NCBI GenBank assembly: GCA_949841325.1 | Contig: CATKZK010000002.1 | Location: forward strand, 663-64,662 | DNA: 64,000 nt | Direction: 5' to 3' | Source: an uncultured Bacilli bacterium | GTDB lineage: Bacteria; Bacillota_I; Bacilli_A; RF39; UBA660 | Shown here: in pieces, positions 1 through 64,000 of the stretch | Layout of the letters: each line of letters opens with the position of its first letter | Numbering within the stretch: position 1 is the stretch's first letter | Notes under the pieces: generated by a model | Databases searched by the model: none | Told to the model about the DNA's origin: nothing | The model's input: the letters and a program-made list of their open reading frames with translations, nothing else | Program-made: the position numbers and the translations under genes

Positions 1-1390
1 ATGATTCGAATTCCTTCATTTACTTCTAATGTGACAACAACATCTTGATTTGTAGCTGTTGAAATACTATATACTAATTTTCCAAACAGATTTGGGTTGA
101 CAATCCAATCTACTTTAGCAGTAATACTTCCTTTATTTCCAGCTTTATCTACAAATTCAAATGTAAATTCTCCATTATGTGTAAAGACATATTCATTTGA
201 ACCATTATTATTTGTAATTGTTACTTCTTCGTCTGTTGATAATGTTGCTTTTACAGATTCACTAGTTGACTCTTGTTTATCATACGAAACAGTTCCAACT
301 GGTGCCTTTTTATCGATCCAATCTACTTTCGCTGTAACTGAACCTTTATTTCCAACTTGATCAACAAACTCAAATGTAAACTCGCCATTTTTTGTAAATG
401 TATACGTTTTACTTCCATTATTATTTGTTACTGTAACACCCTCTTGTACTTGTAATATTGCAGTAACATCTTGATTCGTTAATTCATTTTTATCATAAGT
501 AATTGTTCCCTCTGGCGCTTTCTTATTTATCCAGTCAACTTTAGCTGTATAACTTCCTTTGTTTCCAGCTTCATCTACAAATTCAAATGTAAATTCTCCA
601 TTTTCTTTAAAGATATGTTTATCAGAACCATTGTTGTTTGTTATTGTTGTCTTTTTATTCGTTATTAAGGTAGCTTCTACATCTTTATTTGTAGCTGTTT
701 CTATATTATATACGACTGTTCCTTTTGGAGCTTCACGATCAATCCAGTTTACTTTTGCAGTAACAGTTCCTCTATTACCAGCCTTATCTACAAACTCAAA
801 TGTGAATTCTCCATTTTCCTTAAAGGTATAATTTTTGTTTCCACCATTATTGGTTACAGCAACACCATTTTCTACATTCAATGTTGCTACTACATTTTGA
901 TTCGTTGCAGTAGTCTTATTGTAAGTAACTGTTCCAATTGGTGCTTTTTTATTTATCCATGTTACATTAGCAGTTGCTGTTCCCTCATTACCTGCATCAT
1001 CCACAAATTCAAATGTAAATTCTCCATTTTCTGTGAAAGTATATGTTTTACTTCCGTTATTATTGGTTACAGTAACATTTTCACTTGGAACTAGAGTAAC
1101 AACAACATCATAATTTGTAACATCTCTTATACTATATTCGATGGTTCCTGTTGGAGCAACTTTATCAATCCAAGTTACGGATGCAGGAATCGTTCCAACA
1201 TTTCCATCATGATCAGTGTATTCAAAGATGAATGTTCCATTTTTATCAAATGTGTAAGTTTTACTTCCATTATTATTTGTTACTTCTATATCTTTATCAG
1301 ATACAAGAGTAGCTATAACAGAAGAATTAGTTTTATTAGTTATGTTATACTCAACACTTACATGAGGAGCAATTTGACTAATATCTTCAT
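1..1390 (-). repeat. Tandem coding repeat, exact 213-bp (71-aa) period, about 6.5 copies
   Basis: The landmark TCAAATGT recurs at 157, 370, 583, 796 and 1009, with a variant at 1222 (spacing 213 bp each). Each unit encodes TNNNGSKTYTFTENGEFTFEFVDxAGNxGTxTAxVxWIDKKAPxGT. Confidence 0.9.
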
Positions 1391-4300
1391 ATAAATTTAT
1401 CATGGCAGCTGACGCAAATATTCCATATGTATCAGTCTCAAATTTTACATATTGTCCATAAATACTTTCACCGAAAACTATTTTTCGCATTTCCACTTCT
1501 TGAGCAATATTTTCCATACTTCCTGCTAAAGTCCAGTCATCACCATCTAAGCTTACATATACACGGACATTTTTTATATAATCAGGATCATTAATTTTAT
1601 ATTTCTTTTGAATAAACTCTAAAGCAGAGATATACCTAGGTGAATCTAATTTGATTGTAACAAATGGTTTAACACTTTGAGTTAATACTGAATATCTAAA
1701 ATCAGTATGCCATAAAGTATTAGGATTTCCATCAATTACATTAGGTGCATAGAAAGGTCTAGTTGAATCAATCGATTGTGTGGAATATCCACTTATTGAT
1801 AAATGTTTTATTGAAATATATTTTTCTTCATCAGGGTGATTATCTTCTGTAAAGTGATATTCTAAAACGTTACTTGCAACAGTCGTAGAAGTTGCTTTAG
1901 CTCTAACTTGAAGAGTTCTATTACCAATAACAACTGGTTCTTCTTCACTATAAGAAGTCCAATCATTTGTATCAGAATATTTCCATTCAAGTTTTGAAGT
2001 ATCACCAATAGCTATTAGTCTATTTTCTAAATCATTCAAATATGGATTAAGTTCTAAAGGATCAGCATCTTTAATCTTAATAGAATATTCAGTATTGTCT
2101 CCACTTAGTTTAATTTTGATACCATTTTCTGCTGTGATATTTGATAAATCTTCTTTTGATAATTGAGCATTATTTCCAGATACAGTTTTCCATGTTGCTC
2201 CATTATCTATAGAATATTTCCATTCTTTTGAATAATCAGCATCATTTAAGACGATTTTTCCTGCATTATTTCCATCAAATGAGAAATTTGCTACTACTTT
2301 AATTGCAGTATTTTCATAGAAATTAAACATTGCTCCAGCAATAAAACTATTACTTGCACTTGCAGCTTGTGTTTTCTTACCAACAATTTTGATATATTGT
2401 CCTCTTACAGGTTCAAAATCAATCGTTCTAACTCCAACATCAGCCGTATTTTTATACGTCCAATCAGTTACTGCAGCTTCAACATAGTTTTCTCCATCCA
2501 TACTGATAAGTATTTGAGCTTGCTCTATTTTTCCATTTCCACCAGCTAAAGGATAATAATCCATTGCTGTTATATTTCTTGGTTCATCTAGTTTTATAAC
2601 AATTTCTTTAGTTCTATCACTACCATTCCAAGCAGAATGCCAATTCGTATTAATATTTCCATCTATAATATTTCTTGCATATCTTCCTTGTGCAGTAGCT
2701 TCTGATGAAACACTTTCAATAGAAAGATGTTCAATTTTTACATATTTTCTATCATTAGGTTGAACATTATTAGTAAAATGATATGTTACAGAATCTTTTG
2801 AAGCTAGATATAATCCAGTAGCTCCTGCTTTTACTATTACATCTCTATCTCCTGATAGATCAGGTTCTGCATCTTTATAATATGTCCACTTATCATTTTC
2901 ATTATATTTCCACATCATTGTAGGTACTGCTGCAATCAATTTATCTTCTAAATCATTTGCATAAAGCGTACTTGGCAATCCTAAAGATTCTTGAATATCG
3001 ATCTTAAACAGGTTTTCTTCAGAATAATTGACACCAACAACATGAATATATATATCATTTTCTGCTGTAATACTAGCAATTTGTTCAGCAGTTAATTCTA
3101 ATTCGTGGGCCTCATCTCCTGTAAAGGAAACTTCATTCCATGTCTTTTTACCATCTAAACTATAATCCCATCTAATTCCATTTCCATCAAAACGATTTGA
3201 AAGGACAATTTTATTTGCTTTATTTCCATCAAATGAGAATGTAGCTAATGTAGAATCGAAAAGTCCTAAAAGGTAGGATGCTTCAACTCTAGTAACTCCA
3301 GGTTGTAAGACATCAGTTCCTTGATAATTCTTCGCTTTAGTTAAAGTGCTTGTAACTAATAAGGAATACTTGAATTGATAAGCATTTGATGTAAATTTAG
3401 GTTTAATCAATGCAGATAGTTGATAAAATGGTAAAGGATATTCTAAGAAACTATCACTCAATTCTTTTACTAAATTAAAGTAGTCTTCTTCAGTCTTAGT
3501 AGAATCATTATTATATAATTCAATTAATTTATACCAAGCATCTACATTAAAATCCAAAGCTTTTATTGATGCACGAAGGCATTCCTCGTATTTACTTGGG
3601 TCATTTTTATAACTATTTGCAAGCATTAATAATTCACTAGATCTTTGATAATCTTCAAATCTATTTAATGCCTCTTGTGCCATTACCATGTAGGTTACAG
3701 TATAGCCGGTTGCATATTTTCGATCATTACCCCATCCAAGAAGCATTCTTTCTCCCTTCTCAGATAAAGTCCATCCACTTACGTCATTGTCAATTCCCCA
3801 GTAACCTTGTCCACTCGTATTTTGTGAATAATATAAAAGTGCTGCATGCCCAGGTTGACCTATAACAGTAGCTGGAATACCATGAGTGGTACGAATATTA
3901 GATCCAGATTTAGATATTCCTCCACAAACAGCTCCTGTACCAAATTTGTTTCTAAAGTTCATCCAAACTTTATATAATTTATAATCTGATGTTCCTCTTG
4001 TAACTTTTAAAGTGTACTCTTTTGAATCGGTTCCTCCAGGAATTGTATAAGTCAAATCCCATAGTCCAATTTTTTCTTCTGGATTATTTCTATCAGGAAC
4101 GGCAAATAATTCATTAAAATAATCTTTATTCGCCTCATCATAATAAATACTGTTTCCATAATTTGGCCAAACATATGCCATATATGGGTGTGGTGTTAAA
4201 AGACTACCTACACTAGATGGAGTAGCGTCAATTTTAGATTGAACATAGTCGTTTAACCATAAAATCGATTCATCATCAATAGCATTATTCATAATAAATC

Positions 4301-5552
4301 TCATAGTTTCAACAGGTAAACTCTCAAACATAGGTGTCATATCAACACTATCAGTTGCTTTAAATCTACCATTTTTATGCATAAATCTATAAATAGCATA
4401 ACGAACAACTGCATCAGATTGATCTTCTTTAGAATTTTGCATCCATAATCTAACAGTAGTTGAATGTGTTAATGATAAAGCAAATGCCATTTTCTTATAT
4501 AAATCGCCATAAGTTAAAGTGGAATCCCATTTATTATTAAGAAGTGTAGTATTTGTAAAATCATTTTTATAATTACTATAAAGTCTCGTAAGTTGAACTA
4601 TAGCATTATAATAACTTCCTTCAGGTTTTCCACCCATTACATATAATTTTAAGTTTTCTAAATTAGTCATTAACCAACTAAGGGTTTCATTATATACAGA
4701 ATTAAATGTTGCTAAATTTTGTAATAAATCGTATGTAGCATTATTAACAAATTCTCTTTGCAACAAGATTAATTCTTGCTCATTAGTTAAATTAGCTGAT
4801 GGGAAAGTTCTTATTATCTCATCATATTCTTCTACTGTTTTAATATAATCTACTTTCAAAACAGGTTCTTGATAACTTTCACTAATTAATTTTGCATTTG
4901 CAATAACTGAATGGTCATTACTATTGTTTCCACAGTCTTGAATGACAAACTTAATATATTTTACATTCTTCACTGGATATTTTAGAAAATACGCATCAGT
5001 CGCTCCCTTAAATACGGCATTATTATTAACTTTTTCTTTTAAAGTCCAATTCTTTCCATCATCCGATGTGTGAATTTCAAATCTAACACCATTTCCTATA
5101 GTTCCTCGATCAGCATTTACTCCTAAATAAGCTGTTAAATAATCGTAGTTATATTTAGTTAAGTCATAGGCAACTGTTGCATTGGCATGAGCTAAAATAC
5201 CTTTCATAAACATCTTTTGTTTTCCATCAATATTGACAGTAATTAGTCCCCCGGATAAATTCTTGTCTAATTGAATCGTACTATAAGATGTATAAGAGAT
5301 ATCTGTCATGTATGGAATATCTGAAAGATAAACGAAATCCTTCGCTTCAGCTTTACTTTGTTGTGTATTAGCTAAATTAATATTTTCAGAATTTCCAGAG
5401 TTCAATCCAATATCTGCATTATTTATTGCTAACTCTTTTTCTGCTCCAATTGGTGGTCCAACTGTAGAGAGTATCACTAAGATGAATGATAGCACTCCTA
5501 TACAAATTAAATCATGCATGTAAGTCTTTGAAAATAGAATCATCTTTTTCAT
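1..5552 (-). CDS. Very large secreted/cell-surface multidomain protein (N-terminus and about 1,850 codons in window; C-terminus lies beyond the window start)
   Basis: Continuous minus-strand reading frame from ATG at 5552-5550, preceded by GGGGGAA. It is absent from the ORF track because it runs off the edge. My translation starts MKKMILFSKTYMHDLICIGVLSFILVILSTVG (signal/TM). It then shows an NPCBM-like module (FVYLSDIPYM...GNGVRFEIHTSDDGKNW), a transglutaminase-like Cys-His-Asp core (GAVCGGISKS...HGIPATVIGQPGHAALLYY...GIDNDV), at least two F5/8 type C-like modules (IDGNINTNWHS, IDGNPNTLWHT) and 71-aa Ig-like repeats. Confidence 0.8.
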   Translation of the reverse strand, partial: MKKMILFSKTYMHDLICIGVLSFILVILSTVGPPIGAEKELAINNADIGLNSGNSENINLANTQQSKAEAKDFVYLSDIPYMTDISYTSYSTIQLDKNLSGGLITVNIDGKQKMFMKGILAHANATVAYDLTKYNYDYLTAYLGVNADRGTIGNGVRFEIHTSDDGKNWTLKEKVNNNAVFKGATDAYFLKYPVKNVKYIKFVIQDCGNNSNDHSVIANAKLISESYQEPVLKVDYIKTVEEYDEIIRTFPSANLTNEQELILLQREFVNNATYDLLQNLATFNSVYNETLSWLMTNLENLKLYVMGGKPEGSYYNAIVQLTRLYSNYKNDFTNTTLLNNKWDSTLTYGDLYKKMAFALSLTHSTTVRLWMQNSKEDQSDAVVRYAIYRFMHKNGRFKATDSVDMTPMFESLPVETMRFIMNNAIDDESILWLNDYVQSKIDATPSSVGSLLTPHPYMAYVWPNYGNSIYYDEANKDYFNELFAVPDRNNPEEKIGLWDLTYTIPGGTDSKEYTLKVTRGTSDYKLYKVWMNFRNKFGTGAVCGGISKSGSNIRTTHGIPATVIGQPGHAALLYYSQNTSGQGYWGIDNDVSGWTLSEKGERMLLGWGNDRKYATGYTVTYMVMAQEALNRFEDYQRSSELLMLANSYKNDPSKYEECLRASIKALDFNVDAWYKLIELYNNDSTKTEEDYFNLVKELSDSFLEYPLPFYQLSALIKPKFTSNAYQFKYSLLVTSTLTKAKNYQGTDVLQPGVTRVEASYLLGLFDSTLATFSFDGNKANKIVLSNRFDGNGIRWDYSLDGKKTWNEVSFTGDEAHELELTAEQIASITAENDIYIHVVGVNYSEENLFKIDIQESLGLPSTLYANDLEDKLIAAVPTMMWKYNENDKWTYYKDAEPDLSGDRDVIVKAGATGLYLASKDSVTYHFTNNVQPNDRKYVKIEHLSIESVSSEATAQGRYARNIIDGNINTNWHSAWNGSDRTKEIVIKLDEPRNITAMDYYPLAGGNGKIEQAQILISMDGENYVEAAVTDWTYKNTADVGVRTIDFEPVRGQYIKIVGKKTQAASASNSFIAGAMFNFYENTAIKVVANFSFDGNNAGKIVLNDADYSKEWKYSIDNGATWKTVSGNNAQLSKEDLSNITAENGIKIKLSGDNTEYSIKIKDADPLELNPYLNDLENRLIAIGDTSKLEWKYSDTNDWTSYSEEEPVVIGNRTLQVRAKATSTTVASNVLEYHFTEDNHPDEEKYISIKHLSISGYSTQSIDSTRPFYAPNVIDGNPNTLWHTDFRYSVLTQSVKPFVTIKLDSPRYISALEFIQKKYKINDPDYIKNVRVYVSLDGDDWTLAGSMENIAQEVEMRKIVFGESIYGQYVKFETDTYGIFASAAMINLYEDISQIAPHVSVEYNITNKTNSSVIATLVSDKDIEVTNNNGSKTYTFDKNGTFIFEYTDHDGNVGTIPASVTWIDKVAPTGTIEYSIRDVTNYDVVVTLVPSENVTVTNNNGSKTYTFTENGEFTFEFVDDAGNEGTATANVTWINKKAPIGTVTYNKTTATNQNVVATLNVENGVAVTNNGGNKNYTFKENGEFTFEFVDKAGNRGTVTAKVNWIDREAPKGTVVYNIETATNKDVEATLITNKKTTITNNNGSDKHIFKENGEFTFEFVDEAGNKGSYTAKVDWINKKAPEGTITYDKNELTNQDVTAILQVQEGVTVTNNNGSKTYTFTKNGEFTFEFVDQVGNKGSVTAKVDWIDKKAPVGTVSYDKQESTSESVKATLSTDEEVTITNNNGSNEYVFTHNGEFTFEFVDKAGNKGSITAKVDWIVNPNLFGKLVYSISTATNQDVVVTLEVNEGIRI

Positions 5553-5646
5553 TGCGCATTTCCCCCATTTATTTAATTTTCAAATAGTATACAAAAAAAA
5601 TCGAAAAAAATCAAGTTTTAGAAAAAAATCATGTTTGTTATCCATT

Positions 5647-6411
5647 CTATCTAGGATATCCCACATACATCATACCATTTCCTTCCAATCCTCCTATGCC
5701 ATTTTTACCATATTTTGTTTTGTTAAGTAACTCCTTAATATCAATACTTCTGCGCTTATCTGTCATCGCAATATTAACGGCAATGACTGCGGGATCTAAC
5801 GCATGAATATTTACTCTTTTAGGACTAGATGCAAAATTAGCCCCACTTTTTATGATATCTTCATAATCACTTTGACAAGCTCCTGCTATAATAACGAGTT
5901 TTTCGTGTGATTTTTCAAAATTTCTAGCAATTTGGACACATCGAGCAAAATACTTTGAATTCTTATAATTATTGATATTATTTGTATTTCCCATTCTATC
6001 ATAGAAGGCATCGTGCCCCGTAATAACTAATATATCTGGATTAATTTCTTTCAAATACTGTTCTACTACTCCTGGCATCTCAGATTCTTTTATTTTACGA
6101 CCAATCGCTAAAACTCCTGCTTTTTTATAAAACTCCAAACTTTTATTTAAATAATCTTCATCCCCATCAATATGAAGAATTTTTCCTGGAAGATAAAAAT
6201 ACTCATCGCGATCACATAAATCAAAAGATATACTAGGTGTATAATCATCTTTTCGATCACACTGATTTAAATCACTTAAAGGAGCATCTGCATATAATCG
6301 AATGTCTGTTCCTTTTAAATAGGCAATATCCTCCTTAATTTCTAGTATAATAAATATAACATCGTCATTATAACTCTTTCTAGTTACTGTATTTCCCACT
6401 TCAAACATCAT
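5647..6411 (-). CDS. yabG: Sporulation-specific peptidase YabG
   Basis: 254-aa track ORF. The overall pattern (MMFEVGNTV...ITGHDAFY...IIAGACQS) matches my recollection of the YabG/U57 family, and it sits directly downstream of rsmA as in Bacillus subtilis. Confidence 0.75.
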   Translation of the reverse strand: MMFEVGNTVTRKSYNDDVIFIILEIKEDIAYLKGTDIRLYADAPLSDLNQCDRKDDYTPSISFDLCDRDEYFYLPGKILHIDGDEDYLNKSLEFYKKAGVLAIGRKIKESEMPGVVEQYLKEINPDILVITGHDAFYDRMGNTNNINNYKNSKYFARCVQIARNFEKSHEKLVIIAGACQSDYEDIIKSGANFASSPKRVNIHALDPAVIAVNIAMTDKRRSIDIKELLNKTKYGKNGIGGLEGNGMMYVGYPR

Positions 6412-6452
6412 AAATCACCTAGTATATTATATGAATAAAAAAAGGAGAGTTG

Positions 6453-7229
6453 CTAAAATTTACTAGCAATCTCTATAAAAACGGAAAAGGGGATCTCTTC
6501 TGCACGATGATCAAGTGAATATCCATTCTTTTTTAAAATTTCTTCTATCTTTTCAGTATCGTACTGTTTTAAATTGTTTTTAAGTGTTTTTCTTTTAAAT
6601 TGAAAAGAGTCTTTCACTATTTTACTAAATTTAGAATAGTCAATCTCTGCTTTCTCTGTTTTAGCTGTAAATTTTACAACAGCACTCTCTACTTTGGGTT
6701 TTGGAATAAAATAGTTTTTACTGACATCAAACAATTTAGAAACATGAAAATAGGCATTTAAGAAAACAGTTATTGCGCCATATTCACGATGATTTGGTTT
6801 AGCGACAAAACGTTCTGCCACTTCCTTTTGTACCATAAAAACCGCTTCATATATAGGTATTTTATCAGTAATTATCTTTGAGATTATCGGTGTTGTTATA
6901 TAATAAGGTAAATTTCCTATAACAAATATTCTGTTACAATCGTAAGCTCTTATATCTGACATAATGTCACGTTTTAAAAAATCATCATAGATAATATGTG
7001 TATGTTCATCTTCTAATTCATCTAGATAAAGTCTTGTCTCTTGATCTATTTCATAGCATATCAAATGAGTACCATATTGTTTTAATCTTTTAGAAAGAGC
7101 ACCTGCTCCTGGACCTATTTCGATGATTAAATCCTTATTCGTTGGCTCTATGGATTGAACAATCTTATTTATAATAGTTTGATTAGTTAAAAAATTTTGG
7201 CCATATTTCTTTTTAAAAACAAATTCCAT
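6453..7229 (-). CDS. rsmA: 16S rRNA (adenine1518/1519-N6)-dimethyltransferase RsmA/KsgA
   Basis: YGQNFL, EIGPGAGALS and GNLPYYITTPI motifs. I chose the internal start MEFVFKKKYGQNFL (ATG 7229, SD GAGGGAG) instead of the 29-codon upstream extension. Confidence 0.9.
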   Translation of the reverse strand: MEFVFKKKYGQNFLTNQTIINKIVQSIEPTNKDLIIEIGPGAGALSKRLKQYGTHLICYEIDQETRLYLDELEDEHTHIIYDDFLKRDIMSDIRAYDCNRIFVIGNLPYYITTPIISKIITDKIPIYEAVFMVQKEVAERFVAKPNHREYGAITVFLNAYFHVSKLFDVSKNYFIPKPKVESAVVKFTAKTEKAEIDYSKFSKIVKDSFQFKRKTLKNNLKQYDTEKIEEILKKNGYSLDHRAEEIPFSVFIEIASKF

Positions 7230-7294
7230 ATAATCTCCCTCAAAAAGATTGTAACATACTATTTTATATGCGAACAAGAAAAAAGAAAGGAATT

Positions 7295-7846
7295 TTAACT
7301 TTCCTTTCTTTCCCAACCAAATCTTAAAACATCATAAGTTAACTTATGTCTTCCAACATTTTTTAAAGCATAGCTTTCAGATGGAACTAATAAATCTATA
7401 TCATTTCCCAATACACCACGGTCTAAAACAATTGCGGTAATAGGTTCATCACTAATATATTTGGCATCAAATGTGATAACAGAACCACAAGGTAAATTCT
7501 TACTTGATGCAACAATTCTTACATCTCCGTAATCAGTATCATTATAAATAGTAGTACCATCACGAACATCTTGTCCTGTACATCCTAATTTTCCACTACA
7601 AAGTGCACAATTAGCGCCATAGCCTGTTAAATCTCCTGTAAATGTATCCAATGGATAATACTTATCTGCCATTTGAATTTCATTTAATTTCACAGCCATT
7701 GCCGTTAAATCAATGGTTTTATTTAAATTCTCATTTGAGACTTTACCAAGTCCATTCATTACATTTACTTTTTGTAAAGTAAATAATACCCCTAATAATA
7801 GAAGAATCTTGGTTGTTTTAAACAGTTGAGTTGTTACTTTCTTCAT
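7295..7846 (-). CDS. Secreted 3D-domain protein (YabE-like position)
   Basis: N-terminal hydrophobic segment KILLLLGVLFTL. The C-terminus has a 3D-domain-like pattern (GYGANCALCSG...TGQDVRDG...VASS..LPCGSVI...AIVLDRG). Its position between tatD and rsmA equals yabE in B. subtilis. Confidence 0.6.
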   Translation of the reverse strand: MKKVTTQLFKTTKILLLLGVLFTLQKVNVMNGLGKVSNENLNKTIDLTAMAVKLNEIQMADKYYPLDTFTGDLTGYGANCALCSGKLGCTGQDVRDGTTIYNDTDYGDVRIVASSKNLPCGSVITFDAKYISDEPITAIVLDRGVLGNDIDLLVPSESYALKNVGRHKLTYDVLRFGWERKES

Positions 7847-7883
7847 ATCATCACCCTACAATCTAATTGTAGCAAAAAGGATT

Positions 7884-8633
7884 TTATATGTCAAAGATTT
7901 CAGTGACATTTTTTTCGATTTGTTCTGCTACTCTAGTAATAGGTATATGTTTTGTATTTGCAAGGTATTCTGCTATGACAGGAATATATTTTGGCTCATT
8001 TTGGTATTTTCTGTAAGGTTCAGGCGTAAGATATGGGGCATCCGTCTCTAAAACTAACTTTTCTAAAGGAATTTCGTTAATCACCTCATCAATATGTGCT
8101 TTTTTAAATGTCATAACACCACCAACACCAATAAAAAATCCCATATTTATCAGAATTTGAGCCGTTTCTAAACTTCCTGAAAAACAGTGCAAAATCCCCT
8201 TTACTCGATGACGATTTAAAATATCAATCGTGTCTTTCGTTGCCTCACGACTGTGAATAATGACTGGCTTTTCTACTTCTTCTGCTAAATCAAGCATTTC
8301 ATCGAATAAAAGTAGTTGTTCATTTCTTAACTCTTTGCCATAGTAATAATCTAATCCAATTTCTCCTATTCCTACAAATTTGGGATGATTTTTTAAAGAG
8401 AGGACATAAGATTTAAACTCAGTTCGTTCTTCTTCTACACTTTCAGGATGAATACCCAAGCAAAAATAGACTGAGGGATACTTTTCAGCTAAAGAAACAA
8501 CCTCTTTACTATTTTCCATATTTGTTGCAGCAACAATCATTTTATGAACTCCTGAATCTATGGCGTCTTCTATCACTTTTTCAATGGTTTGATAATACTC
8601 TTTAAAAAGATGACAATGCGTATCTGTATACAT
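7884..8633 (-). CDS. tatD: TatD/YabD family metal-dependent DNase/hydrolase
   Basis: MYTDTHCHL start after SD GGAGG (internal start chosen), with later GIGEIGLDY and ETDAPYL motifs. Confidence 0.85.
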   Translation of the reverse strand: MYTDTHCHLFKEYYQTIEKVIEDAIDSGVHKMIVAATNMENSKEVVSLAEKYPSVYFCLGIHPESVEEERTEFKSYVLSLKNHPKFVGIGEIGLDYYYGKELRNEQLLLFDEMLDLAEEVEKPVIIHSREATKDTIDILNRHRVKGILHCFSGSLETAQILINMGFFIGVGGVMTFKKAHIDEVINEIPLEKLVLETDAPYLTPEPYRKYQNEPKYIPVIAEYLANTKHIPITRVAEQIEKNVTEIFDI

Positions 8634-8670
8634 CTCATTTCCTCCTAAAATTGAAAATTTTAAGCTTCTT

Positions 8671-10203
8671 TTATAACTCAATGCGCTTAAATAGAATAGC
8701 AGATTCATTTACTTTTGTACCACTTGCATATTGGCCAAAAATTTTCGTTGTTTCATACTGTATTTTATCCGTATTGATGTATTCAAAAATCTTTTCGGCA
8801 GTATCTGGCAAAAATGGTTGTAAATAAACAGCACAAATACGAATGGATTCCGTTAAATTATATAAGACTTGTTTTAAACGGTCTTGACTTGCTTCTTCTT
8901 TTGCTAAAGCCCATGGCATTGTCTCATCAATATATTTATTAGATGCTCTTAGGCAATGAAAAACTTCATCAATTGCATCTGCGATTTTCAAATGGTCCAT
9001 TTTTTCTTTTACATTAACACCTAATTTTTCTACTTTTTCGATTAAACTTTGGTCAGGGTCCCCTATAACACCCGTTTTTTCAACAATACCATCAAAATAC
9101 TTATTCGTCATCGCAATAGTTCTATTTACTAGATTTCCAAGAATATTAGCTAAATCTGAATTATTTCGTTCAACAATTAGTTCTTCTGTAATAACTCCAT
9201 CATCTGCAAAAGGAATTTCATGTAAGACAAAATATCGAATTACATCTAGGCCATACTTTGATACAAGATCATCTGCATATAGAATATTCCCTTTTGACTT
9301 ACTCATTTTATCGCCTCCCGATAAAAGCCAAGGGTGTCCAAATACCTGCTTTGGAAGCTGAATATTTAAGCTCATAAGAAAGCAAGGCCAATAGATGGTA
9401 TGGAAGCGAATAATATCTTTCCCGATAAGATGCAAATCTGCCGGCCATAATTTATGAAATTCTTCACTTGAAGCTTCAACATCATAGCCAATATTTGTAA
9501 TATAGTTCGTTAAAGCATCAAGCCACACATAAACAACGTGTTTATCATCAAAGAGAACGGGAATTCCCCATTTAAATGAGGTACGAGAAACACAAAGATC
9601 TTGTAATCCTGGTTTGATAAAGTTATTCATCATTTCATTCTTTCTAGACTCTGGTTGAATAAATTCTGGATGACTTTCTATATAATCTACTAATTTATCT
9701 TGATATTTAGATAATCTGAAAAAATAGGCTTCTTCTTTTTTTTCTTCAACTTCTCGACCACAATCAGGGCATTTTCCATCAACCAATTGACTTTCAGTCC
9801 AAAAAGATTCACATGGAGTACAATAAAGACCTTTATATTCCCCTTTATAAATATCATCCTGTTCATACATCTTTTTAAAGATGTTTTGTACCACTTTTTC
9901 ATGATTTTTATCTGTCGTTCTTACAAATCGATCATAAGTCGTATTCATTAAATCCCAAATGTCTTTGATTTGTCCTGCCAATTGATCGACATATTCTTGT
10001 GGATTAATTCCCTTTTCTTTTGCTTTTAACTCAATTTTTTCGCCATGTTCATCTGTTCCCGTTTGAAAGTAAACATCATATCCTTCTAATCTTTTATTAC
10101 GCGCAATTGCATCAGCTAAGACAATCTCGTAAGTATTTCCTATGTGTGGTTTACTTGAAGTATAAGCTATTGCTGTAGATATATAGTATTTTTCTTTTTG
10201 CAT
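8671..10203 (-). CDS. metG: Methionine--tRNA ligase (short form, no C-terminal tRNA-binding extension)
   Basis: Class I signatures PHIGNTYE (HIGH) and KMSKS, and zinc knuckle CPDCG. A T-box leader lies upstream. Confidence 0.95.
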   Translation of the reverse strand: MQKEKYYISTAIAYTSSKPHIGNTYEIVLADAIARNKRLEGYDVYFQTGTDEHGEKIELKAKEKGINPQEYVDQLAGQIKDIWDLMNTTYDRFVRTTDKNHEKVVQNIFKKMYEQDDIYKGEYKGLYCTPCESFWTESQLVDGKCPDCGREVEEKKEEAYFFRLSKYQDKLVDYIESHPEFIQPESRKNEMMNNFIKPGLQDLCVSRTSFKWGIPVLFDDKHVVYVWLDALTNYITNIGYDVEASSEEFHKLWPADLHLIGKDIIRFHTIYWPCFLMSLNIQLPKQVFGHPWLLSGGDKMSKSKGNILYADDLVSKYGLDVIRYFVLHEIPFADDGVITEELIVERNNSDLANILGNLVNRTIAMTNKYFDGIVEKTGVIGDPDQSLIEKVEKLGVNVKEKMDHLKIADAIDEVFHCLRASNKYIDETMPWALAKEEASQDRLKQVLYNLTESIRICAVYLQPFLPDTAEKIFEYINTDKIQYETTKIFGQYASGTKVNESAILFKRIEL

Positions 10204-10451
10204 TTAACATTCTCCTTTATAAATTTGCTTATCATGTATTCGTTTACCTAATAAAAATAAAAAGCCATGAACTTAAGGACGAAAAATTTCCGCGATACCA
10301 CCTTAATTCATGACATACATGCTCTCAAATCTTAACGCGATAAAACGATTTAAACTCCAGACCCATTCGACTTTTCTTTGCCTTATCTGCTTTCACCTTA
10401 CCAGATTCTCTTTAAAAGGATTCAAAAAGCTTCTTTCCTTCACTGCTTAAC
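10204..10451 (-). promoter_or_regulatory. T-box riboswitch leader of metG (candidate Met specifier)
   Basis: The minus strand reads AATTAAGGTGGTATCGCGG (T-box sequence, 10290-10307). This is followed by a terminator hairpin (TCATGAATTAAGG...CCTTAAGTTCATGG) and a U-run. AGAGAA and GGTGAAAG stem-I elements lie upstream. A candidate AUG specifier is at 10364-10366. A sigma-A-like promoter TTGAGA-17-TATATT sits at 10486-10458. Confidence 0.8.
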
Positions 10452-10482
10452 AAGGCTAATATAACATATATTTTTTCTTTTC

Positions 10483-13400
10483 TCAAGAGGCAAGTGAGAC
10501 TAAGTTTACAATTTCTTGAAGTAATCTTACTTCATAATAGATAAAGTGTTTTTCTAATGATAATAGAGGCAACTCGATATGAATTTGCTTCATTTTATAA
10601 CAAATGCGATATTTAGGATGAATACTCATCATAACAAGAAATAATTTATCTCCAGAAATTTGATTAGATATCTCCTCTGGTAAAATGATTTCAATGCTAT
10701 TCCTTTGATAACTCACTTGTTTTATTTTTAGTTTATCTGCAAGTTTTTCAAACCATTCTTCATACATATAGATTTCCATTTCTTCACTTATTTTTCCAAA
10801 GCGATCCTCTATTTCGGTTTTTACTTTAAGAAGTGTTTCTTCGTCTTCTATACTGTTTATCAATTTATGAATTTCAATTTTTAAGTTTTCCTCAGATACG
10901 TAATCATCATCTATATGATTAGAAACTTCAATAAGAGGAGTGCTCATCTCTTCATCAAGTATTTCTTCTCCATTTTGACGACTTATTTCTTCATTAACCA
11001 TTTTTGTATATAAATCTAACCCTACAGCTTCGACAAATCCTGCTTGCTCACTTCCCAAAAAATCTCCTGCACCTCGGATAGCTAAATCACGCATAGCTAT
11101 TTTGTAGCCACTTCCTAATTCAGTAAAGTCTTTAATAGATTGTAAACGCTTAATAGCGATATCATTGAGCATTTTATGAGGTTGATACATTAAATAAGCA
11201 TAGGCAATTCGATCACTTCTACCAACACGACCTCGCAACTGATATAGTTGACTTAACCCAAATCGATCTGCATCAAAAACCAATAAAGTGTTGACATTCG
11301 GTATATCTATTCCCGTTTCTATAATCGTTGTACATATCAAAATGTCATAGGCACCTTCTACAAAGGCGGTAACAACATGTTCTAATTCATTTTTTTCCAT
11401 TTTTCCATGGGCAATCTCAATTCGTGCCTCTGGGATAAGCGTTTGAATACGCGTATGCATATCCATTATGCTTTCCACTCGATTATAAAGAATATAGACT
11501 TGTCCATTTCTAGACAGTTCTTTATAAATGGCATCTTTAATTATAACGTCATTTTCTTCAAGTACATAGGTTTGTACAGGATATCGATTAACTGGAGGCG
11601 TATCGATAATTGATAAATCTCGTAATCCGCTCATAGCCATTTTAAGTGTTCTAGGAATAGGAGTTGCGGATAAAGTGAGAACATTTATATCACTTTTTAA
11701 TTTTTTTATCTTTTCTTTATGTGTGACACCAAAGCGCTGCTCTTCATCAATTACAAGAAGTCCTAAATTTTTATATTCAATCGCATCATTTAATAATTTA
11801 TGGGTTCCTATGACAATATCAACAGACCCCTTTTTTAATCCTTCAATGATTCTTTTTACCTCTTTTACTGAGACAAAACGATTCAAAAGAGCAATTTCTA
11901 TAGGAAAATCTTTAAATCGCTCAAGTGCATTTTTATATTGTTGACGGGACAAGAGGGTAGTAGGACATAAATAAGCGACTTGAAAACCATTGATAACCGT
12001 CTTAAACATGGCACGAAAAGCTACTTCTGTCTTACCAAAGCCAACATCTCCGCATAGTAATCGGTCCATAGGTATACTCGATTTTAAATCTTGATTAATT
12101 TCTTTAATACACTTTAATTGATCACTTGTTTCTGTATATTCAAAATGAACACCAAAAATTTCTTCCTCTTCGTAATCACTGTATGATTCTCCTTTAATAC
12201 TTGAACGTTTAGCATAAAGCTTTATCAGTTCATCAGATATATCCTTTATCTTACTACGAACACGCATCTTTGTTTTTGCCCAATTTGTAGAATTTAACTT
12301 ATTAATTTTAGGTTTTGTACCATCAGCATCTGAATATTTATAAATAGTAGATATTTTAGATGCAGGAATATAGACTTTATCGTTATCTAAATATTGAATG
12401 ACAATATAATCTCGCATAAGTCCTTTATTAGAAATGGCCTCAATGCCTCCATAAATCCCTATTCCATGATTCGTATGAACAACATAATCGCCCACTTTTA
12501 TATCATCAAAGCTTTTAATTTTTTGTCCCATCTTAAATGTGGTTTTATAACTTGAAATAACCTTGATATCTTCCATATCATATTCAGAAATAAAGATATA
12601 ATCATTTATCATAAATCCAGCATTTATTTTCTTTTTCATCACCGTGATTTTCCCTTTTTCTGGATTTCCATAGTGTAAAGGAGAAAGTATTTCTTCAATT
12701 CTTTCCACTTGTTTATCTTTTGAAAGACAAATCACTAAAGTATGATTATTTTTATGTAATTGACAAAAATCTGCTAATTTATGATAATCTCCTTTAAAAT
12801 TCATAATTTCATGGCATTTGAAGGTCACCGCATTTGGTATATTATTAATTGTTTCAATTTTTATGTTATTCTGAACCTTTATTTCATCTAATTGGTACAT
12901 ATAAACTTTATCTATTTCCTTTTCCAGATTATAATCATATATATCTTTTTGAATTTTATCATAACCATTTTTTATTTGAGCTTGATCGACAAAGAAGACT
13001 AATGGATGATACAGATAATCGTAAAGGGAATTATATTGATCTGTTTCAACTTCTTTAAAAGGGAGAAAAGTATACTCATTCACTTCTTCAATAGACATCT
13101 GAGTATTCTCATCAAATACACGAATGTTCTCTATTTCATCTCCAAAAGTCTCGATTCTAATAGGATGGTTTGCTTCAATCGGAAAAATATCAATGATAAA
13201 CCCTCTTACTGCATATTCACCTGTAGAAGTAACTAATGTTTCCCTACGGTAACCAAATTGATCAAGAGTTTCTAAAAATTGGTCACGAGAAAAAGTACTG
13301 CTTTTCGAAATAGTGAGCTTTAAGTGATTAGATTCTTCGATAGATGGAAGAAAACGTAGATATCCCATTAAATTAGTAACAATGATGCACTTTTTCTCTG

Positions 13401-13686
13401 TACGAATTCGTTCTAGAGTCTCTAAACGTTGGACTTTTAAATCGGGTGATATCGCTAAAGCAACAGAAGATAAAAAATCGTCCATTGGAAAAAGACATAC
13501 ATCTTCGGTGTATGTTTTCAATTTTTGAGTAATTTTAGTAGCGTCAAAAAGAGCGTTTGTAACAATTAAAACGTTTTCTTGATGCGTTTTAAAATACGTA
13601 TAATAATATAATATGGAAAGTTCATCCGTAAGTCCGCATACGGTTGAATGATTTTCATAAGAAAAAATATTTTCTAATAAATCCAT
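10483..13686 (-). CDS. mfd: Transcription-repair coupling factor Mfd
   Basis: 1067 aa with helicase motifs GDVGFGKTEVA and DEEQRFGV, and a CarD-like region (VGDYVVHTNHGIG). Follows pth as in Bacillus. Confidence 0.95.
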   Translation of the reverse strand: MDLLENIFSYENHSTVCGLTDELSILYYYTYFKTHQENVLIVTNALFDATKITQKLKTYTEDVCLFPMDDFLSSVALAISPDLKVQRLETLERIRTEKKCIIVTNLMGYLRFLPSIEESNHLKLTISKSSTFSRDQFLETLDQFGYRRETLVTSTGEYAVRGFIIDIFPIEANHPIRIETFGDEIENIRVFDENTQMSIEEVNEYTFLPFKEVETDQYNSLYDYLYHPLVFFVDQAQIKNGYDKIQKDIYDYNLEKEIDKVYMYQLDEIKVQNNIKIETINNIPNAVTFKCHEIMNFKGDYHKLADFCQLHKNNHTLVICLSKDKQVERIEEILSPLHYGNPEKGKITVMKKKINAGFMINDYIFISEYDMEDIKVISSYKTTFKMGQKIKSFDDIKVGDYVVHTNHGIGIYGGIEAISNKGLMRDYIVIQYLDNDKVYIPASKISTIYKYSDADGTKPKINKLNSTNWAKTKMRVRSKIKDISDELIKLYAKRSSIKGESYSDYEEEEIFGVHFEYTETSDQLKCIKEINQDLKSSIPMDRLLCGDVGFGKTEVAFRAMFKTVINGFQVAYLCPTTLLSRQQYKNALERFKDFPIEIALLNRFVSVKEVKRIIEGLKKGSVDIVIGTHKLLNDAIEYKNLGLLVIDEEQRFGVTHKEKIKKLKSDINVLTLSATPIPRTLKMAMSGLRDLSIIDTPPVNRYPVQTYVLEENDVIIKDAIYKELSRNGQVYILYNRVESIMDMHTRIQTLIPEARIEIAHGKMEKNELEHVVTAFVEGAYDILICTTIIETGIDIPNVNTLLVFDADRFGLSQLYQLRGRVGRSDRIAYAYLMYQPHKMLNDIAIKRLQSIKDFTELGSGYKIAMRDLAIRGAGDFLGSEQAGFVEAVGLDLYTKMVNEEISRQNGEEILDEEMSTPLIEVSNHIDDDYVSEENLKIEIHKLINSIEDEETLLKVKTEIEDRFGKISEEMEIYMYEEWFEKLADKLKIKQVSYQRNSIEIILPEEISNQISGDKLFLVMMSIHPKYRICYKMKQIHIELPLLSLEKHFIYYEVRLLQEIVNLVSLAS

Positions 13687-13695
13687 GATTTTCTC

Positions 13696-14241
13696 CTAAT
13701 TAAAACGATTCATTAAATCTCTTAGATTACTAACAGAAAACTCTCTTATAATCGTCTCAATAGACTCTCGATTTTTAAAAATAACTTCTAATTCTGCTTT
13801 TGAAAAATGACCAAGTACGTAATCTTTTGTATCCATATGAGCCTTTTTAGATATGCCTATTTTTAAACGAGCAAAAGATTCACTATGCAAATGCAAGATG
13901 ATATCTTTAATTCCATTATGTCCGCCAGCACTGGAATCTATTTTTAAACGGATACGTCCTACTTCTAAGTCTAGATCATCTTGAATAATGAGAATATCCT
14001 CCAATTGTATATCAAAATATTCTACATATTTTTTGACAACCCCACCAGATAAATTCATATAACTCTGTGGTTTTAAAAAGATATAATTTTCACCATTAAT
14101 GTTAGTTTTATAATAATGACCATTAAATTTTGATGACCATGAGACTTTTCCTAAAAAAGAATCCAATATCATAAATCCAATATTATGACGGGTATTTTCG
14201 TATTCTTTCCCAGGATTTCCTAAACCTACAATTAACTTCAT
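13696..14241 (-). CDS. pth: Peptidyl-tRNA hydrolase
   Basis: MKLIVGLGNPGKEYENTRHNIGF. I used the internal ATG at 14241, which removes the overlap with the upstream gene. Confidence 0.9.
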   Translation of the reverse strand: MKLIVGLGNPGKEYENTRHNIGFMILDSFLGKVSWSSKFNGHYYKTNINGENYIFLKPQSYMNLSGGVVKKYVEYFDIQLEDILIIQDDLDLEVGRIRLKIDSSAGGHNGIKDIILHLHSESFARLKIGISKKAHMDTKDYVLGHFSKAELEVIFKNRESIETIIREFSVSNLRDLMNRFN

Positions 14242-14245
14242 AGTA

Positions 14246-14956
14246 TCACCTTCTAAATATATTTTTGTAACTATCGACCTCATCTATGTACATTGGCTCT
14301 AATACCTTACAATAATCTTCACCATGATAACAAAACTCGAACAAAACAAGTTTACATTCCGTCTTTCTATTAGGATAAACAAATTGTATCTTTTTTACAC
14401 CAAAATGATATTTTTTACATAAATCTAAGACTTCAACAAGCCTTTCAGGACGATGAACAAGATAAAAATAACCTCTATTTTGAATGCATCTAGAAGCAAC
14501 CTGAAATATGCCTTCTAATGTAATTTTAATTTCATGTCGCGCAATCGCCTTCACGTGATTTTGATTTACTTTACTTTCATTATACTCTTTAAAGTATGGT
14601 GGATTGCACGTTATAATATCGTATTTTTCCTGCCTAACGAATTCTAAAATATTCTTGTTTAAAAGTTCGATGTTATGAACATTATTTTGATTTATAGAAT
14701 CAATCCCCATTTGATAGATTTCTTTTTGTAATTCAATTCCTGTTATCGAAACTTCATTTCCATACTTCTCAGAAAGTATCAAAGGTACTGGGGCATTTCC
14801 TGTACATAAATCCAATATTCTTCTGTCATTTTTTCTTTTACAAACGAACTCTGCTAAGAGTATAGAATCAATAGAAAATTTAAAATAATCATCATTTTGA
14901 AAGATTTTGTACGAATAGTCAAATAAATCATTTAACTCATTCGACTTCATATTCAA
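14246..14956 (-). CDS. SAM-dependent methyltransferase, YabB/TrmN6-like (tRNA m6A37 family)
   Basis: ILDLCTGNAPV SAM-binding loop and NPPYF catalytic motif. Its position after yaaT matches yabB of B. subtilis. Confidence 0.7.
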   Translation of the reverse strand: MNMKSNELNDLFDYSYKIFQNDDYFKFSIDSILLAEFVCKRKNDRRILDLCTGNAPVPLILSEKYGNEVSITGIELQKEIYQMGIDSINQNNVHNIELLNKNILEFVRQEKYDIITCNPPYFKEYNESKVNQNHVKAIARHEIKITLEGIFQVASRCIQNRGYFYLVHRPERLVEVLDLCKKYHFGVKKIQFVYPNRKTECKLVLFEFCYHGEDYCKVLEPMYIDEVDSYKNIFRR

Positions 14957-15716
14957 ATATCTCTCCTTTAATATTGACTGAATACTTCTTTTTTAAAATA
15001 TCTAAAGAAACTACTTTTCCTTCGCCGTCTTCCGTTTTTACGGTGCTTCCCATTTTTGGTAGATGGGTACGATGCTCTTCATATACTTCATCCTCGTAAG
15101 CAAGACAACACAATAAACGACCGCACGCTCCATTGATTTTAGAGGGATTTAAAGGTAAATTTTGGTTTTTAGCCATATTTATACTTATAGCTTCTATTCC
15201 TGAAAGGAAAGATGAACAGCAAAGACTTCGTCCACAGATTCCTACACCACCAATTTCTTTCGATTTATCGCGAACACCCATTTGATGAAGTTCAATACGA
15301 GTTTTATACTTTGCAGCAAGCTCTTTCACTATATTACGAAAATCAATACGTTCATCTGCGACAAAATTAAAAATCAACTGTTTACGATCTAAAGTAAAGT
15401 GAGCATCAATGACTCTCATATTCAATTCTTCTCTTTTAACCAAATCACGAATATATTGTAAAGCTGACTCTGCTTCCTTTAAATTATGTAAGTATGTGTT
15501 ATAATCCTTTTTAGTAGAAATTCTCTTCACAGACTTCATCTCAGAAATGTCGATTTTTTCCACTTTTTCAACAAAAGGTTCTGTTACTTTAGCAAATTGT
15601 TCTCCCTTTTCTGTATCTACTACAACCGTTACATTTTTATTTAATTTTAATTGATCTTCATAGGTAAAATAATAGTTTTTCCCTCCATCTTTATATCGAA
15701 CACTACAGATTTTCAT
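14937..15716 (-). CDS. ricT: PSP1-domain protein YaaT/RicT
   Basis: Cys-rich PSP1 pattern GICGRSLCCSSFL...CGRLLCCLAYE. Located downstream of holB as in Bacillus. Confidence 0.85.
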   Translation of the reverse strand: MKICSVRYKDGGKNYYFTYEDQLKLNKNVTVVVDTEKGEQFAKVTEPFVEKVEKIDISEMKSVKRISTKKDYNTYLHNLKEAESALQYIRDLVKREELNMRVIDAHFTLDRKQLIFNFVADERIDFRNIVKELAAKYKTRIELHQMGVRDKSKEIGGVGICGRSLCCSSFLSGIEAISINMAKNQNLPLNPSKINGACGRLLCCLAYEDEVYEEHRTHLPKMGSTVKTEDGEGKVVSLDILKKKYSVNIKGEIFEYEVE

Positions 15717-15720
15717 ATAA

Positions 15721-16584
15721 TCACTCCCAACTTAAAAACAATTTGTTGATAAATAACTCTTTATTCACATTTGTTTTAAATTCATTGATGATATTATCTA
15801 ACAGATTAATTCTTTTTACAATGATTTTTATGTCTTTTGTCATAATAACTTCTAAAACTTCTTGAATATCTTCGTGATCGACATATTTCTCCAATGTTAT
15901 GCTTTCATATTTTATGATATACATTCTTTTTATGAGATTTAATATCTTCTCTATCTCAACTCTTTCTTTTTGGGCAATTTTTTTAGAATCTGCCATTAAT
16001 AAAAATTTTGGCGTATTGTTTAATTTACTCACTAAATTAATCGTTTCAGAATAAAAAGACTGATAGTCCTCTTCTGTTATATTTAATAAATCATAAATAG
16101 AATCTATGCCATAATTAAAAGTATATAGTTCACACCTACTTTTAATCGTTGGTAAGATTCCAGAAACTCTGTCTGTTATATAAAAACCTACAATATTTCC
16201 TTCAGGTTCTTCTAAAAATTTTAACATCTTATTTGAAGCACCATCATTCATTTTATCAGCGCCTATAATTAAATAAGAAGAATATTTACTGATAAGAGGC
16301 TTAGAAGAAAAACGATGAATAATTTCTAGCACTTGATTCGTTTTAATCTCCTTGCCGTCTGGAGATAAAGAAATAACATCAGGATTCGTTTCTTGTCTTA
16401 TTGTATTGCAAATATTACAATCACAGTCAACGCTCCCATCTTTCAAACAATTCACTTGTCTTATGATTTCTGTAACATCCTGTACACACCTTGCTATATT
16501 ATTTGTAAAAAACAAAAAAGCATGAGAATTTTTTTTCTCACTGAAGGATCTTACAATTAGATTTTTTATTTCTTCACTCTTCAT
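15721..16584 (-). CDS. holB: DNA polymerase III subunit delta prime
   Basis: 287 aa with HAFLF, KMLKFLEEP and TIKSRC motifs of clamp-loader delta prime. Confidence 0.8.
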   Translation of the reverse strand: MKSEEIKNLIVRSFSEKKNSHAFLFFTNNIARCVQDVTEIIRQVNCLKDGSVDCDCNICNTIRQETNPDVISLSPDGKEIKTNQVLEIIHRFSSKPLISKYSSYLIIGADKMNDGASNKMLKFLEEPEGNIVGFYITDRVSGILPTIKSRCELYTFNYGIDSIYDLLNITEEDYQSFYSETINLVSKLNNTPKFLLMADSKKIAQKERVEIEKILNLIKRMYIIKYESITLEKYVDHEDIQEVLEVIMTKDIKIIVKRINLLDNIINEFKTNVNKELFINKLFLSWE

Positions 16585-16591
16585 ACCTCAC

Positions 16592-16777
16592 CTACAAATA
16601 CTTTATTACAATTAAACAATACATTACAAAACCTGGCATTCCTAAGAAAGTAATAATGACTATTCCTGATATGCTTATAGGAATGATAATATCAAAGGCG
16701 TTTGTAAATAAATTAACCGTATAGAGACTAACAAAAGAAAAAATAAGATTAAGGAAAAGCTTTTTTATTTTATTCAT
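16592..16777 (-). CDS. Small membrane protein, BofA-like (pro-sigma-K processing inhibitor family)
   Basis: 61 aa with two hydrophobic helices. The C-terminal ISGIVIITFLGMPGFVMYCLIVIK resembles the BofA ISGILGIPG motif. Its position after recR equals bofA in B. subtilis. Shorter than canonical BofA. Confidence 0.45.
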   Translation of the reverse strand: MNKIKKLFLNLIFSFVSLYTVNLFTNAFDIIIPISISGIVIITFLGMPGFVMYCLIVIKYL

Positions 16778-16816
16778 GTATTTTCACCAATACATTTTAT
16801 TAGAATAAAACTCTTT

Positions 16817-17422
16817 CTATGATATTTCTTTGCGATCTAACAATGCTCGATCAAGAGTTATAGAATCTAAATAATCGATTTCAACGCCCATAGGAATTCC
16901 ATAAGATAATCTCGAAACTTTAATATTTTTCTTTTCAAATATTTTTTTGATATAAAGTGTTGTTGTTTCCCCCTCAATTGAAGGCTTTAACGCTAAGATA
17001 ATCTCCGCATCATGATCAATTTCAGGTTCTATTCTAGAGACTAAAGTAGACAAATTAATGTCTTCTGGATAGACACCATCTATTGGGGAAATCAAACCGT
17101 TTAAAATATGATACTTACCATCAAACGATCCAGATTTTTCAAACATGATAACGCTTTTGTAATCTTCAACAACACAGATAACATTATTTTTTCTACCATC
17201 ATCGCTACAAATAGTACAAATCTCTTTATCAGTTAAATTTCCACAAGTTTTGCACGGGTGAAGCATTTTCTTGCAATCTTTTATATTATTTACAATGCGC
17301 TCAATATCTTCATCACTAAAATCTAAAAGAGACAAAGCGTAACGTTCAGCACTCTTTTCTCCTACTCCAGGAAATTTTTGAAATGAACGAATTGTTTCAT
17401 TTAATACTGCTGGATAAAGCAT
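16817..17422 (-). CDS. recR: Recombination protein RecR
   Basis: HhH N-terminus (FPGVGEKSAERYA), C4 zinc finger CKTCGNLTDKEICTIC, and a Toprim region. Confidence 0.95.
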   Translation of the reverse strand: MLYPAVLNETIRSFQKFPGVGEKSAERYALSLLDFSDEDIERIVNNIKDCKKMLHPCKTCGNLTDKEICTICSDDGRKNNVICVVEDYKSVIMFEKSGSFDGKYHILNGLISPIDGVYPEDINLSTLVSRIEPEIDHDAEIILALKPSIEGETTTLYIKKIFEKKNIKVSRLSYGIPMGVEIDYLDSITLDRALLDRKEIS

Positions 17423-17425
17423 AAT

Positions 17426-17725
17426 CTAAAACAATCCACCTAATTGTTTTCCATACATGCCAAGTTTTGATTCTATTGCTTTTTCTATTTTTGAAATAGC
17501 ATCGTTCATTGCTATTTTAATCATATCTTCCAACATTTCTACATCTTCCGCATCAAACGATTCTTTATTTTTTATCATTACACTTTTGATTTTCTTGTTT
17601 CCATAAATTACAACGTCTACTAATTGAGATGTTCCTGTAAATTCAGTACTATTTATTTCCTCCTGCTTTTTTTCAATTTCCTTTTGCATTTTTTGCGCTT
17701 GCGCCATTAAATTATTCATATTCAT
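17426..17725 (-). CDS. ybaB: Nucleoid-associated protein YbaB/EbfC
   Basis: 99 aa, MAQAQKMQKEIEKKQEE...; classic dnaX-ybaB-recR synteny. Confidence 0.9.
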   Translation of the reverse strand: MNMNNLMAQAQKMQKEIEKKQEEINSTEFTGTSQLVDVVIYGNKKIKSVMIKNKESFDAEDVEMLEDMIKIAMNDAISKIEKAIESKLGMYGKQLGGLF

Positions 17726-17737
17726 AATATTTTTCTC

Positions 17738-19324
17738 CTATTCTATATTTAATTTTTCATTTCCGAATATATCTTCTGCCAATTTAAGGGAAGAAGTATT
17801 TTCATTTATATACTCAGATTCATCTTGAATTTCGTATTTTTGCTCCTTATTATAATTTTTCATAAACTCTTCCCACTCCTTTTTTGTAATAAAAATCATT
17901 TTATAGGAAGTCTGAAATAAATTATTAAATTTTGTCTCCAATTCATACAATTTTGCATTTCCTACTATTTTTATACTCTCTGAAGGAGTTACAAAAAGAA
18001 TGTATTCATTAGAAGCAACTTGCAACGTCGAACTCTTGATGATTGCAAAGAATTCAGTCAAATTCTTTTTTTTCACTTCTTCAATAAACTGTTTCCATAA
18101 ATTGCCTATCTTTATTTTATCATTTTTATTTGCAGAAACGAAAGTATTATTTAATCTTATGTTAATAAACTCATCGCAAACCACATAAACTTGGGACGAT
18201 TTATTTCCTTTCAATAGATGATTCAGATCCACATTGGTTTCATCCGAAATTATTTCCCGGGAAATAATTTGATTGATTTCACGATTTGATATTTGATTTT
18301 CATCATCATTTATAAATGAAATTAATTCTAATTCTAACAGAAGAAAACCATTTGAATTATAATTAATTTTATTTAATACATCGTTTAATGATTCTATTAA
18401 TCTCTTTAATTGTCTAAAGACATTATTACTTACATTTTTCTTTTTCATGGCAACCGCTTTTTCAATCAAATAATCTAAAATCTTATCAATCAATATTTTT
18501 ATATCAATTCCAGTCTCTTTTATTTTATGAAGTTTTTCTACTAAAGTATTTAGATCATTTTTCAGGATAGCTGTATATAGAGTGTTAATATCTTCTGCCG
18601 TAATCGTTCCATAATTCAAACTCAAATTTTCCATTGTAATATGATCTGCAACTTTGGATAGTTGGTCTAATATACTTAGAGCATCACGCATACAACCATC
18701 TGACAAATAAGATATTTCCTTTAAAGCATCCTCTTCATATTGTATTTGTTCTTTATCACAAATCACAGCAAGATTATTATAAATCAACTCTCTATCAATT
18801 CTTTGAAAATCAAATCTCTGGCATCGTGATAAAACAGTGATGGGAACCTTTTGAATTTCCGTTGTTGCTAAGATAAAGATAACATTACTAGGCGGTTCTT
18901 CTAAAGTTTTTAGAAAAGCATTCCATGCTGCAGTCGATAACATGTGTACCTCATCAATAATATAGATCTTGTATTTTCCATTTGTCGGGGCCACACTGAC
19001 ATTTTCTATCATTTCGCGGATATTATCAACGCCATTATTACTTGCAGCATCCATCTCTATTACATCAGGGCTTGCATCAAACCCTAAACAATTTTCACAT
19101 TCTCCACAAGCTATTCCATCTTTTAAATCCGTACAGTTAATAGCACGAGCAAATATTTTAGCAGAGCTTGTCTTTCCAGTACCACGCGGGCCTGTAAAGA
19201 TGTATGCATGCGCTATTTTATTATTAGTTATTGAATTAATGAGAATTTTTTTTATATGTTCTTGTCCGACTAAATCATTAAAATTAGTAGGCCTATACTT
19301 ACGATAGAGTACTTTATAGTTCAT
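17738..19324 (-). CDS. dnaX: DNA polymerase III subunit gamma/tau
   Basis: YRPTNFNDLVGQEH, Walker A GPRGTGKTS, DEVHML, and zinc module CGECENC. Confidence 0.95.
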   Translation of the reverse strand: MNYKVLYRKYRPTNFNDLVGQEHIKKILINSITNNKIAHAYIFTGPRGTGKTSSAKIFARAINCTDLKDGIACGECENCLGFDASPDVIEMDAASNNGVDNIREMIENVSVAPTNGKYKIYIIDEVHMLSTAAWNAFLKTLEEPPSNVIFILATTEIQKVPITVLSRCQRFDFQRIDRELIYNNLAVICDKEQIQYEEDALKEISYLSDGCMRDALSILDQLSKVADHITMENLSLNYGTITAEDINTLYTAILKNDLNTLVEKLHKIKETGIDIKILIDKILDYLIEKAVAMKKKNVSNNVFRQLKRLIESLNDVLNKINYNSNGFLLLELELISFINDDENQISNREINQIISREIISDETNVDLNHLLKGNKSSQVYVVCDEFINIRLNNTFVSANKNDKIKIGNLWKQFIEEVKKKNLTEFFAIIKSSTLQVASNEYILFVTPSESIKIVGNAKLYELETKFNNLFQTSYKMIFITKKEWEEFMKNYNKEQKYEIQDESEYINENTSSLKLAEDIFGNEKLNIE

Positions 19325-19357
19325 ACACTTTCACCTATGGAAATTATATCATATTTT

Positions 19358-19786
19358 TTACTTTCTTTTACCATTTAATTTAAAAAAAGTACTTAGAATT
19401 TGACGATAATCATCTGATTCAACAGGGAAGTCTTTTTCCATCGAACATATATTCGTTTTATTGTATGAGCGCTTTTGCGGATTTCTAGAAAGTAAATAGT
19501 ATACATTTCTTAAACGAGCTTCTTTTATAACCTCTATACACATATGGCACGGTTCTAAAGTGACATATAAATCGCACTCATCTAATCGCCAATCCCCTAA
19601 TTTCTTTTCCGCCTTACGAATAGCATTTATCTCGGCATGAGACGTAACATCATGGTTCTTAATTCTTTTGTTATAAGACTTTGCTATAATTCTATTTTTA
19701 TACACTACAATAGCACCAATAGGCACTTCTTTTTTTTGAGCTGCACACTGTGCTTCCTTTATCAATATATTAATATATTCATTCAT
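19358..19786 (-). CDS. tadA: tRNA-specific adenosine deaminase TadA
   Basis: HAE...PCHMC zinc-deaminase signature. The internal start MNEYINILIKEA was chosen because the longer track ORF would overlap the SRP RNA. Confidence 0.88.
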   Translation of the reverse strand: MNEYINILIKEAQCAAQKKEVPIGAIVVYKNRIIAKSYNKRIKNHDVTSHAEINAIRKAEKKLGDWRLDECDLYVTLEPCHMCIEVIKEARLRNVYYLLSRNPQKRSYNKTNICSMEKDFPVESDDYRQILSTFFKLNGKRK

Positions 19787-19805
19787 ATAACACCAATTCC
19801 AAAAA

Positions 19806-19883
19806 TAAAAAGTGCACATGAATAGAGGTTAATGTGGCTGCTGTCTTCCGACCCTGACCAAGTTATAACATATTCATTGCACC
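19806..19883 (-). ncRNA. ffs: Small (about 78 nt) signal recognition particle RNA
   Basis: The minus strand reads GGTGCAATGAATA...GGTCAGGGTCGGAAGACAGCAGCC...TATTCATGTGCAC. It contains the conserved helix-8 GGAA tetraloop context (GTCAGG.CGGAAG.CAGCAGC). The closing helix is GUGCAAUGAAUA/UAUUCAUGUGCAC, followed by a U-run. An extended -10 (TGgTATACT) lies upstream at about 19889-19897. Confidence 0.75.
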
Positions 19884-19986
19884 AATTAAGTATACCACAA
19901 TATCGCAAAAAAACACAATAGCAAATTTGAAATTTTTGAATCGAGATTTTTATAATTGCCAATATTAAAATTTTGTATAGTTTTTA

Positions 19987-20002
19987 TGTTTCACGTGAAA
20001 CA
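19987..20002. promoter_or_regulatory. parS: parS site 1 (ParB binding site)
   Basis: TGTTTCACGTGAAACA, a perfect 16-bp palindrome. Confidence 0.85.
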
Positions 20003-20070
20003 TAGTATATTTTCATAATTTGATTGGAGAAAAGCAGATTTATATATTCGTGCTTTTATCCAATAGCCAA

Positions 20071-20086
20071 TGTTCCACGTGAAACA
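20071..20086. promoter_or_regulatory. parS: parS site 2
   Basis: TGTTCCACGTGAAACA, identical to the B. subtilis parS consensus. Confidence 0.88.
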
Positions 20087-20225
20087 TTGGCGAGTAAAAA
20101 AGATAGTTATAGGCAGAATTAAAAGTGGCTAAAACTAAATTCTTACGCGGATTATTATTTTAACTAAAACAATCCTTAGTTAAACATAGTATCAAATGGT
20201 TTTATAATTAATCTTTTTAAATCGA

Positions 20226-20241
20226 TGTTTCACGTGGAACA
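20226..20241. promoter_or_regulatory. parS: parS site 3
   Basis: TGTTTCACGTGGAACA, the consensus in opposite orientation. Confidence 0.88.
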
Positions 20242-20337
20242 TTAAAGATTGATTTATAGATAATATACAGAAAATATAAAATTTAATAAACAACAAGAAT
20301 GTTTTTAAAGCAAGATCGACTTATTTTATAACACTAA

Positions 20338-20353
20338 TGTTTCACGTGAAACA
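20338..20353. promoter_or_regulatory. parS: parS site 4
   Basis: TGTTTCACGTGAAACA. The palindrome extends to 26 bp (20333-20358). Confidence 0.85.
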
Positions 20354-20432
20354 TTAGTTGTTGTAACAATTATATTGTTAAAAAAAACACACCTATATTA
20401 AAAAAATAATTTAAAACTATATTTTATCTCGA

Positions 20433-20448
20433 TGTTTCACGTGAAACA
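20433..20448. promoter_or_regulatory. parS: parS site 5
   Basis: TGTTTCACGTGAAACA. The palindrome extends to 24 bp (20429-20452). Confidence 0.85.
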
Positions 20449-20543
20449 TCGAACGTTTTTGTGGTTGTAATCAATATGTTATTCTAAAAAGGAACAAAAT
20501 TGTAAAAAATAACTAACGAATTTTTATTTTTGCGCACTTGCTA

Positions 20544-20559
20544 TGTTTCACGTGGAACA
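20544..20559. promoter_or_regulatory. parS: parS site 6
   Basis: TGTTTCACGTGGAACA, the consensus in opposite orientation. Confidence 0.88.
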
Positions 20560-20591
20560 TTGTGCATGCACTTGTATATAATCTAAATAAA

Positions 20592-20607
20592 TGTTTCACG
20601 TGAAACA
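20592..20607. promoter_or_regulatory. parS: parS site 7
   Basis: TGTTTCACGTGAAACA. The palindrome extends to 32 bp (20584-20615). Confidence 0.85.
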
Positions 20608-20634
20608 TTTATTTATTTGTTTGTTGTTTTCAAA

Positions 20635-20650
20635 TGTTTCACGTGAAACA
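20635..20650. promoter_or_regulatory. parS: parS site 8
   Basis: TGTTTCACGTGAAACA, 14 bp beyond the gyrA stop codon. Confidence 0.85.
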
Positions 20651-20653
20651 TAT

Positions 20654-20681
20654 AAAAAGAGAATTTATTCATTCTCTTTTT
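20654..20681 (-). terminator. Intrinsic terminator of gyrA (hairpin overlaps the stop codon)
   Basis: AAAAAGAGAAT-ttattc-ATTCTCTTTTT inverted repeat. On the minus strand the stem is followed by a U-run. Confidence 0.6.
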
Positions 20682-23268
20682 CATTGCCCTCATCTTGCAA
20701 ATTTTCCGTTTCTGTTATTTCTTCTGTAACACCATTATCTTCTTGCTTTTCTACCACACTCACTGTAGATACATATTGATTTTCCTTCAAATTTATTAAT
20801 TTTACACCTTGTGTAACTCTTCCCAATTGCGAAATTTGGTCAATTGGAAGTCTAATTAACATTCCGCTGTCTGTAATAATTAACAAATCTTTATTATCTG
20901 TAACTATCTTATGAGATACCATATTACCATTTTTGTCAGTTACATTTAGTGCTTTTACTCCTTTGCTACCACGTCTTGTCATTCGATATTCATTAACATA
21001 TGTTTTCTTACCAAATCCGTTAGAAGTAACAATTAGTAAGTTATCATCTAAATTTCCAACTTCCATTCCTATACAAGTTGCTCCATCTAAAGATATACCT
21101 TTTACTCCAGATGCAGTTCTTCCCATTGGACGAATTTCGTTTTCATCAAACACTACCATTCTGCCAGCAGAAGATCCTAAAATGATATATGAATTTCCAT
21201 TACACAATCTCACATCAATTAATTCGTCAGATTCTCTTAATCCGATAGCTAATTTTCCCGAATTTCTAATATTTGCAAATTCTTCAATTGGGGTCTTTTT
21301 AACAATACCATCTCTTGTCGCAAATGCTAAATATTTACCTTTTAACTCATCGTCTTTGTCAGGTGTAATCTTGATAATCGAACTTATTCTTTCCTCTTTT
21401 TCAATTGGAATTAAATTTATAATAGGTAATCCCTTAGATTGTCTACTATAAAGTGGAATCTCATATCCTCTAACACGATAAACTTTTCCTTTTGAAGTAA
21501 AGAAGAGTACGTCATCATGTGTTTTGCAATTAATCAAGTATTTTACATAATCTTCTTCATTAATTGACATTCCTTTTACACCGACACCGCCGCGATGCTG
21601 AGCACGATAGGTATCTGAAGTACATCTCTTAATATAGCCTTTATCAGTAATAGATATAATTATATCTTCCACTGGAATTAGAGATTCATCTTCAATATAA
21701 TCTATGGCCGTCATATCAATATCTGTACGTCTATCGTCTCCATAACGCTTCTTAATTTCTAACATTTCGTCCTTTATAATGTTCAAAACTTTTTCGTTAG
21801 AAGCTAAAATAGAGTTCAAATATTCGATTTCTGCTAGTAATTCTTCTAATTCCTTATCTATTTTTTCTCGTTCTAATCCAGTTAATCTTCTTAAACGCAT
21901 TTCTAAGATATTATTTGCCTGAATTTCAGATAAACCAAATCGATCAATTAATTTAGTTCTTGCATCATCGTCATCCATTGCACCACGTATAATGGCAACA
22001 ACTTCATCGATATGATCTAGTGCGATTTGCAATCCTTTAAGGATATGAACTCTAGCTTCATCTTGAGCTAAATCAAATTTTGTTCTTCTAATAATGACTT
22101 CTTTTTGATGATCTATATATTTAACAATAATATCCTTTAATCCTAAAGTTCTAGGAATTCCATTATCCAACATCAAAAAGATAATACCATAACTCTTTTG
22201 AAAATTTGTATATTTATATAAATTGTTCAAAACTACTTGAGGATTCGCATCTTTTTTTAAAGTAATAGTAATTTTAATACCATTTTTTAAATCAGTATGA
22301 TAATCAGAAATTCCCTCAATGACTTTATTATGAACAAGCTCAGCTACTTTATTCTTAAGTTCATATGTATTGGTCTCGTAAGGAACCTCGGTAATTACGA
22401 TATTACTGTGATTTCCGTGTTCTTCTATCTCAGCACGACTTCGAATCGTAATAGATCCACGTCCCGTTTCATAGGCCTGTTTAATTCCTTTATTCCCTAA
22501 GATTATACCACCTGTAGGAAAATCAGGTCCTTTAATATATTGCATCAATTCAGAGACTTCTATCTCTGGATTATCAATATAGGCAACACATCCATCAATA
22601 ACCTCACTCAAATTATGTGGCGGAATATTTGTTGCCATACCAACAGCTATTCCCATAGTACCATTTACTAAAATATTGGGATATCTTGATGGTAATACTT
22701 TTGGTTCTTTCTTAGTTACATCAAAGTTATCATCCATATCAACGGTATCTTTACGAATATCTCTCAACAACTCTAAAGAAAGTTTGGCAAGGCGCGATTC
22801 TGTATAACGCATAGCTGCGGCTCCATCACCTTCAATATTACCAAAATTTCCATGTCCATCTACTAAAGTATATCTTTGAGAAAAATCTTGTGCCATTCGC
22901 ACCATAGCTTCATAAATAGATGAATCTCCATGTGGATGGTATGTTCCCATTACTGCTCCAACAGTTGTTGCCGATTTACGATGTGGTTTGTCAGGCGTTA
23001 GACCAGATTCAAACATCGTCCACAAAATACGTCTATTTACGGGTTTTAAACCATCTCTTAAGTCAGGTAAAGCACGTGCTGTAATAACACTCATTGAATA
23101 ATCAAGGAATGAATTACTAATCTCTGTAACAATATTATTCTCAGTTAAACTATCTCTTTCATGGAAAGTTCCACCAAATTCATTATTACCAGCTGATGAA
23201 GGTTCTTCTTCACTATCATTTTGTTCTAACTCTAATTCTTCTTCATTTTTTAGTTCTTCATCTGTCAT
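20665..23268 (-). CDS. gyrA: DNA gyrase subunit A
   Basis: 867 aa with AAMRYTE active-site Tyr motif, HPHGD, and C-terminal beta-pinwheel repeats. An acidic N-terminal extension is present. Confidence 0.97.
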
Positions 23269-23279
23269 ATCTTTACCTC

Positions 23280-25205
23280 CTAAGCATCTATGTTTTGAGC
23301 ATATCCTGCATTAATCTCTATAAATTCTCTTCGAGGACCAACCTCTTCACCCATCAATTTTTCAAAAATAGCGTCTGCAGCAACACAATCATCAACTGTA
23401 ATCTTTTTCAACACACGTTTTTCAATATCCATAGTTGTATCATTTAATTCATCTGCATCCATCTCTCCAAGACCTTTCATACGCACAATTTCTGCACGAG
23501 CACGTACATTTTCAGGTAAATTGTTTAAATATTCGTCCTTTTCTTCTTCTGTAAGAACATACTTTCTCGTTTTTCCATGAGAAATTCTAAATAATGGAGG
23601 TTGAGCTGCATACACGTGCCCTGATTGTACAATTGGCTTAAAGAAACGATAGAATAAAGTAAGCAACAATACGCGAATATGAGCACCATCTACGTCGGCA
23701 TCGGTCATGATAATAATTTTATCATAACGCAACTTAGATAAATCAAATTCTTCTCCAATACCAGTACCAAAAGCGGTAATAATTGTTCTGATTTCTTCAT
23801 TTCCCAAAGCTCTATCTAAACGTGCCTTTTCAACATTTAATATTTTTCCTCTTAAAGGTAAGATAGCTTGTGTCATTGAATTACGTCCTAATTTAGCACT
23901 TCCACCTGCACTATCTCCCTCGACTATAAAGATTTCAGATTCACTTGGATCCTTACTCTTACAATCTGCAAGTTTTCCAAAGAAATTCGTCGTAGCTAAA
24001 TCGCTTTTTCTTGTAATTTCTCTAGCTTTCTTTGCCGCATTACGAGCTCGACAAGCAAGCAATGCTTTATTTATAATCACTTTCGCTTCTTCAGGGTTTT
24101 CCATCAAGAATCTTTCAAATCCTTTTGAAAAGACATCATCTGCAAGTTTTCTAACCTCAGAATTACCAAGTCTTCCCTTCGTTTGTCCTTCAAACTGTGG
24201 ATTAGGATGTTTACAAGAGATAATCATTGTTAAACCTTCTTTAACATCATCTCCTGTTAATGAATCATCTTTTTCTTTTAAGATGCCATTCTTTCGTGAA
24301 TAACTATTGATTACTCGTGTTAAAGCTCTTTTTACTCCTTCTTCATGAGTTCCACCATCATGAGTATTGATATTATTTACAAAAGAATAAATATTATCAT
24401 TATAACTTGTGTTATATTGCATTGCCACTTCAAATTGAACATTTTCTTCTTCTCCTTCAAAGTGAATGACATCTTCATGAATAGCCGTCTTTCCTTGATT
24501 GATAAAACGAACATATTCCTTAATTCCACCTTCATAAAGGAAAGTCTCTCCTGTCGTATCTTCATCATCACGATCATCACGAATGGTAATAGAAAGTCCT
24601 CTATTTAAAAAGGCAAGCTCACGAATACGATTTTTTAACGTTTCATAATCATAAATATCTGTATCAAAGATATCAGGATCAGGTTTAAAACTGACAACAG
24701 TTCCTGTTCTATTTGGTTCACAATCTCCAATAACATTCAAAGGATTTACTGTCTTTCCACCATTTTCAAAACGAATAAAATGAATCTTTGAATCCTTATA
24801 AACACGTACTTCTACCCATTTACTTAAGGCATTTACAACACTCGCTCCTACACCATGCAAACCTCCAGCAACTTTGTATCCGCCGCCACCAAATTTACCA
24901 CCAGCGTGTAAAACGGTATAAACAGTCTCCACTGTTGATATCTTTGTTTTTGGATGGACATCTGTAGGAATCCCTCTTCCATCATCCTTCACAGTAATTG
25001 AGTTATCTTTATTTATGATCACTTCAATATTTTGGCAATATCCAGCCAATGCTTCATCAATAGCATTATCGACAATTTCCCAAACCAAATGATGTAATCC
25101 TTTAACATCTGTTGTTCCAATATACATACCTGGTCGCTTACGAACAGCCTCTAATCCCTCTAATACTTGAATATCCGAAGCATTATAATGTGTTTCTTCT
25201 TCCAT
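23280..25205 (-). CDS. gyrB: DNA gyrase subunit B
   Basis: 641 aa with GHKL ATPase motifs ([16 protein letters not shown]), Toprim EGDSAGG, and [10 protein letters not shown]. Confidence 0.97.
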
Positions 25206-25249
25206 CTACGTCATCCCTTTCAGTATCATTTATTATAAAAAGAAGTTTC

Positions 25250-26347
25250 CTATTGGTTTCCTCTTTCTGTAACTGTGCCATTTTCCACTTCAAATATACG
25301 ACTATCCTTCTTTAAAGATACAGAAACTTTATTTAACTCAGTTGTCGTAATAAAAGTCTGAATGTCATCGTGAATAAAAGTCAATATATTGTTGATTTTT
25401 TCCTCATCTAATTCACTAAACAAATCATCTAAGATAAGAATAGGTTCAATCTCTTTTTCATTTTTAAAAATATCAATTTCCCCTAATTTTAATGAAATAA
25501 TCGCATTTTTTTGTTCACCTTCAGAACCATAATCCTTTAAATTGTTCCCCTCTAATGAAAACTCATAATCATCTCGATGAATTCCTGTACTTGTAGTTCC
25601 AAGAATAATATCGCGATTCTTTTCTTTTTTATAGACCTGAAGTAATTCTTCTTTACCTAGATTATTATAATCTGATTTATAAAGAAGAGTTAATCCATGA
25701 ATACCTGCTATCTTAAAATAATGCTTCTCTATATATTGGTTAATCTTAGCAATGAATTCCTCTCGGTACTTATGTATTCTAAGTCCAAGTTCGACTAATT
25801 GTTCTGTCAAAATTTGTAAATAATCTTGACTAGCATTGCCATTTGTATAAAGTGTTTTCAAGTAAGAATTTCTTTGCTTTAAGACTTTATTATAGAGAGT
25901 TAATACTTTAAGGTAATCATTACTAAACTGCGATAATTCAATATTAATTAACTTTCTTCTAGTATTCGGTGTATCTTTGATTAATTTTAAATCTTCAGAA
26001 GTAAATAAAACAATATTAATTTTAGAAAGATAATCAGTTAAACGATTAATATTTGTATTATTAATCTTTACCTTTTTTTCATTCCTCTTCAATATAATGC
26101 GATATTTACTCTCATAAGTATCTAAAATAGTTCCTTCAACTCTAGCCAAATCACAGTTTTGACGAATGACAACCTCTTCTTTTGACCCACGAAAGGATTT
26201 CGTAAAGGCTAAACAATAGATTGCTTCGACAATATTTGTCTTTCCCATGCCATTTTGGCCAATAATTAAGTTCTTTCCAGGGTTAAATTCCAATTCTAAT
26301 TTTTCATAATTACGGAAATTTAGTAATTTTAAATTTAAAATTTTCAT
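25250..26347 (-). CDS. recF: DNA replication and repair protein RecF
   Basis: Walker A GQNGMGKTN, signature SEGEQK, and LILDDLFSELD. Confidence 0.93.
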   Translation of the reverse strand: MKILNLKLLNFRNYEKLELEFNPGKNLIIGQNGMGKTNIVEAIYCLAFTKSFRGSKEEVVIRQNCDLARVEGTILDTYESKYRIILKRNEKKVKINNTNINRLTDYLSKINIVLFTSEDLKLIKDTPNTRRKLINIELSQFSNDYLKVLTLYNKVLKQRNSYLKTLYTNGNASQDYLQILTEQLVELGLRIHKYREEFIAKINQYIEKHYFKIAGIHGLTLLYKSDYNNLGKEELLQVYKKEKNRDIILGTTSTGIHRDDYEFSLEGNNLKDYGSEGEQKNAIISLKLGEIDIFKNEKEIEPILILDDLFSELDEEKINNILTFIHDDIQTFITTTELNKVSVSLKKDSRIFEVENGTVTERGNQ

Positions 26348-26453
26348 TTTAACCCCCTTTATTTCTCATTTAAGAGATTTTTCTGTTTTTATGTACACCT
26401 ATACACATATTCATTATATCATAAAAGCTACCACAAAAAAAGAAAAAATGACC

Positions 26454-26909
26454 TTATTTCTTCTTATTTTTCATGTAAATAGCTTCTAAATGAGTTGCTC
26501 GTAAAATTTGATTTTTCATGATGTTTATGGATTCATCAAATTCAATGATTTTTTCATTATTGAACATGATATAAGTGGAGTTCTTAATACGATTATCATA
26601 AAACTTTTTTATGTGATTTAAAGACACCCATTCTACTTGCTTTAATCTTGGGGAACAAGTGGGGAAAAAAATAAGACAAAGAGATTCATTAACGATTATA
26701 GGAGCTTTATATTTATATCCCGTTAATTCAAAAGTTAACTCATGTCTTGCTTCTAAGGAAAAACCATTAGCTAAACAGCTTTTTTTTATGATAAAATTAG
26801 GAGCTTTTTTAATGATAAAAAAGCGACTTCTTTCATAGACAATCGATTTTTTCTTGCCATAAGGAATAATCGCCATTGTTTCTTCATTAATTATATAATT
26901 ATCCATCAT
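26454..26909 (-). CDS. ComK-family competence transcription factor-like protein
   Basis: 151 aa. The pattern ETMAIIPY...SCLANGFSLEARHE...YKAPIIV...LIFFPTCSPRLKQVEWVSLNHI resembles the ComK family (tmAi.P, sC...Gss.eGR, K.PI, iFFPT.SP...c.Wi). This is from memory of the family, not an alignment. Confidence 0.6.
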   Translation of the reverse strand: MMDNYIINEETMAIIPYGKKKSIVYERSRFFIIKKAPNFIIKKSCLANGFSLEARHELTFELTGYKYKAPIIVNESLCLIFFPTCSPRLKQVEWVSLNHIKKFYDNRIKNSTYIMFNNEKIIEFDESINIMKNQILRATHLEAIYMKNKKK

Positions 26910-27012
26910 TTTTCCTCCTTTCGCGGAGGTACTCTAACATAAAAAAAATGAATAAATTGTCGAAGTTTGTCATCCTTCTTTCATTTTTCATTTTCCTTTA
27001 AAAGCTTCATTT

Positions 27013-28140
27013 TTAATAAGTTTTAATTGGTAAAATTAATTGAATCAAACTCTCATCTGTTGCAGATTTTAATACAATTGGCTTTGAATCAGAATTCATA
27101 AATAGAATAATTACGTCATCTTCAAAAGTTTTTAATGCATCCATCATATATTTTGCACTAAAGGAAATCGCGATATCTTCATCACAATTCCTCTCAACTG
27201 TAATCTTATCCTCTACTTTTCCAATTTCAGAAGCAAACGAACTTACACATAATTCATTGCTTTTTGCCTCCATTTTCACAATGTTTTTATCTTTACTTTG
27301 TGTCAATAAAGCGGCACGATCAATTGATGCATAGTAATCATTAAGATTGGCATTGATGATATGTACAAACTCCTTTGGAATAAAATTAGAAGTATTTGGA
27401 TATTGACCATTTAATAAGTTGGATTGAAATAAAATATTTTTATATTTAAACATAATTTTGTTAGTAAATACATGGATTTCAACGTTTTCTTCTTCCTCTT
27501 GCATAATTTTATCTAATTCATTGATATTCTTTCCTGGAATCACAATATCAACAGATTCTACATAAGGTTCAGCTAATTGTAAGGTCTTTTTAGCTAAGCG
27601 ATAAGAATCAGTCGCTACACATTCTAAGACATCACCATTCACTTTAATATTAATTCCTGTCAATAAAGGTCTTGATTCTTGTGTCGATATAGCAAAAATT
27701 GTCTGTTTGATCATTTTCTTTAAATCAAGAGACTTTAAGGTAATAAAACTCTCTTGTCCAACTAATTCAATTTGTGGATAATCAGAACTATTTAAACAAT
27801 TTAAGTTATACTGACTTGTCTCTGTATAAATGACAATTTTTAAATTATCTATGACTTCAAAATGAATGATATCACTTGGAAGTTTTTTGATTATATCTAA
27901 AATATATTTACTTTGAATAATGATAGTACCTTCACTTTCTATTGCTTCAATATCAGTTACAGGAATAAAAGACTTAATAGTTAAGTTAGAATCACTTGCT
28001 GTTAATGATAACCCACTTTCATTTAAATCAAATTTAATTCCATTTAGTATAGGAATAATATTCCTTGGGGAAATTGCTTTACTTACATTTGTTAATTGTT
28101 CTAATATAATATTCTTTTTAATTGAAAATTTCATTTTCAT
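27013..28140 (-). CDS. dnaN: DNA polymerase III beta sliding clamp
   Basis: MKMKFSIKKNIILEQL..., about 375 aa, dnaA-dnaN synteny. The internal start (SD AGAAGGA) was chosen because the track's longer ORF would run through DnaA boxes. Confidence 0.93.
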   Translation of the reverse strand: MKMKFSIKKNIILEQLTNVSKAISPRNIIPILNGIKFDLNESGLSLTASDSNLTIKSFIPVTDIEAIESEGTIIIQSKYILDIIKKLPSDIIHFEVIDNLKIVIYTETSQYNLNCLNSSDYPQIELVGQESFITLKSLDLKKMIKQTIFAISTQESRPLLTGINIKVNGDVLECVATDSYRLAKKTLQLAEPYVESVDIVIPGKNINELDKIMQEEEENVEIHVFTNKIMFKYKNILFQSNLLNGQYPNTSNFIPKEFVHIINANLNDYYASIDRAALLTQSKDKNIVKMEAKSNELCVSSFASEIGKVEDKITVERNCDEDIAISFSAKYMMDALKTFEDDVIILFMNSDSKPIVLKSATDESLIQLILPIKTY

Positions 28141-28165
28141 TCCTTCTTTCTTTTTATATATATTG

Positions 28166-28256
28166 TTATTATTACGGTGGATAATGTTGAAAACTGTCAA
28201 CTTATCAATAAATCCTTAGAAAACTCGATTTAAGTTTTCAAAATCCTTGTTGATAA
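28166..28256 (-). promoter_or_regulatory. oriC: oriC, dnaA-dnaN part: DnaA boxes plus DnaA-trio-like run and AT-rich candidate unwinding region
   Basis: The minus strand reads TTATCAACA (28256-28248). About 55 nt further on it reads TTTTCAACA (28193-28185) and TTATCCACC (28184-28176), then g, then TAATAATAA (28174-28166), then ATATATATAAAAAG. Confidence 0.6.
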
Positions 28257-28274
28257 AAGTCGATTTTTTAACAA

Positions 28275-29633
28275 TCAATTCAAAATTTGTTCTTTTATCT
28301 CTTTTATTTGTCTTCTAAGTTCTTCATTCTTTTTCATCTCTTCACTTATCTTATCACAAGCGTGTATGACAGTAGCATGATCTCGATTAAATTCTAAGCC
28401 AATTCTCTCAATAGTCTCCTCAGTTGTCATTTTACATATATACATTGCAATTTGCCTGGCATTATTGATATTCGCGACTCTTCGTTTACTCTTTAGATTT
28501 TCAATCGTTAAATCGAAGTAATCTGCAACAGCCTTTTGAATTTTTAAAACATTATTTGTAATATACATTGAGGTTCCAAAATAATCTTTTAAATTTTCTT
28601 GTGCGAATTCTAAGTTTATTTCTTTAGGCGAGTAAATCGCGGTCACTGCATATAATCGATTGATTGCCCCTTCTAGATGTCTAACATCACTTTCACAATT
28701 ATTAGCAATATATTCTAATACTTCTGCTTTAATTAAAGAACTTACATCATGTCCCATGATTTTGTTTTTCAAAATATTTAATTTTAGATCATAATCAGGA
28801 GGATTAATATTGACTGGCAATCCCCAAGAAAAACGTGTTCGCAGTCTATCTTCTAGGAATTTCATATCATTTGGGGAACTATCTGAACTGATAATAATCT
28901 GTTTCCCCTTATCATGCAAGAAATTAAAGGTATTAAAGAACTCATCTTGTGTCTTATCAGCTCCCCTTAAAAATTGAATATCATCAATCATCAGGACATC
29001 CACATTACGATACTTTTCTTTAAAATGTTTAATGATGTCTAAGTTATCTTCGCCCTTTTTATTGATTTGAGTAAAGTCATTAATAAAGGTCTCACTACTT
29101 ACATATAAAACGGATTTGTTTGAATTTTCTTTAATATAATTTCCAATCGCATGCATGAGATGGGTTTTTCCAAGTCCCGATTTTCCATACAGGAATAGGG
29201 GATTATAGAGTTTTCCAGGTTGTTCTGCAACTGCGAGTGCTGACATTTGAGCTAGTCGATTGGAATCTCCTACAACAAAATTATTAAAAGTATACTCTTG
29301 TAGTAAATTACTGTTGGTATCTTTGTATTTAGGAATGTCTTTTACTTCTTCTTCCACATTTTCTTTTTGTTTAGAAAGGTTATTTAGTTCTTCATCGGTT
29401 ATTAATTCATAATTGATATTTTTTCCTGTGACAATTTCTAACACTTCTTCCATTAAATCGGCATAGAAGTCATTTATATATTTCTTTTTATAAGGACTGC
29501 CAACATTAATGATAATGTTTTGTTCATCATATTCGATAAGCTGTGAATCTTTGAACCATGTATTAAATGAAATACCGTTTAATTTGCTGTTTAAAACATC
29601 AAGAAAATTACTCCAAAACTCCTCGCTTTTCAT
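28275..29633 (-). CDS. dnaA: Chromosomal replication initiator DnaA
   Basis: 452 aa with Walker A GKSGLGKTHL, the box VII region, and the C-terminal DNA-binding domain (ARQIAMYICK...DHATVIHA). Confidence 0.97.
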   Translation of the reverse strand: MKSEEFWSNFLDVLNSKLNGISFNTWFKDSQLIEYDEQNIIINVGSPYKKKYINDFYADLMEEVLEIVTGKNINYELITDEELNNLSKQKENVEEEVKDIPKYKDTNSNLLQEYTFNNFVVGDSNRLAQMSALAVAEQPGKLYNPLFLYGKSGLGKTHLMHAIGNYIKENSNKSVLYVSSETFINDFTQINKKGEDNLDIIKHFKEKYRNVDVLMIDDIQFLRGADKTQDEFFNTFNFLHDKGKQIIISSDSSPNDMKFLEDRLRTRFSWGLPVNINPPDYDLKLNILKNKIMGHDVSSLIKAEVLEYIANNCESDVRHLEGAINRLYAVTAIYSPKEINLEFAQENLKDYFGTSMYITNNVLKIQKAVADYFDLTIENLKSKRRVANINNARQIAMYICKMTTEETIERIGLEFNRDHATVIHACDKISEEMKKNEELRRQIKEIKEQILN

Positions 29634-29712
29634 TTAACCACCCTGTCTAGTTTCTACTAACTAAATTGTAAATCACTTTTGTCGAAAAATAAAGAATATT
29701 TGAAAAAAAAAA

Positions 29713-29965
29713 TTATTAACATACTTTTCAACCATATTTTCAACAATTTATTCACTATAATATCGTAGTTTATGACACTTTTCAACGTTTTCAACAAATT
29801 TTTAGAAATATTTATAAATTTATTGTAAAAACTTATCAACATAGAGTGTTGATATTGTCAAAAAGTAGCATAGTCAACAGAATACTGTCGAATCTTTTTA
29901 TGGAAATTGTTGAGAACTTGTTCATAAGGAAAAAACTACTTCATTTGTCAAAAAAGTTATTCACA
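29713..29965. promoter_or_regulatory. oriC: oriC, upstream part: cluster of about 12 DnaA-box-like 9-mers between dnaA and rpmH
   Basis: TTATTAACA 29713; TTTTCAACC 29725; TTTTCAACA 29737; TTATTCACT 29748; TTTTCAACG 29779; TTTTCAACA 29788; TTATCAACA 29833 facing TGTTGATAT 29847; TAGTCAACA 29871; TGTTGAGAA 29908; TTATTCACA 29957. Confidence 0.65.
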
Positions 29966-30064
29966 AAGAGAATGTGAAAAAATAAGGTATCTTTCTTTTT
30001 GAAGAGAATAAAATATCTTCTGAAGGGAAAAGAGTGAAAATCGTGAAATAAAGCTAGAAAAAGA

Positions 30065-30093
30065 TTGACTTCAAAATGAAATTATTATATACT
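30065..30093 (+). promoter_or_regulatory. Sigma-A-type promoter of rpmH-rnpA-yidC-jag
   Basis: TTGACT, 17 nt, TATACT. Confidence 0.6.
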
Positions 30094-30128
30094 AACCTTG
30101 CTTTAGAGATGTGGAGGTGTCTAAGACT

Positions 30129-30251
30129 ATGAAGAGAACTTTTCAACCAAATAATCGTAAAAAAGCAAAAAAACATGGTTTCTTTGCACGTAAAAATACT
30201 AAAATATTAAAATCTAGAAGAGCAAAAGGACGTAAAGTTATATGTAAGTAA
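30129..30251 (+). CDS. rpmH: 50S ribosomal protein L34
   Basis: Not in the track (below the length cutoff). SD GGAGGTG, then [40 protein letters not shown] (40 aa). Confidence 0.92.
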
Positions 30252-30294
30252 GCCACCCTGTGGCTTTTTATTGTAAAAGAAAGTAGGGGAGCTT

Positions 30295-30615
30295 GTGAAA
30301 AAGATAGAAGTCGTAAAAGACCAGCGTGAATTTGATTCTATTATTAAAACTTCACCATTTGAAAAAAATAAATATTTTCTTTTATATAATAAGGAAAGCG
30401 ATGTGAATTTTCCAAGATTTGGAATTGCTGTTGGTACCAAAGTAGGAAATGCAGTAACTCGCAATCGCTTAAAAAGACAAATAAGGGCAATTATAGACAA
30501 GAATAAAAAGTTATTTTCAAATCACAGGGATTATATTATAATAGTAAAAAGGAATTGTTTAGAGATTAGTTTTCATGAAATGGAACAAAATCTAATCAGT
30601 TTAATTAAAGGGTGA
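30295..30615 (+). CDS. rnpA: Ribonuclease P protein component
   Basis: GTG start; FGIAVGTKVGNAVTRNRLKRQIR RNR-motif region; follows rpmH. Confidence 0.88.
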   Translation: MKKIEVVKDQREFDSIIKTSPFEKNKYFLLYNKESDVNFPRFGIAVGTKVGNAVTRNRLKRQIRAIIDKNKKLFSNHRDYIIIVKRNCLEISFHEMEQNLISLIKG

Positions 30616-30619
30616 TCAA

Positions 30620-31549
30620 ATGAAAAAGAAGATATTTGTATTAGTGGCAATTCTTTTAGTCAGTGTGACAGGTTGTACACATACATTAAAAGATGATGCA
30701 AAAAAACCAGTAGTGAATGAAAAAACAGGACAGAATTTAACAGAGAATATTCTTTGTCAGCCAGAAGATGAAAAACTTCTAGAGATTTATAAACAATATG
30801 AAAACAAAATGGAAGTAAAGATTGAAGATTTACCGAAATGTACAAATATGAAAATATATGAAAAGAAAGCGTACAATGGTTTATGGGTTCAATTATTTGT
30901 TCGTCCACTTGCTTGGGCAATTATACAATTAGGTAAGCTTGTAGGAAATTACGGTTTATCTGTTATGATTCTAGGACTTATCATAAGAATAATCATCATG
31001 CCATTTTCGGCAAAAACAGCAAAACAACAAGAAAATATGAAAAAAGCTCAACCAGAAATTGAAAAACTAGAGAAAAAATACAAAGATAAGACAGACCAAG
31101 AATCAATGATGAAGAAGAGTCAAGAGACATTAATGATTTATCAAAAGTATCAAATTAATCCAATGAGTAGTTGTCTAGTGGCTTTTATACAACTTCCTCT
31201 GTTCTTTGCTTTCTTAGAAGCAATTAATCGAATTCCTGCTATCTTTGAAAATACCTTTTGGAAATACCAATTGGGAACCACACCATTCGTTGGAATACGT
31301 GATGGAAATTACTATTATGTATTGCTTATCATTCTCATTATTTTGTTTACGGTGTTATCATTAAAACAAAGTATGAACGCGATGAATGGAAGTCCAGAGC
31401 AAATGAAACAGACGCGTTTCATGTTAATCTTTATGACTGTGTTTATTGGAATTGCATCGGTACAATTACCATCTGCCATTGCATTATACTGGGTAGTTAC
31501 AAATGCCTTTAATGTTATCCAGATGTTGTTAATGAAGAAGAGAGGTTAA
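30620..31549 (+). CDS. yidC: Membrane protein insertase YidC/SpoIIIJ (lipoprotein)
   Basis: Lipobox LLVSVTGC, multiple TM segments, YQKYQINPMSSCL motif; rnpA-yidC-jag synteny. Confidence 0.9.
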   Translation: MKKKIFVLVAILLVSVTGCTHTLKDDAKKPVVNEKTGQNLTENILCQPEDEKLLEIYKQYENKMEVKIEDLPKCTNMKIYEKKAYNGLWVQLFVRPLAWAIIQLGKLVGNYGLSVMILGLIIRIIIMPFSAKTAKQQENMKKAQPEIEKLEKKYKDKTDQESMMKKSQETLMIYQKYQINPMSSCLVAFIQLPLFFAFLEAINRIPAIFENTFWKYQLGTTPFVGIRDGNYYYVLLIILIILFTVLSLKQSMNAMNGSPEQMKQTRFMLIFMTVFIGIASVQLPSAIALYWVVTNAFNVIQMLLMKKRG

Positions 31550-31551
31550 GT

Positions 31552-32169
31552 ATGAAGTTTGAAGTATTTGAAGGAAAAGAAGAAAAGGAAGTTTTAACAC
31601 AAGCATTAGAAACTTTAAAATGTACTGAAGAAGACATTGTAACGCTTGTGGAAAAATCAAAGAGTGGCCTTTTAAAAAAGGAAACAGTCAGTATGAAAGT
31701 TTTTAAAATGGAAGACATCACTCTTTTTATAAAGGATTACCTTCATGAGATTACAAAAGGAATGGGGTTAGATGTTTCTTTTGAATCAAAAATAAGAGAT
31801 CGTCAAATTAGTATAAAGATGTACTCTAATAACAATAGTATTTTAATCGGCCATAATGGACAGACTTTAAAAGCATTGACGACCATTGTCAAACAAGTTG
31901 TCTATAATGAAATAAAAGAATATCCATATCTATTGTTAGATGTTGAAAATTATAAAGAAAAACAAGAAAAATACTTAGAAAGACTTGCACGCAATGTGGC
32001 AAGAGATGTAGAAAGAACAAAAGTCGAAGTTGAACTTGAAAATATGAATTCTTATGAAAGAAGAATCATTCACAATGCTTTAACTGATAATAAACACGTC
32101 TATACAGAATCAATTGGTGAAGAGCCAAATCGTCACATTGTGATAAAACCTAAAAACAGTGAAGAATAA
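31552..32169 (+). CDS. jag: RNA-binding protein Jag/KhpB (KH + R3H)
   Basis: C-terminal R3H (SYERRIIHNAL) and a central KH-like region; downstream of yidC. Confidence 0.85.
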   Translation: MKFEVFEGKEEKEVLTQALETLKCTEEDIVTLVEKSKSGLLKKETVSMKVFKMEDITLFIKDYLHEITKGMGLDVSFESKIRDRQISIKMYSNNNSILIGHNGQTLKALTTIVKQVVYNEIKEYPYLLLDVENYKEKQEKYLERLARNVARDVERTKVEVELENMNSYERRIIHNALTDNKHVYTESIGEEPNRHIVIKPKNSEE

Positions 32170-32190
32170 ACCATTTTTTAATTTCAGAGA

Positions 32191-32219
32191 AAATAATATC
32201 TTAGGATGTTATTTTTTTT
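32191..32219 (+). terminator. Intrinsic terminator after jag
   Basis: AAATAATATC-ttag-GATGTTATTT stem with one G-U pair, running into T8. An extended -10 TGtTATAAT (32227-32235) for mnmE follows. Confidence 0.6.
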
Positions 32220-32254
32220 GAAATGCTGTTATAATACAGAGAAGGAGGGAGCTT

Positions 32255-33610
32255 ATGAACGAAAATATATGTGCTATTTCGACGGCCTTAGGTGTAGGTG
32301 CTATTTCTATTGTACGTGCATCAGGACCTGAAGTCATTATGATTGCCAATGAAATATTTGAAGGAAAAGATTTGACGCAGGTACCTAGTCATACGATTCA
32401 TTATGGGTATATAGTAGAAAACAAAGAAAAAATAGATGAAGTATTGGTTTCCGTCATGCGAGCTCCCAAGACTTTTACAATGGAAGATGTCGTTGAAATC
32501 AATTGTCATGGAGGAATTGCAACTACTCATCGAGTTTTAGAAGCTTTACTTTTGCATGGTTGTAGAATGGCTGAGCCAGGAGAGTTTAGTAAAAAAGGGT
32601 TCTTAAATGGACGAATCGATTTAACAGAAGCTGAGGGAATTAATGATTTGATTGCTAGTGAAACGGAAGAAGCTAGAAAATATGCGATGAACTTAGTAGG
32701 AGGAAACTTAAAGGCGATTATTCAAAAATCGCGAGATGTTCTTGTCTCTTTAGATGCAGAACTAGAAGTAAACTTTGATTTTCCAGAAGAAGCAGATAAT
32801 CCTGAGATCACTCATGATAAATTAAAAACAGCACTTTTACATATAAAAGAAGACTTAGAAAAGCTAATTGCCTCAAGTAAAGAGGGGAAACTTTTAAAAA
32901 ATGGAATTGATATCGCTATTTTAGGAAAGCCAAATGTAGGAAAAAGTAGTATTTTAAACCATTTATTAGATGAAAAGAAAGCCATCGTGACTGATATTGC
33001 AGGAACTACAAGAGATATCGTCGAAGGAACAACAACATTGAGTGGAATAAAAATAAATCTTCTTGATACGGCAGGTCTTCGTGAAACAGAAGATATTGTT
33101 GAGAAAATAGGCGTAGATAAGAGTAAAGATATCGTAACGAAGGCAGATTTAGTTCTCTATGTTTTAAATAATAATGAGGAAATAGATGATAAAGAATTAG
33201 AGTATATTCATTCTTTAAAAAATGTTCAAAAGATTCTATTTATCAACAAAAATGATTTAGAGAGTAAAATAGATAAAAGTGTTTTAAATAGAGATGAAGT
33301 GGCGGAAGGAAATACACTTACACCAAATGGATTAGACCAATTAAAAGAACGAATTGTTTCTTTATTCCATTTGAATGAAATTAAGGGAAAAAACTATAAC
33401 TTCTTATCTAATGCTAGACAAACTGCTCTTGCAAAGAAAGCTTATGCATCAATAGAAAGTGCCATTACAAGTGTTGAAGAGTTTATGCCTTTTGAAATGA
33501 TTGCAGTTGATATTAAAAATGCCTTTGATGAATTAGGTGAAATCATTGGTGTTACGTATAAGGAAGAACTATTAGATGAATTATTTTCAAAGTTTTGTCT
33601 TGGGAAGTAG
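32255..33610 (+). CDS. mnmE: tRNA modification GTPase MnmE
   Basis: G1 GKPNVGKSS, DTAGLRET, NKNDL, and C-terminal CLGK. Confidence 0.95.
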   Translation: MNENICAISTALGVGAISIVRASGPEVIMIANEIFEGKDLTQVPSHTIHYGYIVENKEKIDEVLVSVMRAPKTFTMEDVVEINCHGGIATTHRVLEALLLHGCRMAEPGEFSKKGFLNGRIDLTEAEGINDLIASETEEARKYAMNLVGGNLKAIIQKSRDVLVSLDAELEVNFDFPEEADNPEITHDKLKTALLHIKEDLEKLIASSKEGKLLKNGIDIAILGKPNVGKSSILNHLLDEKKAIVTDIAGTTRDIVEGTTTLSGIKINLLDTAGLRETEDIVEKIGVDKSKDIVTKADLVLYVLNNNEEIDDKELEYIHSLKNVQKILFINKNDLESKIDKSVLNRDEVAEGNTLTPNGLDQLKERIVSLFHLNEIKGKNYNFLSNARQTALAKKAYASIESAITSVEEFMPFEMIAVDIKNAFDELGEIIGVTYKEELLDELFSKFCLGK

Positions 33611-33647
33611 AAAAGTCAAATGAGGATATGAAAAGGAAGTGAATATC

Positions 33648-35510
33648 ATGAAGTATGATATTATTGTCGTTGGAGGAGGACACGCAGGATGTGAAGCCGC
33701 CTATGCCTCCGCCAAGCAAGGTTTCTCTACAGCACTAGTGACCTCAAATATAAAAAATATTGCAGATATGCCTTGTAATCCATCAATAGGTGGTACAGCT
33801 AAAGGAATTGTCGTAAGAGAAATAGATGCCTTAGGAGGACTTATGGGGCGTGTAGCCGATAAGTCTCACTTGCAAATAAAAATGTTAAACAGTGGAAAAG
33901 GACCTGCTGTAAAATCCTTAAGAGCCCAAGGAGATAAAGTAATCTATCCCCAAAATATGGTAAAAGAATTAAAGGGATTGAAGTCATTAGCAATCATTGA
34001 AGCAATGGTAGAGGATTTATTAATTGAAGAAGAGGCAATAAAAGGAATTGTAACCGATTCAGGAGACAAAATGTTTTGTGATGCCTTAATTTTAACGACA
34101 GGAACGTATCTAAAAAGTAAGATATTGGTAGGATCTACAAGTAAATCTGAAGGACCTCATGGAGAAAAATCAAGTAAGCATTTAAGTGATACATTAAAAA
34201 AATGGGGATTTGAAATTCAACGATTAAAGACAGGAACTCCTCAAAGATTAGATCCTGAAACAATCAATTATGACCTTTTAACAGAAGAACTTGGAGATGA
34301 AACACCATGGACATTCAGCTTTGATTTAGAGCCTCTTTATGATCCTAAAGAACAAAAAAAATGTTACTTAGTTTATACAAATGAAGAGACACATCAAATT
34401 ATTCGTGATAATTTAGCAAAGTCGGCAATGTATGGAGGGTATGCGGAAGGCATCGGACCTCGCTATTGTCCGTCTATAGAGGATAAAGTCGTTAGATTTG
34501 GAGATAAAGAAAGACATCAGTTATTCTTAGAACCAGAAAGTGAATATTATCCAGATCTTTATTTACAAGGTTTTTCGACATCTATGCCTGAAGATGTTCA
34601 AGAAAAAATGGTGCATAGTTTGAAAGGACTAGAAAATGCTCGTATTTTAAAATATGCTTATGCGATTGAATACGATGCAATCAATCCTCTACAATTAAAA
34701 CCTTCTTTGGAGACAAAACTTATTAAAAATCTCTACACAGCAGGACAAATTAATGGAACAAGTGGTTATGAAGAAGCAGCAGGACAGGGATTAATCGCAG
34801 GAATAAATGCAGGTCTTAAATTAAAGGGAAAAGAACCATTAATTTTAAAGCGAAATGAATCATATATTGGGGTTTTAATCGATGATTTAGTAACGAAAGG
34901 AACAAAAGAACCTTATCGTCTCCTTACTTCACGCGCAGAATATCGTCTTATTTTAAGACATGATAATGCCGATTTAAGACTTCGTAAATATGGATATGAA
35001 GTTGGAATAGTTGATAAGGAACAATATGATAGGCTATTAAAAAAAGAAAAAGAAATTGAATCCTTATTACAAGAATTACAGGAAGTAAAGATAAATAATC
35101 GTAACGTGAAAGAAGAAATTTTAACATGTTTAGGAATATCTAGACTAGAGATTGGCTTAAGTGCCTATCAATTATTAAAGCGCCCGCAAATGAATATCGT
35201 ATTGCTAGAACATTATTTAAAAGGAAAGTATACAAAAGAAATTTTAGAAATTGTTGAAATCATGGTGAAATATGAAGGATATATCAGTAAAACTAATCGT
35301 GAAGTAGAAAAAATGATAAAACTAGAAAAGAAAAAGATTCCTGCAGATATTGATTATGACAAGATTCGTAATCTAGCAAGCGAAGCACGACAAAAATTAA
35401 AACAAATACAGCCTGAGACGATTGCTCAAGCAACAAGAATAAGTGGTGTTAATCCGACAGATATCTCTATTCTTACTGTGTATTTAAAAAAAGAATATGG
35501 AAAGGAATAA
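33648..35510 (+). CDS. mnmG: tRNA uridine 5-carboxymethylaminomethyl modification enzyme MnmG
   Basis: MKYDIIVVGGGHAGCEA FAD motif. ATG 33648 has a better SD spacing than the GTG at 33639. Confidence 0.95.
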   Translation: MKYDIIVVGGGHAGCEAAYASAKQGFSTALVTSNIKNIADMPCNPSIGGTAKGIVVREIDALGGLMGRVADKSHLQIKMLNSGKGPAVKSLRAQGDKVIYPQNMVKELKGLKSLAIIEAMVEDLLIEEEAIKGIVTDSGDKMFCDALILTTGTYLKSKILVGSTSKSEGPHGEKSSKHLSDTLKKWGFEIQRLKTGTPQRLDPETINYDLLTEELGDETPWTFSFDLEPLYDPKEQKKCYLVYTNEETHQIIRDNLAKSAMYGGYAEGIGPRYCPSIEDKVVRFGDKERHQLFLEPESEYYPDLYLQGFSTSMPEDVQEKMVHSLKGLENARILKYAYAIEYDAINPLQLKPSLETKLIKNLYTAGQINGTSGYEEAAGQGLIAGINAGLKLKGKEPLILKRNESYIGVLIDDLVTKGTKEPYRLLTSRAEYRLILRHDNADLRLRKYGYEVGIVDKEQYDRLLKKEKEIESLLQELQEVKINNRNVKEEILTCLGISRLEIGLSAYQLLKRPQMNIVLLEHYLKGKYTKEILEIVEIMVKYEGYISKTNREVEKMIKLEKKKIPADIDYDKIRNLASEARQKLKQIQPETIAQATRISGVNPTDISILTVYLKKEYGKE

Positions 35511-35515
35511 AAGGA

Positions 35516-36232
35516 ATGGATCGCGAAACATTTATTGCTCATTGTCAAAAAATAAATCTTCTTTTAACAGATTCTCAATTGAGTCAATTTGAAAAATATG
35601 CAAGTTTTCTCTTAGAATATAACATGCATACAAATTTGACTGCTATAAGGACAAAAGAGGATGTCTATTTAAAACACTTTTATGATTCCCTTTTATTTAC
35701 ACAATATATAGACTTAAATAAGGTGAAAACTATTGTAGATGTGGGAACAGGAGCAGGATTTCCTGGATTAGTACTAAAAATCATGTATCCTCATTTATCA
35801 TTGACATTAATTGAATCCAATAAAAAAAAGTGTACTTTTTTAAACCAAGTTATAAAGCACTTAGAACTAGATCGTATAGAAGTTAAAAATGAACGTAGTG
35901 AAACCTTTGCTTTGAGTCATTTAGATTTCTTTGATGTTGTAACAGCACGTGCAGTGACTCACCTTACTGTACTGAGTGAATTATGCTTACCTCTTGTCAA
36001 AATTGGTGGCTATTTTATTCCCTTAAAAGGTGAACTCTTAGAAGAATTAGAACAATCACAAAACATCATTAAAACCTTAAATGGAGAAATAGAAAATACA
36101 TACCACTATAGACTTCCTATTGAAAATGCCGCTCGTTCTATAGTAAAAATAAAAAAGATAGGGCATACGCCAGCAAATTATCCACGGCCATTTGATAAGA
36201 TGAAAAAAGCATTGAAAAAAACGAAAAAATAA
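35516..36232 (+). CDS. rsmG: 16S rRNA (guanine527-N7)-methyltransferase RsmG
   Basis: VDVGTGAGFPGL SAM motif; mnmG-rsmG synteny. Confidence 0.9.
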   Translation: MDRETFIAHCQKINLLLTDSQLSQFEKYASFLLEYNMHTNLTAIRTKEDVYLKHFYDSLLFTQYIDLNKVKTIVDVGTGAGFPGLVLKIMYPHLSLTLIESNKKKCTFLNQVIKHLELDRIEVKNERSETFALSHLDFFDVVTARAVTHLTVLSELCLPLVKIGGYFIPLKGELLEELEQSQNIIKTLNGEIENTYHYRLPIENAARSIVKIKKIGHTPANYPRPFDKMKKALKKTKK

Positions 36233-36265
36233 AGTAATATTAGAATAGGTAAAAGGGGAATGCTT

Positions 36266-37375
36266 ATGAAGATGGAAACTCAAATTCAAATGATTGATGT
36301 AGAAAAAATAATTCCAAATCGTTTTCAACCAAGACTTCAATTTGATGATGCCGCTTTAAATGATTTAGCATCATCTATTCAAGAACATGGAATTGTCGAA
36401 CCACTTATTGTACGACGTGTAGGAGATAAATTTGAAATCATTGCTGGAGAACGTAGATATAAAGCAAGTCAACTCGTTGGGTTAAAAGAAGTCCCTTGCA
36501 TCATTGCAAATTTAGATGATAATGAATCGGCTGAAGTAGCTATTATTGAAAATACGCAACGAAAAAATCTATCTGCTATAGAAGAAGCGCGTTCTTATAA
36601 AAAATTACTCGATAGACGTTATGTAACACAAGATCAATTAGCTAAGCGTTTAGGCACTTCTCAATCTACTATTGCCAATAAAATCAGACTATTAAACTTA
36701 GATGAACAAGTTCAAGAAGCTTTAATGAAAGAACAAATAAGTGAACGACATGCACGAAGCCTTTTAAAGGTAACAGATAAAGTAAAACAAGTAGATTTAC
36801 TTAAACAAGTGATCAATGAGCGATGGACTGTTAAAAAATTAGAAGAAGAAATAGAAAATGTCACAGAGAGTTATCGAAAAAAGGAAATTGTTGGAAATAT
36901 TAATACCAATAATCGTTTAGACGTTGATATAGACTCCATCATGAAAAATTCTACTGATATACAAAATACAGGAACACCTATTGTCCACTACAAGAATGAA
37001 GAACCTAAAAGACCTCCTAAGAAAGATTCTTTATTTTTCAACAATTTAGAAAATGAAGCAGCCAATATGGAGCCTACTTTAAGTGTTGGATTTAATCCAT
37101 TTAAAACACCTAATTTCAATGGAAGTTTTGCAACGGAAGAGGACGACAATGATTATGATGTTCTTGATATAGAAGAAGAGACAACAGAAGAAGTGAAAAC
37201 AACAGAAAAAGTACCACAAGTTGTCGAACTTGAGCTTGAGAAAAATAAAGATGTAATTGATCAAATCAAAAAAACTCTTTCAAAAGCAAAAGTGAATGGA
37301 TTAAATGTAGAATCAGAAGAGTTTAGTTTTGATGATATGGTACAGTTTGTTATCCGCATAAAAAATGAAGATTAA
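36266..37375 (+). CDS. parB: Chromosome partitioning protein ParB/Spo0J with extended C-terminal region
   Basis: ParB-box region IPNRFQPR, arginine patch/CTPase motif GERRYKAS, HTH QDQLAKRLGTSQSTIANKIRLL. About 369 aa, with a long acidic, low-complexity tail before the last roughly 40 aa. Start is ambiguous (36260, 36266 or 36272). Confidence 0.9.
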   Translation: MKMETQIQMIDVEKIIPNRFQPRLQFDDAALNDLASSIQEHGIVEPLIVRRVGDKFEIIAGERRYKASQLVGLKEVPCIIANLDDNESAEVAIIENTQRKNLSAIEEARSYKKLLDRRYVTQDQLAKRLGTSQSTIANKIRLLNLDEQVQEALMKEQISERHARSLLKVTDKVKQVDLLKQVINERWTVKKLEEEIENVTESYRKKEIVGNINTNNRLDVDIDSIMKNSTDIQNTGTPIVHYKNEEPKRPPKKDSLFFNNLENEAANMEPTLSVGFNPFKTPNFNGSFATEEDDNDYDVLDIEEETTEEVKTTEKVPQVVELELEKNKDVIDQIKKTLSKAKVNGLNVESEEFSFDDMVQFVIRIKNED

Positions 37376-37392
37376 AGAGCAAAAGAGCTCTT

Positions 37393-39384
37393 TTATTTTT
37401 TCTTCTTTTCATTGATATAAAGGGTTTGACTGCCATCTAAAAAATAGAAAAGTGTATTTGATTTTGCATTGTATTTTCCTGAAATAGGATCCATAGGAAC
37501 TGCCACAACATCACTTGGAAGTTCATACCAAGTATCCTCGTGGTCTTTCAAATAATCTTCTACGGTGTCTAACCAGATATCTTTGATAATTTTAGAGTAT
37601 GCTTTTGGTGCTTTTTCATTTAAATCATTTCCCGCCCAAACAAGCATTAAAGCATCTTTATTATAACCAGCAATCCAATAATCATTATCAGTTGTTCCAC
37701 TCTTTAAGGCATATTTACGACTTAATTTGCCATTTAAATAGAGGACAGTTGGACTATTATAATCAACAAATGAATAATTATATGTGTTGCTCATCATTTC
37801 GTTTAATATATACACTAAACTAGGATCCAGTACCTGATTCTTTTTATCTTTATGTTCATAAATGATGTTTCCATCGATATCTTCTATGCGATTGATAAAA
37901 TAGATGTCATTTTTTTCACCACCACTTGCCAGTGTAGTATAGGCATTAGCATAATCAAACATATTAATCTCAACAGCTCCAAGAGCCAAAGAAGGATTTG
38001 GACTCAAAGACTCTTTTAATCCTACATTCTTCATCGTATTCACAAGAGTGTTTTCTCCTAAAAACAGATGTGTTTTGACCGCATAAATATTATCCGAATA
38101 CGAAAGAGCTGCTGCCATACTTATGTCTTTATTTCCATAAGTATTACCATAATTTGTAGGGGCATAAGTTTTATTCTCTTGAAAGACAAAAGTCGTCTCC
38201 TCTGATTTAAAGGTAGAAGAAGCTGTCATACCATTCGCTAAGGCTGAGTAATAAAGGAAAGGTTTAATGGTTGAACCGACTTGTCTTTTAGCCTTTGTTA
38301 CACGGTTATATTGACTTTTAGCGTAGTTTTTTCCTCCAGCTAAAGCAAGAACCTTACTAGTATTTGGATCAATGACAATACTTGCTACTTGTGTATCATC
38401 TTCTAAGACATGTTCTTTCATTGATTCTTCCATCTTTGTTTGGGTATCCATATCTAAATTGGTAAATATTCTTAAACCTCCAGAATCCAAAAGACTCTTA
38501 GGAATACTATCTAAACTTTCTAATTCATCAATGACAGCTTCTTGATAATACATTAAAGTATCTAAATTATTTGAAGTATGTTTTCCATGAAGGGGAACAT
38601 TTTCAAAATCTAAAGCCTCTAATTCTTCTTTACTAATGACTTCATTTTCATATAAAGTATTGGCTACTAAATTCATTCGTTTTAAAGAAGCTTCTTTATT
38701 CGCGATGGGATTATAGTTATTGGGACTTTTAGGAATTCCTGCTAAAATAATGGCTTCTTCCATTGTAATATCTGAAATATCTTTATTAAAATAGTATTGA
38801 GTGGCATCCTTAACGCCATAAATACCATTTCCGAAATAAATGGTATTTAAATAACCTTCTAATATTTCATCTTTTGAATAATGAGTTTCCATTCGTATTG
38901 TTAAAAAAGCTTCTTCAATTTTTCTTTCCCATGTTTGATCAAATTCTAAAAATAAATTTTTTACATATTGTTGAGAAATACTAGATGCTCCAGCAGTAAT
39001 TTTCCCATGTCTAATATTTGCAAGCATGACTCTTATAATTCTTAAGAGATCAAACCCCTTATGATAATAAAAATGTTGATCTTCAATAGAAATAATATAC
39101 TGTTTCAACTTATCATCGATATTCTCTAATCGAACCCATTCACTGTTATTAGATCCTTGATATATGACATTATCTTTATTGTCATAAATATAATAAGAAT
39201 TTGCTGAATTAAGAGAAATCGCAGGAGTAAAGTAAGCATAAATATAAATGCCTCCAATAATTACCATACCTACAATTGATAAAAACAATCCTAATTTTAA
39301 TAAAAAACGAACTTTTTTCAAGTAAACCACCACTATTATCATGCGCATATTTTGGACTATTATGAATGGAATAGACAAGGGCAA
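37393..39384 (-). CDS. Class A penicillin-binding protein (glycosyltransferase GT51 + transpeptidase)
   Basis: N-terminal TM; GT51 motifs EDQHFYYHKGFD and GASSISQQYVKN; transpeptidase SxxK (GSTIKP), SxN-like and KSGTT motifs. The exact start is uncertain (TTG 39384, or TTG about 39321 after GGTGG). Confidence 0.85.
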   Translation of the reverse strand: MPLSIPFIIVQNMRMIIVVVYLKKVRFLLKLGLFLSIVGMVIIGGIYIYAYFTPAISLNSANSYYIYDNKDNVIYQGSNNSEWVRLENIDDKLKQYIISIEDQHFYYHKGFDLLRIIRVMLANIRHGKITAGASSISQQYVKNLFLEFDQTWERKIEEAFLTIRMETHYSKDEILEGYLNTIYFGNGIYGVKDATQYYFNKDISDITMEEAIILAGIPKSPNNYNPIANKEASLKRMNLVANTLYENEVISKEELEALDFENVPLHGKHTSNNLDTLMYYQEAVIDELESLDSIPKSLLDSGGLRIFTNLDMDTQTKMEESMKEHVLEDDTQVASIVIDPNTSKVLALAGGKNYAKSQYNRVTKAKRQVGSTIKPFLYYSALANGMTASSTFKSEETTFVFQENKTYAPTNYGNTYGNKDISMAAALSYSDNIYAVKTHLFLGENTLVNTMKNVGLKESLSPNPSLALGAVEINMFDYANAYTTLASGGEKNDIYFINRIEDIDGNIIYEHKDKKNQVLDPSLVYILNEMMSNTYNYSFVDYNSPTVLYLNGKLSRKYALKSGTTDNDYWIAGYNKDALMLVWAGNDLNEKAPKAYSKIIKDIWLDTVEDYLKDHEDTWYELPSDVVAVPMDPISGKYNAKSNTLFYFLDGSQTLYINEKKKK

Positions 39385-39417
39385 AGCAATTTGTTAAAAT
39401 AAGGCTACGGAGGAACT

Positions 39418-39780
39418 ATGCAAAGTTTAATATTTGAATTAAAGTCAAATGGAAATATCGAAATACAAGAAGAACTTCCTTATTATTTTCATCAAAATAT
39501 GCTTCATTTTAAAGTAGAAAATACACTTTATGAATATCATTTAGAAAAAGATATTTTTAAAAAGAAAGAAAAAGATTCAGTGATTATTATCCTTCCAAAG
39601 AAGAAAGAAATGACGATTGAATTATTAGAAAATCATGCTGTTTTTGATTTTCCTCTTTCAGATATTTCTTTAAATAGAGAAGATAAGAAAATAGAAATAA
39701 CGTATACTTTTCTAAATCCAGAAAAGACTACAAACTGTATAGTCATTAATTATCATGCGAAAGTGGTTGACAAGAAGTAA
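39418..39780 (+). CDS. Hypothetical protein (120 aa)
   Basis: SD GGAGGAA 6 nt before the ATG. No motif I can assign with confidence. Confidence 0.5.
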   Translation: MQSLIFELKSNGNIEIQEELPYYFHQNMLHFKVENTLYEYHLEKDIFKKKEKDSVIIILPKKKEMTIELLENHAVFDFPLSDISLNREDKKIEITYTFLNPEKTTNCIVINYHAKVVDKK

Positions 39781-39874
39781 TATTATGATAAAATTAGTAT
39801 TGTTTTAAGGATATAAAGGACAAATTTTTATCATCTTGCATATAATGTGATGATATTATATTGGAGGTATTTAA

Positions 39875-40321
39875 ATGAGTAAAATAAAATTAACTGAGGA
39901 ACAAATTGAGCAATATTCTCATGCAGATGTTGCTTATCTTATATTAGAGGCAAAAGGAAAAAAGGAGACAATTCAAGACTTATTTAAAGAAGTGATTGAA
40001 CTTATGAAATTGCCAAGTGATTATTTTGAAAGTAAAATAGGAGATTTCTTTGGTTTACTTTCTACGGATAAGAGATTTATCATGTTAGAAAAGGGTTTTT
40101 GGGATTTAAGAGATAATCATTCTCATAAAATTGTCATTGAAGAAGAGGAAGAGGATGAAGATCTATCTGATATTGAAGTAGATGATGTACCTGAAGAAGA
40201 GGATACAAATGATGAAGAAATTAATTATGACGATGAAAAAATAGAAGATGATGAAGAGGAAGACGACTTAAAAGATTTAGTCGTCTTAGATGAAAGTGAA
40301 GACGAAAACGAATTAATGTAG
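39875..40321 (+). CDS. rpoE: DNA-directed RNA polymerase subunit delta
   Basis: N-terminal HARE-HTH-like domain (DVAYLILEAKGKKETIQDLFKEV...FWDLRD) followed by a strongly acidic Asp/Glu tail, the defining RpoE architecture. Confidence 0.8.
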   Translation: MSKIKLTEEQIEQYSHADVAYLILEAKGKKETIQDLFKEVIELMKLPSDYFESKIGDFFGLLSTDKRFIMLEKGFWDLRDNHSHKIVIEEEEEDEDLSDIEVDDVPEEEDTNDEEINYDDEKIEDDEEEDDLKDLVVLDESEDENELM

Positions 40322-40338
40322 AAAAAGAGGTGAATTCT

Positions 40339-41397
40339 ATGATAGAGAGATTAAATATTATTGAAACACGTTACCATGAATTAGAAAAAGAACTTACAAA
40401 TCCTGAAGTATTAAGTGATTATAGTAAGATGAAAACTCTATCGAAAGAGAAGAGTTCACTTGAGGATGCTTTCCAAAAATACCAAGAGTATAAAACGGTT
40501 ATGGAAGAAATTGAGAGTTTAAAAGAGTTAATTCATGATCCTGAAATGGGTGAAATGGCTACCATGGAATTAGAAGAAAATCAAACACGCAAAAGCGAAA
40601 TAGAAAGTGCCCTAGAGATTCTTTTGATTCCAAAAGATGAAAATGATGGAAAAGACATTATTATGGAAATTCGTGGAGCTGCAGGAGGAGATGAAGCAAA
40701 CATCTTCGCTGGAGATTTATATCGTATGTATACGAGATATGCTGAAAAACAAGGATGGAAGACAGAAGTTTTAAATGCGGATGAAGGAACAGCAGGTGGT
40801 TTTTCTCAAATTGAATTTTCAATTAAAGGAGATAATGTCTATTCAAAATTAAAATTTGAATCAGGATCTCATCGTGTACAAAGAGTGCCAGAGACCGAAA
40901 GTCAAGGTAGAATTCAAACTTCAACAGCAACTGTTGCCGTTATGCCAGAGGCAGAAGATATTGATTTTGAACTTGATATGAATGAAATAAGAGTGGATAT
41001 TACTCGTTCTTCAGGATGTGGAGGACAGGGAGTTAATACAACAGACTCTGCTGTGCGTCTTACGCATTTACCAACAGGTATTATCGTTTATTCCCAAACA
41101 GAAAGAAGTCAAATAAAAAATAAAGAGATTGCCATGAAGATTATGAAAACTCGTTTATATGACATGAAGTTACGTGAAAAAGAGCTTGCTTTAGGAGAAG
41201 AGAGAAGAAATAAGATTGGTACAGGAGATCGTGCAGAGAAAATAAGAACTTATAATTATCCTCAAAATCGTGTAACAGATCATCGTATTGGCTTTTCTGT
41301 AATGAATTTAGACAAAGTCGTAGATGGCGACCTTGATGCTATTATAGAAGCATTAATAACAGAAGATCAAAGAAGAAAGTTAGAAAATGAAGCCTAG
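40339..41397 (+). CDS. prfA: Peptide chain release factor 1
   Basis: GGQ motif SGCGGQGVNTTDSAVRLTH and a PET-type variant of the PxT tripeptide (RVPETESQGRIQTS). Confidence 0.95.
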   Translation: MIERLNIIETRYHELEKELTNPEVLSDYSKMKTLSKEKSSLEDAFQKYQEYKTVMEEIESLKELIHDPEMGEMATMELEENQTRKSEIESALEILLIPKDENDGKDIIMEIRGAAGGDEANIFAGDLYRMYTRYAEKQGWKTEVLNADEGTAGGFSQIEFSIKGDNVYSKLKFESGSHRVQRVPETESQGRIQTSTATVAVMPEAEDIDFELDMNEIRVDITRSSGCGGQGVNTTDSAVRLTHLPTGIIVYSQTERSQIKNKEIAMKIMKTRLYDMKLREKELALGEERRNKIGTGDRAEKIRTYNYPQNRVTDHRIGFSVMNLDKVVDGDLDAIIEALITEDQRRKLENEA

Positions 41398-42118
41398 TCA
41401 TATAAGAGAAGCAGATTGGAGACTCTTAAAAGCAAAATATAAAGACATGGATAAAGTCATAAAAAAGTTAAACCAAAAATATCCTGTACAATATTTAATT
41501 GGAAATGTCAATTTTTATGGTTATATCTTAAATGTCAATCGTCATGTGTTAATACCGCGCTTTGAAACGGAAACATTACTAGAAAAAACGATGCAATATA
41601 TCCAACAATATCATTTTGAAAATAGCAATGTTTTGGATATTGGAACAGGGTCAGGATGTATTGCCATTGTCTTAAAAAAAGAAATTCCAACGCTCAAAAT
41701 AACAGCAATCGATATTTCCTCTTCTGCACTTAGAGTGGCACGTAAGAATGCAAAGAAGAATAAGGCAGAGATTCACTTTATTCATAAAGATATGAAAAAA
41801 TATAAACCAATGAATAAATATAGTGTCATCATCTCAAATCCTCCATATATCGATTTGTCAGAGGAAATTGATCCACAGACGAAATACGAGCCGTCTATTG
41901 CTTTATATGCCAAAAATAATGGTCTTGCTTACTATGAATATATATTATCTCATGCTTATAGCCTATTAGAAGAAAAATTCCTTATGGCATTTGAAATTGG
42001 AGAAAATCAGGGAGAAGACTTACAAAAGATGGCATTAGAGTATTTCCCTCAAGCAAGTATTCGGATAGAAAAAGATTTAGCACATAAAAATCGTTATTTA
42101 TTTATTATACATGAATAA
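41387..42118 (+). CDS. prmC: Release factor glutamine N5-methyltransferase PrmC/HemK
   Basis: DIGTGSGCIA SAM loop and NPPY motif; overlaps the prfA stop. Confidence 0.88.
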   Translation: MKPSHIREADWRLLKAKYKDMDKVIKKLNQKYPVQYLIGNVNFYGYILNVNRHVLIPRFETETLLEKTMQYIQQYHFENSNVLDIGTGSGCIAIVLKKEIPTLKITAIDISSSALRVARKNAKKNKAEIHFIHKDMKKYKPMNKYSVIISNPPYIDLSEEIDPQTKYEPSIALYAKNNGLAYYEYILSHAYSLLEEKFLMAFEIGENQGEDLQKMALEYFPQASIRIEKDLAHKNRYLFIIHE

Positions 42119-42167
42119 AAGTTAAAAAATTACCCCATTAAAAGAATAGAAAGAGGGTAATTTTTTA

Positions 42168-42686
42168 ATGAAAAGAATACTTATAATAACAGCAATTGTT
42201 ATGATTATATTGATTAGTGGGAAAGAAAAGCATATCGTAATACCAGATTCTGCTATTCGCTTTCGAGTTGTTGCAAATAGCAATAGTTTAGAAGATCAAA
42301 GAAAGAAAAATAAAATTAGTCTAGAAGTAGAAAATTACTTGATGAATATAACAAAAACAGCTGAAAGTGGAACAGAAGCAGGGGAAATCTTATTAAAAAA
42401 CTATGAGAAAATTAAAGCTCATGTCAATGATTACTTAGAAAAAGAAAAAATAGAAGATCAAGTAGAAATTGAAATAGGACGCAATTATTTTCCTAAAAAG
42501 AAGTATAAAGGAATAGAATATCCAGAAGGTTATTATAATTCAGTTGTATTAAATGTGGGACATAAACAGGGAGTGAACTGGTGGTGTGTGATTTATCCTC
42601 CATTATGTCTACTTGATCATGAAAATAAAGAAGAAATTGAGTATACTTCATTAGTACAAGAAGTATTGAAACGTTATAATGTCTAA
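42168..42686 (+). CDS. spoIIR: Stage II sporulation protein R
   Basis: N-terminal TM, IRFRVVANSNSLEDQRKK (SpoIIR signature-like), and NWWCVIYPPLC near the C-terminus. Confidence 0.78.
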   Translation: MKRILIITAIVMIILISGKEKHIVIPDSAIRFRVVANSNSLEDQRKKNKISLEVENYLMNITKTAESGTEAGEILLKNYEKIKAHVNDYLEKEKIEDQVEIEIGRNYFPKKKYKGIEYPEGYYNSVVLNVGHKQGVNWWCVIYPPLCLLDHENKEEIEYTSLVQEVLKRYNV

Positions 42687-42773
42687 TTGACATCTCTTTA
42701 CAAAATCATGCATATAAATTGTATCCTCGAATATACATATGTTATAATAAACAGTATAGAGGATGTGTAAAAC

Positions 42774-44027
42774 TTGAAAAAATTAATCATTGAAGGTAAA
42801 AGAGAACTAACAGGAGAAATTAAAATAAGTGGCGCGAAAAATAGCATTGTTGCTTTAATTCCAGCTACGATCTTGACAAAGGGAAAATGTGTTATACACA
42901 ATGTACCTGATATCAGTGATGTTCGTATTTTAATTGAAATAATGGAAAGTTTAGGATCTATTGTCCATTTTGAAAATGAAGTTCTAACAATTGATAATAA
43001 AAATGTCGAGAATAAACCAATCGGAGAGAAGTATGCTTCTAAGTTAAGAGCATCATATTACTTTATGGGATCCCTCCTTGGGCAATTTCAACAAGTAGAT
43101 ATTGCCAATCCTGGAGGATGTGTCATTGGAAGTCGTCCCTTCGATTTTCATATTGATGCCTTTAAAAGAATGGGCATTCATGTAGAAGAGAAGATGGACA
43201 GCTATCACATGTGTACAGATGAATTAAAGGCAACAGATATTTTCTTTGACTTTCCTTCTGTTGGAGCTACTATTAATGTATTATTAGCTTCTGTTTTAGC
43301 AAAGGGAACTACGCGTATTATTAATGCTGCACGAGAGCCAGAAATTGAAAACCTTGCGGACTTTTTAAATTCAATGGGTGCTCGTATAGTAGGTGCAGGA
43401 TCAGGGACCATTGAAATCAAAGGTGTTGAGTCTCTTAATGATGGAGAAATAAGCGTTATTCCAGATCGCATAGAAGCAGGAACCTACTTAATTATTGGTG
43501 CTCTTCTAGGCCATCATTTAAAGATTACGGATATTGTCGAAAAACATTTATATTCGCTCCTTTATAAATTAAAAGATGCAGGTGTTCATTTAGAAGTAAA
43601 TGGAAATGACATTATAATAAATAAAAGTGAACATTTAAAAGCTGTTAATATCAAAACCACAGTTTATCCTGGATTTCCAACTGATTTAGGACAACCGATG
43701 AGTGCTTTTTTAACTCAATGTATTGGAGAGAGTATGTTTGAAGAAACCATTTATGAAAATCGCTTAAGACACATACCTCACTTAAATAATATGGGAGCAG
43801 ATATTAAAGCTTTTGATAAGACAGCCCTCATTCGAGGGAAAACAGAACTTGTGGGAAGAAAAGTAAAGGCTACAGATCTTCGTGCAGGAGCGAGCATGTT
43901 AGTTGCAGGTATGGTAGCAGAAGGAGAAACCATTATCTATAATATTGAACATCTCTTGAGAGGATATGAAAAAATAGTGGATAAATTAAATAATATTGGA
44001 GCAAATATTCGTTTAATTGACGAATAA
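42774..44027 (+). CDS. murA: UDP-N-acetylglucosamine 1-carboxyvinyltransferase
   Basis: TTG start after GAGGATG; ISGAKNS; the active-site Cys region NPGGCVIGSRPFD; EPSP-synthase-fold repeats. Confidence 0.93.
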   Translation: MKKLIIEGKRELTGEIKISGAKNSIVALIPATILTKGKCVIHNVPDISDVRILIEIMESLGSIVHFENEVLTIDNKNVENKPIGEKYASKLRASYYFMGSLLGQFQQVDIANPGGCVIGSRPFDFHIDAFKRMGIHVEEKMDSYHMCTDELKATDIFFDFPSVGATINVLLASVLAKGTTRIINAAREPEIENLADFLNSMGARIVGAGSGTIEIKGVESLNDGEISVIPDRIEAGTYLIIGALLGHHLKITDIVEKHLYSLLYKLKDAGVHLEVNGNDIIINKSEHLKAVNIKTTVYPGFPTDLGQPMSAFLTQCIGESMFEETIYENRLRHIPHLNNMGADIKAFDKTALIRGKTELVGRKVKATDLRAGASMLVAGMVAEGETIIYNIEHLLRGYEKIVDKLNNIGANIRLIDE

Positions 44028-44114
44028 TGATTGATTTTTCTGATAATTATGTTATACTAATCAAGTAATGAATTTCTATAACAGACGAATTGTTATGGCG
44101 GAAGGAGGATTTAG

Positions 44115-44327
44115 ATGAAAAAGAATTTACATCCAAATCAAGTTATGTGTACGTTTAAATGCGCTTGTGGAGCAACATTTCAAGCAATGAGCAACAAAGA
44201 AGATCAATTTGTTGAAGTATGTAGTGAATGTCATCCATTCTATACAGGAGCACAAGGAAATCGTAAGAAAACAGGAAATGTTGAAAAGTTTAATAAAAAA
44301 TATAATCTTGATAATGAAGCGGCTTAG
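44115..44327 (+). CDS. rpmE: 50S ribosomal protein L31
   Basis: MKKNLHPNQVM...CSECHPFYTG. Confidence 0.93.
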   Translation: MKKNLHPNQVMCTFKCACGATFQAMSNKEDQFVEVCSECHPFYTGAQGNRKKTGNVEKFNKKYNLDNEAA

Positions 44328-44395
44328 TCGCTTTTTTTGTGAGATTGACAATTAGAATGCTTTATTGTAAGATAAGCGCATTAAGGGGAATAATT

Positions 44396-45271
44396 ATGCA
44401 TAATTTAAGAAAAATTCTTCCATTGTATTATGATTTCTATATTGTTGCTAATGAAAAAAGTTTCTCAAAGGCAGCAGAAGTAAATTTTACCTCTCAGCCT
44501 AGTTTAAGTAGAAATATTCAAATCTTAGAGCAGGAGTTAAATCTAAAATTGCTAAATAGGAGCAATAAAGGTATTTTTTTAACAAAAGATGGGGAACTAT
44601 TATATAAACAACTAGATGCCTTCTTTAACCAATTTATTGATTTTGATACAATACATTTTAATGAAATGAAGGGAACTTTATCTATTGGTTCTACAAGAAA
44701 TATTGCAGATAATAAATTGGTCTCTTATTTAACGGCATTTACTAATAAATATCCAATGGTAAAGATTAAAATATTTACAGATAGTGCAACAAATTTAAAT
44801 AAATTTTTGATGGAACATAAAATAGATGTATTAATTGATTATATTCCTCAAATTAATTTTAAGGATGTTGAAGTCATCCATATTGGAAGTTTTAAAACAG
44901 GATTTGCATGCTCGAAAGCATTCTATAAAAAACATGGAAACAAAATAAAAACTTTAGAAGATTTGAAACAATATAACTTAGTCTTATCAGGAGCTTCTAG
45001 AAGACGACAGTGGTTAGATGAGCTGTTAACTCCATTAGATATAAACTTTTCTCCAATGATCGAAATGCCTGATTCTAAATTAATGGCTGAATATGTCAAA
45101 CAAAATGAAGTTATCGGTTATTTTGTCTTAGAAGAAATAAAAGATTATGATTTATGTGAATTAAAATTAGATAGAGAAATGCCATTAAATCATATTGGCC
45201 TTATATATCATAAAGATACGATTCATCCAGTTGCTCGAAAGTTTGTTGAACTATTTGAAAATAAAAATTGA
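44396..45271 (+). CDS. LysR-family transcriptional regulator
   Basis: N-terminal wHTH FSKAAEVNFTSQPSLSRNIQILEQELNLKLLNR; SD AAGGGGA; candidate promoter TTGACA-17-TAAGAT at 44345-44373. The internal start was chosen over the track's 44339. Confidence 0.85.
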   Translation: MHNLRKILPLYYDFYIVANEKSFSKAAEVNFTSQPSLSRNIQILEQELNLKLLNRSNKGIFLTKDGELLYKQLDAFFNQFIDFDTIHFNEMKGTLSIGSTRNIADNKLVSYLTAFTNKYPMVKIKIFTDSATNLNKFLMEHKIDVLIDYIPQINFKDVEVIHIGSFKTGFACSKAFYKKHGNKIKTLEDLKQYNLVLSGASRRRQWLDELLTPLDINFSPMIEMPDSKLMAEYVKQNEVIGYFVLEEIKDYDLCELKLDREMPLNHIGLIYHKDTIHPVARKFVELFENKN

Positions 45272-45290
45272 TGTGAATTGTAAAAGTCAT

Positions 45291-45326
45291 GTGCTATTCA
45301 ATTTTGAATAGCACTATTTATTTTTG
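45291..45326 (+). terminator. Intrinsic terminator after the LysR gene
   Basis: GTGCTATTCAA-tt-TTGAATAGCAC (11-bp stem) followed by a T-rich tract. Confidence 0.7.
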
Positions 45327-45382
45327 GTATTTTACTAAAGAGTGGTTCCTTTTTATAATACAAACATTAAGGGAGAATTTGT

Positions 45383-47176
45383 ATGATAAATGAAATGATG
45401 GAAAATTGTTTGTTCAACAGTTCTAATAGTAAAATAAAAAGAAAGATGTGTGTGGTTTTAGTAGGTCTTGGTCCTCATGCTAAGAGAATTTATTTGCCTT
45501 ATTTAAAAAAACATAGAATTCCTTTGCAATTAGTAGTAGAAATAGAATCAAAAGAAGAGGAGACTAAAAATATTTTATTTGAAAGTGGATTTAAAAATAC
45601 ACAAATATTAACAATAAAAGATAAGGACAAAGATAAAGTCCATCTTCCTAATTATTTAAAACAACAACTTAGTCTTCTTTGTAAACTATTTGAAATCAAC
45701 TATATGATTGTATCGACAGAACCAAAAGCTCATTATATGTATATAGAATTTGCCTTGTTACAAAGAATTCCTGTATTGACAGATAAACCAATCACTGTTA
45801 TGAAAAAGATGAAAACAATTTCCCAAATTGATAAAGTAAAAAAAGAATATCAATATTTAGCTAATTTATCCAAAAAATATAAAACCCCTTGTATGATGAT
45901 GTGTCAAAGACAATACCATAAAGGCTATGAATATGTAAAGAAGTTATTAAATGAAGTTGTCAGTCAATATGAGATTCCCATTACTTATGTCGATATATAT
46001 CACTGTGATGGAGCATGGGAGTTTCCACATGATATGGAAAAAGAAAATCATCCATATAAGTATGGCTATGGAAAATTATTTCACAGTGGGTATCACTTTA
46101 TTAATCTCTTAAGTGAATTTATAAAAATCAATAATCAATTACCTCACGCAAAACAAATCAAAAAGGGAAGAATCTATGGTAATTATCTGACACCAAATGA
46201 TGAAGTCAATATTATGAATATAGATGATTATAAAAGAATATTTAAAGATCAAAAGATTCCCCTATATTATGAAGAAAATAAGCATCCAAAATTTTCTCGA
46301 TATGGTGAAAAGAATTATTACGGAATAATAGAATATAAAAACGATAAAAATCAAACTATAATGAATGTCAATCTAAATCTATTACATAATGGATTTTCTA
46401 GAAGAGGTTGGATGGAAACAAGAGATTTTTATAAAAAAAATGGTCGTGTAAGACATGAAAGATTAAATATTCAAGTAGGACCACTTTTAAACATTCAAGT
46501 TCACAGTTATCAATCTAAGGAAATTAAAGATAGACAAGATTTAAAAAGTGAAGAAATGAGTGGTGGACTTGAACACTTTGATATTGAAATCTATCGAAAT
46601 GCGGATATTATTGGTGGTAAGCCTTATGAAAAAATAACATTAGGTGATTTATATACGGAAAAAGAAAAGAAGAACATGACGGGGTATAATGAATTAGCGC
46701 GAGAAAAGACATTATCAGAATTTTTTAAATGTAATTATGAAAAGGGAAATCTTTTAGATCAAGCACTAGCAATAGATATTTTAGTTAGTTGTGCAAAAGG
46801 GCTTGTTTATGCTTATAACAAAATAGATCATGTTGAAGAAATTTATAAACTAGACAAGCATGCTACATCTATTTCATTAACAGAATTAAAAAAATATGCT
46901 TTTAAATATAAGGGTACAAAAGAATGTGTAAAGATGGAAGTATTTGAAGGATACAAATATGAGTATGGTATCATCATGAATCATATTAAAGAAAATAAAC
47001 ATTATGAAGTATACCTTTATATGAAAGAGAAAAATCTTGTCGTTAGTTGTCTATTTAATCGATTGATAAAATCCAAAATTTTCGCTTCTCTTTATTACAA
47101 TATTTTAAAGAGACTAATGAAACTAGATCGTCCAAATCTTCTCTATTCTCTTCTCAAATATAAAAAAACACAATAA
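45383..47176 (+). CDS. Gfo/Idh/MocA-like oxidoreductase-fold protein with long C-terminal extension (597 aa)
   Basis: N-terminal Rossmann-like pattern VVLVGLGPHAKRIYLPYL...MIVSTEPKAHYMYIEFALLQRIPVLTDKPIT (compare GxGxxxxxxhlP...stP...H...al..g..Vl.EKP). The central FHSGYHFINLL resembles the family's C-terminal domain. The last roughly 130 aa are unassigned. Confidence 0.55.
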   Translation: MINEMMENCLFNSSNSKIKRKMCVVLVGLGPHAKRIYLPYLKKHRIPLQLVVEIESKEEETKNILFESGFKNTQILTIKDKDKDKVHLPNYLKQQLSLLCKLFEINYMIVSTEPKAHYMYIEFALLQRIPVLTDKPITVMKKMKTISQIDKVKKEYQYLANLSKKYKTPCMMMCQRQYHKGYEYVKKLLNEVVSQYEIPITYVDIYHCDGAWEFPHDMEKENHPYKYGYGKLFHSGYHFINLLSEFIKINNQLPHAKQIKKGRIYGNYLTPNDEVNIMNIDDYKRIFKDQKIPLYYEENKHPKFSRYGEKNYYGIIEYKNDKNQTIMNVNLNLLHNGFSRRGWMETRDFYKKNGRVRHERLNIQVGPLLNIQVHSYQSKEIKDRQDLKSEEMSGGLEHFDIEIYRNADIIGGKPYEKITLGDLYTEKEKKNMTGYNELAREKTLSEFFKCNYEKGNLLDQALAIDILVSCAKGLVYAYNKIDHVEEIYKLDKHATSISLTELKKYAFKYKGTKECVKMEVFEGYKYEYGIIMNHIKENKHYEVYLYMKEKNLVVSCLFNRLIKSKIFASLYYNILKRLMKLDRPNLLYSLLKYKKTQ

Positions 47177-47203
47177 AAAAACAAAATTTGTACAAAAAAA
47201 AGC

Positions 47204-47232
47204 TGTACAAGCAATAGGAACACCCTTATAAT
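47204..47232 (+). promoter_or_regulatory. Candidate promoter of the tail-collar/RHS operon
   Basis: TGTACA, 17 nt, perfect TATAAT. A roughly 120-nt leader follows, containing the mini-ORF MKKRR (47290-47307, SD GGAGG). Confidence 0.4.
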
Positions 47233-47345
47233 GTAATAAAATGGACGAATTGTGAAAAACAGTTGGTTCATTTTTTTTGGAGGTGCACCATGAAGAAACG
47301 ACGATAGAAACAGAAAAAGACAGTTAAGGGCTGTTATTTTTTATG

Positions 47346-47415
47346 GAAAGAAGGAAAAAATATGAATGAAGAAAAAATAAGAAATTGCTTTACAGAAGTA
47401 GAAAATGGAGTGAAT
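47346..47415 (+). repeat. Direct repeat copy A (RBS + first 18 codons of tail-collar gene)
   Basis: About 88-90 percent identical to 55234-55304. The shared string is GAAAGAAGGAAAA..ATATGAATGAAGAAAAAATAAGAAATTG(C/T)TTTACAGAAGTAGAA. Confidence 0.85.
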
Positions 47416-47979
47416 GCGGAATTTAATAAAGTAACGATGAAATGTTTAAATTCAAGTAACAATGCATTTAGTATGGATTGTGAAGGAAACTTAGTCGTAA
47501 ATTCTATCAGGACAAGAGAAGGAAGTGGTGGTTTAACATTTGATGACATCTATCCAATAGGAAGTATTTATATGAGCATTCAAAATGAGAATCCAACTCA
47601 ACTATTTGGTGGAACTTGGGAATCTATTAAAGATAAGTTTTTGCTATCATCAGGTGATACTTATGAAGTAGGAGTAGAAGGAGGAGAGGCAGAACATACC
47701 TTATCTATAAATGAAATTCCAAGTCATAGTCATACCCCATCAGATGCAGGAAGAAACTGGGTATATGGAACAGATCAAGTGGGAAGAAGACAAATTGCAA
47801 CAGGAAATACTGGACTATACGTACCTGTTGCTGCAGATGGAATAAATGGCTATAAATGGGGAGGGACATCTGACACAGGTGGAAATAAATCACATAACAA
47901 TATGCCTCTATACTTAACAGTAAATATGTGGAAAAGAGTTGCTAAAAAAAAGGAACTCTTTTTTTATGAAAGGAAATGA
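47362..47979 (+). CDS. Phage tail-collar domain protein (MdpB/tail-fibre-like), copy 1
   Basis: IGSIYMS...PTQLFGGTWESIKDKFLL...GGEAEHTLSINEIPSHSH...GGNKSHNNMPLYLTVNMWKRVA matches the tail-collar pattern (P..fGGtW..i..rFl...TGGe..HTLt..EmPsH.H...aHnNmPPY..v..W.R). The stop TGA (47977-47979) lies 1 nt before the RHS ATG. Confidence 0.7.
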   Translation: MNEEKIRNCFTEVENGVNAEFNKVTMKCLNSSNNAFSMDCEGNLVVNSIRTREGSGGLTFDDIYPIGSIYMSIQNENPTQLFGGTWESIKDKFLLSSGDTYEVGVEGGEAEHTLSINEIPSHSHTPSDAGRNWVYGTDQVGRRQIATGNTGLYVPVAADGINGYKWGGTSDTGGNKSHNNMPLYLTVNMWKRVAKKKELFFYERK

Positions 47980-47980
47980 C

Positions 47981-50900
47981 ATGAAAGAATTAGTCAACTT
48001 AAGAAAAGAAAAAGAAAAACATTATCTAAATGATGATGGTACAATTACAGCATATCTATATGATGAAGCTATTCATTACTTAGATAAAGAAACATATGAA
48101 GAAATCGATAATACGATTATTGAAAAAGAAAAATACTATATGAATCATAAAAATGATTTTCAAGTCGAGTTTTATAAAGAACACTTTTTAGTAAGTGTAA
48201 GTACAAACAAGTATTATATGAATATCTTATTAGAAAATAGTAATAAACTGCAAAGAGTAGAGACAAAAGGAAATAAGATTACATTTAAAGAAATAATAAA
48301 AGATGTTGATTTAGAGTATGAAATTATTGGAAGAAAATTAAAAGAAACTTTTAAACTTAATCAGAAAGGATTAAAAAATGTAACATTTAAGATTAATACG
48401 AATTTAGAATTAGAAAAAAGTGATCAAGAAATAATAGCAAAAAAAGATGGAGTAGAACATTATCGATTTGACGCACCATTCTTAAAAGATGCTAAGAATA
48501 ATTATTTCTATAATTGTGAAATAAGTCTAGAAAAAAAAGATAACTGTTATATACTTACATATCTATTAGATGAAGATTGGTTAGAAGAAGCCGTCTATCC
48601 AGTCATTATTGATCCTACAATAACAAATAAAAGAAATACAGTAACAGACACTTATATTTACTTATCTGCAAATGGCAAGGATACGACTGAAACGAGACAT
48701 ACGAAACCATTTATTAAAGTAGGTGTAGGAGATAATACTGTATATCGTAGTTTAGTAAAATTTGAACTACCTCATATTGGAACATCCGCACAAGTCATCC
48801 ATGCAGAAGCCTATTTTAGTAGCCATGGAGATGACCGATATCTTCTTGGAGAAGAATATACATCTATGGATAAAATTGCTACACTTCATAGAATGACAAA
48901 AGATTGGGATGAAGCTACTGCCAACTGGGATAATTTAGCAGAAGATTATGATCCATTTGTTGAAAATTATATGACATTAAGTAGAACTGAAGTAAGACCA
49001 TATCCTGAAAATAAACTTATTCTTTCTATTATGCCATTTGATATTACAAATATTGTAAAAAAATGGTATTCAGGAACACCAAACTATGGACTTATGATGA
49101 AATGGTATGAGGAAGTATATGATGCAAATTGCAAAGAATACACTCTCTATTCATCAAATAATACAGAGTCAGTTGAAGGATCTAATCCTAGACCTCTTTT
49201 AATGATTCAGTATCGTTATCAAAATGGAATATTAGATTATATGAGTTATCAAACAACTTCATTAAGTACAGTCAATAGTTCTATTAATAACTATAATGGA
49301 AATGTAACAAATGTAATTCCTATTAATCAATTAGCAGGAAGTGACTTAGCATTAAATTTAATTTACAATACAAGCAGTGTTCTTCTAAATGAAGACTTTA
49401 AAATTGCCAAAGGATGGAAATTAAACTATGATGAGTATGTTGCTAAAGAGATTATAGATGATATTATTTACTACAAATATGTAGGTGGTACAGGAACCAT
49501 TCATTATTTCTATGAAAAGACATTTGAAAATAAAGAAAAAGTGTGGATTGATGAAGATGGTCTTGGCTTAAGTTTAGATATAGAAAAGAATGATGATGGA
49601 ACAATCGAAAGATTTATAATTATTTCAAAAACAGGAATTAAATCTACATATCTAAAAGAAAATAATTACTATCTTTCAAGGATAGACTATGTTGATAATA
49701 GTTACTTACAATTAGTAAGAGATGCAAGTAATAGAATAATCAGTGTAAAGGATGAAAAAGATAACATCATTTCTATTAGCTATGCCTCAAATGGAATTCA
49801 ATTTACAAGTGATTCAGAAACCACTTCTATTACTATTGAAAATAATTTAATAAAAACAATTCATCTTAATATTGGAGATATTTCTATTAACTATAACACA
49901 AATGATATTATCACAAAAATTATAGATGTTACAGGAATTAGTTTATCTTATGAATACTATGATGGAATTCCTTATCGTTTAAAAAAGATTACCAATATTG
50001 GTTTAAATGATGAAATTGGAAAATTTAAAACATTTGAATATCATTTTAATTCTACAACAGTTACTGATAATAAGAATAACAAGATGAGATATACATTCAA
50101 TAATCTAGGAAATACAATTGGAACAGTTTTATTAAGTAAAGATGGAACTCTTAAAAATTCATTTGGTTTTTCTGATCAATATGTTGATGAACTTAAATTA
50201 CCTGAATCAAATAAACCATTTGCTACTTCCGTTCCTATAAAATACATAGAGGAAACAGAGACTATAGAATATGGAAAAGAAAATCTTATGCCAAATGGTG
50301 ACTTTGAATCTGATGAAACAAATATCTTTACTTCTTATGGAAATGAGATTACAAATGAAACAAGTTATACAGGATGTCACTCAATTAAATTAAATAGTGG
50401 ATCTGTTGGAAGTATGCTTTTAGAAACTGGTCCACATTTATTAACTGCCTACTTTAAGAATGAAAAGCCAATTACTTTAGAGATGCAAGCATCAGGGACA
50501 TCATCACCAATTTTCTATAATCCTATTACTATTCCTGCACATCAAGAATTTACTAAAGTTGAAATTCCATTAAAAGTATATGAATCTTATGAATCAGTTG
50601 AATTCTATTTTACCGTAGAAGATAATGAAATTGCTTATGTTGATCATGTATCTCTTTATAAAGGAGAATATGTCAATCTAGTGAAGAACTCCAGTTTTAA
50701 TAATCTTGATGAAATGACAGGACTTATAGATTGGACAGTTGTGGGTTCTAATAATGATACAGGAGAAGAATTGAGTGATTGTTATGATATTGTGACATTA
50801 GATTCTTATGAAAAAGCATTAAAGCTCAAAAGTGTATTAAATGGAAGTGTTGTGGCCTATCAATCCGTTCCTATAACAGGCAAAAAAGGAGATGTCTATA

Positions 50901-53900
50901 CATTATCTTTTTGGTATAAAAATGAAGGTGTATTAGATCCTGGAATGATGGCTGATTTCTTTGGTAATTTTGCGCAGTTAGAATTTGTAAGTCCAAATGA
51001 CGAAGAATTTGGTCATGGAACTGATAATATTATTCTTAATTATCATGCTGATGAATGGCAATATTTTAGTCAGACTTATGTAGCCCTAAATGATTATGAA
51101 TCTATTTTCTTAACGATTATAAGTTCAATGGAAGCTAACAATCTATATGTCACCAATTTCTCTCTTATCAAAAATCTAGGTTCTTACTTTTATGAATATG
51201 ATGAATTTGGAAATATCATATCAACTTATGATATAACGAACCAAACAAATCAATTCAAATATGATCAAAATAACCAGCTAATTGCCTCTTTTAATCCCAA
51301 AGGAAATCACTTCTATTATGAATATGATAATGTCATTACAGATCGATTACTAAGAGGAACTAGTCCAACGGGAATAACTAACGAAATAAAATATGACACC
51401 TTTGGAAACCCTATTAAAACGATTATTAAAAGTACAAATCCACAAGGTAAAGAAATAAATGGAGATTATTATATTCGATTAAAGGGGACAAATAAGTATG
51501 TCACAGTTAATCCAATAGATAAGTCTTTAAAATCAAGTGAGGATACTTGTAATCATTATGCGTTTACATTTACGAATACAAATAACTTATATGTTATAAG
51601 ACCAACTATACTTTCAAATTATAGTTTACATACTGCAGATAATACTGTACATTGTTCAAAAGGAACACCATCTAATTTTACACTTGAACATAAAGAAAAT
51701 GGATCTTATTATATTAAAGTTGCAAATCTATATTTAAAAGAAGAAAATAATAACATTGTATTATCCTCTTTAGTAGAAAATGATGTTCATTATGAATTTT
51801 ATTTAGAAGATATTCATTCAAAAGAATATATAGAAGAAAATGCACATTATACAGAAGATGGAAGATTTATAAAAGAGACAATAGATGCTTTAGGGGAAAA
51901 AACAGTTTATGATATAGATCCAAATACAGGCCTTATTTCAACAATAACAAATGCCAATAATCAAACTACTTCATATACTTATAATCAGAAAAAAGAACTT
52001 ACAAAAGTAGAAACTGATGATAAGATAATCGAGTACAATTATGACAATAGAATGTTAAAGTCTATTCAAAGTGGAAATAAGGCATTTACTTTTGATTATG
52101 ACAATTTCCAAAAGACGAATTCTGTTAAGATTAATAACCAAAGTTTAATCACTAATGAGTATGAAGAAAATGATGGAAAATTAAAGAAGTCAACTTATGG
52201 TAATGGTGCAACTGTAGAATATACTTATGATGATTTTGATAGAATGAATACGGTTAAAAAAGGAAATAAAACATACAGTTATCATTATAATTATCAAGGA
52301 TTAATGGATTCAATCTATAATGAAACAAGTCAAGCTTTAAAATTTCAATATGATTATGCTCAAAGAGTAGCAAATATTATAATTGATAATGATTTGTCTA
52401 TTGAGTATGAGTATGATGTAAATAGCAATGTCTCAAAAGAAAAACAAGTATTTAAATCAATGGAACATACAATTGAATATACCTATAATGAAGATGACTC
52501 TATTATCAAACTAAAGGTAGATAATCAAGAAATCAATTATGAATATGATGCAATTGGAAGATTAAAGGTAAGAACAATTAATGGTGAGCTTCCAGTTGAA
52601 TATACATATAAGAGAGTAGGCAATAAAACATCTCTAATTATAGATAAAATAAAAATAGGTGAAGACATCTATCAATTTACATATGATAATCTATATAACA
52701 TAACGAAAATAACAAAAAATGAAGAAGTAGTAAATGAATACATCTATGATAATAGAAATCAACTTATAAGTGATAACAACTATGAAATCAATAGAAACTA
52801 TATCTACACTTATAATGAAGAAGGGAATATCAGCAAAAGAGAAATCAAAGATATTGAAACCAATACAACAATAAGTAGGGATACATTTGAATATACCAAT
52901 ACTTTATGGGAAGATCAACTAACTAAAGTAAATGAAGAAACGATTAAATATGACGCAATAGGGAATCCACTTACTATAGGAAATAAAGTATTAACATGGA
53001 ATAACGGAAGAGAACTAACCTCTTATCAAGATCATAATCTAGAAGTAGACTATACCTATAATGTAGCAGGACTAAGAACAGAGAAAAAAGTAAATGGAGT
53101 AAAAACGAAGTATTACTTGGAAGATGAAGACATCTTAGTTGAAGAAAGAGAAGGAGATGTGTTATACTATATACGAGATGATAGTGGAGAATTAGTAGGT
53201 GTGATGCGAAATGGAGAAATCTACTATTATCAAAAGAACTGTCAAGGAGACATAACAGGAATCTATGATAGTAGCTATAAGTTAATTGTTAAGTATAGAT
53301 ATGATGCGTATGGGAATGTATTATCTATAGAAGATAATGAAGGAAAAGAAATAACAGACAATAATCATATAGGAAGGTTAAACCCATACAGATATAGAAG
53401 TTACTACTATGACGAAGAGACAAATCTATATTACTTAAAGAGTAGATACTACAATCCATTATGGGGTAGATTTATTAATGCAGATTGTATACTAGGAGGA
53501 AATAGTAAACATTTAGGATACAACTTATTTGTATACGCCAATAACAATCCAATAACCTATATAGATGATTCAGGAGATTTTGCAATTACAGGAACAATAG
53601 TTGGTGCAGTTATAGGTTCCGCTGTTTTATTGGGATATGGAGCAGTAATTGCAACAAAGAATCTTCTTACAGCGTCAGCACCTATTATTACAAATGGTGT
53701 CGATGCTTTAAATACTGCAGTTTATAAAGCAAAAGAAAGAGCTGCAGCCGCAGCATCTGCATCTATAGCCGCAACTAAAGCAGCCAAAGCAAAAAAGAAC
53801 TCGTCAAAAAAGAAGGACAAAGAGAAATATACTGTATATAAATTAGTCGATTCATCTGGGAAAGCTCAATATGTTGGTATGACAAGTGATGAAAAAAAAC

Positions 53901-54157
53901 GTGAGCAAGCTCATAAAAGTAATCCATTTCGAAAAGAATTAACTTTTGAAAGAGAAAAATGGGACATCGAAACAAAATTGGAAGCAAGAGTATGGGAACA
54001 ATACTATATAGAATACTATCAAACGTTAAATCGAAATCCTTTAAATCCGATCAGTAATCAAATCAACAGTATTAGACCTGGATCAGAAAAATATAATAGG
54101 TATGTTGAACCATTAAAGAGAAATATGTATGGAGAAGTGTATGTAGGAGGAGAATAA
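47981..54157 (+). CDS. RHS/YD-repeat polymorphic toxin with C-terminal GIY-YIG (URI-type) nuclease domain
   Basis: About 2,058 aa. Hydrophilic N-terminus with no signal peptide, LXG or PAAR. DNRLRE-like domain (YRSLVKFELPHI...LHRMTKDWDEATANWDNL). Two CBM4/9-like modules (NLMPNGDFESDE, NLVKNSSFNN). A possible beta-trefoil insert. Many YD repeats (YxYDxxGN). RHS core end PYRYRSYYYDEETNLYYLKSRYYNPLWGRFINAD...YANNNPITYIDDSGDF. Then the CT region. The start could also be 47966 or the TTG at 47939. Confidence 0.9.
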   Translation: MKELVNLRKEKEKHYLNDDGTITAYLYDEAIHYLDKETYEEIDNTIIEKEKYYMNHKNDFQVEFYKEHFLVSVSTNKYYMNILLENSNKLQRVETKGNKITFKEIIKDVDLEYEIIGRKLKETFKLNQKGLKNVTFKINTNLELEKSDQEIIAKKDGVEHYRFDAPFLKDAKNNYFYNCEISLEKKDNCYILTYLLDEDWLEEAVYPVIIDPTITNKRNTVTDTYIYLSANGKDTTETRHTKPFIKVGVGDNTVYRSLVKFELPHIGTSAQVIHAEAYFSSHGDDRYLLGEEYTSMDKIATLHRMTKDWDEATANWDNLAEDYDPFVENYMTLSRTEVRPYPENKLILSIMPFDITNIVKKWYSGTPNYGLMMKWYEEVYDANCKEYTLYSSNNTESVEGSNPRPLLMIQYRYQNGILDYMSYQTTSLSTVNSSINNYNGNVTNVIPINQLAGSDLALNLIYNTSSVLLNEDFKIAKGWKLNYDEYVAKEIIDDIIYYKYVGGTGTIHYFYEKTFENKEKVWIDEDGLGLSLDIEKNDDGTIERFIIISKTGIKSTYLKENNYYLSRIDYVDNSYLQLVRDASNRIISVKDEKDNIISISYASNGIQFTSDSETTSITIENNLIKTIHLNIGDISINYNTNDIITKIIDVTGISLSYEYYDGIPYRLKKITNIGLNDEIGKFKTFEYHFNSTTVTDNKNNKMRYTFNNLGNTIGTVLLSKDGTLKNSFGFSDQYVDELKLPESNKPFATSVPIKYIEETETIEYGKENLMPNGDFESDETNIFTSYGNEITNETSYTGCHSIKLNSGSVGSMLLETGPHLLTAYFKNEKPITLEMQASGTSSPIFYNPITIPAHQEFTKVEIPLKVYESYESVEFYFTVEDNEIAYVDHVSLYKGEYVNLVKNSSFNNLDEMTGLIDWTVVGSNNDTGEELSDCYDIVTLDSYEKALKLKSVLNGSVVAYQSVPITGKKGDVYTLSFWYKNEGVLDPGMMADFFGNFAQLEFVSPNDEEFGHGTDNIILNYHADEWQYFSQTYVALNDYESIFLTIISSMEANNLYVTNFSLIKNLGSYFYEYDEFGNIISTYDITNQTNQFKYDQNNQLIASFNPKGNHFYYEYDNVITDRLLRGTSPTGITNEIKYDTFGNPIKTIIKSTNPQGKEINGDYYIRLKGTNKYVTVNPIDKSLKSSEDTCNHYAFTFTNTNNLYVIRPTILSNYSLHTADNTVHCSKGTPSNFTLEHKENGSYYIKVANLYLKEENNNIVLSSLVENDVHYEFYLEDIHSKEYIEENAHYTEDGRFIKETIDALGEKTVYDIDPNTGLISTITNANNQTTSYTYNQKKELTKVETDDKIIEYNYDNRMLKSIQSGNKAFTFDYDNFQKTNSVKINNQSLITNEYEENDGKLKKSTYGNGATVEYTYDDFDRMNTVKKGNKTYSYHYNYQGLMDSIYNETSQALKFQYDYAQRVANIIIDNDLSIEYEYDVNSNVSKEKQVFKSMEHTIEYTYNEDDSIIKLKVDNQEINYEYDAIGRLKVRTINGELPVEYTYKRVGNKTSLIIDKIKIGEDIYQFTYDNLYNITKITKNEEVVNEYIYDNRNQLISDNNYEINRNYIYTYNEEGNISKREIKDIETNTTISRDTFEYTNTLWEDQLTKVNEETIKYDAIGNPLTIGNKVLTWNNGRELTSYQDHNLEVDYTYNVAGLRTEKKVNGVKTKYYLEDEDILVEEREGDVLYYIRDDSGELVGVMRNGEIYYYQKNCQGDITGIYDSSYKLIVKYRYDAYGNVLSIEDNEGKEITDNNHIGRLNPYRYRSYYYDEETNLYYLKSRYYNPLWGRFINADCILGGNSKHLGYNLFVYANNNPITYIDDSGDFAITGTIVGAVIGSAVLLGYGAVIATKNLLTASAPIITNGVDALNTAVYKAKERAAAAASASIAATKAAKAKKNSSKKKDKEKYTVYKLVDSSGKAQYVGMTSDEKKREQAHKSNPFRKELTFEREKWDIETKLEARVWEQYYIEYYQTLNRNPLNPISNQINSIRPGSEKYNRYVEPLKRNMYGEVYVGGE

Positions 54158-54158
54158 A

Positions 54159-55199
54159 ATGACTAAAAGTCCAACAATAAAAAACTGTGAAGCAGGAGAT
54201 GTATTTGCTTATAAAATAGAACAGGATGAAGAATATAAGGGACGATATCTTTTATATATTCGGTGTATAGTAGATGAGTATGAAAAGGAGTATCAGGATG
54301 AAAGTGATGATAGAGAGGACACACTTTTAACATATAGAGTAAAACTAACAAATGATTGTAAAGTTCCATCAAGCCAAAAAGAACTAGATGAATTGCCTTA
54401 TATAAAGCTACGATATTTCACATATGAAAGACGTCATTTTCCATTATCAGGAAAGAAGACATATGAACAACTATTAGAAGAACGAAAAGATATCAAGTTT
54501 TATCCAGATGAATATGGGTACTTGTATTGCTATATTACTGATATTTATAAGCCAAAGAATATTAAGAAGTTCGAGTATCTTGGAAATTATAACTTAAAAA
54601 CCCCAATAAAAGAATATCTTCCATTTACATATATGCATGTAGAAATGAGCTCTTTTAAATATATTGAAGAAAATATGCTGAAGTATTATAGGGACTTCAA
54701 TTTAAAGCAGGCATACTGCTATACAAAAGAGGGAAATAAAGAAATAAGAGAAAATGCGCGTAGAGACGTCGAATTTTCATTGAGATTGGAAAAACTAATG
54801 AATTCAGGGAAAATAAAATTTGATATAAGGAATCGAAAATTAAATTATTGGAGTGAATCGCTTTATGGAAATGATGTAGCCGAGGATTTAAGAAGTGATT
54901 ATAAAAAATTCTATAATAGGAGTGTAAAAAATGGAACAAGTAATCAAGAAATGATAGATGAATTGATCGACTATTATGAAGAATATTTAGAAGATCCCCT
55001 TGATGAGCCAATCTTTTGGATGATACTAGCAAATGAACAAATGAAGAAAAAAGAATTAACCAAAGAACAAAAAGAAAAAGGGTTAAAAGCTATTGAAGAG
55101 GATTTAGAAAATTGGAAAGATGAAGAAGTATTTAATGACAGAAAAGCTGTATTAAATAAATTAAAGAAAAAGTTAGAAACATATGAGTGTAAAGAGTGA
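54159..55199 (+). CDS. Putative cognate immunity protein of the RHS toxin
   Basis: ATG lies 1 nt after the RHS stop, with SD GGAGGAG inside the toxin gene's end. 346 aa, cytoplasmic, acidic. The C-terminal YWSESLYGNDVAEDL...FWMILANEQ resembles DUF4259-type immunity domains (from memory). The assignment rests mainly on position. Confidence 0.55.
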   Translation: MTKSPTIKNCEAGDVFAYKIEQDEEYKGRYLLYIRCIVDEYEKEYQDESDDREDTLLTYRVKLTNDCKVPSSQKELDELPYIKLRYFTYERRHFPLSGKKTYEQLLEERKDIKFYPDEYGYLYCYITDIYKPKNIKKFEYLGNYNLKTPIKEYLPFTYMHVEMSSFKYIEENMLKYYRDFNLKQAYCYTKEGNKEIRENARRDVEFSLRLEKLMNSGKIKFDIRNRKLNYWSESLYGNDVAEDLRSDYKKFYNRSVKNGTSNQEMIDELIDYYEEYLEDPLDEPIFWMILANEQMKKKELTKEQKEKGLKAIEEDLENWKDEEVFNDRKAVLNKLKKKLETYECKE

Positions 55200-55225
55200 T
55201 AACCTATCACTCTTTTACTTTTATC
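55191..55225 (+). terminator. Intrinsic terminator after the immunity gene
   Basis: AAAGAGTGATA-acc-TATCACTCTTT (11-bp stem overlapping the stop codon) followed by a T-rich tract. Confidence 0.65.
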
Positions 55226-55233
55226 AAATAAAA

Positions 55234-55304
55234 GAAAGAAGGAAAAGAATATGAATGAAGAAAAAATAAGAAATTGTTTTACAGAAGTAGAAGAAGGGGT
55301 AAAT
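55234..55304 (+). repeat. Direct repeat copy B (RBS + first 18 codons of second tail-collar gene)
   Basis: See copy A at 47346-47415. Confidence 0.85.
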
Positions 55305-55678
55305 ATTGATGTTATCTATCCCCTTGGAATGAAGTAAATCCAGGAACATTTCTAAATGGAATATGGAAAAGAATTCAAAATCAATTTTTAATGGCAGCAA
55401 GTTCAACTTATCCAGTAGGAACAACAGGAGGAACTATAGGACATCACCATACTTTAAATAATGCCTATGCAAGAATTGGATGTGCTCAAGGAGTCATGTA
55501 TTACAACCGTAAATATGGAACTGCAATACCATATAATCAGACAATAGATAGCCCTAAAATGTCTCATACAGATAGACAAGTGAATCAGAATGTAGCAACC
55601 TCTCTTGATGGAAGAACAGATAATACAAGTCTATTACCTCCATATTTAGCAGTTTCAATTTTGAAAAGAGTTGCCTAA
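55251..55678 (+). pseudogene. Tail-collar domain paralog, copy 2, frameshifted and N-terminally shortened
   Basis: ATG 55251 gives MNEEKIRNCFTEVEEGVNIDVIYPLGMK then a stop (55335-55337). The homologous continuation (WNEVNPGTFLNGIWKRIQNQFL...GTTGG..HHHTL...LPPYLAVSILKRVA) is in another frame, open from 55310. The switch point lies near the CCCC run at 55320-55323. Confidence 0.6.
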
Positions 55679-55679
55679 T

Positions 55680-56311
55680 ATGAGTTATAAGTTTAAGAAT
55701 GTTATTTTAAAGCATTTTAAAGAAAAAAGACAATTAAAGTAACTTCTGATTATGGGAAGAGAAAGTATTATAATAAAATTACTAAAAAATATGTAACAAG
55801 CAATCATAAGGGAATCGATTTAATAGGTGGAAAGACCATTATTGCTGTAGAAGATGGAACTGTTACTTCTGTTAAAAAGAATGTTAAAGGATATAGTGAA
55901 AAATATTCATCTGGTAATTATGTTACAATCGCACATAATAACAATATTTCTACAGTATATTGTCATATGAAATATGGCTCTATTACCTTAAAGAAAAATA
56001 GTATTGTCAAAAAGGGAGATTATCTAGGTATTATAGGATCAACAGGGAAATCAACAGGAAAACATCTTCATTTTGCTGTAAAGAAAGGAAAAGCGTATGT
56101 GAATCCAAAAGATTATTTACTAGGTGATAAAAAAATACAAGAAACTTTAGTTAATGAATTCTTTTATATTGTTAAAAAAGGAGATACATTATCTAAGATT
56201 GCAAAAAAGTTTCAAACTACTTGGAAGAAAATTTATCAAGATAATCTATCAACTATTGGCAATAATCCTAATCTTATTAAAGTAGGTCAGGAATTGAGGA
56301 TAAGGAAGTGA
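55680..56311 (+). pseudogene. M23 peptidase + LysM peptidoglycan hydrolase (endolysin-like), split by a frameshift in an A6 run
   Basis: ATG 55680 gives MSYKFKNVILKHFKEKRQLK then a stop (55740). The catalytic frame opens at 55721: VTSDYGKRKYY...NHKGIDL (HxxxD)...GNYVTIAHNNNISTVYCHM...GSTGKSTGKHLHFAV (HxH), plus C-terminal LysM YIVKKGDTLSKIAKKF...IKVGQELRI. It has no start codon before the M at 55967. One extra A in A6 (55723-55728) would join the two frames. Confidence 0.7.
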
Positions 56312-56315
56312 TTCG

Positions 56316-56711
56316 ATGGAAAAGGTAGAAATGGGAATAAACTGTTTGGGCTTAAGTTTTTTTACTTATCTTATAGGGGGATTTGATGCTTTATTTAATG
56401 CTTTACTTATCTTTATCGTATTGGATTATTTAACTGGTTTATGTAAGGGGATTTATAAGAAGAAACTAAATAGTAAGAAAAGTATGAAAGGAATCATTAA
56501 AAAAATTGGCTATTTATGTGTTGTTGTTTTGGCAACAATATTTGGGTATATTGTTCATGATGAAAGCATGGCTATTAGAACATTAACTCTTTATTTCTTT
56601 ATTGCTAATGAGGCCATTTCCATTTTAGAAAACTGGGCAATAATCGGATTACCCCTTCCAAAAAAGCTAGTTGAAGTATTTAATGATTTAAAAGAAGATG
56701 AAAAGTATTGA
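56316..56711 (+). CDS. Phage holin, family 4_1 (toxin secretion/phage lysis holin; TcdE-type)
   Basis: 131 aa with three hydrophobic segments. The signature-like pattern is LIFIVLDYLTGLCKGIYKKKLNSKKSMKGIIKKIGYL...FFIANEAISILENWAIIGLPLP. Confidence 0.8.
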   Translation: MEKVEMGINCLGLSFFTYLIGGFDALFNALLIFIVLDYLTGLCKGIYKKKLNSKKSMKGIIKKIGYLCVVVLATIFGYIVHDESMAIRTLTLYFFIANEAISILENWAIIGLPLPKKLVEVFNDLKEDEKY

Positions 56712-56736
56712 CATATGGCGACAAAGTCTCTATTAT
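56708..56736 (+). promoter_or_regulatory. Sigma-A-type promoter of the ArpU-like regulator gene
   Basis: TTGACA (56708-56713, overlapping the holin stop), exact 17-nt spacer, TATTAT (56731-56736). Confidence 0.6.
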
Positions 56737-56770
56737 AGTTTACTCATAGAAGGTCCACTGAGGTGTAGAA

Positions 56771-57277
56771 ATGGAAGATACTTTAAATTTTCAAATACTT
56801 TCAAATTTGCCAAGTGAAGTTATTAAAATGGCTAAGAATAATGAATTTCTTACTTTATTAAATGAACCATTAATTTCCAAGTATTATGATGCAAATTTAA
56901 GAAAAGAACTTAAAGCACTATTCACTCGATTTAATGATATTAAATTCTTTTATAAAGTGAATGACTCTTATTCATTAAAAGCAAACCAAATAAGAATTGA
57001 TAAAGTGAATGGCTCTTCTCTTCATCCGAATCAAATATTAAATATGGTAGGAAGAAAGATAGATGAAGAACAGTTTGTAGAAGTGATGTATTATCGAATA
57101 TTAAATTTGTCGATAAAATTAACTTATCAAGAAGCTTTATACTTTATTAAATACTTCTTTAGTGATACAACAGAAGAAGAAATCAGTGAAATTTTAGCGA
57201 TTAGTCGTACAAATTTACAGAAGATAAAAAAGAGTTGTTTAGTAAAAGTATATTTAGAAGTTAGTGATTTGATATAG
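56771..57277 (+). CDS. ArpU-family / sigma-70 region-4-like phage late transcriptional regulator
   Basis: 168 aa. The C-terminal LTYQEALYFIKYFFSDTTEEEISEILAISRTNLQKIKKSCLVKV looks like a region-4 HTH, as in ArpU-type phage regulators. The assignment is from pattern memory only. Confidence 0.5.
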   Translation: MEDTLNFQILSNLPSEVIKMAKNNEFLTLLNEPLISKYYDANLRKELKALFTRFNDIKFFYKVNDSYSLKANQIRIDKVNGSSLHPNQILNMVGRKIDEEQFVEVMYYRILNLSIKLTYQEALYFIKYFFSDTTEEEISEILAISRTNLQKIKKSCLVKVYLEVSDLI

Positions 57278-57303
57278 GGGAATTCCCCTATATCTTTTTT
57301 TTA
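57272..57303. terminator. Bidirectional intrinsic terminator between convergent genes
   Basis: ATATAGGGGAATTCCCCTATAT perfect palindrome followed by T9, with an A/T run on the other side. Confidence 0.75.
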
Positions 57304-57882
57304 TTTTAAACTATATGTTTTTTCTTTTGGTAGGATTATTTCTTTTCCATGTAATTTTATATGCATTTTAAATTCATCATCTGTACAGTTAAAAGGGGGA
57401 GTGGGATATTCATATATTTTAATATATTGTATCTCTTTTTTACTGACTTTTTGTTGTTTATTGTGTTCAATATGTAGTTCCTTTTGAAAAAGAATTGCCT
57501 CTTCATAAGAGGAAAAAGGAAAAATTCCTCTCTTATAGTCAAAATAACAGTAGTGATTCATTTTATGGAATAATAAATAAGCATGACAAGTGAAATTTAC
57601 TTTATAGGGACAATCAAAAGTAATAAACATCGTTTTGACTTCATAGCCATGTTCTAAAAACCAAGTTCTTTCAAATTCTGTAACGTCAAAACAATGTCCA
57701 TAACCTACTTGTAATAATCTTTCAGTAGAAGATAACCTCCATTTCGTCTTACAACCTATTTGGAACGCTTGCATATCAAAACTACCATATACCCTTCCTT
57801 CATCATCGACAAAGCCGTATTGAATATTTTGATACATAAATTCTAATAATTGTCTAGGTGTTTTTATCTCTTCATACTCCAT
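57301..57882 (-). CDS. Hypothetical protein, possible transglutaminase-like/papain-like fold
   Basis: Start MEYEEIKTPRQLL after SD GGAGG (internal start chosen). GYGHCFDVTEFERTWFLEHGYEV...CHAYLLF suggests a Cys...His arrangement. Weak assignment. Confidence 0.4.
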   Translation of the reverse strand: MEYEEIKTPRQLLEFMYQNIQYGFVDDEGRVYGSFDMQAFQIGCKTKWRLSSTERLLQVGYGHCFDVTEFERTWFLEHGYEVKTMFITFDCPYKVNFTCHAYLLFHKMNHYCYFDYKRGIFPFSSYEEAILFQKELHIEHNKQQKVSKKEIQYIKIYEYPTPPFNCTDDEFKMHIKLHGKEIILPKEKTYSLK

Positions 57883-57973
57883 GAATCTTCCTCCAATTAA
57901 AATGTATTTTAGCACTAATTCTCTCTTTATAAAAGTATAATTCATGGTATAATAAAAATAAGAAGGTGAATGA

Positions 57974-58972
57974 ATGGGTAAGATAACATATTTAGCAAAA
58001 AGAATTGTAAAGATGAATTATAAAAACTTTTTTAAAACCATCCATCAGGTGCATCAAAAAACTGGAAAGAATAAAATTGGAATATTTTTTGATATTGCTG
58101 CTTGTGGATTCAAGTATCAAGCTGGGTATATCGACTATTATCAATTTGAAATGTATAAAATGAATCGTCAAGAGAGAAAGACTATTGTTACAAGGGGAAT
58201 TAATAATAAAATCACAAAGAAGTATAACAATATGAAAGAAGCTTATAAGTTTGAAGATAAAGCTTTGTTTAATGAACTGTTTGATGAATATTTAAATCGT
58301 GATTGGATTCTTTTAAAGGATAATGAAGAAGAATTTAAAGAATTTTTAAAGAATAAAAAAGAGATTATTGTAAAACCATTATCTTTATCATGTGGAAAAG
58401 GTGTAGAAAAATTAAATGTTTCAAAAGTCGATGCTAATAAACTTTATCATAAGCTTGTAAAGAATGGTCAAGTATTAGTAGAAGAAGTGGCAATGCAAAA
58501 TCAGGTACTTAATAATGTTTATGCAAAATCTGTCAATACTTTAAGAATTGTAACGCTTAATAAAAAAGTGGTAGCTGCATTACTTCGTATTGGAAATCAC
58601 GGGAATGTAGTGGATAATTTTAATCATGGAGGAATGGTAACAACGATTGATATTCGATTTGGGAAGGTCAAATATCCTGCTATCGATAAGGAAAAGAATG
58701 TTTACTATGAACATCCAATGACAAAAGCTCCCATTGTGGGTTTACAAATTCCTATGTGGGAAGATGTAAAGAAATTATGTATAGATGCTTGTGAAATTGT
58801 TCCTGAAATAGGCTATGTAGGATGGGATGTTTGTTTAGGGCCAACAGCACCTTGTTTAATTGAAGGAAACGATTTTCCAGGACATGATTTATATCAACTT
58901 CCAGTACATAGAAAAGGAAATACAGGACTACTTCCTCTATTTGAAGAAGCCATGAAAGGAGATAAAAAATGA
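57974..58972 (+). CDS. Sugar-transfer-associated ATP-grasp family protein
   Basis: 332 aa. The N-terminal region (FDIAACGFKYQAGYIDYYQFEMYKMNRQERKTIVT) and ATP-grasp body (IVKPLSLSCGKGVEKL...LVEEV...NTLRIVT...GWDV...IEGN) resemble the ATPgrasp_ST family (from memory). Confidence 0.55.
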   Translation: MGKITYLAKRIVKMNYKNFFKTIHQVHQKTGKNKIGIFFDIAACGFKYQAGYIDYYQFEMYKMNRQERKTIVTRGINNKITKKYNNMKEAYKFEDKALFNELFDEYLNRDWILLKDNEEEFKEFLKNKKEIIVKPLSLSCGKGVEKLNVSKVDANKLYHKLVKNGQVLVEEVAMQNQVLNNVYAKSVNTLRIVTLNKKVVAALLRIGNHGNVVDNFNHGGMVTTIDIRFGKVKYPAIDKEKNVYYEHPMTKAPIVGLQIPMWEDVKKLCIDACEIVPEIGYVGWDVCLGPTAPCLIEGNDFPGHDLYQLPVHRKGNTGLLPLFEEAMKGDKK

Positions 58973-59418
58973 AAGTTGCCATTGCTACTGACCATAATGG
59001 TGTAGAAGAGAAAAAGGAACTTATTGCACTATTGCATAATAAAAATATTCAAGTTATTGATTGTAGTACAGAAAATACCCCTATTGATGACTATCCTGAC
59101 TATGCTTTAAAAGTATCCCATTGTGTGACAAAAGGAGAAGCTCTTTTAGGTGTTTTACTTTGTGGAACAGGAATCGGTATGTCCATTGCAGCCAATAAGA
59201 TAAAGGGAATCCGCTGTGCCAAAGTTAATTCAATAGAGGACGCTCATCTTTCTCGCGAACATAATAATGCGAATATAGTAGCTTTAAGTTATAAGGAACC
59301 AATAGAAGAACTAAAGAAGATGGTACTTGAATTTATTGAAACCCCATTTAGTGAAGATGAAAGACATGTTCGTCGAATTGACAAAATAAGTAAAATGGAG
59401 CAATCATATGACAATTAA
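58969..59418 (+). CDS. rpiB: Ribose-5-phosphate isomerase B (RpiB/LacAB family)
   Basis: MKVAIATDHNG...GVLLCGTGIGMSIAANKIKGIRCA...REHNNANIVAL. Confidence 0.9.
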   Translation: MKVAIATDHNGVEEKKELIALLHNKNIQVIDCSTENTPIDDYPDYALKVSHCVTKGEALLGVLLCGTGIGMSIAANKIKGIRCAKVNSIEDAHLSREHNNANIVALSYKEPIEELKKMVLEFIETPFSEDERHVRRIDKISKMEQSYDN

Positions 59419-59608
59419 GCTCTGTTTTTACGCAGTTTCTTTTATGATTTCAGCTTTTATCGTGTCAGGTATGAATTTAAATCGTCTATTTAAGGAAAAT
59501 CATGTTTGGGAATTTCGTTTCTTTGTTGCCTTTCTTATGATTGCCATGAGTTATATTTTTACTTCTTTTTTATATGATGTACTAGTGATGATAAACTATT
59601 CACTCTAG
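59408..59608 (+). CDS. Small membrane protein (YwzB/DUF1146-like)
   Basis: 66 aa with two TM helices; lies in the neighbourhood upstream of spoIID, comparable with Bacillus ywzB. Confidence 0.45.
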   Translation: MTIKLCFYAVSFMISAFIVSGMNLNRLFKENHVWEFRFFVAFLMIAMSYIFTSFLYDVLVMINYSL

Positions 59609-59617
59609 GAGGATGCA

Positions 59618-60553
59618 ATGAAAAAGATAATGACCCTAATTGTAGTACCAATAGTAGTAATCGGACTCTATTGGTTTTTTTCTTATTTTAATCAAAGTTT
59701 TAAAGATGATATGGTTGTCATTAATGAAATAACGGATTCGACAGAAAAGCAATCGATTAAAGAAAATACATCAACAGAAATAAAGACTTCTAAGATAGCA
59801 GAAGAAAAGCAAAGCTATCCAGATATTGAAGAATACATTGTAGGTGTTGTCGCTTGTGAGATGCCTGCTTTATATGAAGAGGAAGCTTTAAAAGCCCAAG
59901 CAGTAGCTGCTCGTACCTTTGCCCAATATCGATTAGCAAAAAATCCTAATATAAAGCTAGAAAATGAAACAGACCAATGTTATATCGATACAAGTAAGCA
60001 AAGAGAAAAATGGGGAAGCGACTATGAGGTATATTATGAAAAAATCAAAAAAGCGGTCGCTTCAGTAAAGAATGTTATTATGACTCAAAATAATGAATTG
60101 TTTAAATCTTTTTACTTTTCAACATCTAATGGCGTAACTGAAAGTAGTCTAGCTGTATTTGGCGAAGGAAATATAAAATCAGTAGAGTCTTCTTGGGATA
60201 AAGAGAGTAAGAATTATGAAGTCCAAACAGAATTTTTAGAAGAAGAACTAACCACTTTACTTGGAATCTTTAATACAATTGAAATCAAAGAACGAGATAC
60301 AAATCATCATGTAACGAAAGTGAGTGTTGATAATAAAGAAATGAGTGGTATTGAATTTCGCAAGTTGTTATCCCTTAGAAGTACTGATTTTGAAATTACG
60401 AAAACGGATGATCACTATCTCATCACAACTTATGGCTATGGACATGGAGTAGGAATGAGCCAATATGGTGCTAATTATTTAGCAAAATCGGGTCAAACAT
60501 ATGAGAGCATTTTAAAATATTATTATAATGATATTAATTTGAAAACTTATTAG
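59618..60553 (+). CDS. spoIID: Stage II sporulation protein D (lytic transglycosylase)
   Basis: N-terminal TM, EALKAQAVAARTFA, FYFSTSNGVTES, GHGVGMSQYGA motifs. Confidence 0.87.
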   Translation: MKKIMTLIVVPIVVIGLYWFFSYFNQSFKDDMVVINEITDSTEKQSIKENTSTEIKTSKIAEEKQSYPDIEEYIVGVVACEMPALYEEEALKAQAVAARTFAQYRLAKNPNIKLENETDQCYIDTSKQREKWGSDYEVYYEKIKKAVASVKNVIMTQNNELFKSFYFSTSNGVTESSLAVFGEGNIKSVESSWDKESKNYEVQTEFLEEELTTLLGIFNTIEIKERDTNHHVTKVSVDNKEMSGIEFRKLLSLRSTDFEITKTDDHYLITTYGYGHGVGMSQYGANYLAKSGQTYESILKYYYNDINLKTY

Positions 60554-60601
60554 TATAATTTTTCTTAAAATGTAAACACTTTTATTAGGAAAGGTGATTA
60601 T

Positions 60602-61237
60602 ATGAAAAAGAAATTGTACTTAAAAAATTGGGTCATTACGACAGGTATTGCAGTTATTGTAGTTTCAGTGGTTGCTTTAACATCTCTTGTTTCCTCTTCT
60701 ATTTTTTCATCTCTTAACACAGATAATAATTCTTATGTATTAAGAGACTTAGCTTCAACGTATATTCCCGTTAATACAGAAGTAGAAAATAAAGCAAGCA
60801 AACCTTATACAGCAGAGAGTGTAAGTGTACACACGAATTATTATGATGTAAAGAAAGAAAAAGAGGTTCAAGAAAAATCTTTAATTCTTTATGAGAATAC
60901 ATACATGCCAAATACGGGAATTCTTTATAGTGATAAAGAAGCGTTCGATGTTGTTGCTGTTTATGAAGGCGAAGTCTTAAGTATTACAGAAGATGATATC
61001 TTTGGTTCTATTATTGAAATAAAACATACCAATAACATTACTTCTAAATATTCTAGTGTAAAAGATCCAAAAGTATCTGTTGGAGAGACCGTTAATAAAG
61101 GGGAAGTCATTGCCTCAAGTGGAAAAAACAAAATTGTAAGTGAAACTGAAAACATGCTCCTATTTGAATTATTATATAATGGTACTAATGTTAATCCAGA
61201 CGAATATTACGATAAAGATTTTAATGAAATGAGATAA
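60602..61237 (+). CDS. Membrane-anchored degenerate LytM/M23-domain protein (SpoIIQ-like)
   Basis: N-terminal TM. The C-terminal M23-like fold (VVAVYEGEVLSI...IIEIKHTNNITSKYSSV...VGETVNKGEVIASSG) lacks the HxxxD/HxH metal ligands, as in SpoIIQ. Confidence 0.55.
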   Translation: MKKKLYLKNWVITTGIAVIVVSVVALTSLVSSSIFSSLNTDNNSYVLRDLASTYIPVNTEVENKASKPYTAESVSVHTNYYDVKKEKEVQEKSLILYENTYMPNTGILYSDKEAFDVVAVYEGEVLSITEDDIFGSIIEIKHTNNITSKYSSVKDPKVSVGETVNKGEVIASSGKNKIVSETENMLLFELLYNGTNVNPDEYYDKDFNEMR

Positions 61238-61368
61238 TCTGTATTAAAACAATTTATGTCAAATTAACAGATAAAACCATCTATATTTTTTCAAATAAAG
61301 TAACACAGTATGAGGGACGCTATATCAAAAATGGCAAAGTAGATAATGTTGAAAAATTAATCATTTAT

Positions 61369-61764
61369 TTGCGATCTCTTCTTAATAAAGGATTTATTAA
61401 AAATAAATATGTATTTATTCTTGACACACTTCTTTGTCATTCTGATTTATTTTGTTACCGTTATGTCTTTGATCGTATTGGTATTTTAGATTATCGTATT
61501 AAAAATGATGTCGATATTGTGAAGAATCATCTCAATGAAGATAATATCATTATCTTTAATTGGTCAAGTTCTACAAATTATTGTTACTTAAACAAAAATG
61601 AAGTAATTGTATGTCCTCTAAATGTGAAAGTACTCAATCAGTTAGAAAAAAAGTATGCTTTACTAGCAGGAGATATGGAATTACCTAAGAATATTAAAAT
61701 TCCTGTATACCATTATGAAAATGAATTCCATACAATTTTCAATTTTATAAAACAGAAAGTATAA
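61369..61764 (+). CDS. Hypothetical protein (start uncertain; frame open from 61228)
   Basis: The track ORF starts at a TTG with no SD. The same frame stays open for 47 more codons upstream with no ATG/GTG/TTG. Confidence 0.4.
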   Translation: MRSLLNKGFIKNKYVFILDTLLCHSDLFCYRYVFDRIGILDYRIKNDVDIVKNHLNEDNIIIFNWSSSTNYCYLNKNEVIVCPLNVKVLNQLEKKYALLAGDMELPKNIKIPVYHYENEFHTIFNFIKQKV

Positions 61765-61828
61765 TGATGACTTTCTATTTTTTTTTGTGATAATTTATAA
61801 AAAAGACCAAAGAGGAAGGAGAAAGTAT

Positions 61829-62365
61829 ATGTATATATTTTTAGCTATAGATGTTGATAATGAGCTTTCAGAAATAAAAAATAGAGCAAAGTTAATAGAT
61901 GAAAGTATTGGTTTTGAAAATTCCTGTTTTACTCTACCTTTGCATATTTCATTAAAGGCATCTTTTAAAATTGATGATTCTATTTTCAATAATGTTATAG
62001 AAGAAGTAATCCATTATTACTTATCTATACAACCGTTTAAAATAGATATTTATAAATTAGAAATGTATGACAATATAATATGGATAAGATGCCATCGAAA
62101 CAAAGACTTAGATAAAGTACATGATGATTTGAATAGTATTTTATTAGAAAATTATAACATTAGATTACATGAATATGATTTAAATTATAAATATCATACG
62201 ACTCTATTTATGGATGATAACATAGATAATATTAAAGGAGCTTATAATTTAATAAATAAAATAGAATTACCACAAAGCATTCTTGCAAATCGTTTTATTA
62301 TTGGTGTTTCGGAAACAGGCGAATTAGGATCTTATACTATTTATAAGAGAGTAAAAAGAAAATGA
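61829..62365 (+). CDS. 2H phosphoesterase superfamily protein (LigT/2'-5' RNA ligase-like)
   Basis: Two HxS/T motifs (LPLHISLKA and YKYHTTLFM). Start MYIFLAIDVD after SD GGAAGGAG (internal start chosen). Confidence 0.65.
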   Translation: MYIFLAIDVDNELSEIKNRAKLIDESIGFENSCFTLPLHISLKASFKIDDSIFNNVIEEVIHYYLSIQPFKIDIYKLEMYDNIIWIRCHRNKDLDKVHDDLNSILLENYNIRLHEYDLNYKYHTTLFMDDNIDNIKGAYNLINKIELPQSILANRFIIGVSETGELGSYTIYKRVKRK

Positions 62366-62388
62366 TAAAATATTAGCATTATAAATAT

Positions 62389-62418
62389 AACTACTATGCC
62401 ATTGCCTAGTAGTTTTTT
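62389..62418 (+). terminator. Intrinsic terminator after the 2H phosphoesterase gene
   Basis: AACTACTA-tgccattgcc-TAGTAGTT followed by a T-run. Confidence 0.65.
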
Positions 62419-62526
62419 AAAATTTTTATATATTTAACAACTTATAAAAGAATAATTTGATATAATAAAAAGGACATAAGAAAATGTCCATTCACTAGCT
62501 AACTATATGAAAGATTCATTATAAAA

Positions 62527-62625
62527 TAAAAAAACGAAGCAGTCCCCCTGAGAACTGCTTCAAAGAATAAAAAGGGGTTGGCTAGTGTGATACTAGCACC
62601 AATTCGCATGTAAGTGAATTGGTGA
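62527..62625 (-). ncRNA. Candidate small RNA (about 100 nt), unassigned family
   Basis: Minus-strand promoter TTGACA (62659-62654), 17 nt, TAGTAT (62636-62631). Then hairpins CACCAATTC/GAATTGGTG and GCTAGT/ACTAGC, an unpaired CAACCCCUUUUU, and terminator GAAGCAGU-loop-ACUGCUUC plus U7. No ORF. Alternatively the same hairpins belong to a plus-strand recG leader. Confidence 0.35.
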
Positions 62626-62701
62626 TATATATACTAATCGAAAAGGGTATTTTTGTCAACACTTTTTTTACTTTTTTTATATATTTTTGAGGAGTGGTAA
62701 A

Positions 62702-64000
62702 ATGGAACTTACAGAAATTAAAGGAGTAGGTCCTAAAACATATGAACATTTAGCAAAATTGGGAATTCATACAGTAGATGAATTAATTCGTTATTATCCC
62801 TATCGCTATAATGTATATTCGCCAACAAATATTTTAGATGCAAGTGAAGAGGAGACAATTGTAATCACAGGCAAAGTCATCTCTCCTGCAAAAGTTTCCT
62901 ATATTAAAAGAAACTTTAATCGTCTGCTTTTTTCTATTGAAACATGCAATATCACAACTTCTGTAGTCATATACAATCGTGCTTTTTTAAGTACACATTT
63001 AAAAATAGGAAAAGCAATTACTCTAATTGGGAAATACAATCGTTTAAAAAATACCTTTACAGCAAATGATATTAAATTTTATGGACTTACTAAAACTGAA
63101 GTCGAACCTGTTTATCATGTTATCAGTGGAATAAAAGGTTCTACTCTCTCAAGTGTTATAGAAAATGCATTAGAAAGATGTCAAGATATAAGTGAAATTA
63201 TTCCAACTTATATTGGAGCCCAATATGGATTTATGGAGACAAAAAAGGCCATTCAAGAAATCCATCATCCTACATCCTTAGACAATTTAAAACAAGCAAA
63301 GCTAAAACTCAAGTATGAGGAATTATTTGAATTCATGTTTAAAATGAATTTGATGAAATTTAAAAATCAAATTTATGATGATTATATAAAGAAAGAGGTA
63401 AGAGAAGAACATCTTGAGGCGATTTTAAAAACTATTCCCTTTTCATTAACGAAGGATCAGCATTTGGCAATACAGGAAATAATGGAAGACTTTCGTGGAC
63501 CTAAAAGAATGAATCGTTTAATCTTGGGAGATGTAGGAAGTGGAAAGACCATCGTTAGTTTTATTGCTATTCTTTTAAATCTTGAAGTCGGCTATCAAAG
63601 TGCGTTGCTTTCGCCAACAGAAGTATTGGCGCGCCAACATTATGAAAATTTTACTACATTATTTCCTCATATTCGAGTTGCATTGCTTGTTGGATCTCAA
63701 AAGAAATCAGAAAAGAAGGAGATTATCGAACAAATAAAAAATAACGAGATTGATGTCGTAATTGGAACTCATGCCTTATTAGAAGAAAATGTAGAATTTT
63801 ATAATATTGGTCTTGTTATTACCGATGAACAACATCGCTTTGGTGTGAATCAAAGAAAAACATTACAAAATAAAGGAAAATATGCTGATGTTCTCTATAT
63901 GTCAGCAACTCCCATTCCAAGAACATATGCCTTAACTATCTATGGTGATATGGATATTTCAATGATTAAAGATAAACCTGCTGGAAGAAAAGAAATTCTC
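62702..64000 (+). CDS. recG: ATP-dependent DNA helicase RecG (N-terminal about 433 codons; continues beyond window)
   Basis: My translation: MELTEIKGVGPKTYEHLAKLGIHTVDELIRYYPYRY..., wedge domain, then LTKDQHLAIQEI, Walker A GDVGSGKT, and DEQHRFGV. Not in the track because it runs off the edge. Confidence 0.9.
   Translation, partial: MELTEIKGVGPKTYEHLAKLGIHTVDELIRYYPYRYNVYSPTNILDASEEETIVITGKVISPAKVSYIKRNFNRLLFSIETCNITTSVVIYNRAFLSTHLKIGKAITLIGKYNRLKNTFTANDIKFYGLTKTEVEPVYHVISGIKGSTLSSVIENALERCQDISEIIPTYIGAQYGFMETKKAIQEIHHPTSLDNLKQAKLKLKYEELFEFMFKMNLMKFKNQIYDDYIKKEVREEHLEAILKTIPFSLTKDQHLAIQEIMEDFRGPKRMNRLILGDVGSGKTIVSFIAILLNLEVGYQSALLSPTEVLARQHYENFTTLFPHIRVALLVGSQKKSEKKEIIEQIKNNEIDVVIGTHALLEENVEFYNIGLVITDEQHRFGVNQRKTLQNKGKYADVLYMSATPIPRTYALTIYGDMDISMIKDKPAGRKEIL

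Follow-up and report, generated by a model that had tools for sequence, protein, structure and literature searches.

Eight clustered parS sites between gyrA and ffs near oriC of an uncultured Bacilli lineage, and a predicted Noc-type gene on the other side of the origin

In model chromosomes, a parS cluster extends across kilobases to hundreds of kilobases, and its sites often lie inside genes. The systems described so far include Myxococcus xanthus, with 24 parS upstream of parAB (PMC3778016), Streptomyces coelicolor and Listeria innocua, with 20–23 sites, and Pseudomonas aeruginosa, with a cluster of four (PMC7333895, PMC3778016, PMC4368675). A single parS is often enough in model organisms, and the reason for the multiplicity is an acknowledged open question (PMC7333895). 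On the F plasmid, sopC comprises 12 direct repeats of 43 bp, each with a 16-bp inverted repeat (PMC3177203). ParB–parS systems that work with SMC but lack ParA have precedent (PMC7333895), and SMC loading is their likely role in Streptococcus pneumoniae and Staphylococcus aureus, which have no ParA (PMC7333895; bioRxiv 10.64898/2026.03.06.710092). Noc, which binds Noc-binding sites (NBS), requires an N-terminal amphipathic membrane-targeting helix (PMC4331003, PMC8429893).

The locus discussed here lies in a 64-kb stretch of DNA, referred to as the window, from an uncultured, low-GC, apparently spore-forming lineage whose relatives are labelled “Bacilli bacterium” or “Erysipelotrichales bacterium” in public records. 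Eight copies of an 18-bp palindrome (ATGTTYCACGTGRAACAT) are found within 0.67 kb (19986–20651), with start-to-start spacings of 84, 155, 112, 95, 111, 48 and 43 bp (Table 1). The density is about one site per 84 bp and the array is wholly intergenic. All eight copies match the 16-bp parS consensus TGTTNCACGTGAAACA at all 16/16 positions on one or both strands. An earlier note on this DNA had reported these palindromes and their spacings, which were all recovered exactly, and had described every copy as a full consensus match, which is true on at least one strand. Its further statement that the window contains no other copy holds even with up to two mismatches to the 16-mer or up to three to the 18-mer. 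By comparison, shuffled sequence gives 0.08–0.11 mismatch-tolerant matches, and base composition predicts 1.7e-4 perfect parS per 64 kb by chance. Judged by their letters, the eight palindromes are genuine chromosomal parS.

Table 1. Coordinates of the array and of the features discussed with it (positions in the window)
Feature	Position	Strand	Remarks
tadA	19358–19786	-	next after ffs
Small SRP RNA (ffs)	19801–19890	-	other border of the array
parS site 1	19986–20003		ATGTTTCACGTGAAACAT; closest site to the SRP RNA gene
parS site 2	20070–20087		ATGTTCCACGTGAAACAT; palindrome 4 bp longer each side (ccaa/ttgg)
parS site 3	20225–20242		ATGTTTCACGTGGAACAT
parS site 4	20337–20354		palindrome 4 bp longer each side
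parS site 5	20432–20449		palindrome 3 bp longer each side
parS site 6	20543–20560		ATGTTTCACGTGGAACAT, as site 3
parS site 7	20591–20608		palindrome 7 bp longer each side
parS site 8	20634–20651		lies 14 bp past the gyrA stop
gyrA	20665–23268	-	left-replichore gene; 3' end adjoins the array
Perfect NBS	18252–18265		ATTTCCCGGGAAAT; within the linker of DnaX; distance to the array 1.7 kb
ParB-family gene	36260–37375	+	no other ParB-family gene in the window; translation probably starts at 36266 (MKME...); 371 aa

Outside the 18-mer, the eight copies have no similarity to one another. Spacers and flanks are unrelated, and the array is irregular (43–155 bp spacing), with no regular head-to-tail direct repeats of one unit. 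Four of the sites (those starting at 20070, 20337, 20432 and 20591) are extended by a palindromic flank of at least 3 bp whose sequence is not conserved. The same property is seen in 52 of 289 parS sites from many phyla (loci L007–L126), where 8.5 ± 2.8 would be expected; a symmetric flank preference, hairpin use or template-switch repair may be the cause. When strains are compared, all five differences in the array fall into spacers, a result that is not significant (P ~0.35).

The array fills the 775-bp gap between the gyrA stop (20665) and ffs. It is placed on the left replichore, 7.6–9.5 kb from oriC, that is 7.6 kb from the dnaA–dnaN spacer and about 9–9.5 kb from the dnaA–rpmH side, while the ParB-family gene is 15.6 kb away; the distances given earlier to these three landmarks proved correct on re-measurement. 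The minus strand carries, in order, dnaA (28275–29633), dnaN, a comK-like gene, recF, gyrB, gyrA, the array, ffs, tadA, dnaX, ybaB and recR. The plus strand carries yidC, jag, mnmE, mnmG, rsmG and the ParB-family gene, followed by a convergent PBP1A gene, and GC skew switches at about 30 kb of the window. The ComK-family gene between dnaN and recF (26454–26909, minus strand) is found at this place throughout the clade; in Bacillus, the gene usually there is a small S4-like one. Two giant open reading frames were also observed, one of 2,072 aa at 47939–54157 (plus strand) and one of at least 1,859 aa at 1–5646 (minus strand), which extends past the left window edge and thereby explains an apparently ORF-free stretch there.

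The gyrA–ffs gap contains no credible ORF (short ORFs merely begin at the ATG of each parS), no Rfam match and no DnaA box. A peptide-coding or known-RNA region was ruled out on the first two of these grounds, and a part of oriC on the third. An A/T-rich hairpin at about 20654–20681, over the gyrA stop, is possibly a weak terminator. A near-consensus promoter-like match (TTGAAA-18-TATAAT) at 19927–19956 on the plus strand is directed into the array and away from ffs. No product is annotated downstream of it, and in such AT-rich sequence the match may have arisen by chance.

These observations bear on the idea that the array is mainly a local regulatory or insulating element and not a centromere, in which ParB-coated or hairpin-forming DNA would separate gyrA from ffs–tadA–dnaX, or would silence or terminate transcription. 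The array directly adjoins a gene end on one side and a promoter region on the other, half of its sites have the extra palindromic flanks, site 5 together with the T-run 3' of it has a terminator-like hairpin score on the plus strand, and the promoter-like match just described is a strong one. However, promoter-like matches in the gap are no commoner than in shuffles (11 vs 11.3), and a promoter and terminator scan gave no enrichment. Further, extended flanks are a general parS property in many phyla, and termination needs one or two hairpins, whereas the copies reach 7–10. Relatives also have parS within the coding part of dnaX, where a stop in transcription would be damaging. We therefore regard this idea as improbable.

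The locus was followed through related genomes. In 17 of 18 related loci, which stem from metagenome-assembled genomes (MAGs) of uncultured gut Bacilli/Erysipelotrichales-like bacteria, the gyrA–tadA gap holds at least two parS (2–8 copies), and a contig of the same species (L001) has the identical eight-site array. This syntenic conservation argues that the parS sites are under selection, as the earlier note had suspected from the otherwise gene-free 0.75 kb in a compact genome. In a metagenome sample anchored on DnaX, and so chosen independently of parS content, all six loci with gyrA–tadA–dnaX synteny (GyrA 68–71% identical) have 2–7 parS in the gap, and DnaX-anchored loci without this synteny have no parS there. 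Four relatives anchored on DnaN (69–79% DnaN identity) have 2–7 sites (six; three perfect plus four with one mismatch; seven; and two), all in the gyrA–tadA gap, with no parS outside it in 21 kb spanning oriC. A distant subgroup, in which DnaN is only about 50% identical, has 8–9 parS over about 2 kb, divided among the gyrA–tadA gap, the tadA–dnaX gap and the dnaX coding region. Throughout the lineage, the array is a selected, non-random and origin-proximal feature.

Over the 18 loci, gap length increases with the number of parS (Spearman 0.84, intercept 29 bp and slope about 129 bp per site, uncorrected for phylogeny), and the non-coding DNA essentially consists of array units. Near-identical head-to-tail units of 42–45 bp occur in three relatives (L094, L107 and L129) and repeat units of about 153 bp in a fourth (L148), from which it follows that arrays grow by tandem duplication. 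Across the lineage, the array expands and contracts via duplication of units of about 43 bp or about 150 bp. In the window, the spacers have diverged and the cores alone are kept.

Four independent assemblies of the same species (L002–L005) start inside the array, between sites 8 and 7 (about 20610). Assemblers thus break at the parS repeat, and dense parS arrays are probably under-counted in metagenome-assembled genomes. One contig labelled as an uncultured Muribaculaceae (L041) has the gyrA–tadA–dnaX–ybaB–recR order, 28% GC, seven parS and proteins like those of the Bacilli clade; it is probably mis-binned. The L129 locus, which belongs to the subgroup with parS only, has a DUF1016 insertion, and more insertions are seen in two relatives.

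Could the palindromes be a selfish or neutral repeat, REP/MITE-like or made by slippage, that merely resembles parS? Tandem duplication clearly makes copies in relatives, and the assemblies break at the repeat, both of which favour this idea. Nevertheless, the explanation is very improbable. The palindrome sequence is identical to the pan-bacterial parS, and its cores are kept while the spacers diverge. Its location persists in relatives with DnaN only about 50% identical. No conserved flank, terminal repeat or target duplication surrounds the palindromes. The earlier note had named a dispersed REP/MITE-type repeat as the outcome that would speak against parS, and the 64 kb contain no dispersed copies, even at two to three mismatches.

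How unusual is such density? When about 185,000 species genomes were searched for parS pairs no further than 42 bp apart, at least 120 loci were returned. Such tight pairs are widespread in many phyla, most of the listed ones being in the classic mnmG–rsmG–parB region. Their spacing has broad peaks at 39, 42 and 45–47 bp, a distribution confounded by related genomes. Among the matches listed, one locus equals the density of the window: a Parcubacteria MAG (L101, 7008–7813) with eight parS in 700 bp and ten in 0.8 kb, also downstream of gyrA. A Moraniibacteriota MAG (L089, 6414–7911) has ten parS in 1.5 kb, and the window's relative L094 has ten within 1.5–2 kb. The Parcubacteria and Moraniibacteriota arrays resemble the window's in being of equal or greater density, intergenic and from small-genome uncultured bacteria, but they belong to unrelated phyla and have other spacer sequences. 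No ParB-family gene is visible in either 8-kb locus, and no description of these two dense arrays was found in the literature. Arrays of the window's density are rare but recurrent among the matches listed (Parcubacteria, Moraniibacteriota). The claim that the array is exceptionally dense was overstated, as tight pairs are widespread and equal density occurs in unrelated lineages. Clustered parS are already known, and the extreme density with growth by tandem units is a variant of them.

The array shares with the known chromosomal clusters the many copies of the same 16-bp palindrome near oriC; it differs in that no parAB operon is beside it and no ParA is encoded within 64 kb. The likeness to a plasmid centromere, which had been drawn earlier, is only in part upheld. 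The 42–45 bp head-to-tail units of the relatives, and the last two spacings in the window (48 and 43 bp), recall the 12 × 43 bp of sopC. In contrast, the array in the window is irregular, with unrelated spacers, rather than a regular repeat, its motif is the chromosomal parS, and partition genes are not adjacent. The parA–parB operon that a sopC-type centromere would have beside it is absent, there being neither ParA nor canonical ParB in the 64 kb.

This raises the question of which protein uses the array. The earlier note had taken the ParB-family gene 16 kb away to be the parB in question, an assignment that the following results do not support. The protein aligns with 204 bits to Noc structures and with 157 bits to Bacillus subtilis Spo0J, and its specificity residues are Q135, K141, N146 and R163, equivalent to positions 173, 179, 184 and 201 (Q-K-N-R). 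Work on ParB and Noc specificity found that binding to parS requires R173, which never varies among the binders, along with a small residue at 201; Noc instead carries Q173 and R201, and a single lysine, at 179 or 184, suffices for NBS specificity (PMC7383237). Both switching residues of Noc (Q173 and R201), along with one permissive lysine, are thus present in the window's protein. The prediction derives from variants of Caulobacter ParB, a different protein, and the QKNR, QKSR and QKTR variants do not appear in the part of the Jalal et al. supplement that was covered. The pattern is general to the family, as 119 of the 120 listed homologs read QK(S/N/T/Q/...)R. The family is uniform, with at least 120 clusters, lengths of 360–385 aa and S, N or T at position 184.

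It should, however, be noted that the family departs from Noc in several respects. Its members start with MKME..., only about 17 residues ahead of the NRFQPR motif, and the window's protein aligns to Noc structures from Noc residue 26–29 onwards; this short N-terminus therefore lacks both the membrane-targeting helix of Noc and a ParA-activating peptide. An extra segment of about 160 residues, acidic in part, separates the HTH domain (whose alignment reaches about residue 208) from the ParB-like C-terminus. Against the NCBIfam model for Noc (TIGR04285), the protein scores 285.6 bits, under the cutoff of 315. The CTP box is intact (GERRYKA; GERR(F/Y)KA in the family). Compared with the Noc–NBS systems of B. 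subtilis and S. aureus, the rsmG-linked gene is alike in its Q173/K179/R201, its CTP box and the conserved NBS, and unlike in the missing helix, in S/N/T instead of K at 184, in the extra residues and in the sub-cutoff score. On these features, the family members are neither classical Noc nor classical ParB. In S. aureus, the Noc paralog is beside rsmG and parB is far from noc.

No second ParB-family gene and no ParA was detected in the 64-kb window or in any clade locus; the queries of this search recovered the known gene at E = 7e-49. A canonical ParB (R173/G201) was likewise absent from the window and from the clade loci of 8–21 kb. With neither ParA nor canonical ParB in the 64 kb, the gene for the ParB that loads the array most likely lies in another part of the genome.

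The sites that a Noc-type protein would read are present. A perfect NBS is found in the DnaX linker, against a chance expectation of 1.7e-4 per 64 kb, and relatives have a perfect NBS at the same place, in two reading frames. The frame ISREI is used in the window, L210, L212 and L130, and the frame YFPGNN in L213, L128, L131 and L021, which argues that selection acts on the DNA and not on the peptide. The linker itself is hypervariable. In one subgroup of the clade (subgroup A), the linker has instead 2–3 parS encoded as V(S/P)RET, which share the frame of ISREI, so that parS and NBS have possibly been converted into one another in place inside dnaX. Perfect NBS also occur directly after the gyrA stop or between parS in L021 (at 2062), L127 (5284 and 6352), L130 (5709 and 5735) and L148 (5272), which means that loading sites of two ParB-family systems are interleaved within a few tens of bases.

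The distribution of the two motifs separates them. Subgroup B, which has the QKxR gene wherever the gene is visible, has 50 parS and 21 perfect NBS in 228 kb, and subgroup A has 52 parS and 0 NBS in 98 kb. NBS and the Noc-type gene occur together in the window and in L210–L213. In a sister lineage that resembles subgroup A (L218 and L219), the gene after rsmG is Q/N-rich, has no Pfam match and is not of the ParB family; there, no NBS is found at up to two mismatches, and three parS are still present. As NBS co-vary with the Noc-type gene and parS do not, the parS binder must be another protein. In the L218/L219 lineage, this binder would be encoded outside oriC ± 10 kb, and by parsimony the same would apply to the host of the window. 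Collectively, the specificity residues and this co-variation strongly indicate that the ParB-family gene of the window encodes a Noc-type paralog that reads NBS and not parS.

An opposing view is that the Noc-type protein is the lineage's only ParB-family protein, loads at NBS as well as parS through a dual or re-tuned specificity, so that the roles of ParB and Noc would be united in one CTPase clamp, and has the array as its main hub. No other ParB-family gene lies within 30 kb on either side of oriC, whether in the window or in relatives, and without the membrane-targeting helix the protein would be no classical nucleoid-occlusion factor. Further, NBS and parS are interleaved by gyrA in the four relatives named above and swap in the same frame at the same dnaX codon position (ISREI for NBS, VSRET for parS), and dual-specificity variants are known from deep mutational scans. 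However, those dual variants mostly have T or S at 201, whereas the protein has Q173 and R201, the two switching residues of Noc, and parS-specific variants always have R173 (PMC7383237). The sister lineage L218/L219 has parS with no Noc-type gene nearby, so that its parS are served by another protein, and the 52 parS against 0 NBS of subgroup A show that the motifs are separable. We consider this view unlikely. It can be put in molecular terms, as a single Noc-derived CTPase clamp with neither membrane helix nor ParA that would both load at parS to organise SMC and the origin and read NBS, or as a co-evolution of protein and sites in which the parS and NBS of dnaX interconvert; either form is doubtful in our judgement.

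The reading that we favour, and hold to be likely, is that the array is a cluster of loading gates for ParB–CTP, forming by oriC an SMC-loading complex, probably ParA-less, whose cognate ParB is encoded elsewhere. Under this reading, ParB dimers would nucleate at each parS, and CTP would close them into clamps that slide into the flanking DNA. Eight gates in 0.67 kb would raise the local loading rate and give rise to one compact partition complex, a single high-flux loading hub on the left replichore 8–9 kb from oriC, which would recruit SMC and mark the origin region. Both the recruitment of SMC and the way in which site density would act on loading are carried over from model organisms. The 64 kb around oriC encode no ParA, and the probable main role would therefore be to load SMC and organise the origin, with ParA-driven transport less likely, much as in S. 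pneumoniae and S. aureus, which are likewise low-GC Firmicutes with no ParA near the origin. S. aureus differs in having five parS over about 400 kb, compared with eight in 0.67 kb here. One concern with the loading-gate reading is the interleaving of NBS and parS in L021, L127, L130 and L148, which also fits one protein reading both.

The array on its own is a moderate surprise; the further interest is in the interplay of parS and NBS and in the copy-number series. Why chromosomes have many clustered parS when one suffices is listed as an open question in a review of the field (PMC7333895), and in this clade a single syntenic locus provides a natural series, from 0 to 8 parS in the gyrA–tadA gap, or 8–10 per locus once those near tadA and within dnaX are added. 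If a single clamp did serve both motifs, or if protein and sites had co-evolved, a natural re-programming of ParB/Noc specificity would have been caught in genomes, and the dense array would compensate as the high-avidity hub of a system that has no ParA. With no ParA nearby, and with Noc-type sites interleaved with parS or swapped for them, the clade makes site number, spacing and ParB/Noc cross-talk testable.

Follow-up and report, generated by a model that had tools for sequence, protein, structure and literature searches.

How could a giant RHS toxin that carries no recognizable export signal leave the cell that makes it? The question is raised by a cassette in a 64,000-nt stretch of DNA from an uncultured Bacilli bacterium (hereafter, the window), in which an RHS gene lies among genes of phage type. 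An earlier note on this DNA had proposed that the toxin may be released with the help of neighboring phage-derived lysis genes, and knew of no description of the gene combination; a literature search found no paper that describes it.

Organization of the cassette and its relatives

The seven genes that the earlier note described are all present where it placed them, on the + strand (Table 1). They are arranged in the order collar1, RHS, immunity gene, collar2, M23+LysM hydrolase, holin, and a regulator with its own promoter, with a terminator between the immunity gene and collar2. As had been claimed, genes for a capsid, terminase, portal, tape measure or integrase are missing next to the cassette, and those parts of the remaining window that were checked are housekeeping (Mfd, DnaX, MetRS, PBP1, DnaN, and others). 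Uncultured gut bacteria represented in many different assemblies share this arrangement. We surveyed 85 related loci with 33–45% identity in the RHS N-terminus, with genes taken from simple ORF calls; 45 of these loci are fully flanked, i.e., extend for 4 kb or more to each side.

Table 1. Positions in the window of cassette genes, predicted domains and candidate regulatory elements
Feature	Position	Strand	Details
Candidate toxin-operon promoter, TGTACA-17-TATAAT	47204..47232	+	Consensus scan, 10/12 matches
Promoter-proximal hairpin and U8 run, terminator-like attenuator	47238..47278	+	Operon leader
Mini-ORF MKKRR*, GGAGGTG ribosome-binding site	47290..47307	+	Leader, 3' of hairpin; read from sequence
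collar1, small phage receptor-binding-type protein	47362..47979	+	Pfam Gp10_C 7e-19; PHROG tail proteins
RHS toxin, 2058 aa	47981-54157	+	N-terminus MKELVNLRKEKEKHYLNDDG
Predicted phage-type adhesion module, RHS N-terminus	47981..49210	+	Beta-rich domain aa 1-205 and CBM96/DNRLRE aa ~215-410
Further carbohydrate-binding-like RHS region (CBM_4_9 / spike-fibre-like), then weak ricin-type lectin signal	50675..51160	+	
RHS/YD-repeat shell, ends in Rhs-associated core	51188..53575	+	RHS_repeat 2.4e-11, Rhs_assc_core 8.4e-17, YD_repeat
Variable C-terminal toxin region of RHS	53576..54157	+	Hydrophobic glycine-zipper-like stretch, then probable GIY-YIG nuclease aa ~1949-2015
Putative cognate immunity protein, 346 aa	54159..55199	+	Starts 1 nt past RHS stop codon
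Intrinsic terminator	55191..55215	+	Between immunity gene and lysis genes; 11-bp stem and T-run
collar2, degraded collar1 paralog	55252..55678	+	Pseudogene in this strain
M23 metallopeptidase + LysM, endolysin-type wall hydrolase	55680..56311	+	Frameshifted; Peptidase_M23, LysM on 3' ORF
Holin, TcdE / phage holin 4_1 family	56316..56711	+	Intact; Phage_holin_4_1 7.5e-38
Promoter-like site TTGACA-17-TATTAT before regulator gene	56708..56736	+	Best match of the region, 11/12
Small regulator, 168 aa ("Sig2" type)	56771..57277	+	C-terminal sigma-70 region-4-like helix-turn-helix
Terminator, cassette end	57271..57294	+	10-bp stem, 5 GC pairs, and T-run

The RHS protein and its missing export signals

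The RHS protein has a hydrophilic start and no signal peptide. That it lacks a Sec signal, an LXG domain, PAAR/VgrG and a wall anchor, as previously noted, held up throughout: its N-terminus is not hydrophobic, profile searches gave no match to PAAR, VgrG, LPXTG, LysM or SLH, and, because residues 1–470 are predicted to be all-beta, the protein appears to have no helical LXG/WXG-type domain. The absence is family-wide, with a hydrophobic leader in 0 of 82 RHS N-termini by a test that recognized its positive controls (13/13 and 15/15). Hydrophobic N-termini were found in 1 of 92 collars and in none of 15 CW_7/LysM endolysins.

By its sequence and modeled fold, the RHS N-terminus, which is invariant across the family, is a phage-type adhesion module (CBM96) common to gp18 of phage PBC1. 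An AF2 model (pLDDT 83, all-beta) matches the CBM96 structures 7vbo and 8wab in Foldseek (TM 0.64–0.67); the module also matches a siphovirus protein (A0A8S5MN12, 1379 aa; TMq 0.73, E 1e-28), and PBC1 gp18 can be aligned with aa 1–411 (E 9e-13). Homologs of this N-terminus carry the name DNRLRE. Matches in the second carbohydrate-binding-like region (CBM_4_9, 1.8e-5; RicinB, 0.046; NF048003, 3e-4; NTTRR-F1, 2.8e-4) are all near or below curated cut-offs. The Rhs-associated core (aa 1774–1865) has a PITYIDDSG cleavage-type motif, and the protein matches the Rhs structures 8h8a, 7q97 and 8qja in the PDB.

The reading of the toxin as an RHS-GIY-YIG nuclease survives as a probable one: the C-terminus does match GIY-YIG (E 6.9e-4), but its 20.3 bits fall short of the 22.6-bit cut-off, and nuclease activity is the likely function. 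The presumed immunity protein has no family match in profile searches. The window's toxin C-terminus recurs in six loci, in an RHS protein or as an orphan, and the same immunity family comes next in all six; the immunity gene also lies behind an orphan toxin fragment in locus L090, on a contig with a holin identical to that of the window.

The collar and RHS genes are obligatory partners

In 84 of the 85 loci, the gene immediately upstream of the signal-less RHS gene encodes a collar (Gp10_C); both genes are on the same strand, a median of 43 nt apart. This pairing is the invariant core of the system. Collar1 itself comprises a Gp10_C/tail-collar head, which shares 44–46% identity with the C-terminus of Lactobacillus phage antireceptors, and a conserved 58-aa N-terminal segment; it has no signal peptide. 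The collar N-terminus co-varies with RHS (rho 0.37–0.45) more than the head does (0.03–0.15), despite the head's closer position; the signal is modest, and the rho values are uncorrected for phylogeny. Such a pattern is what physical binding between collar and RHS might produce.

The toxin–immunity pair had been described as bracketed by two tail-collar paralogs. Both are present, but collar2 has decayed. It matches the start of collar1 at 90% identity over its 5' 61 nt, and collar1 at 76% over its 3' 38 nt; compared with locus L089 it has lost 19 bp, and a full-length allele is present in loci L092 and L096. Rather than a two-adaptor design, the bracketing reflects a duplicated or decayed second collar at the canonical phage junction, in which a receptor-binding protein is followed by lysis genes.

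Lysis genes are frequent but not universal

Peptidase_M23, LysM and Phage_holin_4_1 matches bear out the presence of a peptidoglycan hydrolase and a TcdE-family holin, and the holin also matches TIGR01593 (holin_tox_secr) at 1.2e-25 and 89.9 bits (cut-off 40.2). The identical holin protein was read on 22 contigs, and by index it is in 33 blocks of the collection. The hydrolase, which has no signal peptide, is frameshifted by a 1-nt deletion in an A-run near 55733–55740, as compared with the intact 210-aa allele of L092, so that the HxxxD zinc ligand is split from the HxH motif. The intact allele is found in L092, L095 and L096, all with the identical holin, whereas L089–L091, L093 and L094 share the frameshift. 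The cassette had been suspected of being either decaying or phase-variable; since the same frameshift is seen across at least five independent assemblies, it is degraded here and not phase-variable. By allele comparison, the window's hydrolase is a true lineage-specific pseudogene, and the recurrence of the M23 and collar2 lesions across those assemblies indicates that the lineage tolerates both losses. Release in this strain would proceed via the holin and other autolysins, or would be impaired.

Of the 85 loci, 36 have holin-like genes and 34 have genes for a hydrolase. The holin-like genes number 52; every one shares the strand of RHS and 44 are within 3 kb, with the proviso that many encode small membrane proteins belonging to phage families without proven function. 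Among fully flanked loci, 28/45 (62%) have a holin-like gene, a wall-hydrolase gene or both on the RHS strand, and in 22/45 (49%) both kinds are present; the lysis genes lie ~1.5 kb from RHS on the same strand (median 1.4–1.7 kb). Sigma-like regulators are common too. Lysis genes and a small sigma-like regulator are linked to the toxin family far more often than chance would have it. Two loci, L017 and L031, share the window's order (collar, RHS with the same toxin, immunity gene, M23, holin, Sig2), with only 39–45% identity in the RHS N-terminus. The comparison that the earlier note had asked for came out largely in its favor, with a shift of emphasis. In 17 of the 45 fully flanked loci (38%) there is no recognizable lysis gene, so the system does not always include one.

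The regulator and shared upstream elements

The regulator's own promoter was found as described, although the site alone is no proof, because the total of such sites is not above that in shuffled sequence. The label "ArpU-like" was not confirmed: no ArpU model matched, and there were instead weak matches to sigma-70 region 4 (TIGR02937, 1.5e-4; Sigma70_r4, 0.02). Aligned by hhalign with clear Sigma70_r4_2 regulators of related loci, the protein scored a probability of 86% (E 5e-6). A Sig2 regulator gene is at the equivalent position in L017 and L031.

The –10 box of the candidate toxin-operon promoter, together with the bases downstream of it (TATAATGTAATAAAATG, 47227–47243), is conserved in relatives. 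In the window and in L008, L017, L022, L031 and L076, the motif TATAATGnAGTAAAATG precedes the collar or Sig2 operon. The leader hairpin folds at –15.3 kcal/mol (z = –5.4; 0/200 shuffles equally stable) and is retained in six diverged loci, with four pairs altered on both sides. MKRR-type mini-ORFs occupy the equivalent place in L008 and L017. Four loci carry the same upstream element before the lysis operon as before the toxin operon: in L025, L040 and L064, a GTCTAGTGAAAGTCCAGTA-like element precedes both the collar and the holin, and in L017, GTATATGGA-N19-TATAAT is upstream of the collar and of M23. The regulator's target may be the toxin-operon promoter.

Phage origin and possible mechanisms of release

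Two viral contigs from IMG/VR (L098 and L099), and likewise four MAG loci, have the gene order tape measure, Dit, Tal, receptor-binding protein, holin, endolysin, collar, RHS. The position of collar–RHS right after a phage tail-plus-lysis module in these few relatives points to a prophage "moron" origin, and the module clearly descended from prophage cargo. Phage T12 likewise has a collar head, a holin, a lysin and toxin cargo in that order. The idea of a random prophage remnant, which the earlier note had set against its own proposal, is thus partly correct as to origin.

We give about an even chance to the reading that a remnant of a temperate-siphophage late operon has been domesticated as a bacteriocin cassette, in which an RHS toxin is guided by a receptor-binding protein and released by lysis. 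The recurrence of the arrangement across assemblies suggests that these Gram-positive bacteria use borrowed phage machinery both to release the giant toxin and to aim it. The cargo would be a polymorphic RHS toxin, i.e., a YD shell around a probable GIY-YIG nuclease with its cognate immunity gene adjoining, and the N-terminal half would serve as a phage-type cell-surface adhesion module. The collar would be a receptor-binding head attached to RHS through its own conserved N-terminal segment, and the two together would act as a "tailless" targeted toxin. The sigma-like regulator would switch on the promoter, giving a transcript with a terminator hairpin at its start; lysis-gene expression would be held low by the terminator past the immunity gene, as in colicin operons. 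Once the holin permeabilizes the membrane and the hydrolase opens the wall, the signal-less RHS, collar and M23/LysM proteins would exit, in a sacrificed subpopulation or through a local opening. Release that depends on lysis genes, whether lytic or non-lytic and type-10-like, is suggested by the absent signals, the obligatory collar, the lysis linkage and the shared elements; the proposal is weakened by lysis genes being not universal and by the hydrolase being dead here.

The linkage of lysis genes could also be a historical leftover of prophage origin and not functional coupling. In that case, the locus would be the decaying end of a prophage with a toxin "moron"; the holin, hydrolase, collar2 and regulator would be non-functional leftovers, and export would occur by another route or by spontaneous autolysis. 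We regard this as possible but rather unlikely. Two of the cassette genes are pseudogenes, collar–RHS sits immediately behind the endolysin in phage contigs and four prophage-like loci, phage T12 has the same canonical order (collar head, holin, lysin, then SpeA as the toxin cargo), and over a third of fully flanked loci have no lysis genes. However, many loci keep an intact holin and endolysin between housekeeping flanks (IleRS, PBP) with no recognized tail genes, and intact lysis genes persist across genomes as diverged as those surveyed. The uniform strand of the holin-like genes and the upstream element shared in four loci also argue against mere decay, as do the intact holin and regulator here, the identical holin being on >20 contigs.

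Export of RHS and collar by a dedicated system encoded elsewhere (T7SSb or another), with the lysis genes irrelevant, seems improbable: the RHS N-terminus is predicted to be of a different fold from LXG/WXG-type helical domains, and the recurrent neighbors in the 85 loci are phage lysis genes and regulators, with no WXG100-like, EssC, PAAR or VgrG genes among them. It would nonetheless fit the many relatives without nearby lysis genes, the genome inspected here amounts to 64 kb, and there is a precedent in a Listeria Rhs toxin that has no Sec signal and is associated with the T7SS component EssC (PMC10327511; cited in PMC12704120). We attach very little probability to collar and RHS being built into a phage or tailocin particle as structural components, in which case the toxin or adhesin would be borne by the virion and would not act as a free toxin complex. 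Although the RHS N-terminal module is shared with the virion protein PBC1 gp18 (encoded after the tape-measure gene) and the 1379-aa siphovirus protein, and the collar is the head of a receptor-binding protein, in phage contexts the pair sits past the lysis genes, outside the structural module. Most loci have no recognized tail genes within 10 kb, and behind RHS come an immunity gene and then orphan toxin/immunity arrays typical of polymorphic toxins.

Layout of the cassette

The window is a low-GC, Bacilli-type chromosome segment. Its GC skew switches sign near 30 kb (window ~28000–31000), beside dnaA (28275–29633, minus strand) and dnaN and with gyrB and gyrA nearby, meaning that the chromosomal replication origin lies inside it. 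The cassette discussed here occupies one strand and is bounded by an oxidoreductase-like gene (45383–47176) and an unknown minus-strand gene (57301–57945). The upstream flank carries murA, a LysR regulator and the oxidoreductase-like gene, and the downstream flank carries genes for ATP-grasp, RpiB, SpoIID, M23, RecG and SecG proteins. The analysis agreed with the earlier note on the genes, their order and the TTGACA-17-TATTAT site, the label of the regulator (“ArpU-like”) excepted.

Features of the cassette, with the matches that support them
Feature	Position	Strand	Match or remark
Collar1	47362–47979	+	Gp10_C, 7e-19
RHS protein, 2058 aa	47981–54157	+	RHS_repeat, Rhs_assc_core
Putative immunity gene, 346 aa	54159–55199	+	start 1 nt past the RHS stop codon
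Strong terminator	55191–55215	+	between immunity gene and lysis genes
Collar2, degraded second collar	55252–55678	+	
M23+LysM hydrolase, frameshifted	55680–56311	+	Peptidase_M23, LysM
Holin	56316–56711	+	Phage_holin_4_1, 7.5e-38; TIGR01593 “toxin secretion/phage lysis holin”
TTGACA-17-TATTAT promoter-like site	56708–56736	+	ahead of the regulator gene
Regulator, 168 aa	56771–57277	+	weak sigma-70 region-4 matches
Terminator	57271–57294	+	cassette end

No capsid, terminase, portal, tail or integrase genes adjoin the cassette, whose flanks consist of other genes. Likewise, neither secretion-system genes nor phage structural genes occur in the flanks or in the checked rest of the window, which is housekeeping only. 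The part of the window that was checked thus lacks dedicated secretion genes, and the cassette is not an intact prophage, both as the earlier note had it. No attachment sites or long flanking repeats mark an island, the repeats formed by collar1 and collar2 being the only ones found. The cassette contains no Rfam motif; elsewhere in the window, a small SRP RNA (RF00169, 59 bits) lies at 19801–19890 (−).

Several neighbors deserve mention. Homologs of the YabG sporulation protease (5647–6411, −) and of SpoIID (59618–60553, +) hint that the lineage can sporulate or derives from one that could. Another M23 peptidase gene, this one intact, lies at 60602–61237 (+) and shows that other wall hydrolases are encoded near the cassette. 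The 597-aa product of the oxidoreductase-like gene has a weak GFO_IDH_MocA Rossmann match. This protein, or a free ~106-aa ORF matching its C-terminal end only, stands directly before the collar leader in six loci (the window, L008 [7793–8113], L017, L022, L031 and L075), and may be part of the cassette or mere synteny.

The collar-RHS pair

A profile scan with the RHS N-terminus, using one genome per GTDB species, yielded 443 confirmed stretches. The best 80 of these all come from uncultured gut Bacilli or “Tenericutes”-labelled bins, e.g., Mycoplasma sp. CAG:776, Clostridium sp. CAG:1000 and Acholeplasma sp. CAG:878. In a neighborhood survey, ORFs were called in 85 loci and clustered, and cluster representatives were annotated. 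A collar gene lies immediately upstream of RHS, on the same strand, in 84 of the 85 loci, with a median gap of 43 nt. The earlier note had proposed that the toxin is released by lysis. That idea is supported in outline, with the conserved core formed by the collar-RHS pair and not by the lysis genes. An IMG/VR contig (L097, 1–2318) is among the very few loci that break the pairing: a gene for a regulator of the window's (“Sig2”) type directly precedes RHS there, with no collar between; this contig ends about 650 bp further upstream.

The collar is predicted to be a phage tail-collar/Gp10_C receptor-binding head. Collar1 scores 69.6 bits against the Gp10_C cut-off of 27, and 174 phage records match the collar, the best being antireceptors. 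Its head is 44–46% identical to the C-terminus of the antireceptors of Lactobacillus delbrueckii phages Ld3 and LL-Ku. Over its full length, the collar is 29% identical to the end of gp55, the last tail protein of Streptococcus pyogenes phage T12, whose gene sits just ahead of the holin, the endolysin and the SpeA cargo. The small collars share a conserved 58-aa N-terminus and an IYPIGSIY...FGGTWE core, with a variable middle. Across 53 pairs, distances between collar N-termini correlate with those of the N-terminal half of RHS (rho 0.37–0.45); the collar head is uncoupled from it (rho 0.03–0.15), despite lying nearer the RHS gene. This pattern suggests a receptor-binding protein with a partner-specific anchor that docks on RHS and a freely exchanged head. 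In 23 loci (e.g., L009, 9606–9971), though not in the window, a 121-aa coiled-coil protein without a family match is encoded between collar and RHS; it could be an assembly chaperone.

The RHS protein

Proteins of the RHS/YD-repeat polymorphic toxin class have a shell closed by an Rhs-associated core with an aspartyl autoproteolysis motif, and their loci typically show displaced orphan modules. The window protein has all the marks expected of such a toxin and probably is one: shell, core, variable C-terminus, immunity gene and orphan modules. RHS_repeat (2.4e-11), YD_repeat (1.1e-10) and Rhs_assc_core (8.4e-17, aa 1774–1865) all match, the best match to a solved Rhs structure reaches 9.5e-27, and a PITYIDDSG motif is visible at the end of the core. 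A “phage” record that matches 88% of the protein (MT835902) is unannotated and was left out as evidence.

The toxin C-terminus of the window recurs in six loci, and in all six the same 346-aa immunity family comes next, which supports the toxin-immunity pairing. A GIY-YIG match in the toxin domain is below threshold (E = 6.9e-4; 20.3 bits vs the cut-off of 22.6), and a PDB sequence search with the C-terminus returned nothing significant. Orphan toxin and immunity arrays occur in relatives and on L090, a contig carrying the identical holin. On L090 (1–3850), RHS has another C-terminus, paired with a 345-aa immunity gene of its own; behind these come a 175-aa orphan piece of the window's toxin and then the window's 346-aa immunity gene. 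This layout indicates C-terminal displacement among strains that share a holin.

The RHS N-terminus is conserved (M1, E3, R8, K13, “EKHFLxxDG”) and hydrophilic. In a hydropathy screen (maximum over the first 45 aa), hydrophobic N-terminal segments were found in 0/82 RHS proteins, 0/15 CW_7 endolysins, 2/21 M23 proteins and 1/92 collars, the last probably a mis-called start; the positive controls scored 13/13 and 15/15. An AF2 model of aa 1–470 (pLDDT 83) is all-beta, which excludes a helical targeting domain of the LXG/WXG type, and no WXG-like family is among the recurrent neighbors in related loci. PAAR and VgrG have no match in RHS, and T6SS genes are absent from the window and from related loci. 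Searches of RHS itself for LysM, SLH and LPXTG were also empty. The earlier claims that the protein has neither Sec signal nor LXG domain, PAAR/VgrG context or wall anchor are all upheld.

The N-terminus instead resembles phage adhesins. Foldseek groups aa ~215–410 with solved CBM96 modules (7vbo, 8wab; TM 0.64–0.67). The two-domain N-terminal module matches a siphovirus protein of 1379 aa (TMq 0.73, E = 1e-28) and can be aligned with the N-terminal 385 aa of gp18 from Bacillus phage PBC1 (24% identity, E = 9e-13), a virion protein encoded directly after the tape-measure gene. From these matches, it follows that the toxin carries a phage-type cell-surface adhesion module, which fits an extracellular role on target cells. 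Further CBM-like signals lie downstream of the CBM96 module, and a search with aa 1–470 retrieves “DNRLRE domain” proteins.

Lysis genes: distribution and decay

Recurrent same-strand genes in the survey encode holins (Phage_holin_4_1), M23 peptidases, CW_7+LysM endolysins and small membrane proteins of phage families (phrog_4105, 1863, 13256 and 443). Holin-like genes are co-oriented with RHS in 52/52 cases, at a median distance of 1.7 kb. Among the 45 loci in which RHS is complete and either flank reaches at least 4 kb, the linkage between toxin and lysis genes that the earlier note proposed to check was found in 28 (a holin-like or hydrolase gene; both kinds in 22), and lysis genes are missing from the other 38%. 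Two loci, L017 and L031, repeat the window's gene order, toxin C-terminus and immunity family exactly, with an RHS N-terminus only 39–45% identical to the window's.

In the window itself, the holin matches TIGR01593 at 89.9 bits (cut-off 40.2). As in type 10 systems, a holin is encoded with the putative cargo, and this cargo lacks a signal peptide; a functional signal-less hydrolase beside the holin is missing there, the M23+LysM gene being frameshifted. The exact holin protein occurs on >20 public contigs. The 1-nt deletion in an A-run of the M23 gene is common to at least five of these (L089–L091, L093 and L094), and a 19-bp deletion in collar2 is shared by the window and L090. Three further contigs with the identical holin (L092, L095 and L096) have an intact 210-aa M23+LysM protein and a full-length second collar, and many relatives also have an intact M23 gene.

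We considered two other explanations for the broken hydrolase. Sequencing error or phase variation at the A-run is rejected, because the same deletion is found in at least five independent assemblies. The intact M23 allele is not a phase variant either: it comes with many substitutions (L092, L095 and L096 are roughly 80% identical to the window in the adjacent collar2 stretch) and belongs to another lineage. The lesions in M23 and collar2 are decay in one lineage, and the pseudogenes are real. Between the possibilities left by the earlier note, that the system is decaying or phase-variable, the shared lesion speaks for the former and against the latter.

Phage origin

Four loci (L033, L039, L046 and L055) and two IMG/VR viral contigs (L098 and L099) show a phage-like gene order: tape measure, DUF6711 (Dit-like), Tal-like, receptor-binding protein, small membrane protein, holin-like, endolysin, small collar and RHS. 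The 650-aa receptor-binding protein in this order bears the same head as the collar. Because it is placed after the lysis genes in these loci, the collar-RHS pair is in the classic “moron” position. Other loci have housekeeping flanks (IleRS, PBP), with the compact cassette alone left.

Regulator and operon leader

No NCBIfam, Pfam or PHROG ArpU model matches the regulator at E ≤ 0.01, and its identification as ArpU-like is rejected. It aligns instead, weakly, with sigma-70 region 4-type models (below the cut-offs: 21.4 bits vs 42.9; 14.8 vs 24.1), and its counterpart in 30 related loci passes Sigma70_r4_2 (33.5 bits vs 25.7). The two types align profile-to-profile (probability 86%, E = 5e-6). 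Sigma region 2 was detected in neither. “Sigma region-4-like” would be the better label for what these profiles predict. Either a ~160-aa sigma-like gene of the Sigma70_r4_2 type or a gene of the window's “Sig2” type is present in 34 loci, usually just upstream of the collar.

Promoter-like elements recur ahead of both operons in relatives. In L025, L040 and L064, the collar operon and the holin operon each have a GTCTAGTGAAAGTCCAGTA-like element followed by a −10-like box in front of them, and GTATATGGA-N19-TATAAT stands ahead of both collar and M23 in L017. In the window, the toxin-operon leader (47227–47307) has three parts: a conserved −10 region, TATAATGnAGTAAAATG; directly after it, a hairpin with a U8 run (−15.3 kcal/mol, z −5.4); and last, a mini-ORF, MK(K)RR (the five-codon MKKRR in the window). 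This layout is kept in L008, L017, L022, L031 and L076, with compensatory base changes. Since the promoter is followed immediately by a terminator, an antitermination-like or special initiation factor would be needed, and the sigma-like protein is the obvious candidate for such a factor. The lysis genes of the window have no promoter of their own and sit behind the terminator that ends the toxin-immunity unit, in an arrangement reminiscent of colicin operons.

Two further features of the upstream region are found in relatives. In many of them, the leader that separates the sigma-like gene from the collar-RHS operon carries the Rfam pemK RNA motif (RF02913), a candidate cis-regulatory element with no known function (L014, 904–961, 47.5 bits vs the gathering score of 34.8; L007, 2287–2360; L083, 1105–1178). 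The window does not have it. Ahead of the motif runs a long non-coding stretch that is conserved, and in 15 loci the motif core, AATGATACTTC, stands 50–214 nt before the collar gene. The second hairpin of the motif is similar to the shorter GTCTAGTGAAAGTCCAGTA element seen in other loci, and the pemK “RNA motif” may therefore be tied to these small sigma-like regulators. In about 12 loci (e.g., L072, 1–2400; L058; L053), the sigma-like gene is part of an upstream triad with an HTH_3 regulator that has a transmembrane segment and a secreted protein of 250 aa whose signal peptide is clear. The triad has the look of a sensory module that feeds into the toxin operon.

Comparison with known systems

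Lysis-dependent release of large toxins is already known for colicins and, through holins and endolysins (type 10 secretion), for Clostridioides difficile TcdE/TcdL and Serratia ChiWXYZ. For the YenTc lysis cassette of Yersinia entomophaga, lysis of a subpopulation has been shown (PMC10847048). The window cassette is like the type 10 systems in combining a large signal-less toxin with a phage-derived holin, a signal-less wall hydrolase and a dedicated regulator; the YenTc toxin also has an RHS cocoon, and the window holin is of the family that contains TcdE. It is unlike them in that the organism is Gram-positive and has no spanin, the targets are other bacteria (as the immunity gene implies), a receptor-binding-type partner gene is obligatory, lysis genes occur in only about 60% of relatives, and the hydrolase is broken in the window strain.

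Colicin operons consist of toxin, immunity and lysis genes, and the signal-less toxin, which has a receptor-binding part, is freed by the death of some producers. The window has the same order, and its terminator between immunity and lysis genes would hold lysis expression low. The toxin is again signal-less with a receptor-binding part, and would be freed in the same manner. Unlike in colicin operons, a phage holin and endolysin would bring about lysis in place of a lipoprotein; the toxin, an RHS cage of 230 kDa, has a separate phage-type receptor binder; and the cassette is chromosomal, with no evident SOS control.

The WapA toxins of Bacillus subtilis and Streptococcus suis share the RHS shell, the polymorphic C-terminal toxin, the downstream immunity gene and a DNRLRE/CBM96 domain in the N-terminal region (PMC12704120). 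However, WapA has a Sec signal and wall-binding (LysM) repeats and is wall-anchored, whereas the window family has neither Sec signal nor LysM, and has a collar partner and phage lysis neighbors. MuF toxins (Jamet et al. 2017, PMC5576092) are likewise polymorphic toxins of Firmicutes prophages that lack a classical secretion signal and depend on the phage life cycle for release or delivery. MuF toxins are fusions to a head-morphogenesis domain and are presumed to travel inside capsids, whereas the family described here has an RHS protein sited behind lysis genes and mostly occurs where phage structural genes are missing. The collar shares with phage antireceptors a conserved N-terminal anchor and a variable head, but is a stand-alone protein of roughly 200 aa rather than the tip of a long tail protein, and is paired with a toxin gene rather than a baseplate.

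The earlier note knew of no description of this gene combination, and none was found in the literature outside subscription journals: no paper there connects the RHS toxins of Gram-positives with either tail-collar proteins or holins, or describes a clade-wide association of signal-less RHS, obligatory phage receptor-binding partner, lysis genes and sigma-like regulators. The words “collar” and “holin” are both missing from Zhang et al. 2012.

Possible modes of release and their implications

The most economical reading would be that the cassette is the domesticated end of a phage late operon, making a toxin complex (i.e., an RHS cage with a phage adhesin and a receptor-binding collar) that is released by holin/endolysin action. 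The chief alternative, under which the lysis genes are mere leftovers from a prophage ancestor, stays plausible in view of the pseudogenes in the window cassette and the 38% of loci without lysis genes. Secretion by a distant system is less likely, given that export signals are absent throughout, from RHS with its all-beta N-terminus as well as from collars and endolysins. A structural role for collar and RHS in a virion is also less likely, since the pair comes behind the lysis genes in phage contexts and is accompanied by an immunity gene and orphan arrays.

Release of a toxin complex by lysis can be taken further. It is conceivable, although on balance somewhat improbable, that collar and RHS represent an unrecognised, widespread class of “tailless” phage-derived bacteriocin, aimed by its head and released by lysis. 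The receptor-binding head, presumably trimeric, would dock through the 58-aa N-terminal adaptor onto the RHS adhesion module and direct the enclosed toxin to particular glycans in the walls of rival strains, and heads would be swapped by recombination, like phage host-range determinants. The complex would be made from a late-operon-like unit, with the small sigma-like or antiterminator-like protein acting on the promoter with its immediate terminator, and would be freed by altruistic holin/endolysin lysis. By the same tentative proposal, the system would be spread across uncultured gut Bacilli, in >440 stretches from GTDB species-representative genomes.

How RHS toxins of >200 kDa are exported over the Gram-positive membrane and wall is an open question, as stated for WapA (PMC12704120). 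For one large clade, the collar-RHS family offers a testable answer, in which phage lysis genes and a receptor-binding partner take the place of a secretion system. The modularity of receptor-binding head and toxin cage may also be of engineering interest. If the proposal is true, lysis-dependent (type 10-like or colicin-like) release would extend to interbacterial RHS toxins in Gram-positives, phage receptor-binding proteins would have a new use, and the collar-RHS system would be a major weapon of gut Bacilli that are uncultured and poorly known.
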